From assembly GCA_905182155.1 (NCBI GenBank), contig CAJJAX010000036.1, positions 2,782-66,781 on the forward strand: a stretch of DNA of 64,000 nucleotides. Direction: 5' to 3'. The notes beneath the pieces are model-generated. The model did not search any database, was not told the DNA's origin, and was given only the letters and a program-made list of their open reading frames with translations. Within the stretch, counting starts at the first letter, position 1. Each line of letters begins with the position of its first letter. Source of the stretch: an uncultured Pseudomonadales bacterium (GTDB lineage Bacteria; Pseudomonadota; Gammaproteobacteria; Pseudomonadales; Azotimanducaceae). The translations under genes were made by a program, and so were the position numbers. Shown in pieces: positions 1 through 64,000 of this stretch.

Positions 1-1153
1 GGGCCTCCGTGAGCCCCAGGTCTTTTAAGATGGCATGGGTGTGCTCACCCAGCTTCGGCGGGTCTCCCACAGGCCGATGACGCAATGACGACAGCTTAAT
101 CGGGTTGGCGACCGTCCACTGAAAATCGGGGTCCTCTGATTGGGTTTCTACAATCACCTCGTTTTCGATGAGTTGTGCGCTTTGCACAACTTCGGAGATT
201 TTTTCGATTACGCTGTAACTCAGCGATTCAGCATCCAGGGCCTGACAGGCCTCAATCATGGTCATGCCACCAATCGCCTCTTGGAACAACTGCCGAACGT
301 CATCGCGAAGTTTCATGATCAATCGCAGGCTGGCAAACCTTGGCTCATTCAACCATTCCGGATGGCCCAGCGCGCGTGCAATCGCGGGCCATTCCTTTTC
401 CGGGTTCGGCGAGACTAAAACCAAAAACCGATGATCCGAGGTCTCGTAAATCATCGCAAAGGGCGAGCGATACCCTTTCTCTTCTAGGATCTGACTGAGA
501 TCAAACCCAGCGATCGCACCCTGTAAATGCATCCCGTTTGACCAGGCCCCATTGGCCACAAGCGAAGTTTCGACCGCATCCCCCAGCCCAGTTTTTTCGC
601 GCTGATACAGCGCCATCATAATGCCCGCAAACAGCGTCATCGCGGATGCGTGGTCGCCAACGCCACCAACCGGAAAGCTCGGTGCGGCCTGGCCTTTTTT
701 CATTAAATCCAAAATGCCCGCACTCGACCACCAGGCTGTGGTGTCGTACCCGCGCTTATCAGCATCCGGCCCCTTTGTACCAAAACCCGTCAATTGACCG
801 TAAATCAACCGGGGGTTCAAATCACGGAGGCGCTCATAAGCCACATTATAACGATCGATTTGGTCCGATCTAAAATTGTGAACAAAGATATCTGCGGTTT
901 GAATCAACTGATGCAAAATGTCGCGACCCGCCTCGGTATTCAGATCCACCGAGATCGCTTCTTTATGCCTTGAGGTCAGCGCCCAATTAAAGTCGAACCG
1001 ATGCCGACCATGCAGCAACCGGTAGGCATCGCCCAATGGGGCTTCAACTTTAATCACCCGCGCGCCAAAATCCGCAAAAATCGTTGCAGCACCCGGACCC
1101 GCAACAAACGAGGCGGCATCAATAACCACTAAATCCTTAAAGAGGCTTTCCAT
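1..1153 (-). CDS. Family III CoA-transferase (CaiB/BaiF type); the 3' end runs off the left window edge
   Basis: Absent from the ORF track because there is no stop inside the window. Reverse complement from ATG 1153..1151 reads MESLFKDLVVIDAASFVAGPGAATIFADFGARVIKVEAPLGDAYRLLHGRHRFDFNWALTSRHKEAISVDLNTEAGRDILHQLIQTADIFVHNFRSDQIDRYNVAYERLRDLNPRLIYGQLTGFGTKGPDADKRGYD. It stays open as far as I translated by hand (to about 720). The GA.VIKVE.P..GD N-terminus is typical of the family. Confidence 0.8.
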   Translation of the reverse strand, partial: MESLFKDLVVIDAASFVAGPGAATIFADFGARVIKVEAPLGDAYRLLHGRHRFDFNWALTSRHKEAISVDLNTEAGRDILHQLIQTADIFVHNFRSDQIDRYNVAYERLRDLNPRLIYGQLTGFGTKGPDADKRGYDTTAWWSSAGILDLMKKGQAAPSFPVGGVGDHASAMTLFAGIMMALYQREKTGLGDAVETSLVANGAWSNGMHLQGAIAGFDLSQILEEKGYRSPFAMIYETSDHRFLVLVSPNPEKEWPAIARALGHPEWLNEPRFASLRLIMKLRDDVRQLFQEAIGGMTMIEACQALDAESLSYSVIEKISEVVQSAQLIENEVIVETQSEDPDFQWTVANPIKLSSLRHRPVGDPPKLGEHTHAILKDLGLTEA

Positions 1154-1226
1154 TTCAATTTGCATCGTTTCAGGTAAACCCCTATCTTAGCCCAGTTCTA
1201 TTTATTTCTGCGAGACGGTATTAGCT

Positions 1227-2918
1227 ATGTACGATGTATTAAAACAGGTATGGACCGAGATGACCGGGCCCGGCGGCGCTTTTGAGATTGAGGAAATCAA
1301 TGTTCGAGGCTTTTCGATACGAACCTATAAAGCTGCCCCGCCCTCGCTTCGGGAAGTTTGGCTCAGCTCTATCGCGTTTTCGGAACGACCCTACTTGGTG
1401 TTCGAAGACGAAACCCTCAGCTACGGCGAGACCCACGACCGGGTCAATCGCATGGCTGCCTGGATGCAGGAAATGGGTTTAAAGCCAGGCGACCGCGTCG
1501 CCATTGCCCTGCGCAATTTCCCAGAGTGGATGCAATGCTACTGGGCGGTGGTTTCATCCGGGCTCACCGTTGTGGGCATGAATGCCTGGTGGGTTAAAGA
1601 TGAAATGGATTACGCTCTAAAAGATGCCAGTCCCAAACTATTATTTGCGGATGAGGAACGTCTGAGTCGGTTCGAGGACCTTCGCGATCAATATCCGGAT
1701 CTGCCCGTCGTTGGTATTCGGTCAGAACCACGGGATTGGGTGACGCCCTTTGAATCGCTCATGCAGAGCCCTTCCATCCTGCCTAATGTCACGGTTGATC
1801 CAGATAGTGATGCCTGCATCTTTTACACCTCCGGGACAACGGGGCGACCCAAAGGCGCCCAGCAAACCCATCGCGGCTGTGTTCATAACATCCTCAACAT
1901 GGGGTTTTGGGCCGGCTGCTTAGCCCAAACCATGCACCGGGTGAAGGGCGCACCGTTACCTGACCCGACCACGGCGCCACCCGGATCCGCGCTGGTCACG
2001 ACCCCCTTGTTTCACGTTACTGCCAATAACTGTCTTGCGCATGCAATGACCCTTGGGGGTGGCAAATTGGTTCACATGTATAAATGGGACGCCGGCGCGG
2101 CCTTGGCGTTGATCGAACGCGAGCAGATAACGAATCTGACTGGGGTACCAGTCATGAGTCGAGAACTGATTACCCACCCGGATTTTGATAAATATGACAC
2201 CTCGAGTCTGATGTCTGTCGGCGGCGGTGGCGCGCAATTGCAACCGGACCTGGTTGGCAAAATTGATCAAGCCATCACCAACGCTCGCCCGAGCACAGGC
2301 TATGGCATGACCGAAACCTGCGGCATCATTACCTCCGTTGGCGGTGATTTCTTCGTCGATAAGCCAGACAGCTGCGGCCCAGCAATGCCTTCGTTTGAAG
2401 TCAAAACCATCGACAGCGAGGGCAACGAGACCCACGGCACACCCGGGGAGCTCTTGGTAAGAGGGGCACCGGTCATCAAAGGCTACCTAAACCGCGAAGA
2501 CGCCACAGCCGAATCCATTACAGAAGGCTGGCTGCATACTGGCGATGTTGCGACCATTGACGACACTGGGTTTATCTTCATTGTCGACCGGGTTAAGGAC
2601 ATGGTGCTGCGCGGCGGCGAAAATATCTACTGCTCGGAGGTTGAAAGCGTCCTATTCCAAATTGAAGCGCTGGCGGAATGCAGCGTGTTTGGCGTGCCGG
2701 ATGATCGATTGGGTGAAGAGGTCGGTGCGGCGATTTATTTAAAGCCAAATCAACCTGCAACGCCTGACGATATTCGAGGATTCTGCGCGACGCTGATGGC
2801 AAAGCACAAGATCCCCCGTTATCTGTGGATTTTGGAAACTCCATTACCCCGTAATGCCAGCGGCAAGTTTTTGAAACGCGAGCTTCGCGATCACCTCGCG
2901 CTGAGCGACGCGGTTTAA
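1227..2918 (+). CDS. AMP-dependent acyl-CoA synthetase/ligase (ANL superfamily)
   Basis: 563-aa ORF with the AMP-binding motif FYTSGTTGRPKG. Also has STGYGMTETCG and WLHTGDVATIDDTGFIFIVDRVKDMVLRGGENIY. Confidence 0.9.
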   Translation: MYDVLKQVWTEMTGPGGAFEIEEINVRGFSIRTYKAAPPSLREVWLSSIAFSERPYLVFEDETLSYGETHDRVNRMAAWMQEMGLKPGDRVAIALRNFPEWMQCYWAVVSSGLTVVGMNAWWVKDEMDYALKDASPKLLFADEERLSRFEDLRDQYPDLPVVGIRSEPRDWVTPFESLMQSPSILPNVTVDPDSDACIFYTSGTTGRPKGAQQTHRGCVHNILNMGFWAGCLAQTMHRVKGAPLPDPTTAPPGSALVTTPLFHVTANNCLAHAMTLGGGKLVHMYKWDAGAALALIEREQITNLTGVPVMSRELITHPDFDKYDTSSLMSVGGGGAQLQPDLVGKIDQAITNARPSTGYGMTETCGIITSVGGDFFVDKPDSCGPAMPSFEVKTIDSEGNETHGTPGELLVRGAPVIKGYLNREDATAESITEGWLHTGDVATIDDTGFIFIVDRVKDMVLRGGENIYCSEVESVLFQIEALAECSVFGVPDDRLGEEVGAAIYLKPNQPATPDDIRGFCATLMAKHKIPRYLWILETPLPRNASGKFLKRELRDHLALSDAV

Positions 2919-2930
2919 GACTTGCTGATA

Positions 2931-5096
2931 CTAGCGGCCTCGAGACTTGGGCTTTGGTTTGGGTTTCGCCCGGTGCTTCGGCACTTTCGGCAAGCCCAAA
3001 TGCTGGGTTTTAAACGGTTGCCCCAATGCCATGGGCCCGCCAAATTGGGTTCTCGGCACGAGGTGCGCCCGGGTATTACCGATCAGATCCGCCCGCCCCA
3101 TCCGCCGCAGCGCTTGCCTTAACATCGGCCAATTATTAACGTCGTGATATCTTAAAAACGCTTTATGCAATCGGCGTTGTTCCGGCTTCTTGACGCTTTC
3201 AACGGGCACCGCCCGACGACCAACCCGGTGCAAGGGGTCAGAACCGCTATGGTACATCGCCGTCGCCGTCGCCATCGGGGACGGATAAAACGATTGCACC
3301 TGATCGGCCCGAAAGCCATTGGACTTTAACCAGAGCGCAAGATTCATCATGTCTTCATCGGTCGTGCCAGGATGGCCTGCTATGAAATAGGGAATAAGGT
3401 ATTGCTCTTTTTCAGCTTCGGCCGAGAAACGATCAAACAGGGCCTTAAAGGCATCATAGGTACCAATACCCGGTTTCATCATTTTTGACAGCGGACCACT
3501 CTCGGTATGTTCCGGCGCGATTTTAAGGTAACCGCCCACGTGGTGCTTCACCAACTCCTCGACATACTCTGGCGTCTCAACCGCAAGATCGTAGCGCAGG
3601 CCGGAGGCGATTAAGACTTTTTTCACCCCTGGAATTGCCCGCGCCTTACGATAAAGACCAATCAATGGGGTCTGGTCGGTATCGAGATTCTTGCAAATCC
3701 CTGGATAGACGCAAGAGGGCCGCTTGCAGCTGGCCTCGATCTCCCGGTCTTTACACGCGAGACGCCACATATTGGCTGTCGGCCCACCCAGGTCCGAGAT
3801 AATCCCGGTAAAGCCCGGGGTTTTGTCCCGGATCTGCTCAATCTCATTGAGGATAGAGCCTTCACTTCGGCTTTGAATAATTCGGCCTTCATGCTCTGTG
3901 ATCGAACAAAAACTACAACCCCCAAAGCACCCGCGCATAATATTGACCGAAAACCGAATCATATCGTAAGCCGGTATCTTGGCATCGCCATAGCGGGGGT
4001 GCGGCACGCGTTGGTAAGGCAATTCAAAGACCCGATCAATTTCTGGCGTTGAAAGCGGAATGGGCGGCGGGTTAAGCCAGACCCAACGATCACCATGTTG
4101 TTGCACCAGCGGTTTGGCATTTAGAGGGTTTGTCTCGCGATGCAGAATTCTAGAGGCATGGGCATAGAGCAGATCGTCCTCGACCGCGGACTCAAAACTA
4201 GGCAATTGAATATAACTGAGCACCTTGGTTGGTAATGGCTGAAGGATCCCATCGACCGTTATGGCTTTGCTTTTACTGTTACTTTTACTGTTACTTTTGA
4301 CCACAGGTTGTTCAGCGGGCCCGGACCGAGCGATCAACTGCTGGGCGCCACCCCCTGCAATCTTCGCTTCAGGCAATTGGCTTTCATCAATAACCGTGTA
4401 CGCGTCTGGCAGAGACCGCAGCATAAAAGCCGTGCCGCGAATGTCCTGAAGGTCTTTAATTGCGTCCCCGGCGGCAAGCCGATGGGTCATCTCAACCAGC
4501 GCCCGTTCAGCATTACCGTACAGTAAAAGGTCAGCGCCCGAATCGAGCAAGATTGAGCGACGCACCTTATCGCTCCAATAATCGTAATGTGCGATTCGGC
4601 GCAGGCTAGCCTCGATGGAACCAATCACCAACGGCACGTGACCGAAGGCCTCGCGGCAGCGTTGCGCGTAAACAATCACCGCCCGGTCGGGTCGCAGACC
4701 TGGCGCGCCGGCAGGTGAATAGGCATCATCGTTTCTTCTTTTTCGATCTGCCGTGTAATGGTTGATGAGCGAATCCATATTACCGGCCGCAACGCCAAAA
4801 TACAGACTGGGCTCACCTAACGCTTTAAAGGGTTCAACCGATTGCCAATCCGGCTGCGCAATGATCCCGACTCTGAAGCCTTGGGCTTCCAGTACCCGAC
4901 CAATCACCGCCATGCCAAAACTGGGATGGTCAACGTAGGCATCGCCGGTCACGATAATGACATCACACCGATCCCAACCGAGCGCATCCATCTCGGATCT
5001 TGAGGTGGGTAAAAATGGCGCCGTACCGAAGCACTCGGCCCAATAGGGTTGGTAGTCGAACAAGCCCTGACGGGAATTTGCTAGCATGAACTGCAC
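2931..5096 (-). CDS. ygiQ: YgiQ-family radical SAM protein (UPF0313)
   Basis: 721-aa ORF. N-terminal [18 protein letters not shown] and the radical-SAM cluster motif [19 protein letters not shown]. Carries an internal [10 protein letters not shown] low-complexity insert and a basic [11 protein letters not shown] tail. Confidence 0.85.
4265..4298. repeat. 12-bp tandem repeat (cttttactgtta, two full copies plus partial flanks) inside ygiQ, encoding (SNSK)n
   Basis: Read directly: identical 12-mers at 4270-4281 and 4282-4293, with partial copies on both sides. The period is a multiple of 3, so the frame is kept. Confidence 0.6.
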
Positions 5097-5606
5097 TCGT
5101 GCGAAGGACTGAAACGAAAACGCCTATTGTAGAGGTTTTACGGCGTTCCTCAACGTTCCGCCCGAAACAAGTCGAACGCAAGGGGTGCTTGCCCGCTAAT
5201 TGTGACCGATTTGGGGTTCGTGGTGATTTGATCAGTGGTTATTGACCCGGAGTGATGGGCAAACGCTTCAGCAGGCCGCGGTTTGGGCACGTGCGCGTTG
5301 CACTGCCGCGTTTCGGGCGTGGCGCTTAGGGTTCTGGCAGTCGCCGCCTTGGTCTCTTAATCGTTGAGCATTTAGAATATATTATTCTACTTTTATTCTT
5401 TTTATTATTGCTTTAAGCCTTGCTATTGTCCCCGATCACATTATCTCAGACCTTGCTGTTAAGCGCGCTTGGCCCCCAAAACCAGGGTCGCCAAGGCTCG
5501 ATGATCCTGTTTTAATAACAGTAAGGTTAACGGTTTCGGAGAACTTCTGGGACTGAACTGCGAAGGTCAAAAGCCGAAGCAAAACGCTGACTATGGAACC
5601 GATATT

Positions 5607-7409
5607 ATGACGCAGCATCCCCGCCTAGATCGATGGATTGAAGAGATCAAAACCCTTTGCGAACCGGATCAGTTGGTCCTTTGCGATGGCAGTCCAGAGG
5701 AATATAGCCGAATGATGACCGCGCTCACCGACGCAGGTGTTGCCAAGCCACTCAATCCTGAAATCCGCCCCAACAGCTATCTTGTTCGTTCAGATCCGGC
5801 GGATGTGGCACGGGTTGAAAGCCGAACCTTTATCTGCAGCGCTGATGAAGAAGATGCGGGCCCAACCAATCACTGGGCAGAACCGGACCAAATGCGCGCC
5901 ACCCTGACCGATCTATTCAAAGGGTGTATGCGCGGACGCACCCTGTACGTCATTCCTTTCAGTATGGGCCCGGTTGGCTCTCCGATCGCTCACATTGGTG
6001 TTGAAATTTCAGATTCACCCTATGTTGTTGCCAGCATGCACATCATGACCCGGGTTGGCCGCGCGGTCCTTGCGCAGTTGGGCACCGATGGCGCATTTGT
6101 GCCTTGTTTGCATTCGGTGGGGCAACCTATAACCGATGGCACGACTGGCGCCGCCTGGCCCTGCAATCCCGACAACCTTTACGTCGCACATTTCCCTGAG
6201 ACCCGTGAAATCTGGAGCTTTGGCTCAGGCTACGGCGGCAATGCCTTGCTGGGTAAAAAATGTTTCGCGCTTCGAATCGCGTCCGCTATGGCCAAACAAG
6301 AAGGCTGGTTAGCGGAGCACATGCTGATTTTGAAACTCACCAATGCACAAGGTGAATACCGTTATGTGGCGGGCGCCTTTCCAAGTGCTTGCGGCAAAAC
6401 CAATCTCGCAATGCTGGTCCCCAGTATTCCAGGCTGGACCGTTGAAACCGTTGGTGATGATATCTGCTGGATGAAATTTGGCGATGACGGCCAGCTTTAT
6501 GCGATTAATCCCGAAGCCGGTTTCTTTGGCGTGGCACCTGGAACGAGTCTGGACACCAACCCGAACGCCATGGCGAGCCTCAGTGGCAACTGTATCTTTA
6601 CCAATGTTGCTGAAACCGAAGATGGGGATATTTGGTGGGAAGGCATGACGCCGGAACTGCCAGCGCGTTTAACCGATTGGCTCGGCAACCCTTGGACACC
6701 TGACAGCAAAACCCCAGCGGCCCATCCGAATGCGCGCTTCACCGTTTCTGCCGCGCAATGCCCGGCAATTGCCGATGAGTGGGAAGACTTAAAAGGCGTT
6801 CCGATTAGCGCCATTCTTTTCGGGGGTCGACGGGCAACCGTCGTACCCTTAGTCAACGAAGCCAAGGACTGGGCGCAAGGCACTTTCTTTGGCTCGATTG
6901 TATCGTCTGAAAAAACCGCCGCGGCTGCCGGAAAAATTGGCGAGTTGCGCCGAGACCCCATGGCAATGCTCCCTTTCTGCGGCTACAACATGGCCGACTA
7001 CTGGAGTCATTGGTTATCCGTCGGCGAACAAGAAGGCGCAGTGTTACCAAAAATTTACTACGTCAATTGGTTTCGAAAAGATGATGCCGGCGGCTTTGTC
7101 TGGCCGGGGTTTGGTGAAAACGCGCGGGTTTTGGAATGGGTTTTTGAGCGCTGCGCCGGTCGCGCTGATGCCATCGATACCCCCATCGGGCGCCTACCCA
7201 CCCTTGATGGCATTAACTTCACTAACCTCAATCTGTCCGATGACGATATCTCGACGCTGTTAAAGGTTGATGTCGATGGCTGGTTAGCCGAGATTCCCCT
7301 GATTGAGGCCTACTACGAAAGTTTTGGCGAGAAGGTCCCCGATGCGCTATGGGAACAACTGAGTGACCTAAAACAACGTTTACTCGCTTCGGGCGAACAG
7401 GTTGCCTAA
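5607..7409 (+). CDS. pckG: Phosphoenolpyruvate carboxykinase (GTP)
   Basis: 600-aa ORF with the GTP-PEPCK P-loop [15 protein letters not shown]. Also [26 protein letters not shown] and [12 protein letters not shown] blocks. Confidence 0.95.
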
Positions 7410-7419
7410 GTTGGATTCA

Positions 7420-7437
7420 GGGCCGCTAATGCGGCCC
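7420..7437 (+). terminator. GC-rich hairpin 11 nt after the pckG stop (gggccgc-taat-gcggccc); no clear U-tract
   Basis: Perfect 7-bp stem with a 4-nt loop, read directly. The downstream sequence is not T-rich, so this is a weak intrinsic terminator at best. Confidence 0.4.
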
Positions 7438-7791
7438 CTTGGCGACGATTCAACCCATTAATCGTTGTGAGGCTAAGGTGAGATTAGCGTCAGCCGGTCC
7501 GCACAGTTTACAGGCCGGTGTCACGGCCTTGACCTCATTATTATGCTTGCTTTGACCCGGGCAACGAGCGGCAGGCTTGTTGGTTTGATCTCGGCGTTTG
7601 CCGGAATCAGCATTACCGTAAAAGTCAAAATCGAACTCAGTGATTTGTTATCGCAGCAACCGGACGCGCCTCGGTAACCCAGGCGCTACCAAACTTTTTT
7701 AAAGGTCAGACCCGCACGAAAAAAAGGTAATGCCGGTTTTTTTTGAACGCACTTGGCCTGCGCCAGAACCCGATACAAATCAGTTAAATAT

Positions 7792-7821
7792 CCTCCCCAA
7801 TGCCGAGCGGCATCAGGGAGG
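7792..7821 (-). terminator. Imperfect hairpin 11 nt downstream of the thiolase stop
   Basis: cctccc (7792-7797) pairs with gggagg (7816-7821). An inner gcc/ggc stem surrounds a gagc loop. On the minus strand it is followed by the moderately T-rich tatttaactgatttg. Confidence 0.45.
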
Positions 7822-7832
7822 CAGACTTCACC

Positions 7833-8999
7833 TTAATCTAACCGTTCAATAATCGTGCCGGTGCCGATACCGCCGCCACAACACATCGCGATCAGCGCAT
7901 AACGTCCGCCGGTGCGCTCGAGTTCATGGAGTGCCGTCGTGATCAAACGCGCGCCAGTGCTGCCCGTTGGATGACCCAAGGCAATCGCGCCACCATTCAC
8001 GTTCACCTTACTGTGGTCAACCCCAAGGTCTTTCTGCCAGCCTAAAACCACGGAGGCAAACGCCTCGTTTACCTCAAAGACATCGATATCCTCGAGGGTC
8101 AGGCCCGCGCGCTCAAGCACTTTACGGGTCGCCGGAATGGGGCCTTTCAGCATCGTGACCGGATCGACACCCACTAAGGTGGTGGCTTTGATCTTTGCCC
8201 GCGGCTTTAATCCCAACCGCTCACACGCCGACTCGCTGGCCATAATGATCGCGGCCGCGCCATCGGAAACTTGCGAGCTGGAACCCGCCGTATGAATCTC
8301 TTGACCCGGCACGGGATTCAATCCAGCGAGCGACTCAAGGGTTGTTTCCCGCAGACCTTCGTCTCGATCAACGATTCGCATCTCACCGGTTGGCTCGAAC
8401 TTTTCATTCAAAATAGGCGCCTCAATGGCCGCCACTTCCCGATCAAAGCGACCTTCAGCCCAAGCATTAATGGCCTTTTGCTGACTTTCCAACCCAAACT
8501 GATCGGTATCGGCTCGGGTGATTTGATACTCTTCGGCAATCATCGCCGCGCCCATAAACTGACTGGTGGGTTGATAATGCTGGCTGTAGGACTCGCCCAT
8601 GGGTGAGCCATCTTTCATATTTGAACCCAGCGGCACTCGGCTCATCATTTCAACGCCGCAACTCATCACCACGTCTTCAATGCCGGCGCCAATCATCGCG
8701 GCCGCCATGGACGTCGCTTGCTGGCTAGAACCGCATTGCGAGTCGACGGTGGTCGAGGCAACTTCTAACGGCAAACCTTGGGAGAGCCAGGCAATCCGAG
8801 CAATGTTAAAAGACTGCTCACCCACTTGAGAGACACACCCACCCACAACCTGATCGATTTCTGCGGGATTGATGCCGGCTCGATCGAGCGCTGCTTTTTG
8901 AACTTTACCCAAGAGGTCCGCCGGCTTTAAGCCAGCAAGCCCTTTGCCTCGTTTACCGATCGCGCTTCTGCACGCCTCAACAATATATACCTCGCCCAT
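7833..8999 (-). CDS. Acetyl-CoA C-acyltransferase (thiolase)
   Basis: 388-aa ORF with the catalytic Cys region VDSQCGSSQQA. C-terminal thiolase signatures NVNGGAIALGHPTGSTGARL and CCGGGIGTG. Confidence 0.9.
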   Translation of the reverse strand: MGEVYIVEACRSAIGKRGKGLAGLKPADLLGKVQKAALDRAGINPAEIDQVVGGCVSQVGEQSFNIARIAWLSQGLPLEVASTTVDSQCGSSQQATSMAAAMIGAGIEDVVMSCGVEMMSRVPLGSNMKDGSPMGESYSQHYQPTSQFMGAAMIAEEYQITRADTDQFGLESQQKAINAWAEGRFDREVAAIEAPILNEKFEPTGEMRIVDRDEGLRETTLESLAGLNPVPGQEIHTAGSSSQVSDGAAAIIMASESACERLGLKPRAKIKATTLVGVDPVTMLKGPIPATRKVLERAGLTLEDIDVFEVNEAFASVVLGWQKDLGVDHSKVNVNGGAIALGHPTGSTGARLITTALHELERTGGRYALIAMCCGGGIGTGTIIERLD

Positions 9000-9126
9000 G
9001 TGCTTTTCCTTATTGCGTTAGATTCAAGAATACGTTCCATTCGCACGCCAATTGAGTGCTGTCCGGCCCTACTTTAAGTGGCCTTTATAACACCTGCAAC
9101 CCAAGGACCGTGAATTCGCTGCTTGA

Positions 9127-10482
9127 TTATTGCTGGCGCCGGGCGGGACCCGTCCAATAAAAAATGGCACCGACCGCTGCCGAGACCAACAACATCAACC
9201 ACTCTTCGGGCCAAAGCAATGCAGCCGGACTACCGGGCAAATACAGTAGCAACAATCCAAACGTTAAGATCAGCGCAAGCGAGCCCACCCAACCACCGAA
9301 GGGCACCCGAAAGGGCCTCGGCATGGCCGGTTCTGCTCGTCGAAGTTGCAAAAAGGACATCACCACCAACAGATAGGCCACGACAATGGCAAAGCTGCCT
9401 GCATCCACCAACCAAACCAGCACCTCCCGCCCAAATAATGGCGACATTAAACTCAAGCCACCAATTGTGAGCACACTCACATAAGGTGTTTGGTACTTGG
9501 GATGCAAACGAGAAAAAACACTGGGGATCATTCCCGATGCGGAGAGCGCATACAGGATGCGACTGCCGCCAATAATAAACGCGTTCCAACTGGTTAAGAT
9601 CCCGCCGATTCCAGCTAACAGCATGACCTGCCCCATGAGCGAGCTTCCCCAAACCGCGGCCATGGCATCGGCCGTGGGCATGGTTGACGCGTCGAGCCCA
9701 TCGATGGTCAGTGCGCTGCCGACGGCGAGTGAGATAGCAATATACCAAGCGCCGGCAAGCCCAACCGACAGCACCAACAATCGCCCAATTCGGTTTGGCG
9801 GCAAATTGATCTCTTCGGCGCTCTGCGGAATGACGTCAAACCCAACCATCAACGCTGGCACCATGACCAGCACACTCAGAATACCCGTCAGGCCATTCGT
9901 CCATTGCGGCACTGCGGGCTCGAGGGACGGGCTGAGACTCACGCCAAAAAAGAACAAGATGCCAACCGCGATAAACAGGACGGTGATCAAGGTTTGAACA
10001 AAAGCGGCAAACCGAATACCCAGATAGTTGATGAACGTCATCAGCGCAGTTGCTAGGGCCCCAATTAAGACCATGGATAGGTACACGGGCGAGCCGGCGA
10101 CCTGCCAAAGCAAGCCGACTGCTAAATCTGGGAACAGGTATTCGAGCGCCGTGGGCAATGCGGCGGATTCGAAGACGCAGACCGTGACATAGGCAACCAC
10201 CACCGCCCAGCTGGCGACGAACGAGGCCGTGTAACCAAGCGCCCGCTTTGTATAGTGATGCTCACCGCCCGTTAAGGGCATGGCGGCTGCGAGTTCGGCA
10301 TAGGTCAGGCTGATGAGCAGCACAATGCCTGAGCCAATGACAAAGGCGATCACCGTGCCGAGGGTGCCAGCCCGCGCCAACCACTCACCGGTAAGCAACA
10401 CCCAGCTCCAACCAATCATGGCGCCACAGGACAGGGCGAGTACTTCCCGATTCAACAACGTTTTGGAAAACCCTGTGGTCAT
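9127..10482 (-). CDS. APC-superfamily amino acid/polyamine permease
   Basis: 451-aa, very hydrophobic ORF with roughly 12 TM segments. The N-terminus SCGAMIGWSWVLLTGEW and the overall layout are typical of APC permeases. Confidence 0.75.
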   Translation of the reverse strand: MTTGFSKTLLNREVLALSCGAMIGWSWVLLTGEWLARAGTLGTVIAFVIGSGIVLLISLTYAELAAAMPLTGGEHHYTKRALGYTASFVASWAVVVAYVTVCVFESAALPTALEYLFPDLAVGLLWQVAGSPVYLSMVLIGALATALMTFINYLGIRFAAFVQTLITVLFIAVGILFFFGVSLSPSLEPAVPQWTNGLTGILSVLVMVPALMVGFDVIPQSAEEINLPPNRIGRLLVLSVGLAGAWYIAISLAVGSALTIDGLDASTMPTADAMAAVWGSSLMGQVMLLAGIGGILTSWNAFIIGGSRILYALSASGMIPSVFSRLHPKYQTPYVSVLTIGGLSLMSPLFGREVLVWLVDAGSFAIVVAYLLVVMSFLQLRRAEPAMPRPFRVPFGGWVGSLALILTFGLLLLYLPGSPAALLWPEEWLMLLVSAAVGAIFYWTGPARRQQ

Positions 10483-10608
10483 GCGCGCCCTCCTGCTGAT
10501 TTTTTAACGATTGGCCTTGATCAAACTTGAAACTGTTCGATCTGATCAATCTTAGAGCCGTTCGGCCTGACGTACTTTTTAAAAAACGGTCGCCGAAGAC
10601 CGCTTACC

Positions 10609-11928
10609 TCAAGACAGTTTTGCGACCGCCGCGTCCACAGCGGCAACCAGGTTTTCGACCATGTCATCGATCTGGCGCTCACTGACCACAAACGCCGGCC
10701 CCATACAGATCACGTCACGCACCTCACCCGTGCCGCCGGCATAGTAAAAGACGCCGCGCTCAAGCCCTTCATTGACAATCGACGTTGTCAGGCCAAGCGA
10801 TTGATCAAAGGGCGCAAGATCCGCTTTGTCCTCAACCACTTCAATTGCCGCCAAGAGGCCTCGCCCGCGCACTTCAGCAACATGCGGGTGTTGATCAAAC
10901 GCTGCGTGCAATTGCCCGTGCAGGTAGGTCCCTTTTGAGGCCGCTTCGGCAACCAGCCCCTCTTCTTTCATAATGTTCAACACTTCGACTGCCGCGGCGC
11001 ACGCCGAGGGATGCGCGCCAAAGGTATTGAACATCACTTGAAAGCCGCCGGCTTGAATGGCAGCCCCCACGCGCTCATTGGTAAAAACACCGCCCAAGGG
11101 GGCATAGCCGCCCGCAAGCCCCTTCCCGCTGACCAATATATCGGGCTCAATCGGCCAATGCTGATAACCAAAGGTCGTGCCGGTTCTGCCAAATCCGGTC
11201 ATCACTTCATCCAGAATTAAAATCAGACCAAATTCATCACACAAGGCGCGGACCTTGGGCCAGTAGTCCTCTGGCGGAACAATGGCGCCGCCTGAAGAGC
11301 CGGTAATCGGCTCAGCAATAAACCCCGCAATGGTCTCAGGGCCTTCCGCCAGGATGACATCGCGCATTTGATCCACATAATACTGCCCAAGCGAAACGGA
11401 ATTCACGCCGCTCGGCGCTCGCAAGGGATAGGGCGTTGGCACGGTAAGGTAGGTGGGCAAGGCTTGCTCCAAACCTCGTTTGCGGGTTGGATGACCGCTG
11501 ATCGCCGCCGTTGCCAAGGTGGTGCCATGGTACGAAATAGAGCGCCCAATGAGCTTTGTTCGTTGACGCTCACCAATCGCTTGTTGATATTGCAGCGCAA
11601 GCTTCATGGCCGCTTCATTGGCCTCGGTGCCACCGGACGTAAAGTGCGCCCGGGTCAGGGTTGGCGACAGCCAGTCCGCGGCCAAGGTATCGACCAGGGC
11701 TTGGCGGCTGGGCGTAATAAACGGTGGGACCACGTAGCTGGTTTCTTTTGCGGCCTTTGCGATCGCGTCAGCAACCCGCTGCCGACCATGGCCGATGTTC
11801 GTCACCACCGCGCCGCCGGCCGCATCTAGAATCGGTCGATCAGCGGCATCATACAGATACAGACCCTCGGTCCGACAAATCGTCGGGAATGACCCGCCGA
11901 CATACGGCCAACTCATTTTGTTCATCAT
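10609..11928 (-). CDS. Class III (omega-type) PLP aminotransferase
   Basis: Has LILDEVMTGFGRTG and the PLP-lysine region LVSGKGLAGGYAPLGG. Start moved from 12042 to the ATGATG at 11928/11925, which follows GGGAG. The 38 extra residues of the longest ORF look non-native. Confidence 0.85.
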   Translation of the reverse strand: MMNKMSWPYVGGSFPTICRTEGLYLYDAADRPILDAAGGAVVTNIGHGRQRVADAIAKAAKETSYVVPPFITPSRQALVDTLAADWLSPTLTRAHFTSGGTEANEAAMKLALQYQQAIGERQRTKLIGRSISYHGTTLATAAISGHPTRKRGLEQALPTYLTVPTPYPLRAPSGVNSVSLGQYYVDQMRDVILAEGPETIAGFIAEPITGSSGGAIVPPEDYWPKVRALCDEFGLILILDEVMTGFGRTGTTFGYQHWPIEPDILVSGKGLAGGYAPLGGVFTNERVGAAIQAGGFQVMFNTFGAHPSACAAAVEVLNIMKEEGLVAEAASKGTYLHGQLHAAFDQHPHVAEVRGRGLLAAIEVVEDKADLAPFDQSLGLTTSIVNEGLERGVFYYAGGTGEVRDVICMGPAFVVSERQIDDMVENLVAAVDAAVAKLS

Positions 11929-12125
11929 GCAACTCCCATTCGAGATCGCAGTATCCCACGATTTTGAGCCTGCCATGAAGTGCTTTTGAGGCTTGTAATA
12001 CTGAGCCCAGCAACCGTTATACCTATTTAAAGCCACTGCCAAGAACCAACGGCAACCTGTCTAACGGGTCGATACCCGTCCAGAATTATGCTAATTTGCC
12101 ATTCCCAAAAGACAGGAAAAATGCC

Positions 12126-13796
12126 ATGAGCGGCCCGACCAAAAGACCCTATTCTTCTCAAGTTGTCGATGGGCTCGAAAAAGCCGCGGCCAGGGCAATG
12201 CTTCACGCCGTTGGCTTCTCAGAAGCAGATTTTTCAAAGCCGCAAGTCGGAATCGCCTCGACCTGGAGCAATCTTACGCCCTGCAATGTTCATATTAATG
12301 AACTCGCCGAAGCCGCCGCCATCGGCGTCGAAGATGCCAATGCCAAAGCCATCACGTTTAATACCATAACGGTCAGCGACGGCATCTCGATGGGCTCGCC
12401 CGGGATGCGCTATTCCTTAGTTTCAAGAGAAGTGATTGCCGACTCCATTGAAACCGTGGTCGCGGGGCAAGGGTTTGATGGGTTCGTCGCCATTGGGGGC
12501 TGCGATAAAAACATGCCCGGTTGCGCCATCGCCATGGCCCGACTCGACAGACCCAGCGTCTTTGTCTATGGCGGCACCATTCAGCCGGGCAAAGACCGAC
12601 GAGATGTGATCTCCGTATTCGAGGCTGTCGGCCAATACGCCAGTGGCAATCTGTCGGAGCTCGCCCTGAAAGATATCGAGGCGACCTCAATCCCGGGCCC
12701 TGGCTCTTGTGGCGGCATGTATACCGCCAATACCATGGCCTCAGCCATCGAGGCACTCGGCTTGTCCTTGCCTAATTCGTCAGCGCAAGAAGCGATTTCT
12801 CCTCAAAAACGTCAAGACTGTCTGGCGGCGGGCGAGGCCGTTGTTAAGCTGATTCAGGCCGACATCAAGCCCAGCGACATTCTTTGCCGCGAGGCCTTCG
12901 AAAATGCCATCACGGTGACGATTGCGCTTGAGGGCTCAACCAACGCGGTCCTGCATCTGCTGGCGATCGCGCATGCGGCCAATGTGCCGCTGTCCATTGA
13001 CGACTTCACCGCCATTGGTAAACGGGTGCCTGTCCTCGCCGATATGCGACCCGCTGGGCTGTATTCTATGAGCGAACTCATTGCCATCGGCGGCATTCAA
13101 CCCCTCATGAAGACCCTCCTCGAGGCTGGCTTATTACACGGCGACTGCCTGACTGTCACGGGTAAAACCTTGGCTGAAAACTTAGCGGAGGTTGCGCCCT
13201 ATCCAGCAGAGCAGAGTATTATCAGACCGCTTTCCAATCCGATTAAGAAAGACAGCCATTTGGTCATCCTCAAAGGCAATGTTGCGCCCGGCGGCGCGGT
13301 TGCAAAAATCACCGGCCATGAAGGCTTAAAGTTCGCGGGCAGTGCTCGCTGTTTTCATGGCGAGGAAGCCGCCTTGGCGGCAATTCTGGACGGCACGGTC
13401 GAATCCGGCGATGTGGTGGTGATTCGATATGAAGGCCCGAAAGGCGGCCCAGGCATGCGCGAAATGCTCAGCCCAACCAGCGCTATCAATGGCCGCGGAT
13501 TATCCCAGGATGTCGCCCTACTCACCGACGGGCGTTTCTCGGGGGGAAGCCATGGTTTCGTGGTGGGGCATATTACTCCGGAGGCCTTTGACGGTGGACC
13601 CATCGCGCTTTTAAAAGACGGCGATCAGATTGAAATCGATGCCGATGCCAATGAGATGAACGTCTTGATCAGTGATGCCGAACTGGCCGAGCGGCGAGCG
13701 CAGTGGCAAGCGCCAAAACCCTATACTGAGCGCGGCGTTCTGGCGAAATATGCAAAACTTGTCAGTTCCGCATCGACAGGCGCGGTCACCGACTAA
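12126..13796 (+). CDS. ilvD: Dihydroxy-acid dehydratase (IlvD/Edd family, short form)
   Basis: Motifs [22 protein letters not shown] and [18 protein letters not shown]. Start set at ATG 12126, preceded by AGGAAA at 12113-12118. The track start at 12096 is a TTG. Confidence 0.85.
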
Positions 13797-13863
13797 GTTT
13801 AATTGCATGACCTTTGCCGACGGTCTTTGGCAGTCGCCTTTTTGGGTCGCCGCTGATGCGTGT

Positions 13864-14316
13864 CTAGACCTTTGCCTTTGGCAGCAAAAATTGCAGGCGG
13901 CCAATCGCGATGGGTCGTTCAGGATCATCCTGCCAGAGTAACGCTCGAACGTTTGCAATCCGTCGGCCACCCCGAACAATTTCAGCCCGCCCGTAGGTCG
14001 GCCGCGCCTGCCCAGACCGCAAATAGTCAATATCCATATCCACGAGTCGAGGCGCGTTATCTAAGGACTTCAGGAACACCAACGTCAGAAGCCCCGTGAT
14101 ATCCAACAAACTGCCAATCACCCCACCATGTAGCGCGGGCAAATTAGTATTACCAATCAGATCGGCGCGGTCGACGGTGATCGTTTCTAAGCCCTCTGGT
14201 CCAACCCTAAGTTCAACGCCGAGAAACCCCGCATACGGCATTTTCATCAATTGTTGCTGCGCCAAATCTAAGTTCAGCATTGCCCAGCCTGCCTGATCCA
14301 GCTTATTCAACGGCAC
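13864..14316 (-). CDS. PaaI-type hotdog-fold thioesterase
   Basis: 150-aa ORF with LHGGVIGSLLDITG, matching the hGG..a.l.D motif of PaaI/4HBT class II thioesterases. Confidence 0.65.
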   Translation of the reverse strand: MPLNKLDQAGWAMLNLDLAQQQLMKMPYAGFLGVELRVGPEGLETITVDRADLIGNTNLPALHGGVIGSLLDITGLLTLVFLKSLDNAPRLVDMDIDYLRSGQARPTYGRAEIVRGGRRIANVRALLWQDDPERPIAIGRLQFLLPKAKV

Positions 14317-14773
14317 CTCCTACCACTTTTGACGCCGTCGCCGGATTGGGTGTGCTGGGTGTGCCGAGCATAAAGGTCGCTTGACCCGTGGCGATCAGAA
14401 CCTTCGTCGTTGTGGTTTCTGCGGTTGCCCGAACAAACGCAATGTCCCCATCAAAGCCTTCACAAACGGCTCTTACCCGAAGGGTCTCACTCAGACTCGC
14501 GGGGTTAACAAAATCAACGCGTAAATCCAGGGTCGCCATCGACGTGCCCTCTGCATAATCGCGGTGGTCCCGAATACACCATCCGGCCGTATTATCGATG
14601 GTTGCGAGAATCACGCCAGTATGGAACACCCCATCATCCGCATGGCCACTGAGATGTTCTGCGCCGGGCAGCAAGACCGCAACGCCAGGCTCCGAATCGG
14701 CCTCATCCAAGACCATACCGAGCGCCTGACCAAAAGGCGGCAACTCCTTCAAAGATTTCAAAAATAGGGACAT
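14303..14773 (-). CDS. Hotdog-fold thioesterase paralogue (PaaI-like)
   Basis: 156-aa ORF with FHTGVILATIDNTAGW at the position equivalent to the partner's motif. Its stop overlaps the start of the downstream hotdog gene by 14 nt. Confidence 0.55.
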   Translation of the reverse strand: MSLFLKSLKELPPFGQALGMVLDEADSEPGVAVLLPGAEHLSGHADDGVFHTGVILATIDNTAGWCIRDHRDYAEGTSMATLDLRVDFVNPASLSETLRVRAVCEGFDGDIAFVRATAETTTTKVLIATGQATFMLGTPSTPNPATASKVVGGAVE

Positions 14774-14912
14774 CGAGATTTCACTTCAACGCTCAGCGCG
14801 CTCTGGCAGATTAAACGGGAAGTAGTAAAACCCATTTCTAGACAAAAATATACAGAACTGGCACCCTAGGACCGTCCATAAACCGGTACAACACCCTATT
14901 AGGAACCGCTCG

Positions 14913-16010
14913 ATGACGACAACTTCAATGAATGAATTGGGCTTTTATACGTTAGCAGGCGCGCCTGAATCTCCGCGGGATTTAATTGCAGAAGTTCAAA
15001 TGGCCGAAAGCCTTGGTCTGGGTGCTTGCTTTATTTCCGAGCGATTCAACATCAAAGAGATCGCGACCCTCTCTGGCGCTGTTGGGGCCGTCTCTAACAA
15101 AATTGGCATCGCGACCGCGGCGACCAATCAAAACACACGCCATCCCATGGTGACCGCCTCGTTTGCCAGCACCATGCATTTTTTAACGGGCGGGCGGTTT
15201 TCGCTCGGTCTCGGTCGCGGCATTGAACCGGTCTTTAAAGCCTTTGGCCTGCCGTCCATTACTACCCGCGCTATGGAAGATTTCGCAGGCATTATGCGGC
15301 GTCTTCACCAGGGTGAGACTGTTTTGAATCATGAGGGTCCCGCGGGCGCCTGGCCTGCTTTACGGCTTGATCCTAACTTCAACGAACACATTCCGCTGAC
15401 GCTAACCGCTTTTGGCCCAAATTCGCTTGCCTTGGGCGGTCGGGCCTTTGACGCCGTTGTGCTGCACACCTTTTTCACGGACGAAACAACCAAAAGGGCC
15501 GTTGAGACCGTTAAGAACGCCGCGGTCAAAGCGGGCCGAAATCCGGACGATGTTCGAGTTTGGTCTTGCCTGGCAACCATTGGGGATCATCTATCCAAAC
15601 CGCTGCAATTAAAAAAACGGGTTGGCCGAATGGCCACCTATCTGCAGGCCTATGGCGACTTAATGGTTTCAACCAACCAATGGGACCCCGCCGTGCTGGC
15701 GCGCTTTCGAGCCCATGAATTGGTTCGGAACTTCCAAGGCGCACTCGATCAAAATGCCACAACCGAGGAGCTTGAAATTGTGGCGACACTGATTCCCGAT
15801 GCCTGGCTGGCACCAGCGGCCTATGGGTCGCCCACGGCGTGCGTTACCGCGATCAACCACCAGTTTAACCTGGGCTGCGATGGCGTCATTCTGCATGGCG
15901 CCTCGCCCCAAGAACTTGAACCCATCGTGCAGGCTTATGCCACTCAGAGAGATCCAGAACGGTTCCAGCACTTGCCGGCAAACCCAGCACTCGCACCGAG
16001 TCGGGCTTAG
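14913..16010 (+). CDS. Luciferase-like (LLM class) oxidoreductase, probably F420-dependent
   Basis: 365-aa ORF with the LLM N-terminal pattern AESLGLGACFISERFN and GGRFSLGLGRG. Lies 7.7 kb from the F420 biosynthesis operon. Confidence 0.7.
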   Translation: MTTTSMNELGFYTLAGAPESPRDLIAEVQMAESLGLGACFISERFNIKEIATLSGAVGAVSNKIGIATAATNQNTRHPMVTASFASTMHFLTGGRFSLGLGRGIEPVFKAFGLPSITTRAMEDFAGIMRRLHQGETVLNHEGPAGAWPALRLDPNFNEHIPLTLTAFGPNSLALGGRAFDAVVLHTFFTDETTKRAVETVKNAAVKAGRNPDDVRVWSCLATIGDHLSKPLQLKKRVGRMATYLQAYGDLMVSTNQWDPAVLARFRAHELVRNFQGALDQNATTEELEIVATLIPDAWLAPAAYGSPTACVTAINHQFNLGCDGVILHGASPQELEPIVQAYATQRDPERFQHLPANPALAPSRA

Positions 16011-17050
16011 TTTAGAACGCCCAAGGACCGGCTCATCTCGATGCTGCGTTTTGCCATGACCATAAACATTTCATTGCCGCGCTCAGTTTCACCCACAATC
16101 ATCGAAGCAATCAGCGCCATAATCATGCCCGCCGGGGCGTAGTTACGATAATAGGCAAACGCAGTGTCAAATTTCAGATCAACGCGGTAGCTTTTTAGGA
16201 CTTCCAAGTAATGCCGAATCAACGCCGCCTCGTCCTGATCTCGATCGTGGCCCAGGAGCGACGTTCCCATAAAATAGCTCACATCGTTTAGCGGACAGCC
16301 CATCGTTAACGACTGCCAATCAACGACTGTGAGCGGATAGGGCCCGCCAAACATCATGTTATCCAAACGATAATCAACATGAATCAGAACAGGAGGGTTA
16401 TTGCCGTACAACGCTTGATAAGTTGGAATTAACTCGAGCAGTTGTTCCGTGGCGGTAATCTCAACATCCGTTAATTGCGCTCCGTATCGATCGAGATAGC
16501 CCGGCATCAAACCTTTGTATAACTCGGTAATGATTGCGGTATCTTGCCGATCGGTCGAACCCAACAACAAATCATGCTTGGCCAAGGCCTCATCCCCCCA
16601 CTTTGGGCCCTGCAAATGCGCCAGCTGTTCAAGCGCCAGCGCCGCTTGATCCACGCTACAACCCTGCAATTGATCCCCCTGAACGCCGGGCGCTAAGTCT
16701 TCCATCAGCAAGACAAATTCATGCGATTCCGGGTCAATATCGGCATGGTAGATAATGGGGGTCTGGATGTTCACAGACGACTGCAAGCTTTGGTAAAAAA
16801 ACACTTCCCGAACATAATTGCGCTGCAGGATTCCGGTTTGCTTACTAACCGGATCCAGAGACGGAAACTTACCCACGACTGAGGCCGGCACACCCGTTCC
16901 GGTCAAGGAAAAGCGAACGTTCTCGCCAACCTGACCGGTCCCAATCGATTCTCCCTGCAGGCCCGTCACCACGCAGCCAGGGCAACGGACTTGCAGAGCC
17001 GCGGTCATCCAAGCGGGATCGATCTGCTCAGGGTTTGATCGAATATCCAT
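16007..17050 (-). CDS. APH/ecdysteroid-kinase-like phosphotransferase family protein
   Basis: 347-aa ORF with the catalytic-loop-like LIHVDYRLDNMMF followed by VVDWQS. This arrangement is typical of the phosphotransferases found beside acyl-CoA dehydrogenase genes. Confidence 0.7.
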   Translation of the reverse strand: MDIRSNPEQIDPAWMTAALQVRCPGCVVTGLQGESIGTGQVGENVRFSLTGTGVPASVVGKFPSLDPVSKQTGILQRNYVREVFFYQSLQSSVNIQTPIIYHADIDPESHEFVLLMEDLAPGVQGDQLQGCSVDQAALALEQLAHLQGPKWGDEALAKHDLLLGSTDRQDTAIITELYKGLMPGYLDRYGAQLTDVEITATEQLLELIPTYQALYGNNPPVLIHVDYRLDNMMFGGPYPLTVVDWQSLTMGCPLNDVSYFMGTSLLGHDRDQDEAALIRHYLEVLKSYRVDLKFDTAFAYYRNYAPAGMIMALIASMIVGETERGNEMFMVMAKRSIEMSRSLGVLN

Positions 17051-17109
17051 CGCGCGCTCCTTTTAAGGCTAAAGTCGGATCCAGAGCTTGGACCCATTTA
17101 ATGCTGCAT

Positions 17110-17892
17110 CTATGAACCCAGCTTGGCGAGCAGTCCACCAACCGAGCGCATCAACCACCTCGGCTGAAATTGCGCGGCGGTTACGGCGGCCTGATTCAGT
17201 CGGCCAGGAACACACACCACCTCGCCTTTGGCCAGTGCATCAAGACCCGCGTTGGCAACCGCCTCGGGATCGAGCACCATCGCTTCCGGTAGCGCCTCCA
17301 CGGCCGCTTGAATCACGCTCTCGGTCCGCGTAACACCCGGGCACAGCGCCGATGCCGCAACGCCAGAGCCTTTAATTTCCTCGCTCAGGGCCTCTGTCAG
17401 CGACAGCAAATAAGCTTTTGTTGCGCCGTATTGCGCCATGCCTGGCACCGCATGGAATCCCGCGACCGAACATACATTTAAAATACGACCAAAGCCTCGG
17501 CTTTGCATTAAAGGCAAAAAGTGTCGAATCAAGCGGGTTGGCGTCATCACGTTCAATTGCACCAAGGCTTGTTGGTCAACGTCTGAGGTCTGCAAAAAGC
17601 TGCCGTGGGGCGCGATTCCGGCACAATTGACGAGGACATCAACCGTCATCGGCAGGCCTTGCACGGCCGCAATGAGGTCATCAACCCCATCCTGGCAAGA
17701 CAAGTCTGCTTCAAGCGCCACCACATTAACTTGTGCGCCTAACCGCTCAGCCAACGCATCAAGTCGATCCTTTCGACGAGCCGTGACAATCAGGTTCACG
17801 CCACGCGCCGCCAAAGCCACCGCAAGTGCATTGCCAATCCCCGATGAAGCACCCGTCACAAGTGCCGTTGTCTGACTAAACGTAAAGGTCAC
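17110..17892 (-). CDS. Short-chain dehydrogenase/reductase (SDR)
   Basis: 260-aa ORF with TGASSGIGNALA (TGxxxGxG) and the catalytic YGATKAY (YxxxK). Confidence 0.9.
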   Translation of the reverse strand: MTFTFSQTTALVTGASSGIGNALAVALAARGVNLIVTARRKDRLDALAERLGAQVNVVALEADLSCQDGVDDLIAAVQGLPMTVDVLVNCAGIAPHGSFLQTSDVDQQALVQLNVMTPTRLIRHFLPLMQSRGFGRILNVCSVAGFHAVPGMAQYGATKAYLLSLTEALSEEIKGSGVAASALCPGVTRTESVIQAAVEALPEAMVLDPEAVANAGLDALAKGEVVCVPGRLNQAAVTAAQFQPRWLMRSVGGLLAKLGS

Positions 17893-18112
17893 CGATCAAC
17901 CTCCTTCAAAATTTAGATTTTCCAAGCGTCAAGTTAACCCCGCTGAATCAATCATTTTCAATCGATCCACTGCCGAATTAAAACACTAACTTCATGCCAA
18001 ACCTATTTGGGAGCCCGTCATCCATCCCTTCGCTCTGGTAACCCAGATTGATCCAATTTAATCCAACCCATCCGAAAACGGCGCAGAATCCGCTCGGCGA
18101 CCAGCGCCGTGA

Positions 18113-18874
18113 CTAGAATCCGCCAAAATCTGGCAAGCGTTTCTCTTGGAACGCCTTAACGGCTTCTAGATTGGCGGCACCACCCTTGAGCCGGTCCAAG
18201 GCTGCATTTTCTTCAGCGACCGCCGCTTTCAGCCCCTCTTTTTGTGTCCGCATGAGCAGCGCTTTCGTCTGAATGAGCGATGCCAAAGGTAGTGCTGCCA
18301 GCGTGTCAGCATGACGCATCGTGCCCGATAACAGATCTTCATCTGCAAAAACCGACATCACAAGGCCTGCCGCTTTGGCAGCTTCGGCTGACAACCATTC
18401 AGAGGACAGTAATGTCCAACTGGCCTGTTGATGGCCCATCAATCGAGCAAAGGTCACGGTGCTCGCCGCCTCAGCCGTCAAGCCCAAAGCAGAAAAAGGA
18501 CATTTAAACTTGGCTGACGCTGCCGCAAAAGAGACATCCGCCAAGCCTAAGATCGTGCAACCGATTCCTACACCCAAGCCATTGGCCGCGATTAAGAAGG
18601 GTTTCGGGAAATCGATAATGGCCTCTAGCAACCCTTTCAAGCCATGCTTCGGTGGCGTGCCCTTGGCGCCCATCGATTTTAAATCAGCACCCGAACTGAA
18701 CGCTCTGCCAGCACCCGTTAACACTAGGACTTTGGTTTCAGGGTCGGCTTCAGCGGCTAAAAAGGCATCACAAAGGTCATCCATCATCTCGGTACTGAAG
18801 GCGTTCAAAGCCTCCGGGCGATTCATCGTGACCAATCGAACATGATGGGTGATCGTACTCGTAACGACAGGCAT
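18113..18874 (-). CDS. Enoyl-CoA hydratase/isomerase (crotonase) family protein
   Basis: 253-aa ORF with RPEALNAF and VLTGAGRAFSSGADL, the oxyanion-hole region of crotonases. Confidence 0.9.
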   Translation of the reverse strand: MPVVTSTITHHVRLVTMNRPEALNAFSTEMMDDLCDAFLAAEADPETKVLVLTGAGRAFSSGADLKSMGAKGTPPKHGLKGLLEAIIDFPKPFLIAANGLGVGIGCTILGLADVSFAAASAKFKCPFSALGLTAEAASTVTFARLMGHQQASWTLLSSEWLSAEAAKAAGLVMSVFADEDLLSGTMRHADTLAALPLASLIQTKALLMRTQKEGLKAAVAEENAALDRLKGGAANLEAVKAFQEKRLPDFGGF

Positions 18875-18906
18875 TTTTTCTCCTTGAAGGTTAATTTCCT
18901 GTCAAT

Positions 18907-20052
18907 TTAGCGGCCCGCTTTGAACGGAGAGAATTGCTCCAGATAATCAATCTCTTCTGCAATATGAGTCCGCTCTTCTGCCAAATAGCGACCAACCGCC
19001 TCTCTAAAGCCATCATGCACAATCCAATGCGCGCTATAGGTATGGGTCGGCAGGTAACCCCTTGCCAGCTTATGTTGACCCTGCGCACCCGCTTCTACGC
19101 GTTTCAACTTTCTTGAGATGGCAAACTCTATCGCCTGGTAGTAACAGACTTCGAAGTGCAACATTTCGTGATGCTCGATGCAGCCCCAGTTACGTCCGTA
19201 CAGGCATTCGCCGCCAATAAAATTGATTGCACCGGCTATATAACGGCCCTCTCGTTTACACATCACGAGCAATATATCTTGCGCCATTGATGCGCCAATT
19301 AATGAGAAAAATTCACGGCTCAAGTAAGGCGTACCCCATTTACGACTGCCGGTGTCGAGGTAAAATTGATAGAAAGCATCCCAATGATGCTCTTGAATAT
19401 CTGCGCCTGTTAACCGTAAGACCTCCAAATCGTTGGCCAGCGCTTCGCGCCGCTCGCGTTTAATATTTTTGCGTTTCTTACTCGACAGACAATCCAGAAA
19501 ATCGTCGAACGTATCGTAGCCTTGGTTCTGCCAGTGATACTGTTTGTGGGTACGCAACAGCCAGCCCTCATCACCCCGGCGTTGCCAAGCGTCTTGATCT
19601 AAAAAATTAATATGGACTGATGAGATGTTCATCTCGCTGGCAAATTGGGCGGCACCCGAAACCAGCGCAGCTTCGTGTTCGCTGGACGCAACCAGCAACC
19701 GACGTCCGGTGGCTGGCGTGAACGGAATCGCGGACAGCATCTTAGGATAGTATTGACCACCGGCACGCTCGAAAGCATCCGCCCAACTGTAGTCGAAAAT
19801 ATATTCGCCCTGAGAATGCCCTTTGAGATACAACGGCATAACGCCTAGCGGCTGCTTGGCCTCATCTTCCAACACAAGATGATAGGGCAACCAACCAACG
19901 TCCGCCGACACCGAACCACTTTGCTCTAGCGCATTCAGAAAAGCATAGGACAGAAAAGGGTCCCGAGGGGACCCTTTCACGTTGGCAAACCGCTGCCAAG
20001 TCGCTTCTCCAATCTCTTGGAGACCCTCAACGGCTCTAACACTCAATGCCAT
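18907..20052 (-). CDS. FemAB-like / GNAT-fold protein of unknown function
   Basis: 381-aa ORF. The N-terminal PFLSYAFLNALEQSGSV...GWLPYHLVL block and the length match the conserved proteobacterial FemAB-like family as I remember it. Not verified by search. Confidence 0.6.
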   Translation of the reverse strand: MALSVRAVEGLQEIGEATWQRFANVKGSPRDPFLSYAFLNALEQSGSVSADVGWLPYHLVLEDEAKQPLGVMPLYLKGHSQGEYIFDYSWADAFERAGGQYYPKMLSAIPFTPATGRRLLVASSEHEAALVSGAAQFASEMNISSVHINFLDQDAWQRRGDEGWLLRTHKQYHWQNQGYDTFDDFLDCLSSKKRKNIKRERREALANDLEVLRLTGADIQEHHWDAFYQFYLDTGSRKWGTPYLSREFFSLIGASMAQDILLVMCKREGRYIAGAINFIGGECLYGRNWGCIEHHEMLHFEVCYYQAIEFAISRKLKRVEAGAQGQHKLARGYLPTHTYSAHWIVHDGFREAVGRYLAEERTHIAEEIDYLEQFSPFKAGR

Positions 20053-20070
20053 CTAAAACGCTCTTTTTGG

Positions 20071-21106
20071 TTACAGCATTTCCGAGGCAATCAGTTCCAG
20101 CGCTTCTGGCTGGCCTGCACCAATCAACATCGAGCCCACATCGCCGTTGAGACCGGCAGTTTTCCAGTGCTTTAACTGCTCTTTAATGTGCTCAGCTGGT
20201 CCAACAAGATGACAGGCATCAACCAACTCATCCGGCACCGCCGCCATCGCCTCATCCTTACGACCGGACAAATACAGATCCTGAATCGTCGCCGCCGCAT
20301 CTTCATAGCCCAAGGCCTTGGTGTAATCATTATAAAAGTTCTTATCACGAGCCCCCATGCCACCAATATAAAGCGCCATATTGCCCTTAATCGGCATTCT
20401 GCAAGCCTCAATGTCATCACCCATAATACAAGTCACGAACGGCGCCACATCATAATCCAGCATCGTGCGACCCGATTTGGTTAAGACCTTTTTCGATATG
20501 ACCTCGGAGGGCGCCTGGATTAGCGGGGTTCATCCAGATGGGGAAGACGCCATCGGCCACTTCTGCGCTGCCAGCAAGACCATTGGGCGTAATCGAGGCC
20601 GTATAAATCGGAATCGAGGTGTCCGCTTGTAAAATGCTCTTCAAGGATTTGCCAAGGCCGGTGCCATCCTCGCCAGTGTAGGGCAAGCTGTAATGAAACC
20701 CTTCGTGTTCAACCGGTCCCTCACGGGCAAAGATTTTTTTCATGATACTGACATATTCCTTCACCCGGGTGACGGGTCGACCATAGGCCACGCCGTGCCA
20801 TCCCTCGACCACTTGGGGGCCCGATGCGCCAAGCCCAACCATAAACCGGCCGTTAGACAATTGATTCAGCGTCATCGCGGTCATCGCAGTACAAGCCGGC
20901 GAGCGCGCGGGCATTTGCATGATGGCGGTCCCAACCTTGATTTTATCCGTCTGCGCCAGGATCCAAGCAGCCGGTGTGACCGCGTCAGAACCATAGGCTT
21001 CAGCGGTCCAAAGCGAGTCGTAACCCATACTTTCCGCCATCTTGATGCGTTGAATGTCGATGTTCAGTACTTTGCCGCCGTATCCGGCCAGTATTCCTAG
21101 TTTCAT
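20071..21106 (-). pseudogene. LLM-class (probably F420-dependent) oxidoreductase split by a single-base frameshift near 20455-20490
   Basis: The track ORFs 20450..21106 (MKLGILAGY...MAESMGYDSLWTAEAYGSD...FPIWMNPANPGALRGHIEKGL) and 20071..20463 (MLDYDVAPFV...YIGGMGARDKNFYNDY...) are the N and C halves of one roughly 345-aa LLM protein. The other frame across the junction reads TKSGRTMLDYDV with no stop. Confidence 0.75.
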
Positions 21107-21474
21107 GGTCTCTTTCCTTTTTAATTCAAACTATCGTGTTTATTGCCAAAACAATCGCGGCTTAACCAGATTGAACCCGGGCCCTGTAAACCGGGGTCAT
21201 GCCGGTTCAACCGATCGATCAGCCGCTCTGGGTTTCAGGATTCCGTCTAACGCTTAACGTTTGCCCTGCTGCATTTTGCGTCTCACCGAGGCCTTGCCGC
21301 TTTACTTTTTTGTGCCCGCATCGCATTGATCACCTTTTTTTTGGTTTACCGCCAAGGTCCCTTCCGCGTTCTGCGTCGACTTCTACTGTTACTTTCGCTA
21401 TTACTTTCGCTTAATTTTAGCTCGGGCCTCGGCTTCGGATTGTCCCCCTCAGCATCCGCCCAAGCAGCACCGCA

Positions 21475-22479
21475 TTAAGCGGTTAATTGCGCCAATAACG
21501 CCCGACTGTGGGCCTCATCTTTGCCGACAAAGTTACCCATGGTTCGATCAACCACGTTGCCAAAACGACCCTTGAACAGATCAACAGCCGCCTCAGGCTC
21601 ACCCACCACCGCAAACTCAGCGAGAATCTCATCGGTAATTAAATTGGCCATGTCATCCCACAGGCCTTGCTTTGACAACTTATTGAGTTCGGGCTGAAGA
21701 TCACCCCAACCATGAACCCCCAAGACCGGCGCGTAAGCGGGTGTTGAGCCATAAAAGGCAATCTGTTTGCGAACGGCTTGCCGATTGGCGTTAAAGGCTT
21801 CCTCGGTATGACCGGTCACCACAAAGCCAGGATAGCTGATCTCGAAATCTGCGCGTGAGCGTCCTGATTTCGCGAGTCCTCGTTCAATGGCTGGCAGGGT
21901 CACCTCCCTCAGATATTTCTCAGTGGTAAAGGCATGAATAATGACCCCATCCGCTACCTCGCCCGCGACTTCTGTCATTAACGGTCCGACCGCGGCAAGA
22001 AAGACCCTCGGCGCACCAAATTCGGTATCCAGCGGCGTGAACATCGGCGTCATCAGCGAATGGGTGTAGAACTCGCCTTCAAACTGCAACGGGGTACCCT
22101 CATGCCAACAAGCCCAGATCGCGCGCATCGCAGAAATAAATTCCCGCATGCGAGCAGCTGGCTTAGACCAGGGCATGCTGAACCGCTTGGTGATGTGCGG
22201 CCTGATTTGAGACCCTAGCCCAAGGATAAACCGCCCCTTGGAAACGCTATTGAGGTCATGCCCGATATTCGCAAGATTCATCGGCGTTCTTGAAAAGGCC
22301 ACTGCGATCGACGTGGTGAGTTCAATTGCTTTGGTTTCTTGCGCTGCCAGCAGCAACGGGAAAAACGGGTCATGGGACGTCTCGGCTGTCACCACGCCGT
22401 TGTAACCTAAATTTTCTAGTTTGGCCGCCTGCTGCCCTGCTTGCGCCAAATCTCCCATCAAACCGCCATCAATTTTCAT
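21475..22479 (-). CDS. Luciferase-like (LLM class) oxidoreductase, probably F420-dependent
   Basis: 334-aa ORF with LENLGYNGVVTAETSHDPFFPL and GRFILGLGSQ. Confidence 0.7.
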   Translation of the reverse strand: MKIDGGLMGDLAQAGQQAAKLENLGYNGVVTAETSHDPFFPLLLAAQETKAIELTTSIAVAFSRTPMNLANIGHDLNSVSKGRFILGLGSQIRPHITKRFSMPWSKPAARMREFISAMRAIWACWHEGTPLQFEGEFYTHSLMTPMFTPLDTEFGAPRVFLAAVGPLMTEVAGEVADGVIIHAFTTEKYLREVTLPAIERGLAKSGRSRADFEISYPGFVVTGHTEEAFNANRQAVRKQIAFYGSTPAYAPVLGVHGWGDLQPELNKLSKQGLWDDMANLITDEILAEFAVVGEPEAAVDLFKGRFGNVVDRTMGNFVGKDEAHSRALLAQLTA

Positions 22480-22488
22480 CGTCTGCTC

Positions 22489-23484
22489 CTAAAAAGTAAA
22501 TTGATTGCCCGTAAAGGCATTGTAAGTCGCTTGGGCATGTTTGCCTGAAACGCACGAAATAATATGGGTGGTGATACCCGCTTCGCCGTAAGCCCTAATC
22601 CGGTCCTGGCACTCTTCTTGGGTACCAATAATGGCAATGTCGTCGACCAATTGATCATCCAGCGCCGAGGTTGTCTTCTCTCTATCTTTCGCCGCCCAGC
22701 CTTCTCGGATAGCAGATGCCACGTCTTCATAACCGGCCCACGCCAAAAACGCGTTATACACGGGGGTTGCATAGTAAGGCGCAAAGGCCGCCCGGACCAT
22801 GTTTCGAGCCGCGTCTTTATCATCGGTTACGATCACCTGGTGCCGACAAACGATTTCAACGTCTTCAAGGGCTTTGCCTGCGCGCTCGGCGCCTGCACGA
22901 ATGTGCGTCATCATTCGCGGCAAGGCCTCTTTGGGAAACAAATTCAGAATCACGCCATCACTAAACTCTGCGGCAGCCTCAAGCATCTTGCTCCTCAGCG
23001 CAGCCATGTAGACCGGTTGCGCCCCGGCTTCAAGTGGTAACTGACGATAGCCACGGCTGAATACCGTCTCGCCAGCATAATCTGACTTCTCACCCCGCAG
23101 CATGCTTTGGATCAACTCGACTGTTTCCTTAACTCGGGTCAACGGCTTTTCAAAGTTTAAGCCATGCCAGTTCTCCATCATGGTCTGGCTTGAAGAGCCT
23201 AGGCCCAAAATGAATCGCCCCTCGGATAACTGATGCAATACATGAGCCGTTGACGCCAAAACAGCCGGTGTTCGCGAAAATACTGGAATGATCGCCGTGC
23301 CGATTCGGCACCGACTGGTATTGAGCGCGACCGCGGCCGCAGTGGTTAAGGCATCAACCCCAGAGCTATCTGCAAACCATAGATCATCATAGCCTTCGGC
23401 TTCGGCCCACTTCGCCATCTCAATGGTGCCGGCAACGCCTCTCGGGTCGGGTAGCGTCAACGCGGTTCTTTGGGGTACTGTCAT
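22489..23484 (-). CDS. Luciferase-like (LLM class) oxidoreductase, probably F420-dependent
   Basis: Has AEAEGYDDLWFADSSGVDALT and GRFILGLGSS. Start moved to ATG 23484 (MTVPQRT...), which follows AAGGAGA with a 6-nt spacer. The track start at 23535 adds 17 residues. Confidence 0.7.
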   Translation of the reverse strand: MTVPQRTALTLPDPRGVAGTIEMAKWAEAEGYDDLWFADSSGVDALTTAAAVALNTSRCRIGTAIIPVFSRTPAVLASTAHVLHQLSEGRFILGLGSSSQTMMENWHGLNFEKPLTRVKETVELIQSMLRGEKSDYAGETVFSRGYRQLPLEAGAQPVYMAALRSKMLEAAAEFSDGVILNLFPKEALPRMMTHIRAGAERAGKALEDVEIVCRHQVIVTDDKDAARNMVRAAFAPYYATPVYNAFLAWAGYEDVASAIREGWAAKDREKTTSALDDQLVDDIAIIGTQEECQDRIRAYGEAGITTHIISCVSGKHAQATYNAFTGNQFTF

Positions 23485-23679
23485 AAGGTTTCTCCTTGCT
23501 GCCACTGGCGTCCAGTGGGTTACATTTTTGCGCATTCAGTCTGTTTTGATAACGACCATATTCTGGCATCTGTCCCGTCGACGCACCGTTGCCTACCATG
23601 CCATGAGTGCGCTATCTGACGCGCTCTTTGTAAGGCCCGTGATACCCCATCATCAGCGACTATCATAGCCCAGAGGGTT

Positions 23680-26174
23680 CTAGATAATTTCGGCACTGGA
23701 TAGAATTTCTTCTGGGATGAGCCCTGGACGCACTAAAGGCTCCTTTTTGGTCTTATCGCGATCGTAACGTTTCGCGGAGGTATACGTCGGCTCGCTTAAC
23801 ACCGCCGCGCCAAACGACTTCTGCCGTTGCACCTCCGGCACTACGCCGTAATTTGTTGCTCGCTGTCTGGGCAATCGTCCCGCAGATCGGATGATACCTT
23901 CCATTTCCTCGGGCGAGGTTTCCTGCCCATGCGCCGCGCCTGCGGCTCGAGTGATGGTCTCATTCATGAGCGTGCCGCCAATATCGTTCACACCCGCATT
24001 CAAACAGGCCTTAACGCCCTCATGGCCGAGCTTGGTCCAAGACGCTTGGATATTCTTAAATACCGGATTCAAGGCCAGTCGGGCAATCGCATGGATCAGG
24101 ATCGCCTCTCGAAAAGTCGGCCCCTTCCGAGCATTGCCTTTCAAGTAAATCGGCGCTTCCATATGAATGAAAGGCAAAGCACGAACTCGGTAAAACCGCC
24201 GGTTTTTTCCTGTAACGCCCGCACCCTTAATAAGTGCCTGGCAACATGCTCATACTGCTCGATATGGCCATACATAATCGTGGCCGTGGTATTAAAGCCC
24301 ACCCCATGGGCGGCCTCCATCACTTCTAGCCACTGTGCGGTATTGATTTTATCCGGGCAGAGCGTTGCCCGAACCTCATCATCAAGAATTTCCGCCGCGG
24401 TGCCCGGCAAGGTGCCCAGCCCGGCTTCTTTTAACGCAGTCAGATATTCTGGCAACCTAACGCCAAGTGTGGCTGCGCCCTGCCACACCTCCAGCGGCGA
24501 GAATGCGTGAATATGCATTTCAGGCGTCGCACTGCGAACAGTGTTGACAATATCCAGATACGTTTGACCGGTGTAGTCGGGATGAATCCCACCCTGCATG
24601 CAGACCTCGGTCGCTCCTCGATCCCAGGCCTCGCTGCAACGCCCGGCAATATCTTCACCGGTAATATCATAGGGCCTGCCGCGTAAATTTTCGCTCTGCT
24701 TGCCCTTAGAGAAGGCGCAGAACTGACATTTGAAATAACACACGTTGGTATAATTAATATTTCGATTAACACAATAGGTCACCTCATCGCCGACCAAATG
24801 CTTTCGGACCGTATCGGCCGCTTGGGAAATATGGGTTATTTCGTCCCCTCGCGCCTGAAACAACCTGACAATTTCACCCTCTGATAAAGCGTTGCCAGCA
24901 ACCGCTTTGTTCAGGATCTTCTCTAAGGTTGCTGACGCCTTAAGCTTCGGAATATGCGTGACTCGGGCCAAGTCGCCAGCCGGCGGGTTCGGCGTTTCAC
25001 CTGCCGCCCAGTCTTCACCACGAACATACCCCTCGCCGTCAATCGCGCCTAAAACCATGGGCCTGAGCTTGACATCAATCCATCGATCCATTTGCTTCAA
25101 ATGCGAAGGATAAACGGCCAGACGCTCAACCAAGATCTTGCCTTCGCGCGCTGTTTCTTCGGCTAAATTTTTAAGGTGCGGCCAAGGCGCTTCAGGGTTT
25201 ACAAAATCGGGGGTAACGGGCGAAACCCCGCCCCAATCGTTGATGCCTGAATCAATGATTCGATGGAACACGCCAGGACTTAAATTCGGCGGGGCCTGCA
25301 GGTTCATCTGACTGCCAAAAATGAGTCGCGCCTGCGCGATGGTCCAAAGCAGCTCATTCAAGTCTGGTTCGGGCGCATTGACCATCAGCGTGTCGGGTTT
25401 TGCCCGGAAGTTCTGAATGATCAATTCTTGAATATGCCCAAAAGGCTCGTTCGCGGTGCGCAGCGCCAGTAATGACTCAATACGCTCGCGACGGGTTTCG
25501 CCAATCCCAATTAAAATACCGGATGTAAACGGGACGCCCGCTTCCCCAGCCAGTCGAATGGTCTCGAGTCGCTTGGCCGGCGCTTTGTCGGGCGACCCAT
25601 AATGCGGCATGCCTTTTTCGGTCAGTCGATCGGATGCCGACTCAAGCATAATCCCCATTGATATCGATACTTTACGCAGCGCTGTAAACTCGGACGCTGT
25701 CATCAGCCCAGGATTCAAATGTGGCATCAAGCCCGTTTCTTTGAGCACCAGTTCTGCCATATCGTGGAGATAACTCAAGGTTGAGTCTTGACCCAAGGCT
25801 TTAAGCCCGTCGCGAGCCGCTTTGTATCGCGCCTCAGGTTTATCACCCAAGGTAAATAGCGCCTCTTTACAACCGGCTTTGGCGCCGTCGGCAGCAATTT
25901 TCAAGACTTCGTCTGGCGTTAAGTAAGGGGCTTTTAACTTCCGAGGGACTTGCGCAAAGGTGCAGTAATGACAAACGTCGCGACACAGATGGGTGAGCGG
26001 GATGAACACTTTTCTTGAGTAAGACATGGCGTTCGGATGGCTGAGATCCCGGACTGAACCCGCATGGCGCAGAAGCTCGTCCGTTTCGGTGTAGTCAGCA
26101 AGCACTAACGCTTCGTGGTCATCGAGGCCTTGGCCTAATGCCGCCTTCTGAAGAATCTCTGTTATGGCACTCAT
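23680..26174 (-). pseudogene. fbiC: FO synthase FbiC (fused CofG+CofH), interrupted by a 1-nt deletion near 24179
   Basis: Two radical-SAM motifs: CRDVCHYCTF (CofG half) and CYFKCQFCAF (CofH half). The upstream frame ends ...[20 protein letters not shown]. The next frame continues [27 protein letters not shown]. The DNA gtg-ct-ttg-cct-ttc looks like V-P-L-P-F with one base missing. Start set at ATG 26174, after AGGAGG. Confidence 0.85.
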
Positions 26175-26863
26175 TACAACCCACCTCCTGTGACCGACGA
26201 TAGTCTGGCGCTCACATCGATTGCCACACAATAACGATAAGTATGGGACTCCGTCCCCTGAAATGCCAGTCGATCCATAAACCGTTTTAAATCGTCCGGC
26301 GTGTCAATATCCAAACCCAAACCAGGCAGCTTTAAGACCGTTGGCTCAAGACCGACCGCTTGCGCCGCTTTGACATGCTTGCGAAAGCTATCGATTCCAA
26401 ACTGAAACGTGACGACCCCCGGCGGAGACGCCAACAGGCAATTCGTGCCACCCAGATCATCTGCGGGCACCAAGGCTAGGCCCGGGCCCTTGGGCGAGAA
26501 GCCATCGAGAATAACTTCGATTTCCTCAGGTGTAACCAAGGGCACGTCCCCCGGTAAAAATAGCATTTGATCTATGCCCGCTTGGGTTAAGGTTTGACAG
26601 GCATGTACCACTGCGGGAATGAGCCCTGGTTCGGCCGGTTCTGGCAGAATCAGAGCGCCGTAGCCCTCGGCCAACTCAATTGCAGCGGGATCATTGGTAA
26701 TCACCATGATCTCATCCACCAACGGGCAAGCTTCAACCGCAATCAAAACATCTTCCACCATCGCTTGGCAGAGCCTGCGCCGCTCCTCACTCGACAACAG
26801 GGCCGACAATCGCTGCTTGGCATTCTCAAACCCCTTAACGGGAATAATCGCGCGGGTCGTCAT
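26174..26863 (-). CDS. cofC: Guanylyltransferase CofC/FbiD (2-phospho-L-lactate or related substrate)
   Basis: 229-aa ORF with AIIPVKGFENAKQRLS and LFLPGDVPLV, typical of CofC. Its stop overlaps the fbiC ATG (TAATG). Its start overlaps the cofD stop (ATGA). Confidence 0.8.
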   Translation of the reverse strand: MTTRAIIPVKGFENAKQRLSALLSSEERRRLCQAMVEDVLIAVEACPLVDEIMVITNDPAAIELAEGYGALILPEPAEPGLIPAVVHACQTLTQAGIDQMLFLPGDVPLVTPEEIEVILDGFSPKGPGLALVPADDLGGTNCLLASPPGVVTFQFGIDSFRKHVKAAQAVGLEPTVLKLPGLGLDIDTPDDLKRFMDRLAFQGTESHTYRYCVAIDVSARLSSVTGGGL

Positions 26864-27861
26864 CAGCCTGCTAACTCATCAGAAAAAAGTAATACCGCTT
26901 CTGCGAGCGCCTGCTTGTCCGCCAGATTCTTCATCACCGTTTGGGTGACTAAGGGCCTCATTCCTAAGGCACTAACCGCGTCAGCGCTCGCTGCATCGGC
27001 TTCATCCAGAACGAACCCGTCCACCAAACCCGGGTAGGTTTGTTCATAAAACCTTGCCACAGCGAGCGCCGTGCTCGGCATCTTTAGCTCAGTCATCATT
27101 TTTGCGGCTGGCCCTTTTAAGGCCATCCCGGCAACGATTGGTGAAACCAGCACAACCGGGCAATCAATCGCTTTTAACGCTTTCCAAGTTTCAGCCAGGT
27201 CAAGGATTGGCGCGACGCTGACAAAGGGATTAGACGGACAAATAATGATCTGGGTCAGGCTGTCAGAATCAATCAATTTTTCGAAATCAGGCGCTCGCCT
27301 AGCCGTCTCGATCCCTTGAAATGAAATTCCTTTGATCAAAGGCTCGCATCGGTCTCTGACAAAATAATGTTGGAAAGCGAGGGTCTCGCCATTCTGGCAA
27401 TGGATCAAGGTCGCGACCTGGTCATCGGTCATGGGTAGCACGTTGGTCGTCACACCCAGGGCGTGCATCAACGCGGTGGTTACCGCGCTCAGCGATAGCC
27501 CCCCTGCGAGCAAGGACGTGCGCTGAATATGGGTTGCCAAATCTCGATCGCCAAGGCTAAACCAGGCATCTCCCCCGATGCGTTTGAGCGCCTCAAGAAA
27601 CTGCCAAGTCTCATCCTGCTGACCCCAGCCGAGCGTTTGATTGGCGAGGCCCGATAGGGTGTACATGAGGGTATCTAAGTCGGGACAGACCCGGAGGCCA
27701 AGGTGCTCGAAATCATCGCCCGTATTGACGACCACCGTTAGCGCGTCAGCCGAGACAACTTGGGCAAGACCCAGCGCCAACTTCGCGCCGCCAACGCCAC
27801 CTGATAACGCCAAAACTTTCGGTGACGTCCGCACCATGATTCGCTCACTCTTATTCAACAC
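26863..27861 (-). CDS. cofD: FO 2-phospho-L-lactate transferase CofD/FbiA
   Basis: Has LALSGGVGGAKLALGL and CPSNPFVSVAPIL. The track start at 27861 is GTG. An ATG at 27837 (MVRTSPKV...) is an equally plausible start. Confidence 0.9.
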   Translation of the reverse strand: MLNKSERIMVRTSPKVLALSGGVGGAKLALGLAQVVSADALTVVVNTGDDFEHLGLRVCPDLDTLMYTLSGLANQTLGWGQQDETWQFLEALKRIGGDAWFSLGDRDLATHIQRTSLLAGGLSLSAVTTALMHALGVTTNVLPMTDDQVATLIHCQNGETLAFQHYFVRDRCEPLIKGISFQGIETARRAPDFEKLIDSDSLTQIIICPSNPFVSVAPILDLAETWKALKAIDCPVVLVSPIVAGMALKGPAAKMMTELKMPSTALAVARFYEQTYPGLVDGFVLDEADAASADAVSALGMRPLVTQTVMKNLADKQALAEAVLLFSDELAG

Positions 27862-27923
27862 TGCAGTGGGACGCTACCACAAAAGCCTTTTTAACTGCTA
27901 TTGAAACCCAGCCCACAGCAAGA

Positions 27924-28703
27924 TTATCGAAACATATCCATTGTTTTAGGTCTAAGCAAAGGCTTCACGCCCCTTAACTCGGGCGCGCTGGGCGCCACAG
28001 GTTGATAACCGCGGACCAACACAACCGGCGCTTTTTCGGTTGTTTGGCCCATCACTAAGGAGGCCCCTGCCGCCAACTCATCCGCCGCCGCGACCTGGGT
28101 TACCAGCAATTCACGGCCAAAGATGTCCGTGCCGCCGACATAGTCGTCTAATGCAGTGAGGCCAGCGACCCCAATTGCCAGTCCCACCGTACCAATGCGC
28201 CAGGCGCGTCCGATCGAGTCATTTATAATGATAGCCACATCAATCCCCAACCGGTCCGCAAAACCCTGCCGCAGCGCTTCTGCCGACGCATCCGGGTCGA
28301 CCGGTAGCAGTAGACACAGGTCATCACCGGCAACGCCCGCTTGTTGAATGTTCGATTGATCAATTCCCGCATTGGCGGCAACGAAACCAAGACGGTGCTC
28401 AACGATCAGAACGCCAGGCCGTTTACGGACCACTTCATTGGACTCATCCAGTATGACCTGAACCTTTCTTGGGTCCTTGTCCACTTCTTGCGCCAGCAGC
28501 ACTGCGGCCGGGCTGGGCGTGACGTCATTGAGGTTCACATACTGATTTTCGGCTTTTGAGACGATCTTCTGAGCCAGTACTAAAACGTCCCCAGCCTGGA
28601 GGGTTTCGCCCATGCTCGCAAGCCCGCCCAGGATGATTTCAACGAGATCATCCCCCGGTTCCACCATCGGAATGTTCTCGATACCGGTCAGAGACAGTTT
28701 CAT
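27924..28703 (-). CDS. cofE: Coenzyme F420-0:L-glutamate ligase CofE (stand-alone, no nitroreductase-like FbiB C-domain)
   Basis: 259-aa ORF with VLAQKIVSKAE and ANAGIDQSN blocks typical of CofE. Its ATG overlaps the npdG stop (ATGA). Confidence 0.85.
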   Translation of the reverse strand: MKLSLTGIENIPMVEPGDDLVEIILGGLASMGETLQAGDVLVLAQKIVSKAENQYVNLNDVTPSPAAVLLAQEVDKDPRKVQVILDESNEVVRKRPGVLIVEHRLGFVAANAGIDQSNIQQAGVAGDDLCLLLPVDPDASAEALRQGFADRLGIDVAIIINDSIGRAWRIGTVGLAIGVAGLTALDDYVGGTDIFGRELLVTQVAAADELAAGASLVMGQTTEKAPVVLVRGYQPVAPSAPELRGVKPLLRPKTMDMFR

Positions 28704-29371
28704 TCTGCAGCGGGCTCACCGGTAATCACAAGCCCAGCACCATTAATTTTATGGTGTCGGTTGATCGTGATTAAAATTGAGGTGAGGGCTTCCGCCGCCG
28801 CCGCATTCTGAATTGGGCCCGCATGCCAGCCCTTCAAACCCAAAGCCTCGACTAAGGTAATGACGGTGTCTCGTGCCGCACGCTTATTACCGGTCACGAG
28901 CACATCACAGGCAATCGAATGATCTTCTTGCAGATGCATCGCGCCAACATTCTGGAACGCCGAGACCACAAAGACCTCTTCGCCAAGGTGGTCTTGGGCT
29001 TGCTGTCCAGCAGAACCGGATGCCGGCATCTGAACCGTCCCAACTTTCGGTGGCACCAGGGGCACGGTCACATCGATGAGCACTTTACCGATCAATGCGT
29101 GCTTAACGGAATCGAGCGTGCTGAGTTGGTGCGCAAAGGGCACCGTCAGCACAACCAGGTCCGCCTGCTCGGCCGCTGATGGATTATCCAACCCAGTCAC
29201 GTTCAGGTCCGAAAACTCGGCCAAGAGCGCCGCAGCGGCCTCCTGTCCTTTCTCAAGGGTTCGACTGCCGATAACGATGGTGTACCCGGCTCTCGACCAT
29301 TGCCTGGCAAGGCCACCGCCTAAATCACCGGTTCCGCCCAAAATTGCAATGGTTTTAATACTGTCACTCAT
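28700..29371 (-). CDS. npdG: NADPH-dependent F420 reductase (Fno/NpdG)
   Basis: 223-aa ORF with the Rossmann start IAILGGTGDLGGGLA. First gene of the F420 operon. Confidence 0.85.
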   Translation of the reverse strand: MSDSIKTIAILGGTGDLGGGLARQWSRAGYTIVIGSRTLEKGQEAAAALLAEFSDLNVTGLDNPSAAEQADLVVLTVPFAHQLSTLDSVKHALIGKVLIDVTVPLVPPKVGTVQMPASGSAGQQAQDHLGEEVFVVSAFQNVGAMHLQEDHSIACDVLVTGNKRAARDTVITLVEALGLKGWHAGPIQNAAAAEALTSILITINRHHKINGAGLVITGEPAAE

Positions 29372-29858
29372 GATCTTTCCTTTTTTCTAAAACAATTCAA
29401 TTGCTTAATCTAATGCCAAACTGACGTGCCCAACCGGGCTTAAAACGGGTCTTTTCATTAACGCTGACCTGAAGAACTGATTTCAATGGATAACGACGCA
29501 ACCCTATGGCTTTGCGACGTCCCTTGTCGGCTTACACTCAAATTCATGAGTGAGCAATAAGTTCCCCTGTGTGAACAATGACCTCTGCCCTTCACACGGC
29601 CCTATTATGAAGCAGTTTGCTCAGTACTTCACCCGGTAGACGCCTCGCTCACTGCAGAAGTGTGATTACGCTCGCAAACAACACTAGTCAACATCAAACG
29701 GCCTAAAACTGCGTGCACTGCCTTCAACCCAAAGGGAGGATTAATTGGAAGCCATTTCATGATTCGTGGCTAAAGAAGCGGCGCCGATTAAGCCAAAGCC
29801 TCGAAAAAAATCCAGTCTCCAATCTCAATACGTATCCTCATCAACTTAGCTCATTAAA

Positions 29859-29900
29859 CTCAGACAAAAAGCTCAGACAAAAAGCTCAGGCAAAAAAAAG
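29859..29900. repeat. Three tandem copies of a 13-bp unit (ctcagacaaaaag x2, then ctcaggcaaaaaaaag)
   Basis: Read directly at 29859-29871, 29872-29884 and 29885-29900. The third copy merges into the A-tract of the adjacent terminator. Confidence 0.65.
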
Positions 29901-29917
29901 GTGGCCGAAGCCACCTT
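29892..29917 (-). terminator. Rho-independent terminator of the TonB-dependent receptor gene
   Basis: On the minus strand aaggtggc-ttcg-gccacctt is followed by TTTTTTTT (A8 at 29892-29899 on the plus strand). It lies 18 nt after the receptor stop. Confidence 0.85.
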
Positions 29918-29934
29918 CTAAAACACTGATTATT

Positions 29935-32900
29935 TTAGAACTGGTATTTAAAGCCCAAACGCATTTGCCATGAAGACTGACCACTGCCCGTCGCAGTGTA
30001 GAGATTATCATCTTCGTCTACACCCGTGATATTGATCCGCCCTGTCTCTCTGTCGAAACCATTGGTCAAAATCTGGCGACTGCTATTATAGCGATACGCT
30101 CTAACGATACCGCTATCGTCATCAATTAAATTTCCGAGGTTAATCAGGTCAAGGTAGATAATCGCTTTATTTTCACCAACTTGAGGCAAGAACTCAGGAA
30201 AATTAATCTCTTGTGTGATTCTGAGATCTAGTCGCGACGTCCAGGGTCCAGTGAAGGCATTTCTGGGCGCATAAGTTCCCTTGAAACCAGACAGCGCCGT
30301 TGCATTGACATGCGCCATCACTGCCGTCGCGACATCAGCAGATGCAAAATTAACCTTCGCATCATCAGCACCGGTTGGAATGTAAGCGAGATCATAACCA
30401 CCATAATGCCCGCGAGCCCCTGTAATCCCATAACGATTATCAAATGTAACACTGTAAGGTTCGCCGCTACTGCGATTAAAGACTAAAGAGAACCGAGTAT
30501 CGTTGTTACCGAACAGGTTAGCCGTGTAATCCATAGACACCAAGAACCGATGCTCTATAGAGAAAGACGATGATGTGGTGTCTAGATTATCCCCATCCCA
30601 TCGTGGCTGATAACCATAAACCGAGCCCGCCTGCGTCGACGTGAGTTCCCAAACATCTTCTGCATCGGTATTGGTATAGGCAGCCAACACGTTCAGACGA
30701 TCAAAGAAAGACTTCCGCAAAGACACTGTAAATGCGGTCGCACCCCCTTCATCGACGTTGGTCAATTCAAGACTGTTCGAGGTCGCATAGATCCCACGTC
30801 CATCTGCTAATTGTCCATTTTGGGTCAACCCAGGATCCCGTATAGCAATCGCTTCATTCACCGTGTCATGATTGAGTTCCAACGTTACGTCATATCCACC
30901 CGCCAAATATAAGTCGAGCGCAAGACTGCCACGCCATGACGATGGCGCTTCGAAATCCGGGTCGACATACTGTGAAGCCGAATTAGAACCCGCCGCCGCA
31001 ATTTCGTAAGTGGAATCCGGACTATTGACCCAAAAGAAACTCGGATCGCCTGCTGGCATTAATCCAATCATCTCTCCAAAACCGCTAATGCTACCATCGT
31101 CGTTTCGGTAATCCCCTCTTGGATAATCTGACAAAGGACCGGGGCGCGAGTAGGCGTTACCTAACCAAACATTTGGGAATCGGCCCATAAACAGCCCATA
31201 CCCACCCCGCACTACTGCTGCCTCGACGAGCCCTGAAGCAAACTCACTAGCAAGGTCGTATTCGAAGGAAAAACGTGGCTGGACGATATCGTAACTAAAA
31301 GCCTGCGCATTCGTATAGCCGTAGGCGGCGGTGAAGGCCGTGTTTTCTACTGGTTTAGTCGGCGTCTGTAGTTTGTCCCATCGCACGCCTGCTTGGAGCG
31401 TTAACTGATCATTTACGTTCCAAATATCTTGGAGATAGAAACTGGTCTTATCTACGTCAAAGTTAGCGGTGATTGTATCCAGAGCCGTTAAGCCAGCCGT
31501 TGGGATTTGGAATCGTAAATAACTCCACTCACCGCTCTCAAAATCGTCGATGCTATCAAACCGGACTTCACCGTTATAACGTGCGAGAAAGGTGTTTTGT
31601 ATATTAGATTCTTCCATCTCCACGCCAGCCGTTATGAGATGAGCATTGAGTGCATAGTCTGCCTTCAAAGAGAACGTTTGGGTGTCAACTGCGATAAAAT
31701 TAGCGCCCCGATACTTCTCACCACCGAGCACGATGTAATCCTGATTACCATCATCATCACGATAGGTAATACTAACTTCCGGGAACAAATTCCCCGCGGA
31801 TCCATCGTCTTCAGTCATCTCATAGCTGGTATATTTTGCCTTGACACTTAACTGATCCGTCAACTCGCCATAGTAGGTAAATGATAATCGCTCGATTTCA
31901 GGGGGCTTAGAATAGACCGTTTTTGAAAACTTATTACCACCAATTCCTTGATACAAAAGGTCTTCACTATTCGAGTAATTCAATTCTAATCGATGCTGAT
32001 CCGTCACGTAATAATCAAGTTTAACGGTGTACTCTTCATGGGATTCTGGAAAACTGAGATTTTCATAGCTGCCGGGATCAAACCCGTAGCGACTGTTCGC
32101 GATCGATGCGATTTGATCGAAAACGTCGGCCGTTGCGGCTTCCGACTCATTCAGGGCACCGGAACCCTTGGGCCCGTATCCGAAAGGCTCCGTTCGCTCG
32201 AATTCTTCATATCCGAAAAAAAAGAACAACTTATCTTCGATAATCGGCCCACTCAGCGTGAAGGCCAATATATCTTCTTCAAACGGTGGGAAGTCGCCGC
32301 CACCAGGCTGCTCACCAACGCCATTTTCATCCCGCTTAGTAATATAAAGACTGCCATCGAATTCATTGCTGCCTGACTTGGTGACGACCGAGATTGAAGC
32401 GCCTGTTGCGCTACCGCGACTGACATCGAACGGCGTTATATCAACCGAAATTTGTTCGACAAAATCCATACTGATTGGATTTCTCATGGTACCGAAACCA
32501 TTTGCATTCAAACCAAACGGATCATTAAAGCTCACCCCATCAATCTGAAAGTCATTGAATCGATTATTGGCACCCATTGCTGAAATCTCAAGTGCTCGAC
32601 TCGACTCAGCATTAATGTTGACCCGAGGATCCATCCGCGCGTAATCAGCGATCGAGCGTTCTACGGTCGGTATGCCGTCGATCCCTTGGCGATCCAATGT
32701 GGTACCGGTGCCAAAGCCTTGGCCACTGACCAGCTTCTGTCCCTTCACGACCACCTCTTCCATACTGCCTTGCTTAAGCAGATTGATCGATATTTTGTCG
32801 TTTTGATAAATAGCAAGATAAACCTCTGAAACAACAGAGGGCGCATACCCTGGCGCACTGACCGATATCGTGTAAGGTCCGCCAACCGGCAAGAAGGAGA

Positions 32901-33084
32901 ATGAAAAATTCTGATCATCGCCCAAGGACTTGGAGCGCTTAAGACCATTGCCCTCGTTGACCACCGTCACCTCGGCACCATTGACGTTGACACTTCCCCG
33001 CATCGTTGCGGTTGTATCCGTGTCAGCAATACTCACGGCCGCAAGCAGCAGCAATGCGATCCCAGCTGTTAATTTTCGAAACAT
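29935..33084 (-). CDS. TonB-dependent outer-membrane receptor with N-terminal carboxypeptidase-regulatory-like domain
   Basis: 1049-aa ORF with signal peptide MFRKLTAGIALLLLAAVSIA. An Ig-like N-domain (GPYTISVSAPGY) is followed by a plug and a beta-barrel. The C-terminus RLGFKYQF ends in the terminal aromatic residue typical of OM barrels. Confidence 0.9.
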   Translation of the reverse strand: MFRKLTAGIALLLLAAVSIADTDTTATMRGSVNVNGAEVTVVNEGNGLKRSKSLGDDQNFSFSFLPVGGPYTISVSAPGYAPSVVSEVYLAIYQNDKISINLLKQGSMEEVVVKGQKLVSGQGFGTGTTLDRQGIDGIPTVERSIADYARMDPRVNINAESSRALEISAMGANNRFNDFQIDGVSFNDPFGLNANGFGTMRNPISMDFVEQISVDITPFDVSRGSATGASISVVTKSGSNEFDGSLYITKRDENGVGEQPGGGDFPPFEEDILAFTLSGPIIEDKLFFFFGYEEFERTEPFGYGPKGSGALNESEAATADVFDQIASIANSRYGFDPGSYENLSFPESHEEYTVKLDYYVTDQHRLELNYSNSEDLLYQGIGGNKFSKTVYSKPPEIERLSFTYYGELTDQLSVKAKYTSYEMTEDDGSAGNLFPEVSITYRDDDGNQDYIVLGGEKYRGANFIAVDTQTFSLKADYALNAHLITAGVEMEESNIQNTFLARYNGEVRFDSIDDFESGEWSYLRFQIPTAGLTALDTITANFDVDKTSFYLQDIWNVNDQLTLQAGVRWDKLQTPTKPVENTAFTAAYGYTNAQAFSYDIVQPRFSFEYDLASEFASGLVEAAVVRGGYGLFMGRFPNVWLGNAYSRPGPLSDYPRGDYRNDDGSISGFGEMIGLMPAGDPSFFWVNSPDSTYEIAAAGSNSASQYVDPDFEAPSSWRGSLALDLYLAGGYDVTLELNHDTVNEAIAIRDPGLTQNGQLADGRGIYATSNSLELTNVDEGGATAFTVSLRKSFFDRLNVLAAYTNTDAEDVWELTSTQAGSVYGYQPRWDGDNLDTTSSSFSIEHRFLVSMDYTANLFGNNDTRFSLVFNRSSGEPYSVTFDNRYGITGARGHYGGYDLAYIPTGADDAKVNFASADVATAVMAHVNATALSGFKGTYAPRNAFTGPWTSRLDLRITQEINFPEFLPQVGENKAIIYLDLINLGNLIDDDSGIVRAYRYNSSRQILTNGFDRETGRINITGVDEDDNLYTATGSGQSSWQMRLGFKYQF

Positions 33085-33173
33085 AATTCATCCTCAAACA
33101 GTTTGTAAATCATGAAGGTTATACCCATTTAGTCCATCACCCACTTTTTTAAATCTCAAAGTTCAACCGTCAT

Positions 33174-33201
33174 TCAAATGCCAGTTGTCAAATGCCAGTT
33201 G
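33174..33201. repeat. Perfect 14-bp tandem duplication (tcaaatgccagttg x2), 90-117 nt upstream of the TonB-dependent receptor start
   Basis: Read directly at 33174-33187 and 33188-33201. On the minus strand the copy junction creates the hexamer TTGACA. Confidence 0.65.
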
Positions 33202-33363
33202 TGGCCCATAAAACGCAACTGACCCTCAAGGGTCATGCCGAACTTCGGAGCCTATTATGCGCCTAATTCATGAAAAGCGGGTAAAGGAAACCGGCCTTTT
33301 TAGAAATAAATGGCGGTTTAAGGGAACTTTATTGAAAAGTTGTAGTCCTCGGCTCAAGGGTTC

Positions 33364-33957
33364 TCACTCTGATCCACGCAAACCCTGTATGACGCTGATA
33401 CATTGCGAGGCAAATAGCATTGTTTTCCCTAACGAGACCGGTAAAAACCCTTTCCTGACGAGCCCTTTTCGGGAATTTTTCGGCATCACCAACTGATCCG
33501 ATAGCACAAAAACCCCATCCTCGACCGGCGCTATGGCTTGAAGCGATTGACCTTTTGGGTCCAGCAAGTAGCCCGGTAATGTCTCACTCAATTCATCCAG
33601 CAGTCGCTCGAAGCTCAGCGCACTCACTCGCACACCATTCTTCGCCATCGTCATACCGTCTTTTGCTAAGCTCGACCCCGCTGCGAGCGCAACGGCACAA
33701 CTGTCCAATAACGCGCGCTCGGTGAGGCCCCCAAGATCGCCAAGGTCATCGCCATGGAACGACAGAACCCGGCTGAAGTCTTGGGATTTTTCAAACACCA
33801 GATGTAAACGACTGTCTGGGCGGTGGCCGCTCGCGACAAACAGTGCGTTGATAATCATGGCAGGGATAAATTCAACGTGGGCGTCCCGCCCAAGGCTTGC
33901 GCGGAATTGCGACGGATCAACGGGTGTTTTGCGACAGCGAACCACGAAATGAATCAT
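33364..33957 (-). CDS. TrmY-like SPOUT methyltransferase (UPF0217/DUF358 family)
   Basis: 197-aa ORF. By eye it aligns along its length with archaeal tRNA (pseudouridine54-N1)-methyltransferase. MIHFVVRCRKTP...HVEFIPAMIINALFVASGHR matches the MR.FI...GR.DLL.R...SAF..SHG pattern. The C-terminal FVLSDQLVMPKNSRKGL...VSLGKTMLFASQCISVIQ matches F.LGDH.G.......ISLGP..L.A.HCI. Confidence 0.5.
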   Translation of the reverse strand: MIHFVVRCRKTPVDPSQFRASLGRDAHVEFIPAMIINALFVASGHRPDSRLHLVFEKSQDFSRVLSFHGDDLGDLGGLTERALLDSCAVALAAGSSLAKDGMTMAKNGVRVSALSFERLLDELSETLPGYLLDPKGQSLQAIAPVEDGVFVLSDQLVMPKNSRKGLVRKGFLPVSLGKTMLFASQCISVIQGLRGSE

Positions 33958-34168
33958 GTAGGACCTCGGTTTTCATCGGCGTCTCGAGCAATAACATTGC
34001 TCGCCAAAGATCTGGGCAATCATAACTTCTGCGAAAAATACCCGGAATCCTCGGCCTGCGGGAGTATACAGGTATTCGAGCAACCCGACTGACAGGCGTC
34101 CCAAATAACGCTTGACCGCCCCCGCCCTATCGAGCCTATGATCCCACAACACGCCTTCCTGGACCCTC

Positions 34169-35428
34169 ATGCCAGACAACGATCGCCTTCAAATGACCTG
34201 GTACAACACCAGCAACGCGCTTTGGATGGCCGGCTTCAGCATACAGCAACTGCTGGTCACCTGGATTCTGGTGGGTATTTTGAAGCAATCTCCTGAAACC
34301 GTCGGACTTGCGCAGCTGCTCATCGGCGTGCCCGCTCTTATTTTCATGCTTTGGGGCGGCGTTATCGGTGACCGGATGGATGGTCGTAAGCTCTTAATCC
34401 AATCCCACTTACTCAGCACCATCCCCCCGCTACTGCTTGCGCTGGCGGTCTACCTTGACCAATTGGGCGTTTGGATCTTGATATTCACAGCGCTCGTTGC
34501 AAACTTACTCAATAGCGCCTCAAATCCCGCACGCAATACCATCTTAAATCTTGTCGCGGGCGCGCGCCTGCAATGGGCGATCAGTCTATCCACCGGGATT
34601 GGCGCCATTGCGACCATGATGGGCACTCGGGTCGCAGGCAGCATCGACCATCTTGGCCTGGTTGAAGTTCTACTGCTTCAAAGCGCGTGTTTTGGCTTGG
34701 GCGCCCTTTTTCTAATCGGGTTGCATGCAAGCGCCCCAGAGGCACAACCCCTGCCGCCCAGTCCAGATGCAAATAGCAGAACAGCAGCCCAACCGAGCAT
34801 GGCCTCGATTATTCGAGAGGGGCTGGTTTACACCTGGCGTTTTAAATTGGCCCGGGACCTAGTTGGACTGAACTTCTTCTCAAGCTTCTTTAACGCCGGC
34901 GCCTGGATGGTGGCGATCCCTTTCATCATCAGTCGGATCTATGCCGGGGATGCCCTGCTGCTGGCGAACATTACGGTCGTATTCTATTTTGGCTCGCTCC
35001 TCGCCAATTTCGGTTTACTCAAATTTATGCCCTTGGCTCGACCTGGCCGAGTCTATCTGATCATGCAGTTGAGCCGGGTCCTCGTGCTTTACCTCATCTG
35101 GTACGAACCCAGCATGACCTGGCTTTGGGCAGCCGCCGCATTTTGGGGCTTCAATATGGGCGTGACCACCACCATGTCCCGGGTCATGATTCAGGAAATG
35201 GCGGAACCCGCCTTTAGAGCCCGCCTCATGTCTGTCTTCACCCTTGGACTCATGAGCGCAACGCCCATGGGGTCTTTGGTCCTCGGCGTCGTGATCGGCC
35301 AATTTGGTGAACTCAATGCGCTCATCCCCGGTATGGTGGCCTCGATCATGATTTTCTATTATGGCTATATAAGAAGCGATATCTGGCAATATCGTAGCCC
35401 TGTCGCCGCGGCCGTCGCAGCGGGTTAA
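34169..35428 (+). CDS. MFS transporter
   Basis: 419-aa ORF with about 12 hydrophobic segments and an MFS loop-like GGVIGDRMDGRKLL between TM2 and TM3. Confidence 0.8.
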   Translation: MPDNDRLQMTWYNTSNALWMAGFSIQQLLVTWILVGILKQSPETVGLAQLLIGVPALIFMLWGGVIGDRMDGRKLLIQSHLLSTIPPLLLALAVYLDQLGVWILIFTALVANLLNSASNPARNTILNLVAGARLQWAISLSTGIGAIATMMGTRVAGSIDHLGLVEVLLLQSACFGLGALFLIGLHASAPEAQPLPPSPDANSRTAAQPSMASIIREGLVYTWRFKLARDLVGLNFFSSFFNAGAWMVAIPFIISRIYAGDALLLANITVVFYFGSLLANFGLLKFMPLARPGRVYLIMQLSRVLVLYLIWYEPSMTWLWAAAAFWGFNMGVTTTMSRVMIQEMAEPAFRARLMSVFTLGLMSATPMGSLVLGVVIGQFGELNALIPGMVASIMIFYYGYIRSDIWQYRSPVAAAVAAG

Positions 35429-35474
35429 CCTTTCCAGGCCGTTCTAAGTGACCGCTAACGACTACAATGCCTTT

Positions 35475-35497
35475 TTGTCCACAAAAACTGTGGATAA
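35475..35497. promoter_or_regulatory. Inverted pair of DnaA-box-like 9-mers (ttgtccaca ... tgtggataa)
   Basis: tgtggataa (35489-35497) is the exact complement of the consensus TTATCCACA. ttgtccaca (35475-35483) has one mismatch. The two are 5 nt apart and are followed by a very AT-rich stretch (35560-35615) containing GATC sites. Confidence 0.3.
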
Positions 35498-35950
35498 GTC
35501 TGGTGATAACTGTTGCCAACGACCATCAAAGCCAGTGTTTTCCGTGAATCCAAGATTGTTCAATTTTTGATCAATTGTATTTAATTATAATTAATACAAT
35601 AAGTTACAAGGCATTCATAACGGCGGCATTGGCTTGCAAGTCTAAGTCGTCAACTAAGGGTCAGATGTGCATAACTCAACTATTCTATCGTCAATAGCAT
35701 GACCGATTACGGCAATTTCTGCTGTTTGAATCCGTTCAAGTCAAGATCTGACCCGACGCAACCGGCAATAAGCCCACTAAAATCAGCGCATTACCGACCC
35801 GCCAAATGAACAAAGCAGAACCCCAATGACCCACCATCAATAAAAGGAAACGGGGAAATTCATGACCTGACCTCGAATTTGAACAACAAACGTCATTGCA
35901 TCGAATCAACTTAACCTTAAAACTAATGACAAACTCGCAAGGGCCCCAGC

Positions 35951-36631
35951 ATGATTAACCTGTATACCGCACCCACACCCAACGGCCACAAAGCATCGGT
36001 TACCTTAGAGGAACTGGGCTTGCCCTATCAGACCCACGCCATCAATCTGTCCGCAAATGATCAAAAGTTACCCGCCTTTCTGGCCATGAACCCAAACGGC
36101 AGAATTCCCGTCATTCGAGACACCGGCACCGGCGAGGTGATTTTCGAGTCCGGCGCCATCATGATCTATCTTGCCGAAAAAACGGGTAAACTTTTGCCGA
36201 CGTCAGGGCCCGGACGCTACGAGGTCCTACAATGGCTCATGTTCCAGATGGGCGGAATCGGTCCAATGATGGGCCAAGCCAATGTTTTCTATCGATACTT
36301 TCCTGAAAAGATTCAGCCCGCCATTGACCGCTATCAGAACGAAACCCGCCGATTATTCGAGGTGCTCGATACCGCCCTGACGGATGCCGAATACTTAGCA
36401 GGCGACTTCTCGATTGCCGACATCGCGAACTGGTGCTGGGTTCGAACCTACCGATGGTCCGGCGTATCCCGAGACAACTTACCCAATCTAGACCGTTGGC
36501 TTACCCAAATGAAAGCGCGCCCAGCCTGCAGAGCTGGCATCAACGTGCCCGCAGCCGCACCCAAGAAAATGCTCTCGGGTGAAGCGCTCGATGCCTTCGC
36601 TAAAGGCGCTCAAACCATTCTGCAAACCTGA
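35951..36631 (+). CDS. Nu-class glutathione S-transferase (YfcG-like)
   Basis: 226-aa [29 protein letters not shown]...[12 protein letters not shown] closely parallels the E. coli YfcG N-terminus as I recall it. Confidence 0.8.
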
Positions 36632-36638
36632 AAGACCC

Positions 36639-37541
36639 TTAATAGATCGACAGGAATTCTTGAAATGCGACCATTTGCCCTCCGCTGGCAGACGACGGCA
36701 CGATGATGGGCGTTTTAATACCCGCGTCAAACCAGGCTTCAATGCCCTCTCTGACGGCCGAGGCTGACCCAAACAACGTTGTATCCGCCAACCAGCGATC
36801 GGTTAAGAAGTGGGGCACCCGATCGCGATCACCGGCGGCCAACGCGGCTTCAATGCCTTCCATTTCTTCGCGATAACCCGCAGCTTTCCAGTAGGCTCGA
36901 TAATTCGGAAGCATCGCATAGGACGTTAAGGTCTTACGATTGACCGCTTTGGCAGCCTCGATGTCGTCTGAAATACAGGTTGGAATCATGTTCCCAATAA
37001 AGAAATCATCGCGGCCACGGGTCTCATCGCTCAAATAGCCAAGGGATGTGCTCATATGCGAGCGGGCGCCATTGGCAAACACCATGCCATCACCGATTTC
37101 TTCCGCCAACTGGATCATCTTATGCCGCAGCGTTGCCAGGATAACGGGCGGCATGGGCCCGACCCTTGGAACGGCTTTAAGCTGCTCGACAAACGCGCGG
37201 GTATCCGACAAGGGTTTACCGCTACTCAACCCCCGAGACTTTAATGCTGGGGCATGGCTTACGCCAATGCCAAACCGAAAACGGCCGTCTGATATCTCAT
37301 GGAGATAACCCGCAGTGCTCGCAAAATCGACAACCTGCCTGAAATAGATCGGCATGATACTCGTGCCAATCTCAATCTCATGCGTTACATGCGCCAGCGA
37401 CTGGCAGAGCGCCAACGAGTCCCCAAGACTGGGGCCATAAATACCAGGATAACCGCGCTTTTCGATTTCCTGGGCGAGTTCTAAGGTTGCTTGTCGACGA
37501 CCGGGGACGGCCGCTAAACTCAAAGCGGGTAAACGGGACAT
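36639..37541 (-). CDS. Luciferase-like (LLM class) oxidoreductase, possibly F420-dependent
   Basis: 300-aa ORF with IEKRGYPGIYGPSLGDS and GRFRFGIGVS. Confidence 0.65.
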   Translation of the reverse strand: MSRLPALSLAAVPGRRQATLELAQEIEKRGYPGIYGPSLGDSLALCQSLAHVTHEIEIGTSIMPIYFRQVVDFASTAGYLHEISDGRFRFGIGVSHAPALKSRGLSSGKPLSDTRAFVEQLKAVPRVGPMPPVILATLRHKMIQLAEEIGDGMVFANGARSHMSTSLGYLSDETRGRDDFFIGNMIPTCISDDIEAAKAVNRKTLTSYAMLPNYRAYWKAAGYREEMEGIEAALAAGDRDRVPHFLTDRWLADTTLFGSASAVREGIEAWFDAGIKTPIIVPSSASGGQMVAFQEFLSIY

Positions 37542-37593
37542 GGTTTTCTCCTAGTGTTGATCGGGTTTAAATCTTGATGATAGGTTCTCGACA

Positions 37594-38004
37594 TCAGTGG
37601 CGGGTTAACGCGCGTGCAATGGCCGTCGTCAGCGCATTGAGCCGCTGTGATACGGCAGCTTCAACCGCGGGGCTCCAGACTCTCGCGGCGCTCAAACGCA
37701 GGGTTTGTAACAAGACGTCGCCCAAGACCCCATACATGTCGGGCCTGACAAAATACGAGTTAGCATGGGTCTTGGTTTCAAAAACCAAGTAGTCGCCATC
37801 GCTTGCTGCAACCGAGTCGGATAAAAATAGCCTATAAATTTCAGCCATCATTTTGCCTCGGACGCCCTCATCGACATGCGACATGAGCTGTTCGGCGTCC
37901 GGCATCGCTTGATAAAAGTTTTTATAAATCGTTTCGTTCAGCTCGGGGTCGTCCTCGGCCGCGCATCCAAGCACCCGCTCAATCAGCTCTTGTTCAACAC
38001 TCAT
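37594..38004 (-). CDS. Hypothetical protein, possibly globin-fold
   Basis: 136-aa ORF. The C-terminal THANSYFVRPDMYGVLGDVLLQTLRLSAARVWSPAVEAAVSQRLNALTTAI loosely resembles the H...V.P..Y......LL......W.......AW pattern of bacterial globin domains. This is weak, memory-based evidence. Confidence 0.3.
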   Translation of the reverse strand: MSVEQELIERVLGCAAEDDPELNETIYKNFYQAMPDAEQLMSHVDEGVRGKMMAEIYRLFLSDSVAASDGDYLVFETKTHANSYFVRPDMYGVLGDVLLQTLRLSAARVWSPAVEAAVSQRLNALTTAIARALTRH

Positions 38005-38080
38005 TGTAGGGACTCCAAATTAGGTAGGCCAAGCGCAACGCAATTGACTATAATCGCAATTCTAATGGAGGTACAAATTA

Positions 38081-38800
38081 ATGGTCCGCAGAAAATCATT
38101 CGTACATCAACAAAAGCTCATGGTCGCTGGCTTCCTGGTCACGATCCTGGCACTCATTGCCTACCTGACCCTTGAAACGGTCACCGATGAGGGCGCCCAG
38201 GGCGATTTCATTGCCGGCGTCCATTATGTTGAGCTCGATAAACCCAGACGGATTCGAGGGGATGCGATCGAAGTTATGGAGTTTTTTTCCTACGGCTGTA
38301 TCTTCTGCTATCGATTTGACGATGATCTTGAAGATTGGGCAACCGATAAAGGCGGCCAAGTTCAGCTCATCAGAACCCCCCTCATTGGATCAGATCAATG
38401 GCGCTTATTAGGGGCACACTTTTATGCAATTCAAGACCTCAATGGCCCAGTTGAATTGCATCAAGGTACCTTTAGAGCCATCCACGACTTGGGTAAAAAA
38501 CTCAATGACCCAGAGGATCTTGCTGATTTTGTCGAAAGCAATTCTGATATTGAAAAAGCGCGATACCTCATCCAGATCGAGTCCGCGGCGGTTAAAAGCA
38601 AAGTCAGCCTAGCCGATCGACTGTCTCGGCAAGCCCGTATTACCTCGACGCCACAATTGGTGATCCAAGGTCGTTACCGAATCAGCGTCACGCAAGATGT
38701 TGGCTCGAGCCGCATGCTGGAAATTGCAGACCACTTGATCGAAAAAATTGAAGCCGAACGCCTGGCTAGCCAAACGGCTAGCGCGGCGCCTCAATCTTAG
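38081..38800 (+). CDS. DsbA-family thiol:disulfide oxidoreductase with N-terminal membrane anchor
   Basis: 239-aa ORF with an N-terminal TM helix (LMVAGFLVTILALIAYL) and a CXXC active site in FFSYGCIFCYRF. Confidence 0.75.
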   Translation: MVRRKSFVHQQKLMVAGFLVTILALIAYLTLETVTDEGAQGDFIAGVHYVELDKPRRIRGDAIEVMEFFSYGCIFCYRFDDDLEDWATDKGGQVQLIRTPLIGSDQWRLLGAHFYAIQDLNGPVELHQGTFRAIHDLGKKLNDPEDLADFVESNSDIEKARYLIQIESAAVKSKVSLADRLSRQARITSTPQLVIQGRYRISVTQDVGSSRMLEIADHLIEKIEAERLASQTASAAPQS

Positions 38801-41190
38801 GAGCCGAATCGATATCGAAGCTTTACCACAAAGGCATCGGTAACGGGTTGCTGATAACTGTCTGAAAAGATCGTTTGGAAATCTCGCTGAAGCAACAAAC
38901 CAGACTGGTTCGATTGGCGGGTATAAACAACAAACAGATCACTTAAGGGCGCGATCTCCCAGCGGTATCGCCCCTGAAGACTCACCTGAGACACAGCGAA
39001 ATCTGGCACGCTCGCATCTAAATCAGGACGACGCTGCAAATCCCCAGGCTGATCAAGAATGCCATACGCTTGTTGCGCGCGTGCTTTAACGCCAACCCAC
39101 TGCAACACAAACTTTAACTGCTGCTTGGCGCTAATAAAATATTCCAAGCCGATGCCCGGCGCCCATTGCTGCGCGTCAAAAGTGCCCATCGTGCGGCCCT
39201 GGCTATGCAGCAGCCAGTCCGCTCGATCTAAATAATTGAACATGATGTCCAGCACTAACCGATCATCTGGCCGCCAGGTTGCATACAAACTATACACCGC
39301 GCTATCGCCACCCAACTCCTCACCCTGGTAACCAAGCTTGCCGCCAAGACTAAATGGTTTGGAGCGATTCGAGGCCCAGCCGACGCTGGCCATTTGACGC
39401 GCCTCGACTCGGTAAGCCCCGTTCCCAAAACTATTGAGATCATCATAGCTTGCCGCCATGACATCTAACCGAAGCACCAGCTCTGCCAAATTATTCAGCA
39501 CACTTCGGTTCGAGAAAAATAGCCCACCCTGGGTGAAAAGATCCTCTGAATTTTTTTGGACAAAGCCTCGAATGTCGAGCTGGTTTGATCGCGCCCAACT
39601 GAGATCCGATCGCGTTCGAGTATGCGCCTGACGGATTCGAAAATTATCATTACGCTGCAAGAACCCAAAATCGTTGACATCAACGGCGTCATCAAAATAC
39701 TCGATTCCCAACCGCTGGGTCACCCCCTGCCTGAGGGCATACTCAAAATCGATGAAGCCGCCAAACCCGCGATCGACGCCGTCTTTATCGGATGTAAAAA
39801 CCTGAGCATCGGCTTTAAATTTGCCATTTTCACCAAGGTAATGCCCATCAAGGCCCTGAACCAGCGCATCGCCTGCCTCGTTGAGCACCATCGTCGACAA
39901 AAGTCCGAATGATTTGTAGGCGCCGCCAGGCTGATCTTCAAAAAGTAACCGCGCGGCACCATATTCACTGCCTGAACCAACCGCCCGGCGAGTCCCTTGA
40001 CCACTTTGAACTAGAAATTCAGGGTCATCCTCGAACGCCGCCAACACGCCATACCGGAGTTGCCCATTCTGTCCTGTCACCTTGACCGCCCCCAGTAAAT
40101 CATTGGGCTGAATCTGATCCTTGGTTCGGGCCGTCTCACCAACCCCCAATATTGGCAAGACCGGCTTACCGCCAATACGCCGGGTATTCACCAACGTGTA
40201 GGGCGCACCCTTATTACCCACACCAGCGCCTCGCGTATCCGCCCGAGGGGAGGCTGTAAACACTTCTTGCCCCTCAAGGAAAAACAAGCGCTTTTCTGGG
40301 AAAAAAGTTTCCGTCGCAGATAAATTGATGACCACATCATCCGATTCCGCGACCCCAAAATCAGGATTAATGGTCGCTGTTAACTGTAAATTGGTTGACG
40401 GTCGCCAGAAAAAATCCGCCCCAGCACGATAGTTCGTCTTGCCATCAATTCGATCCTGAGTGACTGATGCCGAGGGGAAAATGCTGTATTGCTGCTTCGG
40501 CTGGACATCATCAACCGAGATCGACTGCAGGGCTGAGATAAAACGAGGCACCGTGTCTGGTAGCGCCGGCCAACTCCAACGCTCATCTTTGTAGGCAACG
40601 AACCGCTCCATATACAACCCAATCCGTCGAGCGCCGGGCTGTTTGGGCATTGAAACCACGCCCCAGGGAATGAACATTTCAGCCACCCACCCGGTTTCTG
40701 TTTCACTGGTTGCGCCCTCCCAAGCCCCATCCCAGTCACTCGTAAACTGTTTTTCCGGCAGCAGCGTGCCATCCATTTGAGAGTTCCCTAGGTTAATACC
40801 AAACCAATAACCGTAGCGCCCCTCGCCGGAGGTATCCAATACCATCCCCACGCTGTCTCGTTTGATTTGACGGTTGTCTCGACTGGACAGCCGCGCCACT
40901 CGCGTCTCAGGCGGTTGCTCGACCTGCACACCCACATACAGGCCGCGTTCGTTGTAAAATAGACTGACCCAGGTTGCATGCGCCGGCTTGACCAAGGTAT
41001 CCGGCTCGATCACAACAAACTCATCATACTGATCGAGGCTTGACCAGACAGGCTCATCCAGCTTGCCATCAATTTTTATAACGGCTTCGCGATTGGCAAT
41101 CTCTAAGGTTTCGGTCGGACTCACCGACACCTGCAACGCATGAATTGGCATCACGACAAACAAAGCAAGGACAAGAACAACTCGGTTCAT
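38797..41190 (-). CDS. Secreted/outer-membrane protein with CBM9-like N-domain and DUF5916-like beta-rich region
   Basis: IDGKLDEPVWSSL...LYVGVQVEQ...SVGMVLDTSGEGRYGYWFGINLGNSQMDG fits the CBM9-like/DUF5916 family pattern. Start moved to ATG 41190 (MNRVVLVLALFVV, a signal peptide), which follows GAGGTG. Confidence 0.6.
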   Translation of the reverse strand: MNRVVLVLALFVVMPIHALQVSVSPTETLEIANREAVIKIDGKLDEPVWSSLDQYDEFVVIEPDTLVKPAHATWVSLFYNERGLYVGVQVEQPPETRVARLSSRDNRQIKRDSVGMVLDTSGEGRYGYWFGINLGNSQMDGTLLPEKQFTSDWDGAWEGATSETETGWVAEMFIPWGVVSMPKQPGARRIGLYMERFVAYKDERWSWPALPDTVPRFISALQSISVDDVQPKQQYSIFPSASVTQDRIDGKTNYRAGADFFWRPSTNLQLTATINPDFGVAESDDVVINLSATETFFPEKRLFFLEGQEVFTASPRADTRGAGVGNKGAPYTLVNTRRIGGKPVLPILGVGETARTKDQIQPNDLLGAVKVTGQNGQLRYGVLAAFEDDPEFLVQSGQGTRRAVGSGSEYGAARLLFEDQPGGAYKSFGLLSTMVLNEAGDALVQGLDGHYLGENGKFKADAQVFTSDKDGVDRGFGGFIDFEYALRQGVTQRLGIEYFDDAVDVNDFGFLQRNDNFRIRQAHTRTRSDLSWARSNQLDIRGFVQKNSEDLFTQGGLFFSNRSVLNNLAELVLRLDVMAASYDDLNSFGNGAYRVEARQMASVGWASNRSKPFSLGGKLGYQGEELGGDSAVYSLYATWRPDDRLVLDIMFNYLDRADWLLHSQGRTMGTFDAQQWAPGIGLEYFISAKQQLKFVLQWVGVKARAQQAYGILDQPGDLQRRPDLDASVPDFAVSQVSLQGRYRWEIAPLSDLFVVYTRQSNQSGLLLQRDFQTIFSDSYQQPVTDAFVVKLRYRFGS

Positions 41191-41384
41191 ATTCACCTCT
41201 GGGTTCTTTCGAGCCAGTGGATGCATCCGTCTGGCGGTCTAAACATAATGCACCATGCGGTCGGTATTCAAACGATTAACACCCTTTTTGAGCAGATGTT
41301 TCAGGCCACACAATTCCCCGTGGGCCAGATGCGCTGTAATGCGCGACCAAATTGGCCGGATACACTGCATTTTGGACGGCCCAT

Positions 41385-42925
41385 CTACTGCGGTGCTGGC
41401 CCTGGATAGGATTCCCGGAGCACGCGTTTGAGCACTTTGCCATTGGCATTCCTTGGGATCACATCCGTAAAGGCCAAGCCTCTCGGCAATTTAAAGCGAG
41501 CCAACTTACCATCGCAAAAACTCAAGATCGCGTCAGCTGCTACATCGGATGACTTTGGCACAACGATCGCAAAAGGGCTCTCGCCCCACTTCTGACTGGG
41601 CTGGCCAATCACCGCCACCTCGATGACGTCAGGATGACTCAGAATCACGTTCTCAATTTCAGCCGGATAAACATTTTCGCCACCAGTGATAATCATGTCT
41701 TTGATTCATTTGACTGTCAAAGCCTTCTTCATCAATTGAAAAGCCTCTTTCCGGTCCACAACCAACCATCTTGAGTAATGGTGTCGGCTGTGGCTTCGGG
41801 CCGATGCCAATACTCAAGCATGATGTGGCCACCCTTTACCCAAACTTCCCCCTGCAGGCCGGGATCACAGTCAGCGCCCGCATCATCGACAACCCGCACC
41901 TCGGTATGAAAAAAAGCTTTCCCGGTTGAACCAATCTTTTGCAGCGCATTCTCGGCGCTGATTACACAAGCAGGCCCACAGGTTTCCGTTAGACCGTAGA
42001 TCTGATGGATTTCGATCCCCAATTTTGAATATTGTTCAATCAAGCTCACAGGCAGTGGCGACGCGCCGCTTTGGATCCATCTAAGGTGATCGAATGTAAA
42101 CTGTTCCCGTGGGACCTGTATCATGAAATTGAGCATGGCGGGCACTAACAAAGACACCCCAATCGCCTCATCTCGAATCAACTTCCAGGCTGACACCGGG
42201 TCGAACTCACGCATCACGACGCTGGTCACACCACGATAAATATTCAAAGCAACAGGCGTTAGCGCGCCAACATGAAACAATGGCAGTGCCACCAAGTAGC
42301 GATCCCCGTCACGCAGATCGCAACTGGCCTCAAAGGTCAGCAGCGCCCAAAAAGACGTTGTATGAGAATGCACCACACCCTTAGGTAGCCCTGTGGTGCC
42401 TGAGGTGTACATGATGTAAAGCAGGTCATCCCCACTCGCAGTCACCACCGGTTCAACCACATTCCCTTGGGCGCAAAACTGAGCATAATCCGTTGCAAAG
42501 GCGAGGCAATCGCCAACGCTTGCGACTTCAAGCCAGTGCTGCACGTCGGTCTGATCACCGCGTCCATGTAAGTCCGCAATGACCGTTTGGAATTCTTCGC
42601 CATAGATCAGCGTTTTTGCACCGCTGTCCTTGATAATAAACTCAAGCTCATCCGCAACGAGACGCCAATTCAGCGGCACCACAACCCCGCCAATCTTCGC
42701 GACCGCGATAAAAGCCTCGATAAACTCGGCACTATTCATCAAACACAGCGCGACCCGATCACCTTGTTCAACGCCCAGTCCACGAAGCTGATGACTGAGC
42801 CGATTAGCGCGCTGATTGAGTTCCAAGAAGGATAGCCTGGCGCCGGTCGCGGCATCGACATACGCCTCTCGATGAGGGCTAATGTCCGCACGGCGGGTGA
42901 GAAAGGATCCGATATTCACATTCAT
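41385..42925 (-). pseudogene. AMP-dependent acyl-CoA synthetase disrupted by two or more frameshifts and an in-frame TGA within 41706-41760
   Basis: The N-terminal ORF (41732..42925) has YIMYTSGTTGLPKG and ends ...QDGWLWTGKRLFN*. The C-terminal ORF (41385..41696) starts MIITGGENVYPAEIE. Between them the three frames read in turn GWLWTG, then RGFSIDEEGF, then LTVK-TGA-IKDMIITGG. The TGA is at 41706-41708. Confidence 0.8.
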
Positions 42926-43016
42926 TCAGCGCTCTCCTAGGTCTTCGAACCCAGCTCAAAATGATCCCGAGTTCAATACACACTTCAATTATTGAGCCTC
43001 GCCCTAACGCATAGGG

Positions 43017-44168
43017 TCAGCTCACAATGCTTCTTGATATTAACTCTTTCATAATTTCACTGGTGCCACCATAAATTCTTTGGATTCTGGCATCCAAGTA
43101 GGCGCGTGATATGGGGTATTCACTCATATAGCCATAGCCACCAAACATCTGAACGCACTGGTCTGCAACGCGCCCCTGCATTTCGCTGGCGGCCAGTTTC
43201 AGCATCGAGGCTTCCGCACTGCTCAGTTCGCCCACAAGAAATTGTGCCGTGTACTTTTCCGCCATTGCTCGGCAGAGCTCAATATCCGTTTTCATCTCGG
43301 CCAGCTTGTAGCGCGAATTCTGAAAGGCTGCAACCGATTGCCCAAAAGCCTGCCGCTCGGTAATGTACCCAACCGTCAAATCAAACGCCCCTTGGGCCGC
43401 ACCGACGCAGCCAACGCCTAGAATCAAACGCTCCCTCGGCAACTCGTTCATCATATTGACAAAGCCTTGACCTTCACCACCGAGAATATCATCCGTCGTC
43501 ACAATCAGATCATCGAAAAACAATTCCGAGGTGTCCCCGCTGTGGAGCCCCATTTTGTCTAGATTTCGGCCGCGATTAAATCCGGATGACGCGCAATCAA
43601 CCGTAAACAACGTCATCCCTTTGGCGCCTTGGTTTGGATCTGTCTTTGTTGCCAGCACAATCAGATCACAATGCTGACCATTGGTAATGAAGGTTTTTTG
43701 GCCATTAATCTTGAAATGATCACCGTCACGGGCAGCATGGGTTTTGATCCGTTGTAGATCACTACCAGCACTGGGCTCGGTCATACCGATCGCGCCAACA
43801 ATTTCGCCCGAGACCATGCCCGGCAGATATTTTTCTTTCTGAGCCTCGCTGCCAAGATTCAAAATATAAGGCGCAACGATATCTGAATGCACCGACAACC
43901 CACTCGCCAGGGCGCCAAAACCAAATTTTGAGACCTCATCGACGACCAGACAGCTGAGCTCAAAGGACACGCCGTAGCCGCCGTAGGCCTGAGGCACATC
44001 AACACATAAGAAGCCCTGCTCACCGAAGCTGCGCCAAAGCGACCTCGGCCAAATACCGGCTTTTTCCCATTCATCGTAATGGGGCGCGACCTCAGCCTTT
44101 AAAAAGCGGTGAAGATTATCAACGAACAAGCGCTTTTCTTGGGGATCCAAACTAACCGGCTGATTCAT
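43017..44168 (-). CDS. Acyl-CoA dehydrogenase
   Basis: 383-aa ORF with GAIGMTEPSAGSD and the C-terminal IYGGTSEIMKELISR, both typical of ACADs. Confidence 0.9.
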   Translation of the reverse strand: MNQPVSLDPQEKRLFVDNLHRFLKAEVAPHYDEWEKAGIWPRSLWRSFGEQGFLCVDVPQAYGGYGVSFELSCLVVDEVSKFGFGALASGLSVHSDIVAPYILNLGSEAQKEKYLPGMVSGEIVGAIGMTEPSAGSDLQRIKTHAARDGDHFKINGQKTFITNGQHCDLIVLATKTDPNQGAKGMTLFTVDCASSGFNRGRNLDKMGLHSGDTSELFFDDLIVTTDDILGGEGQGFVNMMNELPRERLILGVGCVGAAQGAFDLTVGYITERQAFGQSVAAFQNSRYKLAEMKTDIELCRAMAEKYTAQFLVGELSSAEASMLKLAASEMQGRVADQCVQMFGGYGYMSEYPISRAYLDARIQRIYGGTSEIMKELISRSIVS

Positions 44169-44373
44169 AACGGGACTCGATCAAATAGTTGATGCGCATT
44201 ATAAGCTGGTCCACACAATGCCGTCGAATCCGCCATAAAAGCCGTTTTATGGTCGAAAAATGACCTTGCTTTTACGGGTTGTCTATCTCGACCCGGTCGC
44301 GCAAAATGAGTTAACGTGCGTGCCAAGCGCCTTCAACCGTGAACGCAAGGCACTGAGAACCAAGAGGCCGATT

Positions 44374-46521
44374 ATGCCCAATATTGATATCACCAAACCT
44401 GCCAGCGGGAGTCGACTGGTTCAGGCTGCGGGGCGATCACTCTTAGTTGGCCAACCACCGGAAGTCCTCAAAGGTTTAAAGCTTTCTGGCCAAGAACATT
44501 TTGATGGCGTGGTGCTAATCGATACCCGGGAGCGAGATGGCTCGCTCATGAATCATGTGGAATTTTTGCTGTACCACTTTTTGTTCAATCTTGGCGCCTA
44601 TGCCAGTGGTGAGAAACTGCTGCTCATCGGCGACGACCAAGCGATCAAACAAGCCAAACGACTCATGAAGATTACCTTGCTTGGCCCTGACCCAGATCAA
44701 TTCAAGCAGTGGAACAGCGATCCCGCACTGGCCCAAGAGTGGCTCGGTATCTCTGATGACGCCGCGTTACGGGGGCCTGATCAACAAATCTTAACGGTCG
44801 ATGACTTCTTCACGACTTATACCTTTGATGCCAATCAAGTCCAAATTGGGGATCTCGTCATCGAGCACACCGGATTTGATCAATACCGATTCTCCAATGG
44901 CTGCGAAAGCGAAGATCTTGATCTCAGCGAAGACACTCGAATTCAGCCCAGCTATCCAACGCTGAAGGATTATCATTCTGCGGGCCTTGCTAAATTTTCT
45001 TTGGAAGTCTTGGGCGGCGCTTCGGGCTTTTCTCCGAACGAACCCTGCACCGGGCTTGCCCTCTGCCATAACGGTGAATACCTCTTGGTGGACGCCATTC
45101 CTTTTCTGGATGAGCATTTGCTGGCGCGGGGCATATCAAAAAATCAAATTTCAGCGTGCTTTTTAACCCACATTCATGACGATCACTGCGCCCTCTTTCC
45201 GCTGATGCAAGCGGCACGGGTTATAGACATCATCACCACCACCGAAATCTTTGAAATGGCCATCGAGAAACTTGCCCTGGGATTAGGCTGGCAGGACACC
45301 GTCATTCGAGAGCACTTTCACCATATCCCGATTGACCCCGGCCAACCCATTAATCACTTCGGCTTGATTATCAAAGCGCATCACACCGTCCACAGTATCC
45401 CAACCATTGGTGCGACCTTCACGGTTCGCAACGGCCAGCAGACAAACGAGATTTGCGTGGTGGGTGATAATCATGCGCTCCAAAAAGTTCAATCGCTGCA
45501 TGAAGCCGGAATCGTACGGTCAGAGACGCTCGAGCCGCTGCAACACCTGTACCAAGCCCGGTTCAATCTGCTCATTGCCGATGGCGGCGCGGGCCCACTC
45601 CATGGTGATCCCGCAGAATTCACAACGTCACCCGCCGAGCGGATCGTCTTTGTTCATATTGATGAACTGCCGGGACAGTTTGCCGCGACCTTTTCTGTCG
45701 CCAGCGCCGGCAAACGTTACACCTTAATTGAAGGTGATCTGTCGTTATACGCCGCGCTGATTCATCACTATTTAAAAACTTGGATCGGGGATGTCGGTCC
45801 AAATCGCTGGCTTCGAAGCTTGGTCACAAACGCGGCCATCAAGAATTACAATCAAGACGATGTTGTTCTCGTTCAGGGCCAAGAATCCAAAGGTTATGTG
45901 TACCTGATCCTAACGGGCTATTGCTCGGTGGTGCATCACAACGACCACGATACCAAGACGATCGCCACCCTTCAGGCTGGGGATTTATTAGGCGAAATGG
46001 CAGCCCTCACTGATCTAGGCGCTCGAAATGCCTCGATTGTTGCGCAAACGCCGGTAACAGTATGCCAATTCTCTGAAGATGCCTTTACTGCTTTATCGAA
46101 CGACCCAAAGCTGCGAGCACAACTGACCAAACGGTGGCAGCTACGTCCCATCATCAAGAATCTAGCGTTCTTCAAAGCCTTAAACTCAACCGTCAATGAA
46201 CAAGTCAGTGCGATTTCCGAACTCGTTGAGCATCCGTTAGGGGCGAGCATCGCCTTTGACAACGCGCACCTCTACTTCAAAATTGACGGCGAGCTCAGCA
46301 GCGACAACCCCTTGATTGCGAGTAATGAGACGTTAGGCTGGCAGCCCTTTGGCCTGGAGATCGTTGGCCAGGCGGTCGCTGAGACAGCGGTCAAACTAAT
46401 GGTCATCACCCGAGAAGATTTTGAAACCACGCGACGATCAACGCCCCAGCTCAATTATCAATTGCGCAAGCAGGTTCAACAACGATCGAGCGAACCCGCC
46501 CCATGGGCGCTGTCGATTTAA
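44374..46521 (+). CDS. Multidomain protein: unknown N-domain, metallo-beta-lactamase-fold hydrolase, tandem cyclic-nucleotide-binding domains
   Basis: HxHxDH motif in FLTHIHDDHCALF, with later HTVHS, VGDN and LHGD. A CAP-effector-like domain follows (VVLVQGQESKGYVYLILTGYCSVV...LQAGDLLGEMAAL...RNASIVA), then a second partial one (FFKALNSTVNEQVS...). Start moved to ATG 44374, after AAGAGG. The track start at 44260 adds 38 residues. Confidence 0.6.
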   Translation: MPNIDITKPASGSRLVQAAGRSLLVGQPPEVLKGLKLSGQEHFDGVVLIDTRERDGSLMNHVEFLLYHFLFNLGAYASGEKLLLIGDDQAIKQAKRLMKITLLGPDPDQFKQWNSDPALAQEWLGISDDAALRGPDQQILTVDDFFTTYTFDANQVQIGDLVIEHTGFDQYRFSNGCESEDLDLSEDTRIQPSYPTLKDYHSAGLAKFSLEVLGGASGFSPNEPCTGLALCHNGEYLLVDAIPFLDEHLLARGISKNQISACFLTHIHDDHCALFPLMQAARVIDIITTTEIFEMAIEKLALGLGWQDTVIREHFHHIPIDPGQPINHFGLIIKAHHTVHSIPTIGATFTVRNGQQTNEICVVGDNHALQKVQSLHEAGIVRSETLEPLQHLYQARFNLLIADGGAGPLHGDPAEFTTSPAERIVFVHIDELPGQFAATFSVASAGKRYTLIEGDLSLYAALIHHYLKTWIGDVGPNRWLRSLVTNAAIKNYNQDDVVLVQGQESKGYVYLILTGYCSVVHHNDHDTKTIATLQAGDLLGEMAALTDLGARNASIVAQTPVTVCQFSEDAFTALSNDPKLRAQLTKRWQLRPIIKNLAFFKALNSTVNEQVSAISELVEHPLGASIAFDNAHLYFKIDGELSSDNPLIASNETLGWQPFGLEIVGQAVAETAVKLMVITREDFETTRRSTPQLNYQLRKQVQQRSSEPAPWALSI

Positions 46522-46553
46522 GCCTCTCAAATAACAAGAACCCCCAACCCGAT

Positions 46554-48167
46554 TTATTCGGAGCGGGTTTTATCCGGGAAGTTCTGATCGAAGGCTAAGC
46601 GCCGTCGAGTACTGTCCAGTTGGCTCAAACGCTCGGACTCATCCCAACCCAGCAGTTCTGACAACAACTCGCTGATTCGCTCAAGCCCACGCTCACTCAA
46701 ACTGGGCTCGTAGAGCGGTGTACGCAACCGCCGATAAACCACGTCCTCCAAGGTCCGAGCATATTCCTGGGTGACGGCCCAATGGACCTGGCCCATGATC
46801 ATCCGGGCACCCGGCGCGATAGGATCCCGACCACAGGCCAATACCGCTTGCGCTTCGTCGCCATAGCGACGAACCAGGCGATCCAGAATCTGCGCGTCGA
46901 CATTTTCAGAATCCAGTAACGGCCCGAGCAATCCCTCGGGTGGCCTAGGCTGACTGGCCCCCGGAAACCAGGCAAGGGTGGATTGAACCGCATCACGAAA
47001 TTCCGGATGCTGCCGAACAACCTGCTGAACAACCGTCTCAGCCATTTTCAAATAACCGGTCAATTTACCACCCGCAATCGTAATCAAGCCCTTTTGGCTC
47101 ACCCAAACTTCATCTTTGCGCGAAATTTCTGTCGTTTTCTTACCTGATTCGGTAATTAATGGACGAAGACCCGCCCAACTGCTGAGCACCTGGCTCGACT
47201 GAAGCGTTTTGTTAAAATGGGTGTTGACCACGCCGAGCAAGTACTGGACCTCTTCATCGAGCACTGGTGGCCAGGTCAGGTCCGATCCCTCATAAATCGT
47301 ATCCGTTGTGCCCACGTAAACAACCTCATCGGTTGGAATCGCAAACACTGGACGACCGTCATCAGCAACCAAAAGACAACATTGACTGATTGTTAGATCT
47401 GACCGAGCAAGCACCACATGCACGCCTTTACTGAGGATCAAGGACTTCGGTGTCGGCTCATCCATAGCCAAAACATTCGGTACCCAAGGCCCGGCGGCAT
47501 TCACCACACAGGTGCTTTGGACCTCAATCGGGGTCTTTGAATCCTGATGACGAATGATCACCCCAGCCACCTGGCCTGCTTTTTCGAGCAAGCCTTCCAC
47601 CGGTGTATAGCTCAGCGCAATGCCGTCCAGGGCGCAGCCCGCCCGAACGTTTGCGATCACCAATCTGGCGTCATCGGTTAGATATTCTCGATAAAGGATC
47701 CCGTAAGGAAATCGACTGCGATCCAAGGATGGCTCTGCCGCTGCAAGCGCGCGGCCCCAAACCAGGCGGTGTCGGTCCTCGGGCTTGACCTGCCCCAAAA
47801 ATTCATAGAGACGAACCCCAATCAAATATTTTAAGCAGGTGAACCAATTCGGGGCAACCAACAATAAATCGATCGGCTCAGCAAGGTGGGGCGCGAGCTT
47901 TAGCACTCGCAACCGCTCGCGAGCACCTTCTCGAACCAAGGCCCACTCGCCGTTTTGGAGATAGCGTATCCCACCATGAATCAGCTTGGTGGATCGACTC
48001 GACGTGCCATTGGCAAAATCCTGAGCGTCCAGCAATAACGCCTTTAACCCTTGCAGCCCGGCTTGTCGAAAAATACCCGCACCGGTAATACCGCCACCGA
48101 TGATAATCAAATCAAACTTCGTCTCAGCGAGGGTTTCGGCGCTGGGTAAATCCTGCATGGTACTCAA
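46554..48167 (-). CDS. glpD: FAD-dependent glycerol-3-phosphate dehydrogenase (GlpD-like)
   Basis: 537-aa ORF with FDLIIIGGGITGAGI and TSSRSTKLIHGGIRYL. Confidence 0.85.
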   Translation of the reverse strand: MSTMQDLPSAETLAETKFDLIIIGGGITGAGIFRQAGLQGLKALLLDAQDFANGTSSRSTKLIHGGIRYLQNGEWALVREGARERLRVLKLAPHLAEPIDLLLVAPNWFTCLKYLIGVRLYEFLGQVKPEDRHRLVWGRALAAAEPSLDRSRFPYGILYREYLTDDARLVIANVRAGCALDGIALSYTPVEGLLEKAGQVAGVIIRHQDSKTPIEVQSTCVVNAAGPWVPNVLAMDEPTPKSLILSKGVHVVLARSDLTISQCCLLVADDGRPVFAIPTDEVVYVGTTDTIYEGSDLTWPPVLDEEVQYLLGVVNTHFNKTLQSSQVLSSWAGLRPLITESGKKTTEISRKDEVWVSQKGLITIAGGKLTGYLKMAETVVQQVVRQHPEFRDAVQSTLAWFPGASQPRPPEGLLGPLLDSENVDAQILDRLVRRYGDEAQAVLACGRDPIAPGARMIMGQVHWAVTQEYARTLEDVVYRRLRTPLYEPSLSERGLERISELLSELLGWDESERLSQLDSTRRRLAFDQNFPDKTRSE

Positions 48168-48192
48168 CCTATTCCTTGGCTATTCTTAAGCC

Positions 48193-48774
48193 ATGACCAT
48201 TTCCATTGATTTTGCTGACCCGCAGCAGTTGTCGCAGATTAGCGACCTTGCACACTCGATCTGGCGGGAGTACTACCTTGGGATCATCTCCGGACCACAA
48301 ATCGAATTCATGCTGGCGGCGGATTATAGCCTTGATCAATTACAAAAGGATCGAGCAACGGGCACAAACTTCCTAATCCTCAAAAAAAACAGCCAGCCCA
48401 TCGGCTTTGCCGCCTTTCAGGCCTTGGATCCATCATTCGTAAAACTCGAAAAGCTCTACCTTGCAACGCAGCACCACGGCAAAGGACTCGGAAAACGCTT
48501 GCTTGACCAAGCCGAACAGTGCGCGCAAGCACTCGGGGCAACGGCACTATTTTTGAATGTCAACAAACACAATGCCCGCGCCATTGCGGCCTATCGCCGA
48601 GCCGGCTACACCCATCATCAATCGGTCTTGGCACCCATCGGCGCTGGCTTTTACGTTGACGATTACGTGTTTCAGAAACAATTCACGGCTGCTTCAACCT
48701 CGATTGAAGTCGGAACCCCTACCCTTCAATCGAGATCAACGTTTCACCAAAACAAGGAGACCCTTGATGAATGA
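48193..48774 (+). CDS. GNAT-family N-acetyltransferase
   Basis: 193-aa ORF with the acetyl-CoA-binding motif QHHGKGLGKRLL. Confidence 0.75.
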   Translation: MTISIDFADPQQLSQISDLAHSIWREYYLGIISGPQIEFMLAADYSLDQLQKDRATGTNFLILKKNSQPIGFAAFQALDPSFVKLEKLYLATQHHGKGLGKRLLDQAEQCAQALGATALFLNVNKHNARAIAAYRRAGYTHHQSVLAPIGAGFYVDDYVFQKQFTAASTSIEVGTPTLQSRSTFHQNKETLDE

Positions 48775-49644
48775 CTTTAAAGATAAGGTGGTTGTGGTTA
48801 CGGGCGCTGGCGGCGGACTGGGTCGAGTGCAGCTCTCTGATTTGCTCGACGGGGCGCGCGCCTTGTGATCAATGACCTCGGCGGCACCGCCGATGGGGCA
48901 GGGCAGAGCGACATGGCCGATCAGGTGACGCAAGAAATCAGAGCCTTCGGCAATATTTCAGCGCGATATGTCTCGGCGGATATGTGCGATGGGCAAGCCT
49001 GCCGCGACTTGATTGCTGAAGTGGGGCGCTGCGATATTTTGGTCAACAATGCGGGCATTCTACGCGACAAATCTTTTAAGAAAATGACCCTGGATGATTG
49101 GGATATCGTCATTAATGTCCATTTAAACGGCACGGCTTACGTAACCCACGCTGCCTGGCCAATCCTTTATGAGAAAAACTACGGCCGGATTGTGCTCACC
49201 AGTTCGACCTCGGGTATTTTCGGAAACTTCGGCCAAAGTAATTATGGTGCCGCGAAAATGGGCATGGTGGGATTGATGAATGTGTTGGCACTCGAGGGTG
49301 CCTCACACAACATCCGGATCAACACGCTGGCCCCGGCTGCCGCGACTCGACTGACCAACACCATACCCGGACGTGACGAGGATCTTGAACAGCCCGATCC
49401 AGAAAGAGCCCCACACCTGGTAACCCCCGCTGTTTTATATATGTGCAGCGAGGACGCGCCAACCGGAAAGATTTTTCAAGCGGGTAATGGCCGATTCAGC
49501 ATGGCAGCGATGTACAGTAATGAGGGCGTAAACCAAGGCGCCGATGCTGACTTTGAATCCTTTTTAGCCGCCAAGGATCAGATACTCGATCTCAATGAGG
49601 CCAAGCAAGGCTGGTGGCGCCGGCGTGGGAAAAGTAGCGCCTAG
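48767..49644 (+). pseudogene. MFE-2/HSD17B4-like SDR (3-hydroxyacyl-CoA dehydrogenase type) with a frameshift near 48822-48828 and an in-frame TGA at 48838-48840
   Basis: ATG 48767 (after AAGGAGA) gives MNDFKDKVVVVTGAGGGLGR, which then runs out of frame. The second frame reads SSAAL-TGA-FARRGARLVINDLGGTADGAGQS...ILVNNAGILRDKSF...SSTSGIFGNFGQSNYGAAKMG. That is colinear with the MFE-2 dehydrogenase domain. Confidence 0.75.
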
Positions 49645-49710
49645 CGCCGCTGAACCCTTCGGGCGGTAAAAGCCCCTTGCATCAAACAACCCAAGCGCGA
49701 GGGAACCGAC

Positions 49711-51127
49711 TCAATCGCGCTCGAGACGCAGCGTGTTTTTGATACTGGGCAGTTGATCTCGATGATCATGACTGACATAGAGCACCGTGGTTTCGCGGCC
49801 CTGTATTAACTTTTCGATCAGGGCGAGGACCAACCCTCGATTAAAAGCGTCCAGCCCCAAGCATGGTTCGTCGAGTATCAGCAGTGCTGGCTGCTTGACC
49901 AGCGCGCGCGCAATTAAAAGCAACCGCTGATTGCCAAAACTTTGCTGGGTAAAGGGTTGCTGCCGGGCCCCGGTTAAACCGATTAACGCAAGCCATGAAG
50001 CCGCCGCTGACTTTTGCGCCGCAGTGGGGCGTTGGTAAACGCCAACGCTATCAAAGAATCCAGAGATAATGACGCTCTCAACGGTCCCGCTGACGCGATA
50101 CGCTAAATGTAATTCAGAGGAAACAAACCCGATGTACTGCTTGATCTGCCAAATACTTTCACCACTGCCCCGCTTGAAGCCAAATACTTCCAAATCATTG
50201 GTGTAGCAATGCGGACTATCGCCCGTAATCAGGCTGAGCAAGGTGGTCTTACCTGAGCCATTCGCGCCAGAGACTTGCCAGTGCACACCGGGATCAATGC
50301 GCCAATTGAGACCATCAAAGATGACCCGATCTTCAAAGCGGACGCGGATATCGCGCATCTCAACCAGTGCTCGCTCAGCGGAAAGCCCTGGCACCGAACT
50401 GGGCAAGGGGGCTGGCAAAGCTTGCGCTTCATTGGTTAAAACAACCATTTGACCAAGCCAAGATCTCGCCGCCGTCGGATCCATGGGACCTTGATAATCA
50501 ATGCGTCCGCCTGATAAGTACGCGACATGATCAATCCAGTCAGGCAATGCAGCCCAATCGTTTAGTACCAGGAGCACCGTTTTACCGCCGACAAAATCCG
50601 CAAGACTGTCCATGGCCACCTCGCGACTGCCATCATCAAGGCCCGCTAAGGGTTCATCTAATATAAGCAGGCTAGGCTTTGACATTAAAGCCATCGCAAT
50701 AGGCACCAGCTGGCCCGCGTTCGGCCCCGTGCTGACGAAACCGCTGGCCCAACAAAGGCTGGAGTTGAAAGCGGCGGATGAGTTCGGTCAAAACTTTGTC
50801 GACGGGATTGAGTTCACTTAGAATGTCGGCGACCGACGAGCCTTTAAATTTATCATCAGCACCGTCATATTGATGCCGCTCACGGTCTATAAGCGCTAGG
50901 TGTGCCGCCGCTGACACCACAACCGCATTTTGGGGAATTCCGCGCGCCTGCCCTGACTGAATCCGGCCGCCGCCTTCAATAAGCCCGAGCAAGACCGATT
51001 TCCCTGAACCGTTGCGACCCGCTATAAACCATTTCTGGCCGCTTTCAATCTGCCAGCTGATTGGCCCCAGGGTGCCCGTTTCAGAAAATCTGAAGGTCGC
51101 TTGATCGAGCGTCACAAGCGGGCTCAT
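49711..51127 (-). pseudogene. modF: ModF-like tandem ABC ATPase, frame broken at about 50705-50750
   Basis: The N-terminal ORF has Walker A GRNGSGKS and ends ...LLGQRFRQHGAERGPAGAYCDGFNVKA*. The other frame continues QLVPIAMALMSKPSLLILDEP (Walker B). A second ATPase domain follows (GANGSGKTTLLSLITGD...LLILDEPCLGLD). Colinear with E. coli ModF as I recall it. Confidence 0.75.
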
Positions 51128-51169
51128 ACCGACCTCGCCCAGCTGGATGAATCATCCACAACGGGCTCT

Positions 51170-52643
51170 TTACACGATGGCTTTCATCGCTGTCATGTAA
51201 CCCCGAAGCGTTTGCCCAATGGCTTCCACGGGATGACTGCGGATTTCTTGGTTTACGGCAATCAGAACCTGGTTATCAACCCCTACATCATTCAAACCCA
51301 AGCCCCGACCAATCACATCAGTCTCGAGCGGCGCGATAAACTCCGCCAGTAAAGGCAAACAAGCGTGGTTGTATAAATAACAGCCGTACTCGGCAGTGTC
51401 TGAAATCGTACTGTTCATTTCGAAAAGCTTTTTGCGCGCAATGGTATTTGCAATCAGCGGAACCTCATGCAGGCTTTCGTAATAGGCAGATTCTGCTTTA
51501 ATGCCCGCGGCCGTCATGGTCTCGAAAGCCAGCTCAACCCCAGCCTTAACCATGGCGATCATCAAAATACCTTGGTCAAAGTAGGTTTGCTCACCGATGT
51601 CAGCATCGGTCACAGCGGTTGTTTCAAATGCGCTCTGGCTGGTTTCATGGCGCCAGCCTAAAAGTTTGGCATCGTCATCCTGCCAATCCGCCATCATGCC
51701 GCCGCTAAAGGTCCCGGTCATGATGTCATCCATATGTTTTTCATACAGCGGACGCATGATCTGCTTCATCTCATCGGAAAGATCAAACGCGCGCAGCTTC
51801 GCCGGATTGGAGAGCCGGTCCATCATGTTGGTAATCCCACCATGCTTAAGCGCCTCGGTGATGGTCTCCCAACCGTACTGGACCAACTTTGCCGCATAGG
51901 CCGCATCGACGCCTTTATCAACCATCTTATCGAAGCAGAGCAGTGAGCCCGTTTGAAGCATTCCACAAAGGATGGTCTGCTCGCCCATGAGATCAGATTT
52001 TACTTCGGCAACGAAAGAGCTCATCAAGACACCGGCCCGATGGCCACCTGTGCCGGCAGCATAGGCCTTGGCAATGGCAAGGCCTTCCCCTCGCGGGTCA
52101 TTATCAGCATGAACCGCAATTAAAGTTGGTACACCAAAGCCTCGCTTATATTCTTCGCGGACCTCCGTGCCGGGACACTTAGGCGCCACCATCACAACGG
52201 TTAGATCTGCCCGTATCTTTTGACCTTCTTCAACAATATTGAAACCATGAGAGTAGGCGAGGCAAGCGCCGTGCTTCATCAGAGGCATGACCTGCTCGAC
52301 AACCTGCGTATGCTGCTTGTCGGGTGTCAGGTTAAGCACTAAATCAGCTGTCGGAATGAGTTCCTCGTAGGTGCCAACGGTGAAAGCCATTGCCGTCTGC
52401 ATTCAGGAAAGACTGACGCTTTTCGTCGATCGCGGATTGCCGCAAGGTATAAGCGACATCAAGCCCGCTGTCCCGAAGGTTTAGCCCTTGGTTTAAGCCT
52501 TGGGAGCCACAACCGACCACCACGATCTTCTTGCCACGTAGATAATCAACGCCGCCTTCGAACTCGGAGGCGTTCATGAACTCGCACTGACCTAATTGCG
52601 CCAATTGCGCTCGCAAAGACAGAGAATTGAAATAATTGGCCAC
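51170..52643 (-). pseudogene. ilvC: Ketol-acid reductoisomerase (class II IlvC) with a 1-nt insertion in a T-run (A3 at 52383-52385 on the plus strand)
   Basis: [23 protein letters not shown]...[23 protein letters not shown]...NADGNGF shifts frame and continues [24 protein letters not shown]...[29 protein letters not shown]. This is near-identical in layout to E. coli IlvC. The sequence ggc-ttt-c-acc-gtt would read GFTVG with one T fewer. Confidence 0.9.
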
Positions 52644-52884
52644 GTCGCGCCCCTTGGAAAAAAAGAGGCCTAACTCTAAGGGAAAACCGCCTGAAAATAA
52701 ATTACTTCATCGACTTTGTTCGACCGCAATGACGGTCTTCGGAGGCGAGTTAGCCGTTAACAGCACGCTAAACCGGCGCCATTTGATCAATTCAGCCCGC
52801 CAGCGAGCCTAAACCGCACCCAATCAAACTGATGAGGTCCACTACATGGCAATCGCGACACACCAAACGACGGGGCCTTCACGC

Positions 52885-53727
52885 TCATTGATAGGCCTGC
52901 AGCGGACCACCTTCAATGGTGATTCGATGCATGCGCCGAGACTGACCTTGGTAGTCATTCTGAGCAAAATGCCAAGTGGCCCGGTTATCCCAAAAAGCAA
53001 TCGTCCCCGGTTGCCAATCAACCCGTTCGACTTGGTCGTCCGCCACCGCCGACTGGTAAAGATCGTTCAACAAGGGCGCTGACTCCTCCTGAGTCCAGCC
53101 CTCAAACCTAAGCGTAAAGCCTGGGTTCACATATAGGACAGGACGACCGCTCAAGGGGTGCCGCACGACAACGGGATGAATCGGGTCCGGCAAAGCATCG
53201 GCTAGATCCGGCCGGCCCATCCTCGCCTGACTAATATTCTTTTGCATGTACTCGGATTGGTTACCAAAAACATGCTTCGCAGAATGCACCGCATTCAGGG
53301 TCAACAGTACCGTTTTCAACCCATCAGACAATTGATCGAAGGCGCGATACATACTGGCGAACCACGTGTCCCCGCCAGTTTCCGGCAGCACTCGCGCGAC
53401 CAAGATCGAGCCCAGAGCGGGAATCTGATCATAGGAGTGATCGGTATGCCAACCACCGCCGATGTTCTCCTGTTGATCCGGTTCTTTTTCAACCATCGCG
53501 ATTTGTGGGTAATCCGAATGGGCTTTGAAAAATCGATTGGTATTAACCTGCCCCCAACGCTCAGCGAGCGCCAAGTGGTCCGTCTCTGCCAGGTCCTGAC
53601 CTCTGAAAATCAGCAAGCCATGCTGCGCAAAAGCTGTTTTGAGTTGCACGTCCTGCCCATCCGTCAGGGTCTTCACATCCACCTCGGTGACTTCTGCCCC
53701 GACCGCATTCAACGGCGTAATTTTCAT
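52885..53727 (-). CDS. TauD/TfdA-family Fe(II)/2-oxoglutarate dioxygenase
   Basis: 280-aa ORF with GGGWHTDHSY (HxD iron ligands) and the C-terminal WDNRATWH. Confidence 0.85.
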   Translation of the reverse strand: MKITPLNAVGAEVTEVDVKTLTDGQDVQLKTAFAQHGLLIFRGQDLAETDHLALAERWGQVNTNRFFKAHSDYPQIAMVEKEPDQQENIGGGWHTDHSYDQIPALGSILVARVLPETGGDTWFASMYRAFDQLSDGLKTVLLTLNAVHSAKHVFGNQSEYMQKNISQARMGRPDLADALPDPIHPVVVRHPLSGRPVLYVNPGFTLRFEGWTQEESAPLLNDLYQSAVADDQVERVDWQPGTIAFWDNRATWHFAQNDYQGQSRRMHRITIEGGPLQAYQ

Positions 53728-53942
53728 GAACCTTGCTCCCTTTTGTTCTCATCAACCCGTCGTCAGGGGTCACGCCTTATCATGACGATACTCGAAACCT
53801 TGATCAATCGCTTCATGACGACCCTTGAACTCTAATCTCGGGCGCGCAATGCCCGCTCGCGTTTCATCAAACGCGGCGCGTGCGCCTGATGCGCATAATC
53901 CAACAGGGCTTAAGCCGGTAAGGTTATCCAAATCATGTCTGG

Positions 53943-54722
53943 TTATGACTCAATCCCATCAGCGCCCTGATCGAGACCATTGCCGCGGATCATTTGCTGA
54001 ATCTCATCGACATAGTCCTGCCCTCGTTCGGAATACCGCAGCAAACCATCTGCGACCGCCTCGCCGGTAATCGGTTTGTTGGCAGTCCGAAGATCAGTTC
54101 GGCGTTGACGGAGCAACGCATAGGCCGGGTGACTATTTAAGGTCAGCAGGTAGTAGGCGACACCCGCCTGAACCGATGCAAAAGCCGCAACTTGATGCGT
54201 TGATTCAGCGCTGGCTCGTCGGGGCTTCACACCGCACCCTTTGGTAAAGCACCAAAGGCCAAAAAAATTTCGATGGTCTTGGGCGAACCGAGACGTCCCC
54301 CAGGCGGATTCATTCGCTGCTTGCGCCAGCGCCAACCCTTCGGGCACCTCATCGACGCGCATCAGTAAATCGTTCAGCACCGCACGATCAGATAACGTCT
54401 CCCGATTGGGAACCCGATACTTCTTAGCCAGGCGCCGAATATCCAGGGCATCATCGCCTGAATCAATGCCAGCAGCCTGAGCACGGGCCTTGATCAACTC
54501 GAGCATCTGACGCTCCGCCCGGATATTGCCATTTTCGATGCGGACCCTGGGCCTGACAAAATCGAAAAACGCCTGTTTTTTCTCAGCAACCTCTTTATAG
54601 GCGCTAAAATCAGGAACGGCTTCCGGCGGCGTGGGTTGAAGCCAGAAAATCGCAATCACCCCAAAGAAGACCAATAAGGCGCCGAACACCCATTGGCGCT
54701 TGAGACCAAAGGCAACCTTCAT
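53943..54722 (-). CDS. Bax-like glucosaminidase-domain protein (membrane anchored)
   Basis: 259-aa ORF with an N-terminal TM helix and ALAQAANESAWGTSRFAQDHRNFFGLWCF, the glucosaminidase motif shared with E. coli Bax and FlgJ-type enzymes. Confidence 0.7.
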   Translation of the reverse strand: MKVAFGLKRQWVFGALLVFFGVIAIFWLQPTPPEAVPDFSAYKEVAEKKQAFFDFVRPRVRIENGNIRAERQMLELIKARAQAAGIDSGDDALDIRRLAKKYRVPNRETLSDRAVLNDLLMRVDEVPEGLALAQAANESAWGTSRFAQDHRNFFGLWCFTKGCGVKPRRASAESTHQVAAFASVQAGVAYYLLTLNSHPAYALLRQRRTDLRTANKPITGEAVADGLLRYSERGQDYVDEIQQMIRGNGLDQGADGIES

Positions 54723-56170
54723 CGCGGCTGACCCGAGTCAAACCGTTCTTTTAATAATCGTTTGATTTCTTGGTGCCGGCGCTCATCGATTTGATAACCT
54801 AAGTACATCAGCACGCCGAGTACCGTAAACACCGAGGTGGCGGGCCCCGCGATAAACCCAAGCAGCCAAACCGTGTCGGCTGGGACCGAGCCCATCAAAG
54901 CCCCCCGAGGGAATTGAATCAAATCCAGTAGCGTTCCACCAAAAACCAACCCCATCGAACTGGTTGCCTTGACCGCAAAGGAACGCGCCGAGAAAATCAC
55001 CCCTTCCCGGCGAAAACCGGTGTCCAGTTCGTGTTCATCCGCAATATCAGCAAACATCGAATTCAGGGTTGCGAAGATGATCGGCGCGAGGGACGCGGTA
55101 ACCAAACCGCTCAAAATTAAAACCGCCAGTAAACTTTGACTGCCCTGTGCCGGAAACCATGAGACGCCTGAAAGCGACAGCACAATCGGGATATTAATGT
55201 TCACAATAACCAATAAGGCCGAAACAATTAGCGTGCGTTTTTTATCGAGCCATCGCGTCATCATTGGCAAGAAGGATAACGACAGAAACAAACCGAAAAG
55301 CTGTGCCAATGGAATCCAGCGTAACTGCTCGGTGGTTAATCCCCAAAAGTGGAAACCCATAAAAGGATTAAACACCCCTTCAACCGACAGGACCAACGTG
55401 CTCAGCATCATGCCAAAAAAGATGGCTCGAAATGATCGGTTATTAAAGGCGTCTCGAAACTCTCCAATCAAATCAGCTAACCGCATCAATTGACGCGGGT
55501 CCTGATCGACGTGACGAACCAACCTGGGAATCTCGCGACGGGTGCCGACCACGCAGACAATAATGGCAAAAATCATTAACCCAGCGGCCATTAAAGACCA
55601 GGGCTGATACGCAGCTTTATTGAGCAACCCCGGATTAAAGACTTCGGTGGTTGGGAAAAACAAGGTGTATGAGATCGGGACAAACAGCGCCCCACCCAGA
55701 AACCCGAAAAACGTACTCATTGCATACAATGTTGAGCGCTGGTGATAGTCCTCGGCCAACTCAGCGCCCAAGGCCAGGTGGGGGACGTGATAGAGCGTCA
55801 AAGAGGCTCTCACCAAAACCGCAAAAACCAGCAGCCAAAGAAAGTGCGCCCAATCGGAGGCCATGCCAGGTGGATTAAACAGGCAATAAAAACTCACGCC
55901 AAGCGGCAGCGCTGCCATCAGAATCAACGGATGTCGCCTGCCAAACCGGGTCCGTAACTTGTCCGAAAATGACCCAATCAACGGATCTGAAACCGCATCA
56001 AACATCAGCGCTATCGCCAGCGCAATGGAGGTTAGCGTTGCCGAGACGCCGAGCACTTGATTGTAATAAAACAATAAAAAGACATTAAACCCAGCGTTTT
56101 TAATGGCCTCAGCAAACTGCCCGAAACCAAAACTAAACATGACCGGGAATTTTAATCGATGGATCGTCAT
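54719..56170 (-). CDS. GPH-family (glycoside-pentoside-hexuronide type) MFS symporter
   Basis: 483-aa ORF with FYYNQVLGVSATLTSIALAIALMFDAVSDPLIGSFSDKLRTRFGRRHP, the GPH signature region. Its stop overlaps the Bax-like ATG (ATGA). Confidence 0.75.
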   Translation of the reverse strand: MTIHRLKFPVMFSFGFGQFAEAIKNAGFNVFLLFYYNQVLGVSATLTSIALAIALMFDAVSDPLIGSFSDKLRTRFGRRHPLILMAALPLGVSFYCLFNPPGMASDWAHFLWLLVFAVLVRASLTLYHVPHLALGAELAEDYHQRSTLYAMSTFFGFLGGALFVPISYTLFFPTTEVFNPGLLNKAAYQPWSLMAAGLMIFAIIVCVVGTRREIPRLVRHVDQDPRQLMRLADLIGEFRDAFNNRSFRAIFFGMMLSTLVLSVEGVFNPFMGFHFWGLTTEQLRWIPLAQLFGLFLSLSFLPMMTRWLDKKRTLIVSALLVIVNINIPIVLSLSGVSWFPAQGSQSLLAVLILSGLVTASLAPIIFATLNSMFADIADEHELDTGFRREGVIFSARSFAVKATSSMGLVFGGTLLDLIQFPRGALMGSVPADTVWLLGFIAGPATSVFTVLGVLMYLGYQIDERRHQEIKRLLKERFDSGQPR

Positions 56171-56483
56171 TGACTACCAAATTAAGCAAAGACCGCACAG
56201 TCTCTGACAATTTTCTTGTCAGCACAACGTCAATGACGTGCCACAGCGCAGACGCTGCTTTGTGATGCCCTCGCAGCTTAAGCGCCTCGCCGGTGCGTGG
56301 CACCGCAACCTCCAAATTACGGCCGCGTTCGAACCGGTTCAGCGGTTCAGGAATCCCGCACTTGGGTTAGAGGCACCTAGGATCAGCGGTTGTGATCCCG
56401 CGCCAACCTACCCCTCACGCCGCGCAATCAACCTGGTCGTCCAGCCATTCATACCGGTTTCGTCGTTCTTCGAGGGTTTTCGA

Positions 56484-57824
56484 TCAGGTTGCCAGGCCCG
56501 AGATCAGAATCACCAGAATGACGCACGGTAAAGGATATTTGAGCAACCCATACCAAAGCCGGAACTGCCAAGCCCGTGGAAAGACCACCTCCGCAGCAAG
56601 CTGATCTCGCTTTAAAACCCAACCCGCGAAGACAGCAATCAGCAAACCCCCGACCGGCAATAACAATTGATTGGAGATAAAGTCGGTCAGTCCATTTAAA
56701 TCAAATCCGAGGATTTGAAGCGTGGACCAAGTGCTGTAGGTCAAGATGCTCACCAGAGACACCAGCATTAAAGACAGGATCATAAGCCAGGTGCTTTTGA
56801 TTCGACTGATGCCAGTGACCCGAGCAAGGGTTGCGACTAAGGGTTCCACAAACCCCACCATCGAGGTCATCGCCGCAACCGACAAAAGCAAGAAAAACAG
56901 GCCACCCACCAGCGCGCCCAAGGGCAGTTGTCCAAAGGCAATGGGCAGCACTTTAAAGATGAGGCCAACACCACCGGCCGGGTCTAGACCGTAGCGAAAC
57001 ACCAACGGAAAAATCATCAACCCTGCTAAGAGGGCAATGGCGGTATCCGCAATGATAATCAAGACCCCGTACCGCACAATCGACTGCCCTGGCGGCAAGT
57101 AGGCGCCAAAAATCATTAACCCAGCCATGGCAACCCCAATTGAAAAGAAGGCTTGCCCGATTGCCGCTAAAAACACCTGGGGGGTAATCTTCGAAAAATC
57201 TGCTTGAAACAGATAGTCCCAACCCACCCAAAAGCTCGGATGAAACGCGTTATACGTTACAAGCCCAATCATGAGCACAAACAACAACGGCATGAGCACC
57301 CGCACGGCGCGTTCGATGCCTTTTTGAACGCCCCCAGCGATGATGACGCCGGTCAGCGTCATCGCAACCGTCATCCATAAAAACATGACCATGGGGCTTG
57401 CCAAAAGGGTCGAGAAATACTGATTGGATGCGGCCTGATCGATCGAGGCGAAAGCGCCGCTTGAAACCGACCAAAGATAGTAAAGCACCCAGCCTGCAAC
57501 GGTTGCATAGGTCGCCATAATTAGAAATGCCGTGAGCAGATTCAACCCACCCACCCAGCGCCAAAGCGAGGCGGCATCGGAAGCTCTTGCAAGACGGCCG
57601 AAGGTCTGGATCGGGTCGCCCTGACCCCGTCGACCGAGCGCAATCTCAGCCATCACAATCGGTAGCCCAATGATGAGCACACAGCCCAGATACACCAGTA
57701 CAAACGCCGCGCCGCCGTTTTCGCCAGTGATATAAGGGAAGCGCCAGATATTGCCCAACCCAACGGCAAACCCCACGGCGGCCATTAAAAAACCAAAGGG
57801 CGTTTTAAACGTTTCTTGTTTGAT
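56484..57824 (-). CDS. Sodium-dependent SNF/NSS-family transporter; start codon uncertain
   Basis: AVGLGNIWRFPY is the NSS TM1 signature. The track ORF starts at ATG 57785, in the middle of TM1. The frame is open upstream (IKQETFKTPFGFL-M...) back to an ATC at 57824, which sits 8 nt after AAGGA. There is no ATG, GTG or TTG in that extension. Confidence 0.8.
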   Translation of the reverse strand: MKQETFKTPFGFLMAAVGFAVGLGNIWRFPYITGENGGAAFVLVYLGCVLIIGLPIVMAEIALGRRGQGDPIQTFGRLARASDAASLWRWVGGLNLLTAFLIMATYATVAGWVLYYLWSVSSGAFASIDQAASNQYFSTLLASPMVMFLWMTVAMTLTGVIIAGGVQKGIERAVRVLMPLLFVLMIGLVTYNAFHPSFWVGWDYLFQADFSKITPQVFLAAIGQAFFSIGVAMAGLMIFGAYLPPGQSIVRYGVLIIIADTAIALLAGLMIFPLVFRYGLDPAGGVGLIFKVLPIAFGQLPLGALVGGLFFLLLSVAAMTSMVGFVEPLVATLARVTGISRIKSTWLMILSLMLVSLVSILTYSTWSTLQILGFDLNGLTDFISNQLLLPVGGLLIAVFAGWVLKRDQLAAEVVFPRAWQFRLWYGLLKYPLPCVILVILISGLAT

Positions 57825-58660
57825 AAGCCTTATCCTTACTAATTAATTCAGCGCCGTCTATTTTGTAATTTCCCGTGTTCGTTTTGATGCAGACCGCCAT
57901 CCCTTAGAAAAACCAGACCTCATCGGCAGCCGGGGTGCTTTTTACAGGGCGCCCGGCGTTCAAGGCGCGTTGTCGACGCATTGCGCGCGCCTGCACCCAA
58001 AAAATCTTTCGAGGCAACCATCGTACAAGTAAGCGCCCCGGTAAACAAAGAGGCAAGACCCTGAATCCTGTTGCCATCTGAAAACCCAACGGAACGCCCG
58101 AGACGCGTCAATGCTGGGTAGCCGCCTTGAAATCCCCAGCACCCGGCCCAATCCTTTCGTCAAAGCGGCATGACTTTGTTACAAGGACTGCTCAACACCT
58201 TGGTAATCTTCCTGTCTCGACTTGCGGGATTCTACGTCGACAAGGTTGTTCTCAAAAATCAGCGGAGCTTGGGCATCGATTATGTCATCACCTGAATTCT
58301 TGCTTAGATTTTCCGGTTGTACCTTGCAATCCTCATCGCCCTTTGATTTTCACGGCGACGAGCATTCCGCGCCGATGAAGGCGGGGCCCATTTAGCCGGT
58401 AAGCAAAAAAGGATCAACGCCTTGAAGAAACGTCAACAGGTTAGCGAGCCGCAAGATTTACCGAGCGCATTTGCAGCGTTTGGGATCTCGGGGTCCAGGG
58501 GGGGTATTAGTCAATTGTTTTGCAGTCACCCGCCACTCGAGCACCGCCTCAAATCTTTACAATAAGCCCAGATTCTCTAAAGGAATCCTGTATTGAGCCA
58601 AGGCCCGGAGTTCGATAGGGTATCCAAACTTAAAACCTAACCATCAAAGAGCCTTTCCCT

Positions 58661-59818
58661 ATGCCTGAAGCCAGCGACATTACCGATATCCGTCACGCCG
58701 TCCGGCAACTGTGTGCGAAATTTGGGGAGTCCTATTGGCTCGAACTCGATCGAGACAGAGGCTATCCCACAGAATTTGTTCAAGCCCTTACCGACAGCGG
58801 CTTCCTGACCGTTTTGATTCCCGAAGTGTACGGCGGCTCTGGTCTTGGGGTCTTTGAGGCCGCCATCATCATGGAAGAAGTCTGCCGCTCCGGCGCCCAT
58901 GCTGGCGCCTGTCATGCGCAGATGTACGTCATGGGCTCGGTGTTACGGCACGGTAGCGATGCTCAAAAACAGCATTATTTGCCCAAAATTGCCGCCGGCG
59001 AACTGCGGCTTCAAAGCTTCGGGGTGACTGAACCCACAACCGGCACCGATACCACCAGCCTTAAAACCACAGCGCGACTGGATGGGGATCACTATGTCGT
59101 GAATGGCCAAAAGGTGTGGATCAGCAGAATAGAGCATTCAGATTTAATGGTGCTACTGGCGCGCACGACCCCAAAGGAAGAGACCAATAAGAAAACTGAA
59201 GGTTTGTCGGCCTTCATCGTTGATGTCGGCAAAGCCGTCGGCAATGGACTCGAGATCAGGCCTATTGATTCCATGATCAATCACCACTCGTGCGAATTGT
59301 TTTTCGACGATTTGAAGATTCCTCGTGAAAACCTCCTGGGCGTTGAAGGACAAGGCTTTAAAGTTATTTTAGATGGCATGAACGCAGAGCGAATTCTGAT
59401 CGCCGCTGAATGCGTCGGCGATGGCCGTTACTTCATCGACAAGGCCAGCCGGTACGCTACCGACCGGATCGTCTTCGACCGTCCGATCGGTCAAAATCAA
59501 GGGGTGCAGTTTCCCATTGCGAGATGCTATGCAGAAGTCGAAGCCGCGTGGTTAATGGTCGAAAAAGCGGCTCACCTATTTGATGCAGGCGACGCTTGTG
59601 GCGCCGAAGCCAACATGGCGAAAATGTTGGCCTCCGAAGCCTCCTGGCGTGCGGGCGACGTGTGTATGCAGACCCATGGCGGCTTTGCATTTGCCAAGGA
59701 ATATCATATTGAACGCAAGTTTCGGGAAACTCGTCTTTATCAAATCGCGCCCATCTCAACCAATTTGATTTTGAGTTTCATCGGCGAACATGTCCTTAAA
59801 ATGCCGCGGTCTTTTTAG
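58661..59818 (+). CDS. Acyl-CoA dehydrogenase
   Basis: 385-aa ORF with FGVTEPTTGTDTTS and the C-terminal FRETRLYQIAPISTNLILSFIGEHVL. Confidence 0.9.
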   Translation: MPEASDITDIRHAVRQLCAKFGESYWLELDRDRGYPTEFVQALTDSGFLTVLIPEVYGGSGLGVFEAAIIMEEVCRSGAHAGACHAQMYVMGSVLRHGSDAQKQHYLPKIAAGELRLQSFGVTEPTTGTDTTSLKTTARLDGDHYVVNGQKVWISRIEHSDLMVLLARTTPKEETNKKTEGLSAFIVDVGKAVGNGLEIRPIDSMINHHSCELFFDDLKIPRENLLGVEGQGFKVILDGMNAERILIAAECVGDGRYFIDKASRYATDRIVFDRPIGQNQGVQFPIARCYAEVEAAWLMVEKAAHLFDAGDACGAEANMAKMLASEASWRAGDVCMQTHGGFAFAKEYHIERKFRETRLYQIAPISTNLILSFIGEHVLKMPRSF

Positions 59819-59821
59819 GGC

Positions 59822-60637
59822 TTATCCGTTGGGATTTGGCGTGAACGCATCACCCACCTGAATCCGACCGGTGTCCCGTGGCGCAATATAGGTGCCAAAC
59901 ATCACGCCGCCGGCATACCCGTTATCTCGTCGTCGATAGCGGCTCAGCGTTCGCAGCGGTTCTTTGCTGGCGGTCTCGGAAGCTTGATCAAAGGTCGTCA
60001 CCGCGCAGCGCTCACAGGCCGTAACTTGTTCAAAGGACAGCTCGCCAAGGGTAAGCACCGCAATATCATCTTCGGCGTATGGATCAAGCCCCGAGACGAC
60101 GATATTCGCTCGAAATCGATCCATCGGTATGGGGGCTTCCAGGCGCTGGTTTAAATCATCGAGCGACGCTTGATTGGCTAAAAGCAACGGCGCGACATCC
60201 ACGGTTTTTGACTGCACCGTGCCTTCGAGGCGCGCAAAAACCGGCAGCGGAATCGATATGGCCTCGCCCGATGCCGCTTTCACCAAGCGCAACGGTTTGC
60301 CGAAAACCTCAGTGAGCCACAGCGCAACCGGTTCACCAAGATCGATCACGGCCACTGTTCTACCGATCAACGGCATCGGCTCGGATTGCGGACATTCCTC
60401 AAACGGTACTCGAAAGGAGTCGCCGCCTTTGAACGACAAGGTCAGCTCCCCCGCTTGCCAAATAGCTGACAGATCTTTGAGCGCCGGCAGACTTTTTTGG
60501 CTTTGCGGTTGCCCGGCGTCGGTTACAACAAATTGTCGATCGCCCTCAAAACCCTCTGTGGTAACATCAGCCGCTTCAAGGGTTTGACCCCGACACCCCT
60601 TGATCGGGTAAATCCATAAACTGTCAACGCGCATCAC
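59822..60637 (-). CDS. MOSC-domain protein (MOSC_N beta-barrel plus MOSC; YcbX-like)
   Basis: 271-aa ORF starting MRVDSLWIYPIKGCRGQ, with RFRANIVV and a conserved Cys in VTACERCAVT. Confidence 0.8.
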   Translation of the reverse strand: MMRVDSLWIYPIKGCRGQTLEAADVTTEGFEGDRQFVVTDAGQPQSQKSLPALKDLSAIWQAGELTLSFKGGDSFRVPFEECPQSEPMPLIGRTVAVIDLGEPVALWLTEVFGKPLRLVKAASGEAISIPLPVFARLEGTVQSKTVDVAPLLLANQASLDDLNQRLEAPIPMDRFRANIVVSGLDPYAEDDIAVLTLGELSFEQVTACERCAVTTFDQASETASKEPLRTLSRYRRRDNGYAGGVMFGTYIAPRDTGRIQVGDAFTPNPNG

Positions 60638-60681
60638 TTGCCTCCCATGAGCCTATTCACCAATCGATAAGATAGTCCACC

Positions 60682-61449
60682 ATGAGCCAGACCGCCACGA
60701 ATAATACCAGCGTCACCATCTTGGAACGATTTCGTGGCCCCCCAACCTCAGGACATGGCGGTTACGTCAGTGGTCGATTTGCAGCGTTTGGCGATCTTGC
60801 CCCGAGCGAAAGTGCTGAAGTGACCCTGCGCTCCCCCATTCCACTTGATCAATCGATGTCGGCGCTTTTCGAGGCCGACAATCCGCGTACTTGCCGGATT
60901 CAGGACCAGGATACCCTGATTGCTGAAGTGCGGGGCGTGATGCTCGACTTAGACGTCCCGGCGCCACCCGACTGGTCTGAAACCCTCGCAGCCGCGCCGC
61001 GATCAGCCGCGCTGATGCCCAACATCAACCCGCTCTTGCCTGGCCAGCAAGGTTTTCATCCGATCTGTTTTTGTTGTGGCCCCGAGCATCCTGAAGGACT
61101 GAGAATTTTCGTCGCCCCGGTAGATCGTCAAGTTTCTGGGATCTGGGAAACCCAGGCCCATTGGGGGGATGCCGCAGGGAACCTACCGCACGCGTTCATC
61201 TGGACCGCGCTCGATTGCCCTGGGCAGTATGCCTTTCTGGCGGAAGGTATTCGCACCGGTCTGCTGGGCCGCATGACGGCCAAAGTACTCACAGCCCCAA
61301 GGGCCGGCGCCCGGCTACAAGTGACCGCCTGGACCATTGAGGTTTCCGGCAAAAAGCACCTAGCAGGTTCTGCTCTATTCGATGAACGGCAAACCCTTTT
61401 GGCCTATGCCACAACCCTTTGGATTGGCAGACAACCCTTAACGCTCTAG
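60682..61449 (+). CDS. Hypothetical protein, possibly hotdog-fold thioesterase-like
   Basis: 255-aa ORF. FHPICFCCGPEHPEGLRIF resembles the CF.CG..NP.GL motif of some PaaI-like hotdog proteins. The rest is unassigned. Confidence 0.4.
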   Translation: MSQTATNNTSVTILERFRGPPTSGHGGYVSGRFAAFGDLAPSESAEVTLRSPIPLDQSMSALFEADNPRTCRIQDQDTLIAEVRGVMLDLDVPAPPDWSETLAAAPRSAALMPNINPLLPGQQGFHPICFCCGPEHPEGLRIFVAPVDRQVSGIWETQAHWGDAAGNLPHAFIWTALDCPGQYAFLAEGIRTGLLGRMTAKVLTAPRAGARLQVTAWTIEVSGKKHLAGSALFDERQTLLAYATTLWIGRQPLTL

Positions 61450-61465
61450 ACAATCCCAGGATCCG

Positions 61466-62080
61466 CTAAGCCAACTGCATCGCACGCCAAGCCGTTTGAC
61501 CCATCGAGACCGCCGAACGGGTAAAGAGTGCGAGTAACAGCACGGCCACAATCAGGTCCGGATAGGCCGATCCCGTCCAGTAGACTAAGACAGCCGTCAC
61601 AATCACCCCAAAGCCCTCGAACACATCATTTCGGGAGCACTCCCAGACTGACGCCATATTGACGTCGTCTAAGCGATGCGGCGTCAGAAGCATCAGACAG
61701 ACCCCGTTCGCCAGAAAGTTTAAGACCGCGGCAAGGCCCATTGTTGCAACGATTGGCGTCTCTGGGCTCAACCCCTTCATCACCAATTGCATTAAAACGG
61801 CAACCGCCGCGACGCCAATCAAAACACTTTTAAAGAGTGCCGCCTTCGCTTTGACTTGCACGCTCGCGCCGACAACCGCAAAACTCACCATATAGGCTAA
61901 TGCATCACCGAAGTTATCGAGGGTGCCAGAAAGCAGCGCGGATGATCCGCTCATCACGGATCCAGCAACCATCATGAGAAACGTCGCGATATTGATCAGC
62001 ATCACCCAGATTAAGACTCGACGCTGCCGAGCGTGCAAACCGCTGACCTCTAGCAACTCATCACAGCAACCCTGACTCAT
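61466..62080 (-). CDS. Cation diffusion facilitator (CDF) family transporter, membrane domain only
   Basis: 204-aa ORF with six hydrophobic segments. LSGTLDNFGDALAY contains the CDF TM2 metal-site Asp pair pattern. Confidence 0.65.
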   Translation of the reverse strand: MSQGCCDELLEVSGLHARQRRVLIWVMLINIATFLMMVAGSVMSGSSALLSGTLDNFGDALAYMVSFAVVGASVQVKAKAALFKSVLIGVAAVAVLMQLVMKGLSPETPIVATMGLAAVLNFLANGVCLMLLTPHRLDDVNMASVWECSRNDVFEGFGVIVTAVLVYWTGSAYPDLIVAVLLLALFTRSAVSMGQTAWRAMQLA

Positions 62081-62210
62081 TGAGGCGCCCTCATCATTGA
62101 ACCCGTTCGGACTTTTATCATATCAAGAACCCAGACCGCCCGCGTGGTTGTATCCCCATCTGAATTCAGCTACAAAGAAATGCTATCGACTGAAGATCTA
62201 GGAAAAAACG

Positions 62211-62466
62211 TTGAAAACCTTACGAAAATCCATCACCCCAGAGGCCAATGACACTTGGGAATCGATTGCCGAGCAGCATCTGCCTTTGCTTGATCACGAA
62301 CAAGCCGTGGCCCAACTCCAAAGCTGGAAACCTGCATATTTTTGCTCGCCGGACCATTAATCAAGGTAAGAATGACGCCGGCACGCAGCCCTCGAACCCG
62401 ATTCTACCGAGTGACATCCTCTTTTTAGAATCACCCCAAACCCAACACGCGGAAGCCTTAAGTTGA
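62211..62466 (+). pseudogene. Small LysM/tail-protein-X-like ORF, frame broken by an extra A in the run at 62328-62330
   Basis: TTG 62211 (after AGGAAA) gives MKTLRKSITPEANDTWESIAEQHLPLLDHEQAVAQLQSW. The +1 frame then continues NLHIFARRTINQGKNDAGTQPSNPILPSDILFLESPQ... The ..DTW.SIA......N...........lP pattern is LysM-like. Low confidence that this is a real gene. Confidence 0.3.
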
Positions 62467-62690
62467 GCGCGACCATCTCAAGGGTAAGCCTAGGCGCCGC
62501 GCACGAAGGTCATGCTGAATTGCTCGTCACCCTTTCTTATGATGATGGTGGTCAGTCGCAAATCCCGCTGGACCCGAAAACTTGTGATCTGCTAATGACG
62601 CGTTGTGCGGCAGCATCGATCGATGATCTCGTGGGTCAAGACTGGACGCACATTCGCGATGCCTTAACCGAATCCTTTAACGGCGCTTAA
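62463..62690 (+). CDS. Hypothetical small protein (75 aa)
   Basis: The TTG start overlaps the preceding stop (TTGA). Composition looks protein-like and it sits 41 nt upstream of the amidohydrolase gene. No recognisable motif. Confidence 0.35.
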
Positions 62691-62731
62691 ACTGCCAAGA
62701 AGCTCAAAAGAACAACCCCAGGAGTAATACA

Positions 62732-63880
62732 ATGGACTTAATCATACGAAATGGCACGATTGCCGATGGTTCAGGAAACCCGTTATTTTCAGCCGACATC
62801 GGTATCACAGGCGATCGGATTGAAGCGATCGGTGTGATTACACAGCAAGCTCAGCAAGAAATTGATGCCTCAGGCAAAATCGTCAGCCCAGGGTTTATTG
62901 ATCCCCATACCCATTTTGACGCTCAACTCCTTTGGGATGGCGCCGCAAAACCCGCCATTGAACATGGCGTCACGACCATTGTTCCGGGCAATTGCTCCTT
63001 GTCTTTGGCGCCGCTCAAGGCCGAACATCGGATGAAGCTCGTTGGCATGTTCAACCAAATTGAAGAAATGCCGCACAAAGCTTTTTCCGAGGGTGTGACT
63101 TGGGATTGGGAAACCTTTGAAGAGTTTGTGACGCGTATTAAGAAAGACCTGACCATTAACGTCGCGCCATTAGTCGGCCACAGTGTCTTACGCCTGTGGG
63201 TCATGGGTAACGAATCGATGCATCGCACGGCCACAGCGCAAGAGACTCAAGCCATGCAAGCGCTTTTGAAAGAGTGCCTAGACGCAGGCGCGATCGGCCT
63301 TTCAACCAGCTTCATTGATATGGACGAAACACTTCAGCCAGTGCCGAGCCGCTATGCTGATGCGGCCGAACTTGATGCATTATGCGCTGTGTTGGGACAA
63401 CACAATCGCATACTGCAAGCCGTTCATGAATTTTACGATAACGATATCACCGTGGCGCGAATTGATCAGTTAGCTGACATTAGCCGCAAGCATCACATCA
63501 CAACGACGCTCTCGCCGCTTTTCCTGAATGCCGACAATGCCGATGGCGTCGCGGCCATTATGGCGCGGGTTGATGAACAGATGGCCCGCGGCGCGAAAGT
63601 CTGGCCACAGGTCCAAACCCGCCCAATCGACATCAGCTTCTCGTTTGAGGTTCCGAGTTTGTTATTCATGCGCCTGCCAACTTGGTACGGTCTCATCCGG
63701 TTTGGCACCAAGGCCGACATCCTCGCAGCCCTGCTTGATCCAACCCGCCGTGCCGCGCTGACGCAAGAAGCTCGGCCCATGATGCCGCTCTGGTCCGCTT
63801 TGGTCTTACGTCGTGTTCAGTCCGAAGCCAACGCCCAATTAATCGGTAAAACCCTCACTGAGATTGCCAGTGCCCGCAAG
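62732..63880 (+). CDS. N-acyl-D-amino-acid deacylase-like amidohydrolase (N-terminal ~380 aa; the native C-terminus is missing)
   Basis: Not in the ORF track because there is no stop before the window end. ATG 62732 follows AGGAG. Reads [17 protein letters not shown]...[19 protein letters not shown] (metal-binding HxH), then ...[11 protein letters not shown]...[27 protein letters not shown] translated it by hand with no stops. Confidence 0.8.
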
Positions 63881-64000
63881 CGTGGCATTCCGGTGGTGCG
63901 TCGCGCTGAAATGCTTGCTGAATTGATGCGGTATCGCCATGGTGTTGCCATCGCCGGCACGCATGGCAAAACCACCACTACCAGTTTGATTACCGCAATC
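63881..64000 (+). other. murC: Internal fragment of UDP-N-acetylmuramate--L-alanine ligase (MurC), in frame with the preceding amidohydrolase ORF
   Basis: [40 protein letters not shown] matches roughly residues 100-140 of MurC, including the Mur-ligase P-loop GTHGKTTT. No MurC N-terminal domain precedes it. Confidence 0.85.

Follow-up and report, generated by a model that had tools for sequence, protein, structure and literature searches.

A candidate "make-and-use" F420 locus with a conserved core in a marine gammaproteobacterium

A 64,000-nucleotide stretch of contig CAJJAX010000036.1 (hereafter, the window) from a marine OM182/HTCC2089-family gammaproteobacterium places a complete F420 biosynthetic gene set (fno–cofE–cofD–cofC–fbiC) next to four luciferase-like oxidoreductase (LLM) genes, raising the question of whether the enzymes encoded there use the cofactor and, if so, for what. 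We favor, at a probability of roughly 55%, the reading that this is a "make-and-use" F420 locus with a conserved core, and we place its LLM_A, LLM_B, and LLM_C among the luciferase-like hydride transferases that depend on F420, in the Mer-like "reductase" branch.

Organization of the locus

All genes listed by the initial annotation were recovered as profile matches and ORFs at, or very near, the positions that it gave (Table 1), with LLM genes called by PF00296. Among the biosynthetic genes, fno, cofE, cofD, and cofC each score above NCBIfam equivalog cut-offs, and the intact fbiC orthologue of a relative, L001 (831 aa), reaches 1133 bits on NF006687 (cut-off, 1018). The co-directional block begins with fno, which overlaps cofE by 4 bp. 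CofE is a single-domain protein of 259 aa that matches the ligase part alone of the 449-position FbiB-type model and lacks the FbiB C-terminal nitroreductase domain. The true start of cofD is probably at 27837, because the L001 gene call is 324 aa long. Gaps are short or overlapping within fno–fbiC, between LLM_A and LLM_B (9 bp), and from LLM_C through the tandem-GNAT gene (18 bp) to the crotonase gene (32 bp), and a pattern search for promoters and terminators returned none above background.

Table 1. Features of the F420 locus and of the surrounding window
Feature	Position	Strand	Profile evidence (bits vs. cut-off) and remarks
fno/npdG, NADPH-dependent F420 reductase	28700..29371	-	TIGR01915, 191.2 vs. 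149.8; PF03807
cofE, F420-0:gamma-glutamyl ligase	27924..28703	-	TIGR01916, 266 vs. 180.65; PF01996
cofD, 2-phospho-L-lactate transferase family	26863..27861	-	TIGR01819, 279.8 vs. 257.45; PF01933
cofC, guanylyltransferase of F420 pathway	26174..26863	-	TIGR03552, 164.5 vs. 105; PF01983
fbiC, fused CofG/CofH FO synthase, frameshift-split	23680..26177	-	ORFs 24141-26231 (Radical_SAM) and 23680-24177 (CofH_C)
LLM_A, F420-class LLM, Rv3093c subfamily	22489..23484	-	TIGR03841, 233.5 vs. 213.65
LLM_B, F420-class LLM, MSMEG_2256 subfamily	21475..22479	-	TIGR03617, 469.2 vs. 278.15
LLM_C, F420-class LLM, Rv3520c subfamily, frameshift-split	20071..21106	-	TIGR03559
FemAB_like tandem-GNAT transferase, partner of LLM trio	18907..20052	-	PF04339, 517
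Crotonase-family enoyl-CoA hydratase/isomerase	18113..18874	-	PF00378, 156
SDR, short-chain dehydrogenase/reductase	17110..17892	-	PF00106, 157
APH/EcKL-family small-molecule kinase	16007..17050	-	PF02958, PF01636
LLM_D, F420-class LLM, MSMEG_2249 subfamily, cassette gene	14913..16010	+	TIGR03857, 379.4 vs. 218.4
Hotdog-fold (4HBT) thioesterase 1, paired with thioesterase 2	14303..14773	-	PF03061, 31.5 vs. 20.6
Hotdog-fold (4HBT) thioesterase 2, distal cluster edge	13864..14316	-	PF03061, PF13622
Fifth LLM	36639-37541	-	PF00296
CoA-transferase III	2-1186		Outside cluster
Acyl-CoA synthetases	1227-2918 and 41385-42925		Outside cluster
Thiolase	7833-8999		Outside cluster
ACADs	43017-44168 and 58661-59818		Outside cluster

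The gene beyond thioesterase 2 is a true ilvD (TIGR00110, 737 bits versus a cut-off of 618). The initial annotation had drawn a larger, possible catabolic island, but unrelated genes (PEPCK, a permease, an aminotransferase, the ilvD, a TonB receptor, an RNA methyltransferase, an MFS transporter, and a GST) stand between the cluster and that island's thiolase, its ACADs and acyl-CoA synthetases, and its CoA-transferase. Support for the suggested link to the breakdown of fatty acyl-CoA is only partial: genes of acyl-CoA type in the cassette do adjoin the LLMs, whereas the distant genes do not belong.

From these gene identities, FbiC, CofC, CofD, and CofE would together build F420, with 2-phospholactate, 3-phosphoglycerate, or PEP as possible tail precursors, and Fno would load the cofactor with hydride from NADPH. 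We infer that the co-directional LLM_A, LLM_B, and LLM_C spend the F420H2, with hydride flowing toward C=C, C=O, or C=N bonds of organic substrates, and that the FemX-fold tandem-GNAT transferase is the constant companion of these three. Between this core and the hotdog thioesterase pair lies a variable slot, which in this sub-lineage would be filled by a cassette (crotonase, SDR, small-molecule kinase, and the fourth F420-class LLM); the content of the cassette suggests that some of the chemistry, at least in this sub-lineage, concerns oxo-, hydroxy-, or unsaturated acyl-thioester-type substrates. Counting against this reading, the F420 pathway comes with no identifiable 2-phospholactate source and no dehydro-F420 reductase domain, and the cluster within the window contains no acyl-CoA synthetase, ACAD, regulator, or transporter.

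Cofactor class of the LLM proteins

The four clustered LLMs fall into F420-specific subfamilies, not into FMN monooxygenase families. Three pass the respective model cut-offs outright; LLM_C exceeds that of TIGR03559 (335) only as the sum of its two frameshifted halves (233.9 and 117.9 bits, covering profile positions 1-208 and 217-319), and its homologue in the more distant L063 scores 374 bits against the same cut-off. Close relatives of LLM_D carry the NCBI name "TIGR03857 family LLM class F420-dependent oxidoreductase." Among solved relatives, Mer is the closest to all four, at 66 to 120 bits (E values of 1.5e-33 for LLM_A, 1.7e-17 for LLM_B, 3.7e-24 for the intact, 344-aa form of LLM_C, and 4.5e-20 for LLM_D), whereas FMN enzymes score ~22 to 39 bits or are absent (the best for LLM_A at E 2.6e-6). 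Because pairwise identity among the four is only 24 to 31%, we rejected the view that they are recent duplicates; they are ancient members of different subfamilies. To our knowledge, none of these subfamilies has a member with a known substrate or a biochemically defined reaction, which weighs against the favored reading. The fifth LLM, which the initial annotation had added to the set, scores below all curated cut-offs and is unlinked to the cluster.

Conservation of the core and variability of the cassette

We compared 80 species-representative genomes or loci that possess a relative of the central LLM_B. The cof genes lie beside it in 32 of these, and in 29 the order fbiC, LLM_A, LLM_B, LLM_C, tandem-GNAT is retained, defining the conserved core (fbiC is followed by LLM_A in 29 relatives, and the tandem-GNAT gene follows LLM_C in 34); 24 hold all five cof genes together with the three LLMs and the tandem-GNAT gene. 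Such a repeated order of the cof genes and three LLMs, in 29 species representatives, is not due to chance, and the trio stays cof-linked across the OM182/HTCC2089 family; this linkage, like the F420 class of the LLMs, speaks in favor of the initial annotation. Conservation of gene order within one family can, however, reflect inheritance and not selection.

The best-kept non-LLM partner is the FemAB_like protein (381 aa), for which an AF2 model (pLDDT, 85) predicts a tandem-GNAT fold whose best Foldseek matches are FemX (E 4e-12; TM, 0.55) and aminoacyl-tRNA-dependent peptide synthases. At the sequence level, it matched no solved structure, and a literature search found no function for PF04339, a family without a characterized member.

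The cassette is less constant. Of the 26 cof-linked loci long enough to be judged, 11 contain the full crotonase–SDR–kinase–LLM_D set, and the slot in the other 15 is occupied by an MDR reductase, DksA, a class II aldolase, DUF188, PhzF, TauD, or a P450. The initial annotation's mixture of LLMs and acyl-CoA-type enzymes is real in the window, but its acyl-CoA-type part, together with LLM_D, gives way to other genes in most informative relatives. The cassette moves as a unit (12 loci, in two different downstream contexts), the SDR–kinase pair is retained in 14 relatives, and thioesterase 2 marks the far side of the slot in 15 cof-linked relatives. Elsewhere in the family, LLM_D is found at other sites, beside an SDR and an aminotransferase, and in at least one member (CP121333), the kinase orthologue is remote from the cof cluster and has no LLM among its neighbors. 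In the window, kinase and LLM_D are convergent, with a 4-bp overlap at the 3′ end of LLM_D. The crotonase reaches no NCBIfam cut-off (PaaF and EchA19 at ~143 bits versus 371 and 400), nor does the SDR, whose best match, mycolate reductase, scores 177 bits against 380. The AF2 model of the kinase (pLDDT, 90) most resembles 3dxp, APH(2''), N-acetylhexosamine kinase, and 25-hydroxysteroid kinase, all at a TM of ~0.5.

Alternative explanations

Two explanations would dissolve the locus as a working F420 system, and we consider both improbable. The more remote of them, already largely refuted, is that the LLMs are FMN-dependent alkanesulfonate- or nitrilotriacetate-type monooxygenases whose genes adjoin the cof genes by coincidence: all LLMs share the general PF00296 domain with FMN enzymes, and LLM_A weakly matches the SsuD and SfnG models, but scores on FMN-family models are about ten-fold under their cut-offs (e.g., 49 bits versus 518 for SsuD), F420 subfamily cut-offs are passed instead, F420 enzymes are the nearest solved structures, the cluster has no gene for a partner flavin reductase, and the linkage to cof genes is kept in 29 species. 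It is also quite improbable that the F420 system is decaying in this strain, with real frameshifts in fbiC and LLM_C, a cofactor no longer made, and a cluster being lost. Relative to L001, fbiC has a 1-bp deletion near 24177 and LLM_C, an LLM gene that is present as first annotated but lies in two ORFs, a 1-bp insertion at 20486, such that single-base indels break 2 of 15 cluster genes in otherwise near-identical sequence. A metagenome scaffold of 98.6% identity has intact versions of both, and also of at least three or four unrelated genes that are likewise split or truncated within the 64 kb of the window (acyl-CoA synthetase, ABC ATPase, KARI, and SDR). Furthermore, the exact LLM_B protein occurs in 341 assembly-collection blocks, and in all 24 of the 24 contigs examined, the neighbors match three loci with intact fbiC and LLM_C. 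Because several unrelated window genes are frameshifted too, the frameshifts point to assembly error, a pattern consistent with consensus errors in a strain-mixed assembly.

The remaining two explanations accept the F420 dependence of the LLMs and differ in what the enzymes do. The stronger, which we hold to be possible if somewhat doubtful, is that crotonase, SDR, kinase, and thioesterases are ordinary neighbors in a recombination-prone slot that share no pathway with the LLMs, whose substrates might instead be quinones, xenobiotics, sugar phosphates, or imines. Unrelated gene sets do occupy the post-GNAT slot across relatives, LLM_D and the kinase are placed elsewhere in other genomes of the family, more distant relatives of LLM_B sit in mixed contexts (CoA-transferase, MFS transporter, NUDIX, DSBA), and acyl-CoA genes abound in such marine gammaproteobacteria, as in the rest of the window. 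Yet the cassette brings its own F420-class LLM when it moves, the crotonase begins only 32 bp past the LLM_C–GNAT pair, and two independent arrangements again set APH-family kinases and crotonases next to LLMs of F420 class: L063 has a TIGR03841 LLM and a divergent APH gene, close to a crotonase and a further four F420-class LLMs, and in L088, a kinase of 54% identity is convergent with a TIGR03619 LLM. The other, which we consider unlikely, is that the core is biosynthetic: its LLM trio and FemX-fold transferase would modify one of the cell's own compounds (for example, an envelope lipid, an N-acyl or aminoacyl conjugate, or a small metabolite), much as F420-dependent LLMs of mycobacteria tailor ketomycolic acids and phthiocerol lipids. 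The tandem-GNAT gene is the sole non-LLM gene fixed to the trio, and its fold matches also include a clavulanate-pathway tandem GNAT and MprF-type aminoacyl-lipid synthases, so that a biosynthetic or tailoring role would fit as well as the lipid or xenobiotic catabolism first proposed. The core has no regulator or transporter, its conservation across the family suits a housekeeping trait, and lipid and antibiotic biosynthesis are among known LLM roles (PMC8498797). On the other hand, the FemX match is of class level only (13% identity) in a family yet to be characterized, and the LLM–kinase clusters of L063 and L088 carry SSF, MFS, TonB receptor, and LysR genes; such uptake transporters and regulators are typical of catabolism and favor it. 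We lean weakly toward a catabolic over a biosynthetic role for the make-and-use locus.

Comparison with known systems

The window LLMs match exactly the models named after actinobacterial Rv3093c (TIGR03841), MSMEG_2256 (TIGR03617), Rv3520c (TIGR03559), and MSMEG_2249 (TIGR03857), and, as in mycobacteria, several different subfamilies occur together in one genome. The name-giving genes have lipid or xenobiotic contexts: the lipid-degradation repressor KstR binds the Rv3520c promoter (PMC1995591), and Rv3093c shares a transcript with the gene of the ACAD-fold monooxygenase Rv3094c (PMC9904262). Unlike these, the LLMs of the window reside in a marine gammaproteobacterium, joined to an F420 biosynthetic operon and a PF04339 transferase. 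Because the subfamilies have no biochemically defined reaction, what is transferred from them is limited to "F420-dependent."

F420-dependent LLMs are monophyletic and form two clades, Mer-type reductases and Fgd/Adf dehydrogenases (Mascotti 2018, PMC6279831). Mer, the F420-dependent methylene-tetrahydromethanopterin reductase of methanogens, matches all four LLMs better than any other solved relative does (E 1e-17 to 1e-33), which places them in the F420H2-consuming branch (PMC6279831). They were rejected as Mer itself, since they score far under its equivalog cut-offs (e.g., 152 bits versus 348.7) and the window showed no genes of a methanopterin pathway. The FemAB_like protein shares a predicted tandem-GNAT fold with FemX/FemAB and other tandem-GNAT enzymes, as its Pfam name implies, but is only 13 to 16% identical to them, and its donor may be an aminoacyl-tRNA or an acyl-CoA.

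For the cassette, the closest analogy is the ACAD10/ACAD11 4-hydroxyacyl-CoA pathway, in which an APH-type kinase domain phosphorylates the acyl-CoA hydroxyl, enabling elimination (PMC12440821, PMC11342911). The window likewise sets an APH-family kinase beside an SDR, a crotonase, and thioesterases, and 25-hydroxysteroid kinase is among the fold matches; in contrast, its cluster has no ACAD-family partner, the kinase match is generic (14 to 17% identity), and ACAD10/11 is absent from the top 50 fold matches. Kinase-assisted hydroxy-acid or steroid catabolism is an analogy for a possible mode of action of the cassette, not a statement of membership.

Fused FbiC, single-domain CofE, and Fno as the sole recognized F420-reducing enzyme characterize F420 biosynthesis in Proteobacteria (PMC8498797), a combination that the window shares with Paracoccus denitrificans, Oligotropha carboxidovorans, and the 3PG-F420 producer Paraburkholderia rhizoxinica. 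The F420 Proteobacteria covered in that review are Alpha- and Betaproteobacteria, with Gammaproteobacteria absent, and P. rhizoxinica is described as having no known F420-dependent enzyme (PMC8498797). By contrast, the operon in the window has three or four candidate F420 consumers attached, and the locus thereby offers a handle on the role of F420 in Proteobacteria.

Gene content and layout of the F420 locus

Every gene named in the initial annotation exists, as confirmed by ORF listing and profile searches (coordinates are collected in the table). Genes for FO synthase (fbiC), CofC, CofD, and CofE are all present and, together with fno, lie beside four luciferase-like oxidoreductase (LLM) genes, here termed LLM_A through LLM_D. 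Scores for fno, cofE, cofD, and cofC exceed their equivalog cut-offs; fbiC is frameshifted in the window and intact in near-identical metagenome contigs, and an intact orthologue scores above its own cut-off. CofE is a single-domain protein of 259 aa whose match to the FbiB-type model is confined to the ligase part. Neither route to a saturated lactyl linker (2-phospholactate supply or a dehydro-F420 reductase) is encoded within the cluster: profile searches recovered no nitroreductase-family gene there, and no gene for a 2-phospholactate-forming enzyme lies nearby. Such a reductase could lie elsewhere in the genome, or the cell could produce a 3PG-type cofactor; the form made may thus be classical, 3PG-type, or dehydro-F420.

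Features of the window and of two related loci (positions in the window unless a locus is named)
Feature	Coordinates	Strand	Remarks
CoA-transferase	2-1186
Acyl-CoA synthetases	1227-2918; 41385-42925
Thiolase	7833-8999
Hotdog thioesterases (two)	14303-14773; 13864-14316		divergent from LLM_D
LLM_D	14913-16010	plus	converges on kinase, 4-bp overlap
APH/EcKL kinase	16007-17050	minus
SDR	17110-17892	minus
Crotonase	18113-18874	minus
FemAB-like protein	18907-20052	minus	PF04339, 517 bits
LLM_C	20071-21106	minus	PF00296
LLM_B-LLM_C spacer	21107-21474		368 bp
LLM_B	21475-22479	minus	PF00296
LLM_A	22489-23484	minus	PF00296
fno, cofE, cofD, cofC, fbiC	29371 down to 23680 (block continues to 16007)	minus	profile matches
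cofE	27924-28703	minus
Terminator	29896-29919		after TonB-dependent receptor gene, before fno
TonB-dependent receptor	29935-33084	minus
SAM-dependent RNA methyltransferase	33364-33957	minus	PF04013
GST	35951-36631	plus
Fifth LLM	36639-37541	minus
136-aa ORF	37594-38004	minus
ACADs	43017-44168; 58661-59818
753-aa protein	44260-46521	plus	cyclic-nucleotide-binding domain
255-aa ORF	60682-61449	plus	no Pfam match at E 0.001
Related cluster, L063	2664-14072		LLM_C; M48 peptidase; APH kinase divergent from LLM_A; crotonase; sodium:solute symporter; histidine phosphatase; two LLM_B; further LLM
Related cluster, L088	394-13292		near-threshold TIGR03559-like LLM; SsuD-like LLM; ACAD; aldo-keto reductase; GFO/IDH oxidoreductase; LysR; two MFS; TonB receptor

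Consensus scanning of 13000-30500 for promoters and terminators gave counts no higher than shuffled expectation, the one convincing signal being the strong terminator between the receptor gene and fno; transcription units are therefore drawn from gene spacing only. Spacing suggests that fno through fbiC (overlaps of 1 to 4 bp and one 62-bp gap), LLM_A-LLM_B (9 bp), LLM_C-FemAB-like-crotonase (18 and 32 bp), and SDR-kinase (59 bp) each form a unit, with wider gaps of 195, 368, and 220 bp between them. The cluster edge is placed at the thioesterases because the next gene encodes a true dihydroxy-acid dehydratase (ilvD; TIGR00110, 737 bits versus a cut-off of 618).

The widest of these gaps, between LLM_B and LLM_C, is purine-rich and carries a 12-bp tandem duplication, ATTACTTTCGCT (plus strand), that is missing from a metagenome scaffold 98.6% identical to the window. 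A hidden feature in this spacer was considered and rejected: a scan of the whole window returned zero Rfam matches, and the equivalent gap in one relative (L015) is only 27 bp. We treat the spacer as lineage-specific non-coding DNA.

Upstream of the cluster lies the PF04013 methyltransferase gene, from a family related to archaeal TrmY; in at least 18 relatives this gene is the immediate upstream neighbour of fno. In the window's lineage, an inserted TonB-dependent receptor gene separates the pair, and one near-identical contig has a different receptor (28% identity) at the same spot.

The clustered luciferase-like proteins fall in the F420 class

All five LLM ORFs match PF00296, the intact ones with 108 to 264 bits. 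We called a protein F420-class when it scored above the curated NCBIfam cut-off of a subfamily model in the TIGR035xx/036xx/038xx series. LLM_A (TIGR03841, 233.5 versus 213.65), LLM_B (TIGR03617, 469.2 versus 278.15), and LLM_D (TIGR03857, 379.4 versus 218.4) pass outright. The two halves of the frameshifted LLM_C match consecutive parts of TIGR03559 with 233.9 and 117.9 bits (cut-off, 335), so that its assignment is made on the summed halves; a more distant homologue, in L063, scores 374 on the same model. Relatives of LLM_D in these genomes are already labelled F420-dependent oxidoreductases by the NCBI pipeline. The closest solved structures for all four are F420-dependent methylene-tetrahydromethanopterin reductases (Mer; 66 to 120 bits), followed by Fgd and Adf, versus about 22 to 39 bits, or no match, for the best FMN enzyme.

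An identity as FMN-dependent monooxygenases (SsuD, SfnG, NtaA, or LuxAB types) is very unlikely: FMN-type models, such as that for alkanesulfonate monooxygenase, reach at best 25 to 49 bits against cut-offs of 244 to 518, roughly ten-fold too low, and profile searches found no flavin reductase domain among the cluster genes. The F420-dependent LLMs constitute a single clade, with a Mer-type "reductase" branch that consumes F420H2 and an Fgd/Adf "dehydrogenase" branch (PMC6279831); judged by nearest relative, the four clustered proteins fall on the reductase branch. They share only 24 to 31% pairwise identity and are thus old, distinct subfamilies and not recent paralogues.

The fifth LLM is unlinked to the cluster and passes no curated cut-off (best, 92.6 bits versus 345.4), all of its sub-threshold matches being to F420-type subfamily models. 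It is flanked by a GST gene and by the 136-aa ORF, which has no Pfam match. This trio is kept in the near-identical scaffold.

A conserved core and a variable slot

Scanning one genome per species yielded 343 relatives of LLM_B, of which the best 80 loci were compared by tblastn with all cluster proteins and by de novo clustering of all ORFs. Nearly all of these 80 derive from uncultured members of the Pseudomonadales that bear the labels OM182, HTCC2089, K189A, or Candidatus Azotimanducaceae, a gammaproteobacterial family. As in the window, cof genes lie beside LLM_B in 32 of the 80 best loci, where LLM_B identity is 74 to 92%. In 29, fbiC is followed by LLM_A, LLM_B, LLM_C, and the FemAB-like gene, and all five cof genes accompany these in 24, with most of the others ending at a contig edge. 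The order fbiC-LLM_A-LLM_B-LLM_C-FemAB-like is a conserved core. The top 120 matches in each search with LLM_D, the FemAB-like protein, and the kinase were close marine relatives only.

Conservation of the neighbourhood extends to the core beside the cof genes, but the slot beyond the FemAB-like gene varies. Downstream sequence reaches at least 9 kb in 26 loci; 11 of these carry the window's cassette of crotonase, SDR, kinase, and LLM_D, and a few have the SDR-kinase pair without the other cassette genes; the remaining slots hold an MDR-type reductase, DksA, a class II aldolase, DUF188, another SDR, PhzF, TauD, or a P450. The thioesterase pair tends to occupy the far side of the slot. Other family members have LLM_D elsewhere, between an SDR and an aminotransferase, and in at least one (CP121333) the kinase orthologue, too, is separate from the cof cluster and has no neighbouring LLM. 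Given this variable presence and these separate locations, the cassette is a movable module rather than a constant component of the F420 locus.

A second group of about 20 loci (L061 to L083) contains LLM_B relatives of 66 to 69% identity in a different cluster, exemplified by L063, with no cof genes within 10 kb. All five LLMs of this cluster type pass F420-class cut-offs (TIGR03559, TIGR03841, TIGR03617 twice, and TIGR03619). In another Pseudomonadales genome (L088), a 54%-identical orthologue of the kinase converges on an F420-class LLM of the TIGR03619 subfamily. An APH-family kinase therefore adjoins an F420-class LLM in three arrangements (window, L063 type, and L088), which is suggestive of coupling, although such kinases and crotonases are common in these genomes anyway.

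Distant acyl-CoA genes

The initial annotation had extended the proposed catabolic island to a CoA-transferase, acyl-CoA synthetases, a thiolase, and two ACADs further out. These genes are real, but unrelated genes separate them from the cluster: PEPCK, a radical-SAM protein, an amino-acid permease, an aminotransferase, and ilvD on one side, and a TonB receptor, an RNA methyltransferase, an MFS transporter, a GST, a DsbA-like protein, and DUF5916 on the other. GC content is unremarkable (0.52 to 0.55 over the cluster, versus 0.47 to 0.57 window-wide) and gives no compositional trace of an island or of recent transfer over the cluster. Beyond a general richness of such genomes in acyl-CoA enzymes, nothing ties the distant genes to the F420 genes. 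The window also includes a 255-aa ORF and the 753-aa protein with a cyclic-nucleotide-binding domain; a 715-aa orthologue of the latter, in L089, has weak precomputed matches to Lactamase_B and Anti-Pycsar Apyc1.

Frameshifts and divergent patches

A 1-bp deletion near 24177 disrupts fbiC in the window, and a 1-bp insertion at 20486 does the same to LLM_C. Metagenome contigs of 98.3 to 98.6% identity carry both genes unbroken, and the assembly collection indexes the exact LLM_B protein in 341 blocks. Elsewhere in the window, an acyl-CoA synthetase and an ABC ATPase are split, KARI is truncated, and an SDR is shortened, and all four are intact in a metagenome scaffold of 98.6 to 99.2% identity. 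These breaks coincide with short, almost unalignable patches (41707-41750, 48831-49031, 50671-50719, and 52265-52380). On this comparison, the frameshifts look like the product of strain-mixed or error-prone assembly and not like decay of the F420 system.

Divergent patches also occur within near-identical genes, at 19100-19400 (FemAB-like), 24464-24666 (fbiC), and 13504-13541 (ilvD). The patch in the FemAB-like gene preserves the reading frame and the conserved residues of the family, which suggests recombination with a more distant allele; at least some patches are therefore genuine allelic mosaics. The FemAB-like protein has no database match above 92% identity, whereas its neighbours have identical or near-identical ones (99 to 100%).

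The FemAB-like protein and the kinase

Sequence searches with the FemAB-like protein (PF04339) found no solved relative, and we found no functional literature on the family. Its AlphaFold model (AF2; pLDDT 85) has a tandem-GNAT fold, with FemX as a Foldseek match (E 4e-12, probability 1.0, TM 0.55); the other best folds are aminoacyl-tRNA-dependent peptide synthases, a tandem GNAT of the clavulanate pathway, and MprF-type aminoacyl-lipid synthases, all at a TM of about 0.55 and 13 to 16% identity. It is a predicted acyl or aminoacyl transferase.

The kinase model (pLDDT 90) resembles aminoglycoside, N-acetylhexosamine, choline, and 25-hydroxysteroid kinases and the uncharacterised structure 3dxp; that is, small-molecule hydroxyl kinases in general. 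A close relationship to ACAD10/11 or LvaA was considered and rejected, as the kinase matches 3dxp only weakly by sequence (E 5.5e-6) and its structural matches are generic.

Discussion

The identity of these genes, the class of the clustered LLMs, and their linkage to the cofactor genes are firm. The F420 locus is well conserved in an abundant marine family, had not been described before, and is made of recognisable parts. Nothing in its architecture or mechanism is unexpected; the components are ordinary and were already named by automatic annotation. We read the locus as a putative make-and-use F420 unit, in which FbiC, CofC, CofD, and CofE would make F420, Fno would reduce it with NADPH, and the Mer-branch proteins LLM_A, LLM_B, and LLM_C (plus LLM_D, if present) would spend F420H2 in reducing organic substrates. 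The direction of hydride flow in this scheme is the one that would be expected from the branch on which the LLMs are placed.

What is reduced is less constrained, and we agree with the initial annotation that substrates are not predictable from sequence. Its reading of a possible F420-dependent lipid or xenobiotic catabolic island survives in part: the F420-class LLMs and their linkage to the cof genes stand, but neither the wider island nor a fixed cassette does. The cassette and thioesterases point to acyl-thioester-like substrates, at best for this sub-lineage. The transporters and regulators of the related clusters lean toward a catabolic role, and the fixed tandem-GNAT partner leans toward tailoring of an endogenous molecule.

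A more specific proposal, which we consider unlikely (roughly one chance in eight), is that the F420 system serves one pathway combining a small-molecule kinase, a FemX-fold transferase, and deazaflavin-dependent LLM reductases. Such a pathway could be a deazaflavin counterpart of the kinase-plus-flavoenzyme route (ACAD10/11, Lva, and 25-hydroxysteroid kinase), and by analogy would strip awkward hydroxyl or oxo groups off acyl chains; kinase-assisted removal of hydroxyls from acyl-CoAs is documented for ACAD10/11 (PMC12440821, PMC11342911). The generic kinase fold and the absence of an ACAD mean that the likeness to ACAD10/11 remains an analogy. Alternatively, the pathway could use F420 to tailor an envelope lipid that is aminoacylated or acylated. 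Either, if true, would provide the first defined physiological role of F420 and the first characterised F420-dependent enzymes in Proteobacteria.

Aside from any one pathway, an abundant and mostly uncultured bacterioplankton family keeps genes for a transferase and three candidate F420 users attached to its cofactor operon. In 2010 the authors of TIGRFAM reportedly already listed Colwellia psychrerythraea, a gammaproteobacterium, as F420-positive, a status reflected in the model name F420_CPS_4043. F420 biosynthesis has been demonstrated experimentally in Alpha- and Betaproteobacteria, yet a 2021 review regarded the purpose of F420 in Proteobacteria as an open question, the bacterial F420-dependent enzymes studied experimentally to that date being from Actinobacteria only (PMC8498797). 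Our literature searches found nothing linking F420 with OM182 and nothing relevant on F420 with "marine gammaproteobacteria," and those on HTCC2089, OM182, and Azotimanducaceae surfaced nothing on F420. The locus yields a short list of testable proteins and makes the open question experimentally approachable; if these proteins do use F420, deazaflavin biochemistry would reach marine Gammaproteobacteria, and the roles of widespread but uncharacterised LLM subfamilies common to mycobacteria might be revealed.

Mycobacteria are well known to carry clusters of F420-class LLMs, and the window's four LLM subfamilies carry the names of mycobacterial genes; to our knowledge, no reaction has been defined for any of the four. 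Two of the namesakes sit in lipid or xenobiotic contexts: KstR binds the promoter of Rv3520c (PMC1995591), and Rv3093c shares a transcript with Rv3094c (PMC9904262). Actinobacterial FbiB has a nitroreductase-like C-terminal domain that the window's CofE lacks, and this single-domain form agrees with what is described for Proteobacteria. The Lva and ACAD10/11 pathways couple an APH kinase to an ACAD, whereas the cluster has a kinase and no ACAD, the nearest ACADs being more than 19 kb away. With FemXAB-type transferases, the FemAB-like protein has in common the tandem-GNAT fold, as seen in its predicted structure.

Follow-up and report, generated by a model that had tools for sequence, protein, structure and literature searches.

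K-mers shared between genomes are a documented cause of chimeric contigs in de Bruijn-graph assembly, as is the practice of feeding contigs from a small k, as pseudo-reads, into rounds with a larger k (PMC7299287). The two protein families that meet in the locus described here each have a well-defined reference. For the first, this is the D-aminoacylase of PDB entry 1M7J, which belongs with the Pfam family Amidohydro_3; for the second, it is MurC, the UDP-N-acetylmuramate--L-alanine ligase captured by the NCBIfam equivalog model TIGR01082, which also exists in nature as the bifunctional protein MurC-Ddl (NCBIfam NF011171). We analyzed a window of 64,000 nucleotides, meaning by this the whole stretch of DNA under study, that ends in an open reading frame combining the two families. 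The ORF (62732..64000, + strand) starts with an ATG at 62732, is still open at the window end at 64000 and encodes 423 residues, of which the first 382 correspond to a 551-residue N-acyl-D-amino-acid-deacylase-type amidohydrolase and the remainder, joined in frame, to MurC residues 96-136. Residues 1-226 match Amidohydro_3 (E 1.1e-15), and residues 369-423 match TIGR01082 at model positions 67-121 of 449 (E 1.5e-18, 67.1 bits), with the ATP-binding P-loop GTHGKTTTT present in the MurC part. The original prediction, which had pointed to an in-frame switch from an amidohydrolase into the middle of MurC, is borne out by these two matches, and a chance resemblance can be set aside. Its proviso that the last ~40 residues might turn out not to be MurC-like does not hold, as the 43-residue C-terminal tail matches TIGR01082 by itself (E 2.8e-17) and is identical at the nucleotide level to a true murC.

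Neither family is represented by a complete member. Compared to the curated TIGR01082 cut-off of 335.1 bits, which requires a three-domain full-length match, the 67.1 bits of the ORF fall far short of MurC membership; its matches to Pfam Mur_ligase and Mur_ligase_M likewise score under the gathering thresholds. Although the remainder of MurC may follow past position 64000, the N-terminal domain is definitely missing. The bifunctional model NF011171 matches the ORF through the MurC portion only, with 35.6 bits against a cut-off of 1015. On the hydrolase side, a complete amidohydrolase fold comprises ~480-555 residues and includes a C-terminal segment aligning to 1M7J 314-478. The ORF exits the family after residue 382, and MurC sequence takes the place of the C-terminal block (residues 369-550) over which the intact protein aligns.

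The amidohydrolase part of the ORF spans 62732..63877 (+), that is, 1146 nt or codons 1-382 of 551. Residues 1-380 are colinear with 551-residue proteins named N-acyl-D-amino-acid deacylase or amidohydrolase family protein, and the intact 551-residue orthologue matches the D-aminoacylase 1M7J with E 3.5e-47. Four contigs from four different samples (L081-L084), which we refer to as type A, align to window positions 50731-63877 with 98.1-98.6% nucleotide identity overall and are nearly identical to it outside a set of divergent patches. Beyond 63877 they diverge from the window, carrying the remaining 169 codons of the 551-residue amidohydrolase and then unrelated metabolic genes. The number of missing amidohydrolase residues, put at about 150-200 in the original prediction, is thus exactly 169 (551 minus 382). 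An exact-protein look-up with the 255-residue gene at 60682..61449 returned 383 blocks of the assembly collection, and in all 24 of the 24 long contigs that were read, the genes downstream of it are, in this order, a cation-efflux gene, a small ORF, the intact 551-residue amidohydrolase, DAO, FTHFS and formate-dehydrogenase. The thiolase gene at 7833-8999 led, by the same kind of look-up, to the same 493-kb type A scaffold, at the expected distance. Taken together with the alignment of L081-L084, this finding indicates a colinearity between the window and type A that begins close to the window start (7833) and extends to 63877. Among named genomes, MAGs of OM182, HTCC2089 and 'Candidatus Azotimanducaceae' come closest at the amidohydrolase locus.

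Nearly clonal and very broadly distributed, the host population carries identical 255-residue and 388-residue proteins in 383 and 301 collection blocks, respectively, and these blocks span the ENA sample series TARA, PUEN22, HER19 and COLL22. Outside the patches, the window differs from L081-L084 and from the type A contigs L094-L096 by scattered single-base differences only. For the proteins of two ORFs, 41732..42925 (-) and 20450..21106 (-), the assembly collection contains no exact match, although their neighbours occur in hundreds of contigs; further patches, SNPs or another start-codon call could explain the missing records.

The other parent was retrieved by a metagenome scan using a 41-nt pattern (63860-63900) that lies wholly within the murC-homologous part of the window. 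The scan returned the murC contigs L085, L086 and L087, which match window positions 63857-64000 at 100%, 99.3% and 100%, respectively. In these contigs, the matching stretch represents codons 89-136 of a complete 486-residue MurC (TIGR01082, 566 bits; cut-off 335), so that the window holds a murC fragment (63857..64000, +) that runs off its end. In L085-L093, murC codons 1-88 and murG precede the matching stretch, and murC is flanked in the parent loci by murG, ddl, ftsQ, ftsA and ftsZ. The identical MurC protein occurs in 157 blocks, and each of the 24 long murC contigs read (24/24) carries the dcw cluster in the order rsmH-ftsL-ftsI-murE-murF-mraY-murD-ftsW-murG-murC-ddl-ftsQ-ftsA-ftsZ-lpxC and on through to secA. 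The nearest named MurC proteins are those of 'Porticoccaceae bacterium'. The murC contigs match the window at 63857-64000 only; no MurC N-terminus lies upstream of the junction, in agreement with what had been noted from the sequence. The two missing pieces, the aminoacylase C-terminus and the MurC N-terminus, were both found in intact parent contigs of other assemblies. Another MurC-like match, P0122 (NCBI, 3467-nt contig), was considered as a relevant hybrid and rejected: it is an E. coli-type MurC of 714 residues with an internal tandem duplication of ~230 residues, which probably reflects a separate artefact of assembly or annotation and has no connection with the junction.

Base-by-base alignment of the window with both parents resolved the anatomy of the join. 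Type A matches the window perfectly to 63877 and the murC contigs match it perfectly from 63857, leaving in the three-way alignment an overlap of exactly 21 nt (63857..63877, +), ACTGAGATTGCCAGTGCCCGC. Sequence found only in murC begins at 63878, close to the ~63881 that had been proposed as the start of the MurC segment. The shared 21-mer encodes TEIASAR, in the same frame and with the same codons in both genes, where it specifies amidohydrolase residues 376-382 and MurC residues 89-95. It is present in 4/4 type A loci and 9/9 murC loci, occurs in none of 86 other loci and is found once in the window; moreover, it is the only k-mer of at least 17 nt common to the 64-kb window and the 21-kb dcw locus. 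The sequence specific to the junction can be represented by the 45-mer GGTAAAACCCTCACTGAGATTGCCAGTGCCCGCAAGCGTGGCATT (63845-63889). The original proposal that a short microhomology seeded the join is therefore sustained by the 21-nt TEIASAR identity, but not in the form it had been given, an R-G-x-P string common to both families. No such string is present at the switch, where the intact amidohydrolase reads ...TEIASARDSNPLD and continues R-D-S-N-P, and the shared TEIASAR lies upstream of the place proposed.

The hybrid is in frame because both genes read the 21-mer in one and the same frame, and its in-frame state is not evidence of selection. Chance sharing of such sequences is not rare. For a 4-Mb genome compared with 1 Gb of community sequence, and assuming uniform base composition, 4e6 x 2e9 / 4^21 gives ~2000 shared 21-mers, a number that would be higher still given peptide motifs in common and similarities in codon usage.

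We also compared the composition of the two sides. The window as a whole has a GC content of 0.53, and its 14-kb pieces, with GC of 0.51-0.55, show tetranucleotide correlations of 0.94-0.96 with the rest of the window. Type A loci (GC 0.53-0.55) correlate with the window at r 0.98 and loci of a sister species of type A (GC 0.52-0.54) at r 0.97, as compared to r 0.64-0.70 for the murC contigs (GC 0.50-0.51). Composition and the names of the best matches, both indirect measures, thus suggest that the sides of the junction derive from different organisms. For a join of two genomes, an intragenomic rearrangement is impossible, and a real join would need horizontal transfer. As a candidate for type A's own murC, we considered P0198, the entry with the most contigs (126, the longest of 527 kb) among the best 120 listed MurC matches. 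It was rejected, its loci being relatives of the murC donor (tetranucleotide r 0.91 to L088 vs 0.69 to type A).

A natural counterpart of the hybrid did not emerge from our searches. When the 423-residue query was compared against 5.8 billion protein clusters, no amidohydrolase-MurC hybrid was found among the best 120 of the 8000 candidates scored; these 120 were ordinary 551-residue amidohydrolases, each covering 90-91% of the query. The junction was absent from the 48 long contigs read (24 type A and 24 murC). In addition, murC lay within 10 kb of the amidohydrolase in 0/80 related GTDB loci, and conserved synteny in relatives, which would have favoured a real fusion, was rejected on this basis.

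The junction is accompanied by other foreign stretches in the same contig. Within the amidohydrolase part of the ORF, a block at 63100..63489 (+) is 100% identical to the orthologue in L009 (CAJJAA010000004.1, OM182 MAG FRAM18_bin281), which belongs to a different species, hereafter species B. Of the 367 positions from 63121 to 63487, 131 are different in type A. Judged by the positions that distinguish type A from L009, the window changes from A to B and back to A, with the switches located at 63099/63121 and 63487/63490. The entry into the species-B block, 757 nt upstream of the junction, coincides with an exact 21-nt run (63100-63120), the only 21-nt exact run between the two orthologues over the whole gene, the next longest being 17 nt. 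At 63488/63489 the window goes back from species B to type A over no more than 2 nt of shared sequence, while keeping exact register with the orthologue. A k-mer graph walk is insufficient to account for this return switch, so some other step must also be involved; length-constrained gap filling and polishing are possibilities.

Further patches became apparent when the window was compared to type A contigs. Relative to L094-L096, the PEPCK gene shows 28 differences over 64 nt (7001-7064) and ilvD shows 41 differences over 117 nt (13467-13583), both patches being in frame with a third-codon-position bias, and a further short patch, also in frame, has 5 differences over 37 nt (16103-16139). In ilvC (KARI), which lies on the minus strand, a patch at 52259-52381 is ~35% divergent from type A, again in frame and with a third-codon-position bias, and carries at its end a 1-nt insertion (G, 52379). 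This G shifts the reading frame of ilvC, such that the window ORF (51170..52402) encodes 410 residues vs 490 in type A contigs. A second frameshift results from an extra A at 62328 (GGAAACC vs GGAACC in 4/4 type A contigs), which disrupts the frame of an 84-residue hypothetical gene (L081 11530-11784) and looks like a homopolymer-type error. The PEPCK, ilvD and ilvC patches were seen in no other type A contig compared, and exact-protein look-ups in the assembly collection gave no record for the 72-residue frameshifted ORF, the 410-residue ilvC product or the patched PEPCK. In sum, the patches and frameshifts together indicate that the contig is a mosaic consensus.

According to these data, the junction is very probably an inter-genome assembly chimera and no feature of any cell, a judgement drawn from the comparison of assembled contigs. 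Each side of the breakpoint matches a separate, independently assembled sequence that continues differently past it, and the breakpoint falls on a short exact repeat whose length, 21 nt, is roughly that of an assembler k-mer. The two sides also differ, by the indirect measures of GC, tetranucleotide correlation and best named matches, in the genome to which they belong. Both the murC junction and the entry into the species-B block fall at the sole exact identity of at least 21 nt that was available, as a fixed threshold of k=21 predicts. The default smallest k of MEGAHIT and SPAdes/metaSPAdes is 21. The original prediction had left a choice between a chimeric junction, a rearrangement and a misassembly; the last of these is supported by the intact parents, the single 21-mer overlap, the differing composition and the further foreign patches, each of them observed directly.

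From these observations we infer how the assembler made the join, that k was 21 and that both bacteria were present in the source sample; the sequence of events may have been as follows. The window would be part of a contig from type A, an abundant OM182/HTCC2089-like population of marine bacteria whose amidohydrolase gene is intact. By coincidence, the 21-nt string at 63857-63877 would also occur in the murC of another bacterium, presumably present in the same sample, and a de Bruijn graph built at k=21 would link the two genomes at the shared vertex. The assembler, or a contig-extension or gap-filling step, could then have walked from the amidohydrolase into murC, and the join would have been kept, probably because coverage of the true path was thin there.

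Of the other explanations, the one that survives best, though we regard it as improbable, is that the hybrid molecule or read arose during library preparation, when PCR template switching, ligation or multiple-displacement amplification linked the two genomes at the 21-nt identity, and that the assembler then reproduced it correctly; the join would again be an artefact, but one older than the assembly. The join does lie at a short exact identity, where template switching happens, and the visible murC tail, at only 144 nt, has about the length of one short read. Moreover, the in-register return at 63488/63489 with its 2 nt of identity would be easier to reach by a homology-guided or molecule-level process than in a k-mer graph. 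However, both resolvable entries are exactly 21 nt long, the longest identity available in each case, which indicates a fixed k, whereas annealing would accept a range of lengths. In addition, at least five patches in one contig could arise in this way only if many chimeric molecules had formed independently and each had prevailed over the correct reads.

A real rearrangement or horizontal transfer, with a foreign dcw piece inserted into the amidohydrolase by illegitimate or short-homology recombination, appears even less likely than a library artefact. A length of 21 nt is close to the minimum for RecA-dependent pairing, which would suit such an event, as would the preserved reading frame of the fusion, in which no stop codon occurs before the window end. 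In contrast, the amidohydrolase gene is intact in every type A contig read and the dcw cluster normal in every murC contig read (24/24 each), and the protein search described above yielded no hybrid among its best 120 of 8000 candidates. The product would be without MurC domain 1 (residues 1-88, including the GIGGSGM motif) and without the last 169 amidohydrolase residues, which align to the C-terminal region of 1M7J, so the earlier remark that a fusion would lack essential parts of both enzymes is correct. The donor segment is 100% identical in nucleotide sequence to the murC of a free-living population, with no divergence since any transfer, and the other foreign patches, one of them frameshifting the housekeeping gene ilvC, bear the signature of a poor consensus and not of repeated gene transfer. 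The common D-amino-acid and peptidoglycan chemistry of the two proteins, which had been put forward as a reason to keep a real fusion in play, carries little weight. The specific scenario in which an OM182-like cell acquired a Porticoccaceae-like dcw segment via the 21-nt microhomology, disrupting its amidohydrolase, is more doubtful again. If it were real, the hybrid ORF would encode ~773 residues, joining the truncated amidohydrolase to MurC residues 96-486 without the first MurC domain. The least credible of the alternatives, a pipeline concatenation that placed two separate contigs end to end with their boundary here, might appeal because no more than 123 nt separate the junction from the window end, but we rejected it, since simple concatenation would not merge the sequences through a single copy of their only shared 21-mer and would leave the internal species-B block unexplained.

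Understood as an assembly chimera, the feature is real in the sequence file, not biological, and it is an ordinary case of a kind already explained, the chimeric contig. Its biological significance is none, and its practical significance is one of quality control. The contig is unfit for annotating a hybrid amidohydrolase-MurC protein, and its last 123 nt should be trimmed. Because the contig contains several short imported stretches plus two frameshifts, gene-level inferences drawn from it, such as pseudogenes, recombination or horizontal transfer, are unsafe without read support. The locus also provides a worked example of how one chance 21-mer, shared in the same frame between unrelated genes, can yield a convincing 'in-frame fusion'.

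Compared to the known systems, the two parts of the ORF are each faithful to their family as far as they go. Like the D-aminoacylase 1M7J and its relatives in Amidohydro_3, window residues 1-382 constitute the N-terminal part of a 551-residue family member, but the window copy lacks the last 169 residues, a segment that aligns to 1M7J ~327-478 when the gene is intact. Likewise, the last 48 window codons are an exact nucleotide copy of murC codons 89-136, but in contrast to the MurC described by TIGR01082, the window has no N-terminal UDP-MurNAc-binding domain and places the fragment outside the dcw context. The natural bifunctional MurC-Ddl demonstrates that MurC can be part of a larger polypeptide. 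Whereas such natural fusions keep the whole of MurC and combine it with a pathway neighbour, the MurC described here is broken off within domain 1 and attached to an unrelated hydrolase that is itself incomplete. The inter-genomic chimeric contigs of de Bruijn-graph assembly (PMC7299287) differ from the present case in two respects: the join described here connects non-homologous genes of different families, not conserved orthologues, and of the three switch points resolved, the one at 63488/63489 involves no more than 2 shared nt. What the window has in common with them is that two genomes are linked via a shared k-mer, that each side is identical or nearly identical to an independent, intact sequence, that the 21-nt overlap has the length of the default smallest k, and that the same contig contains further switches between related populations in conserved genes.
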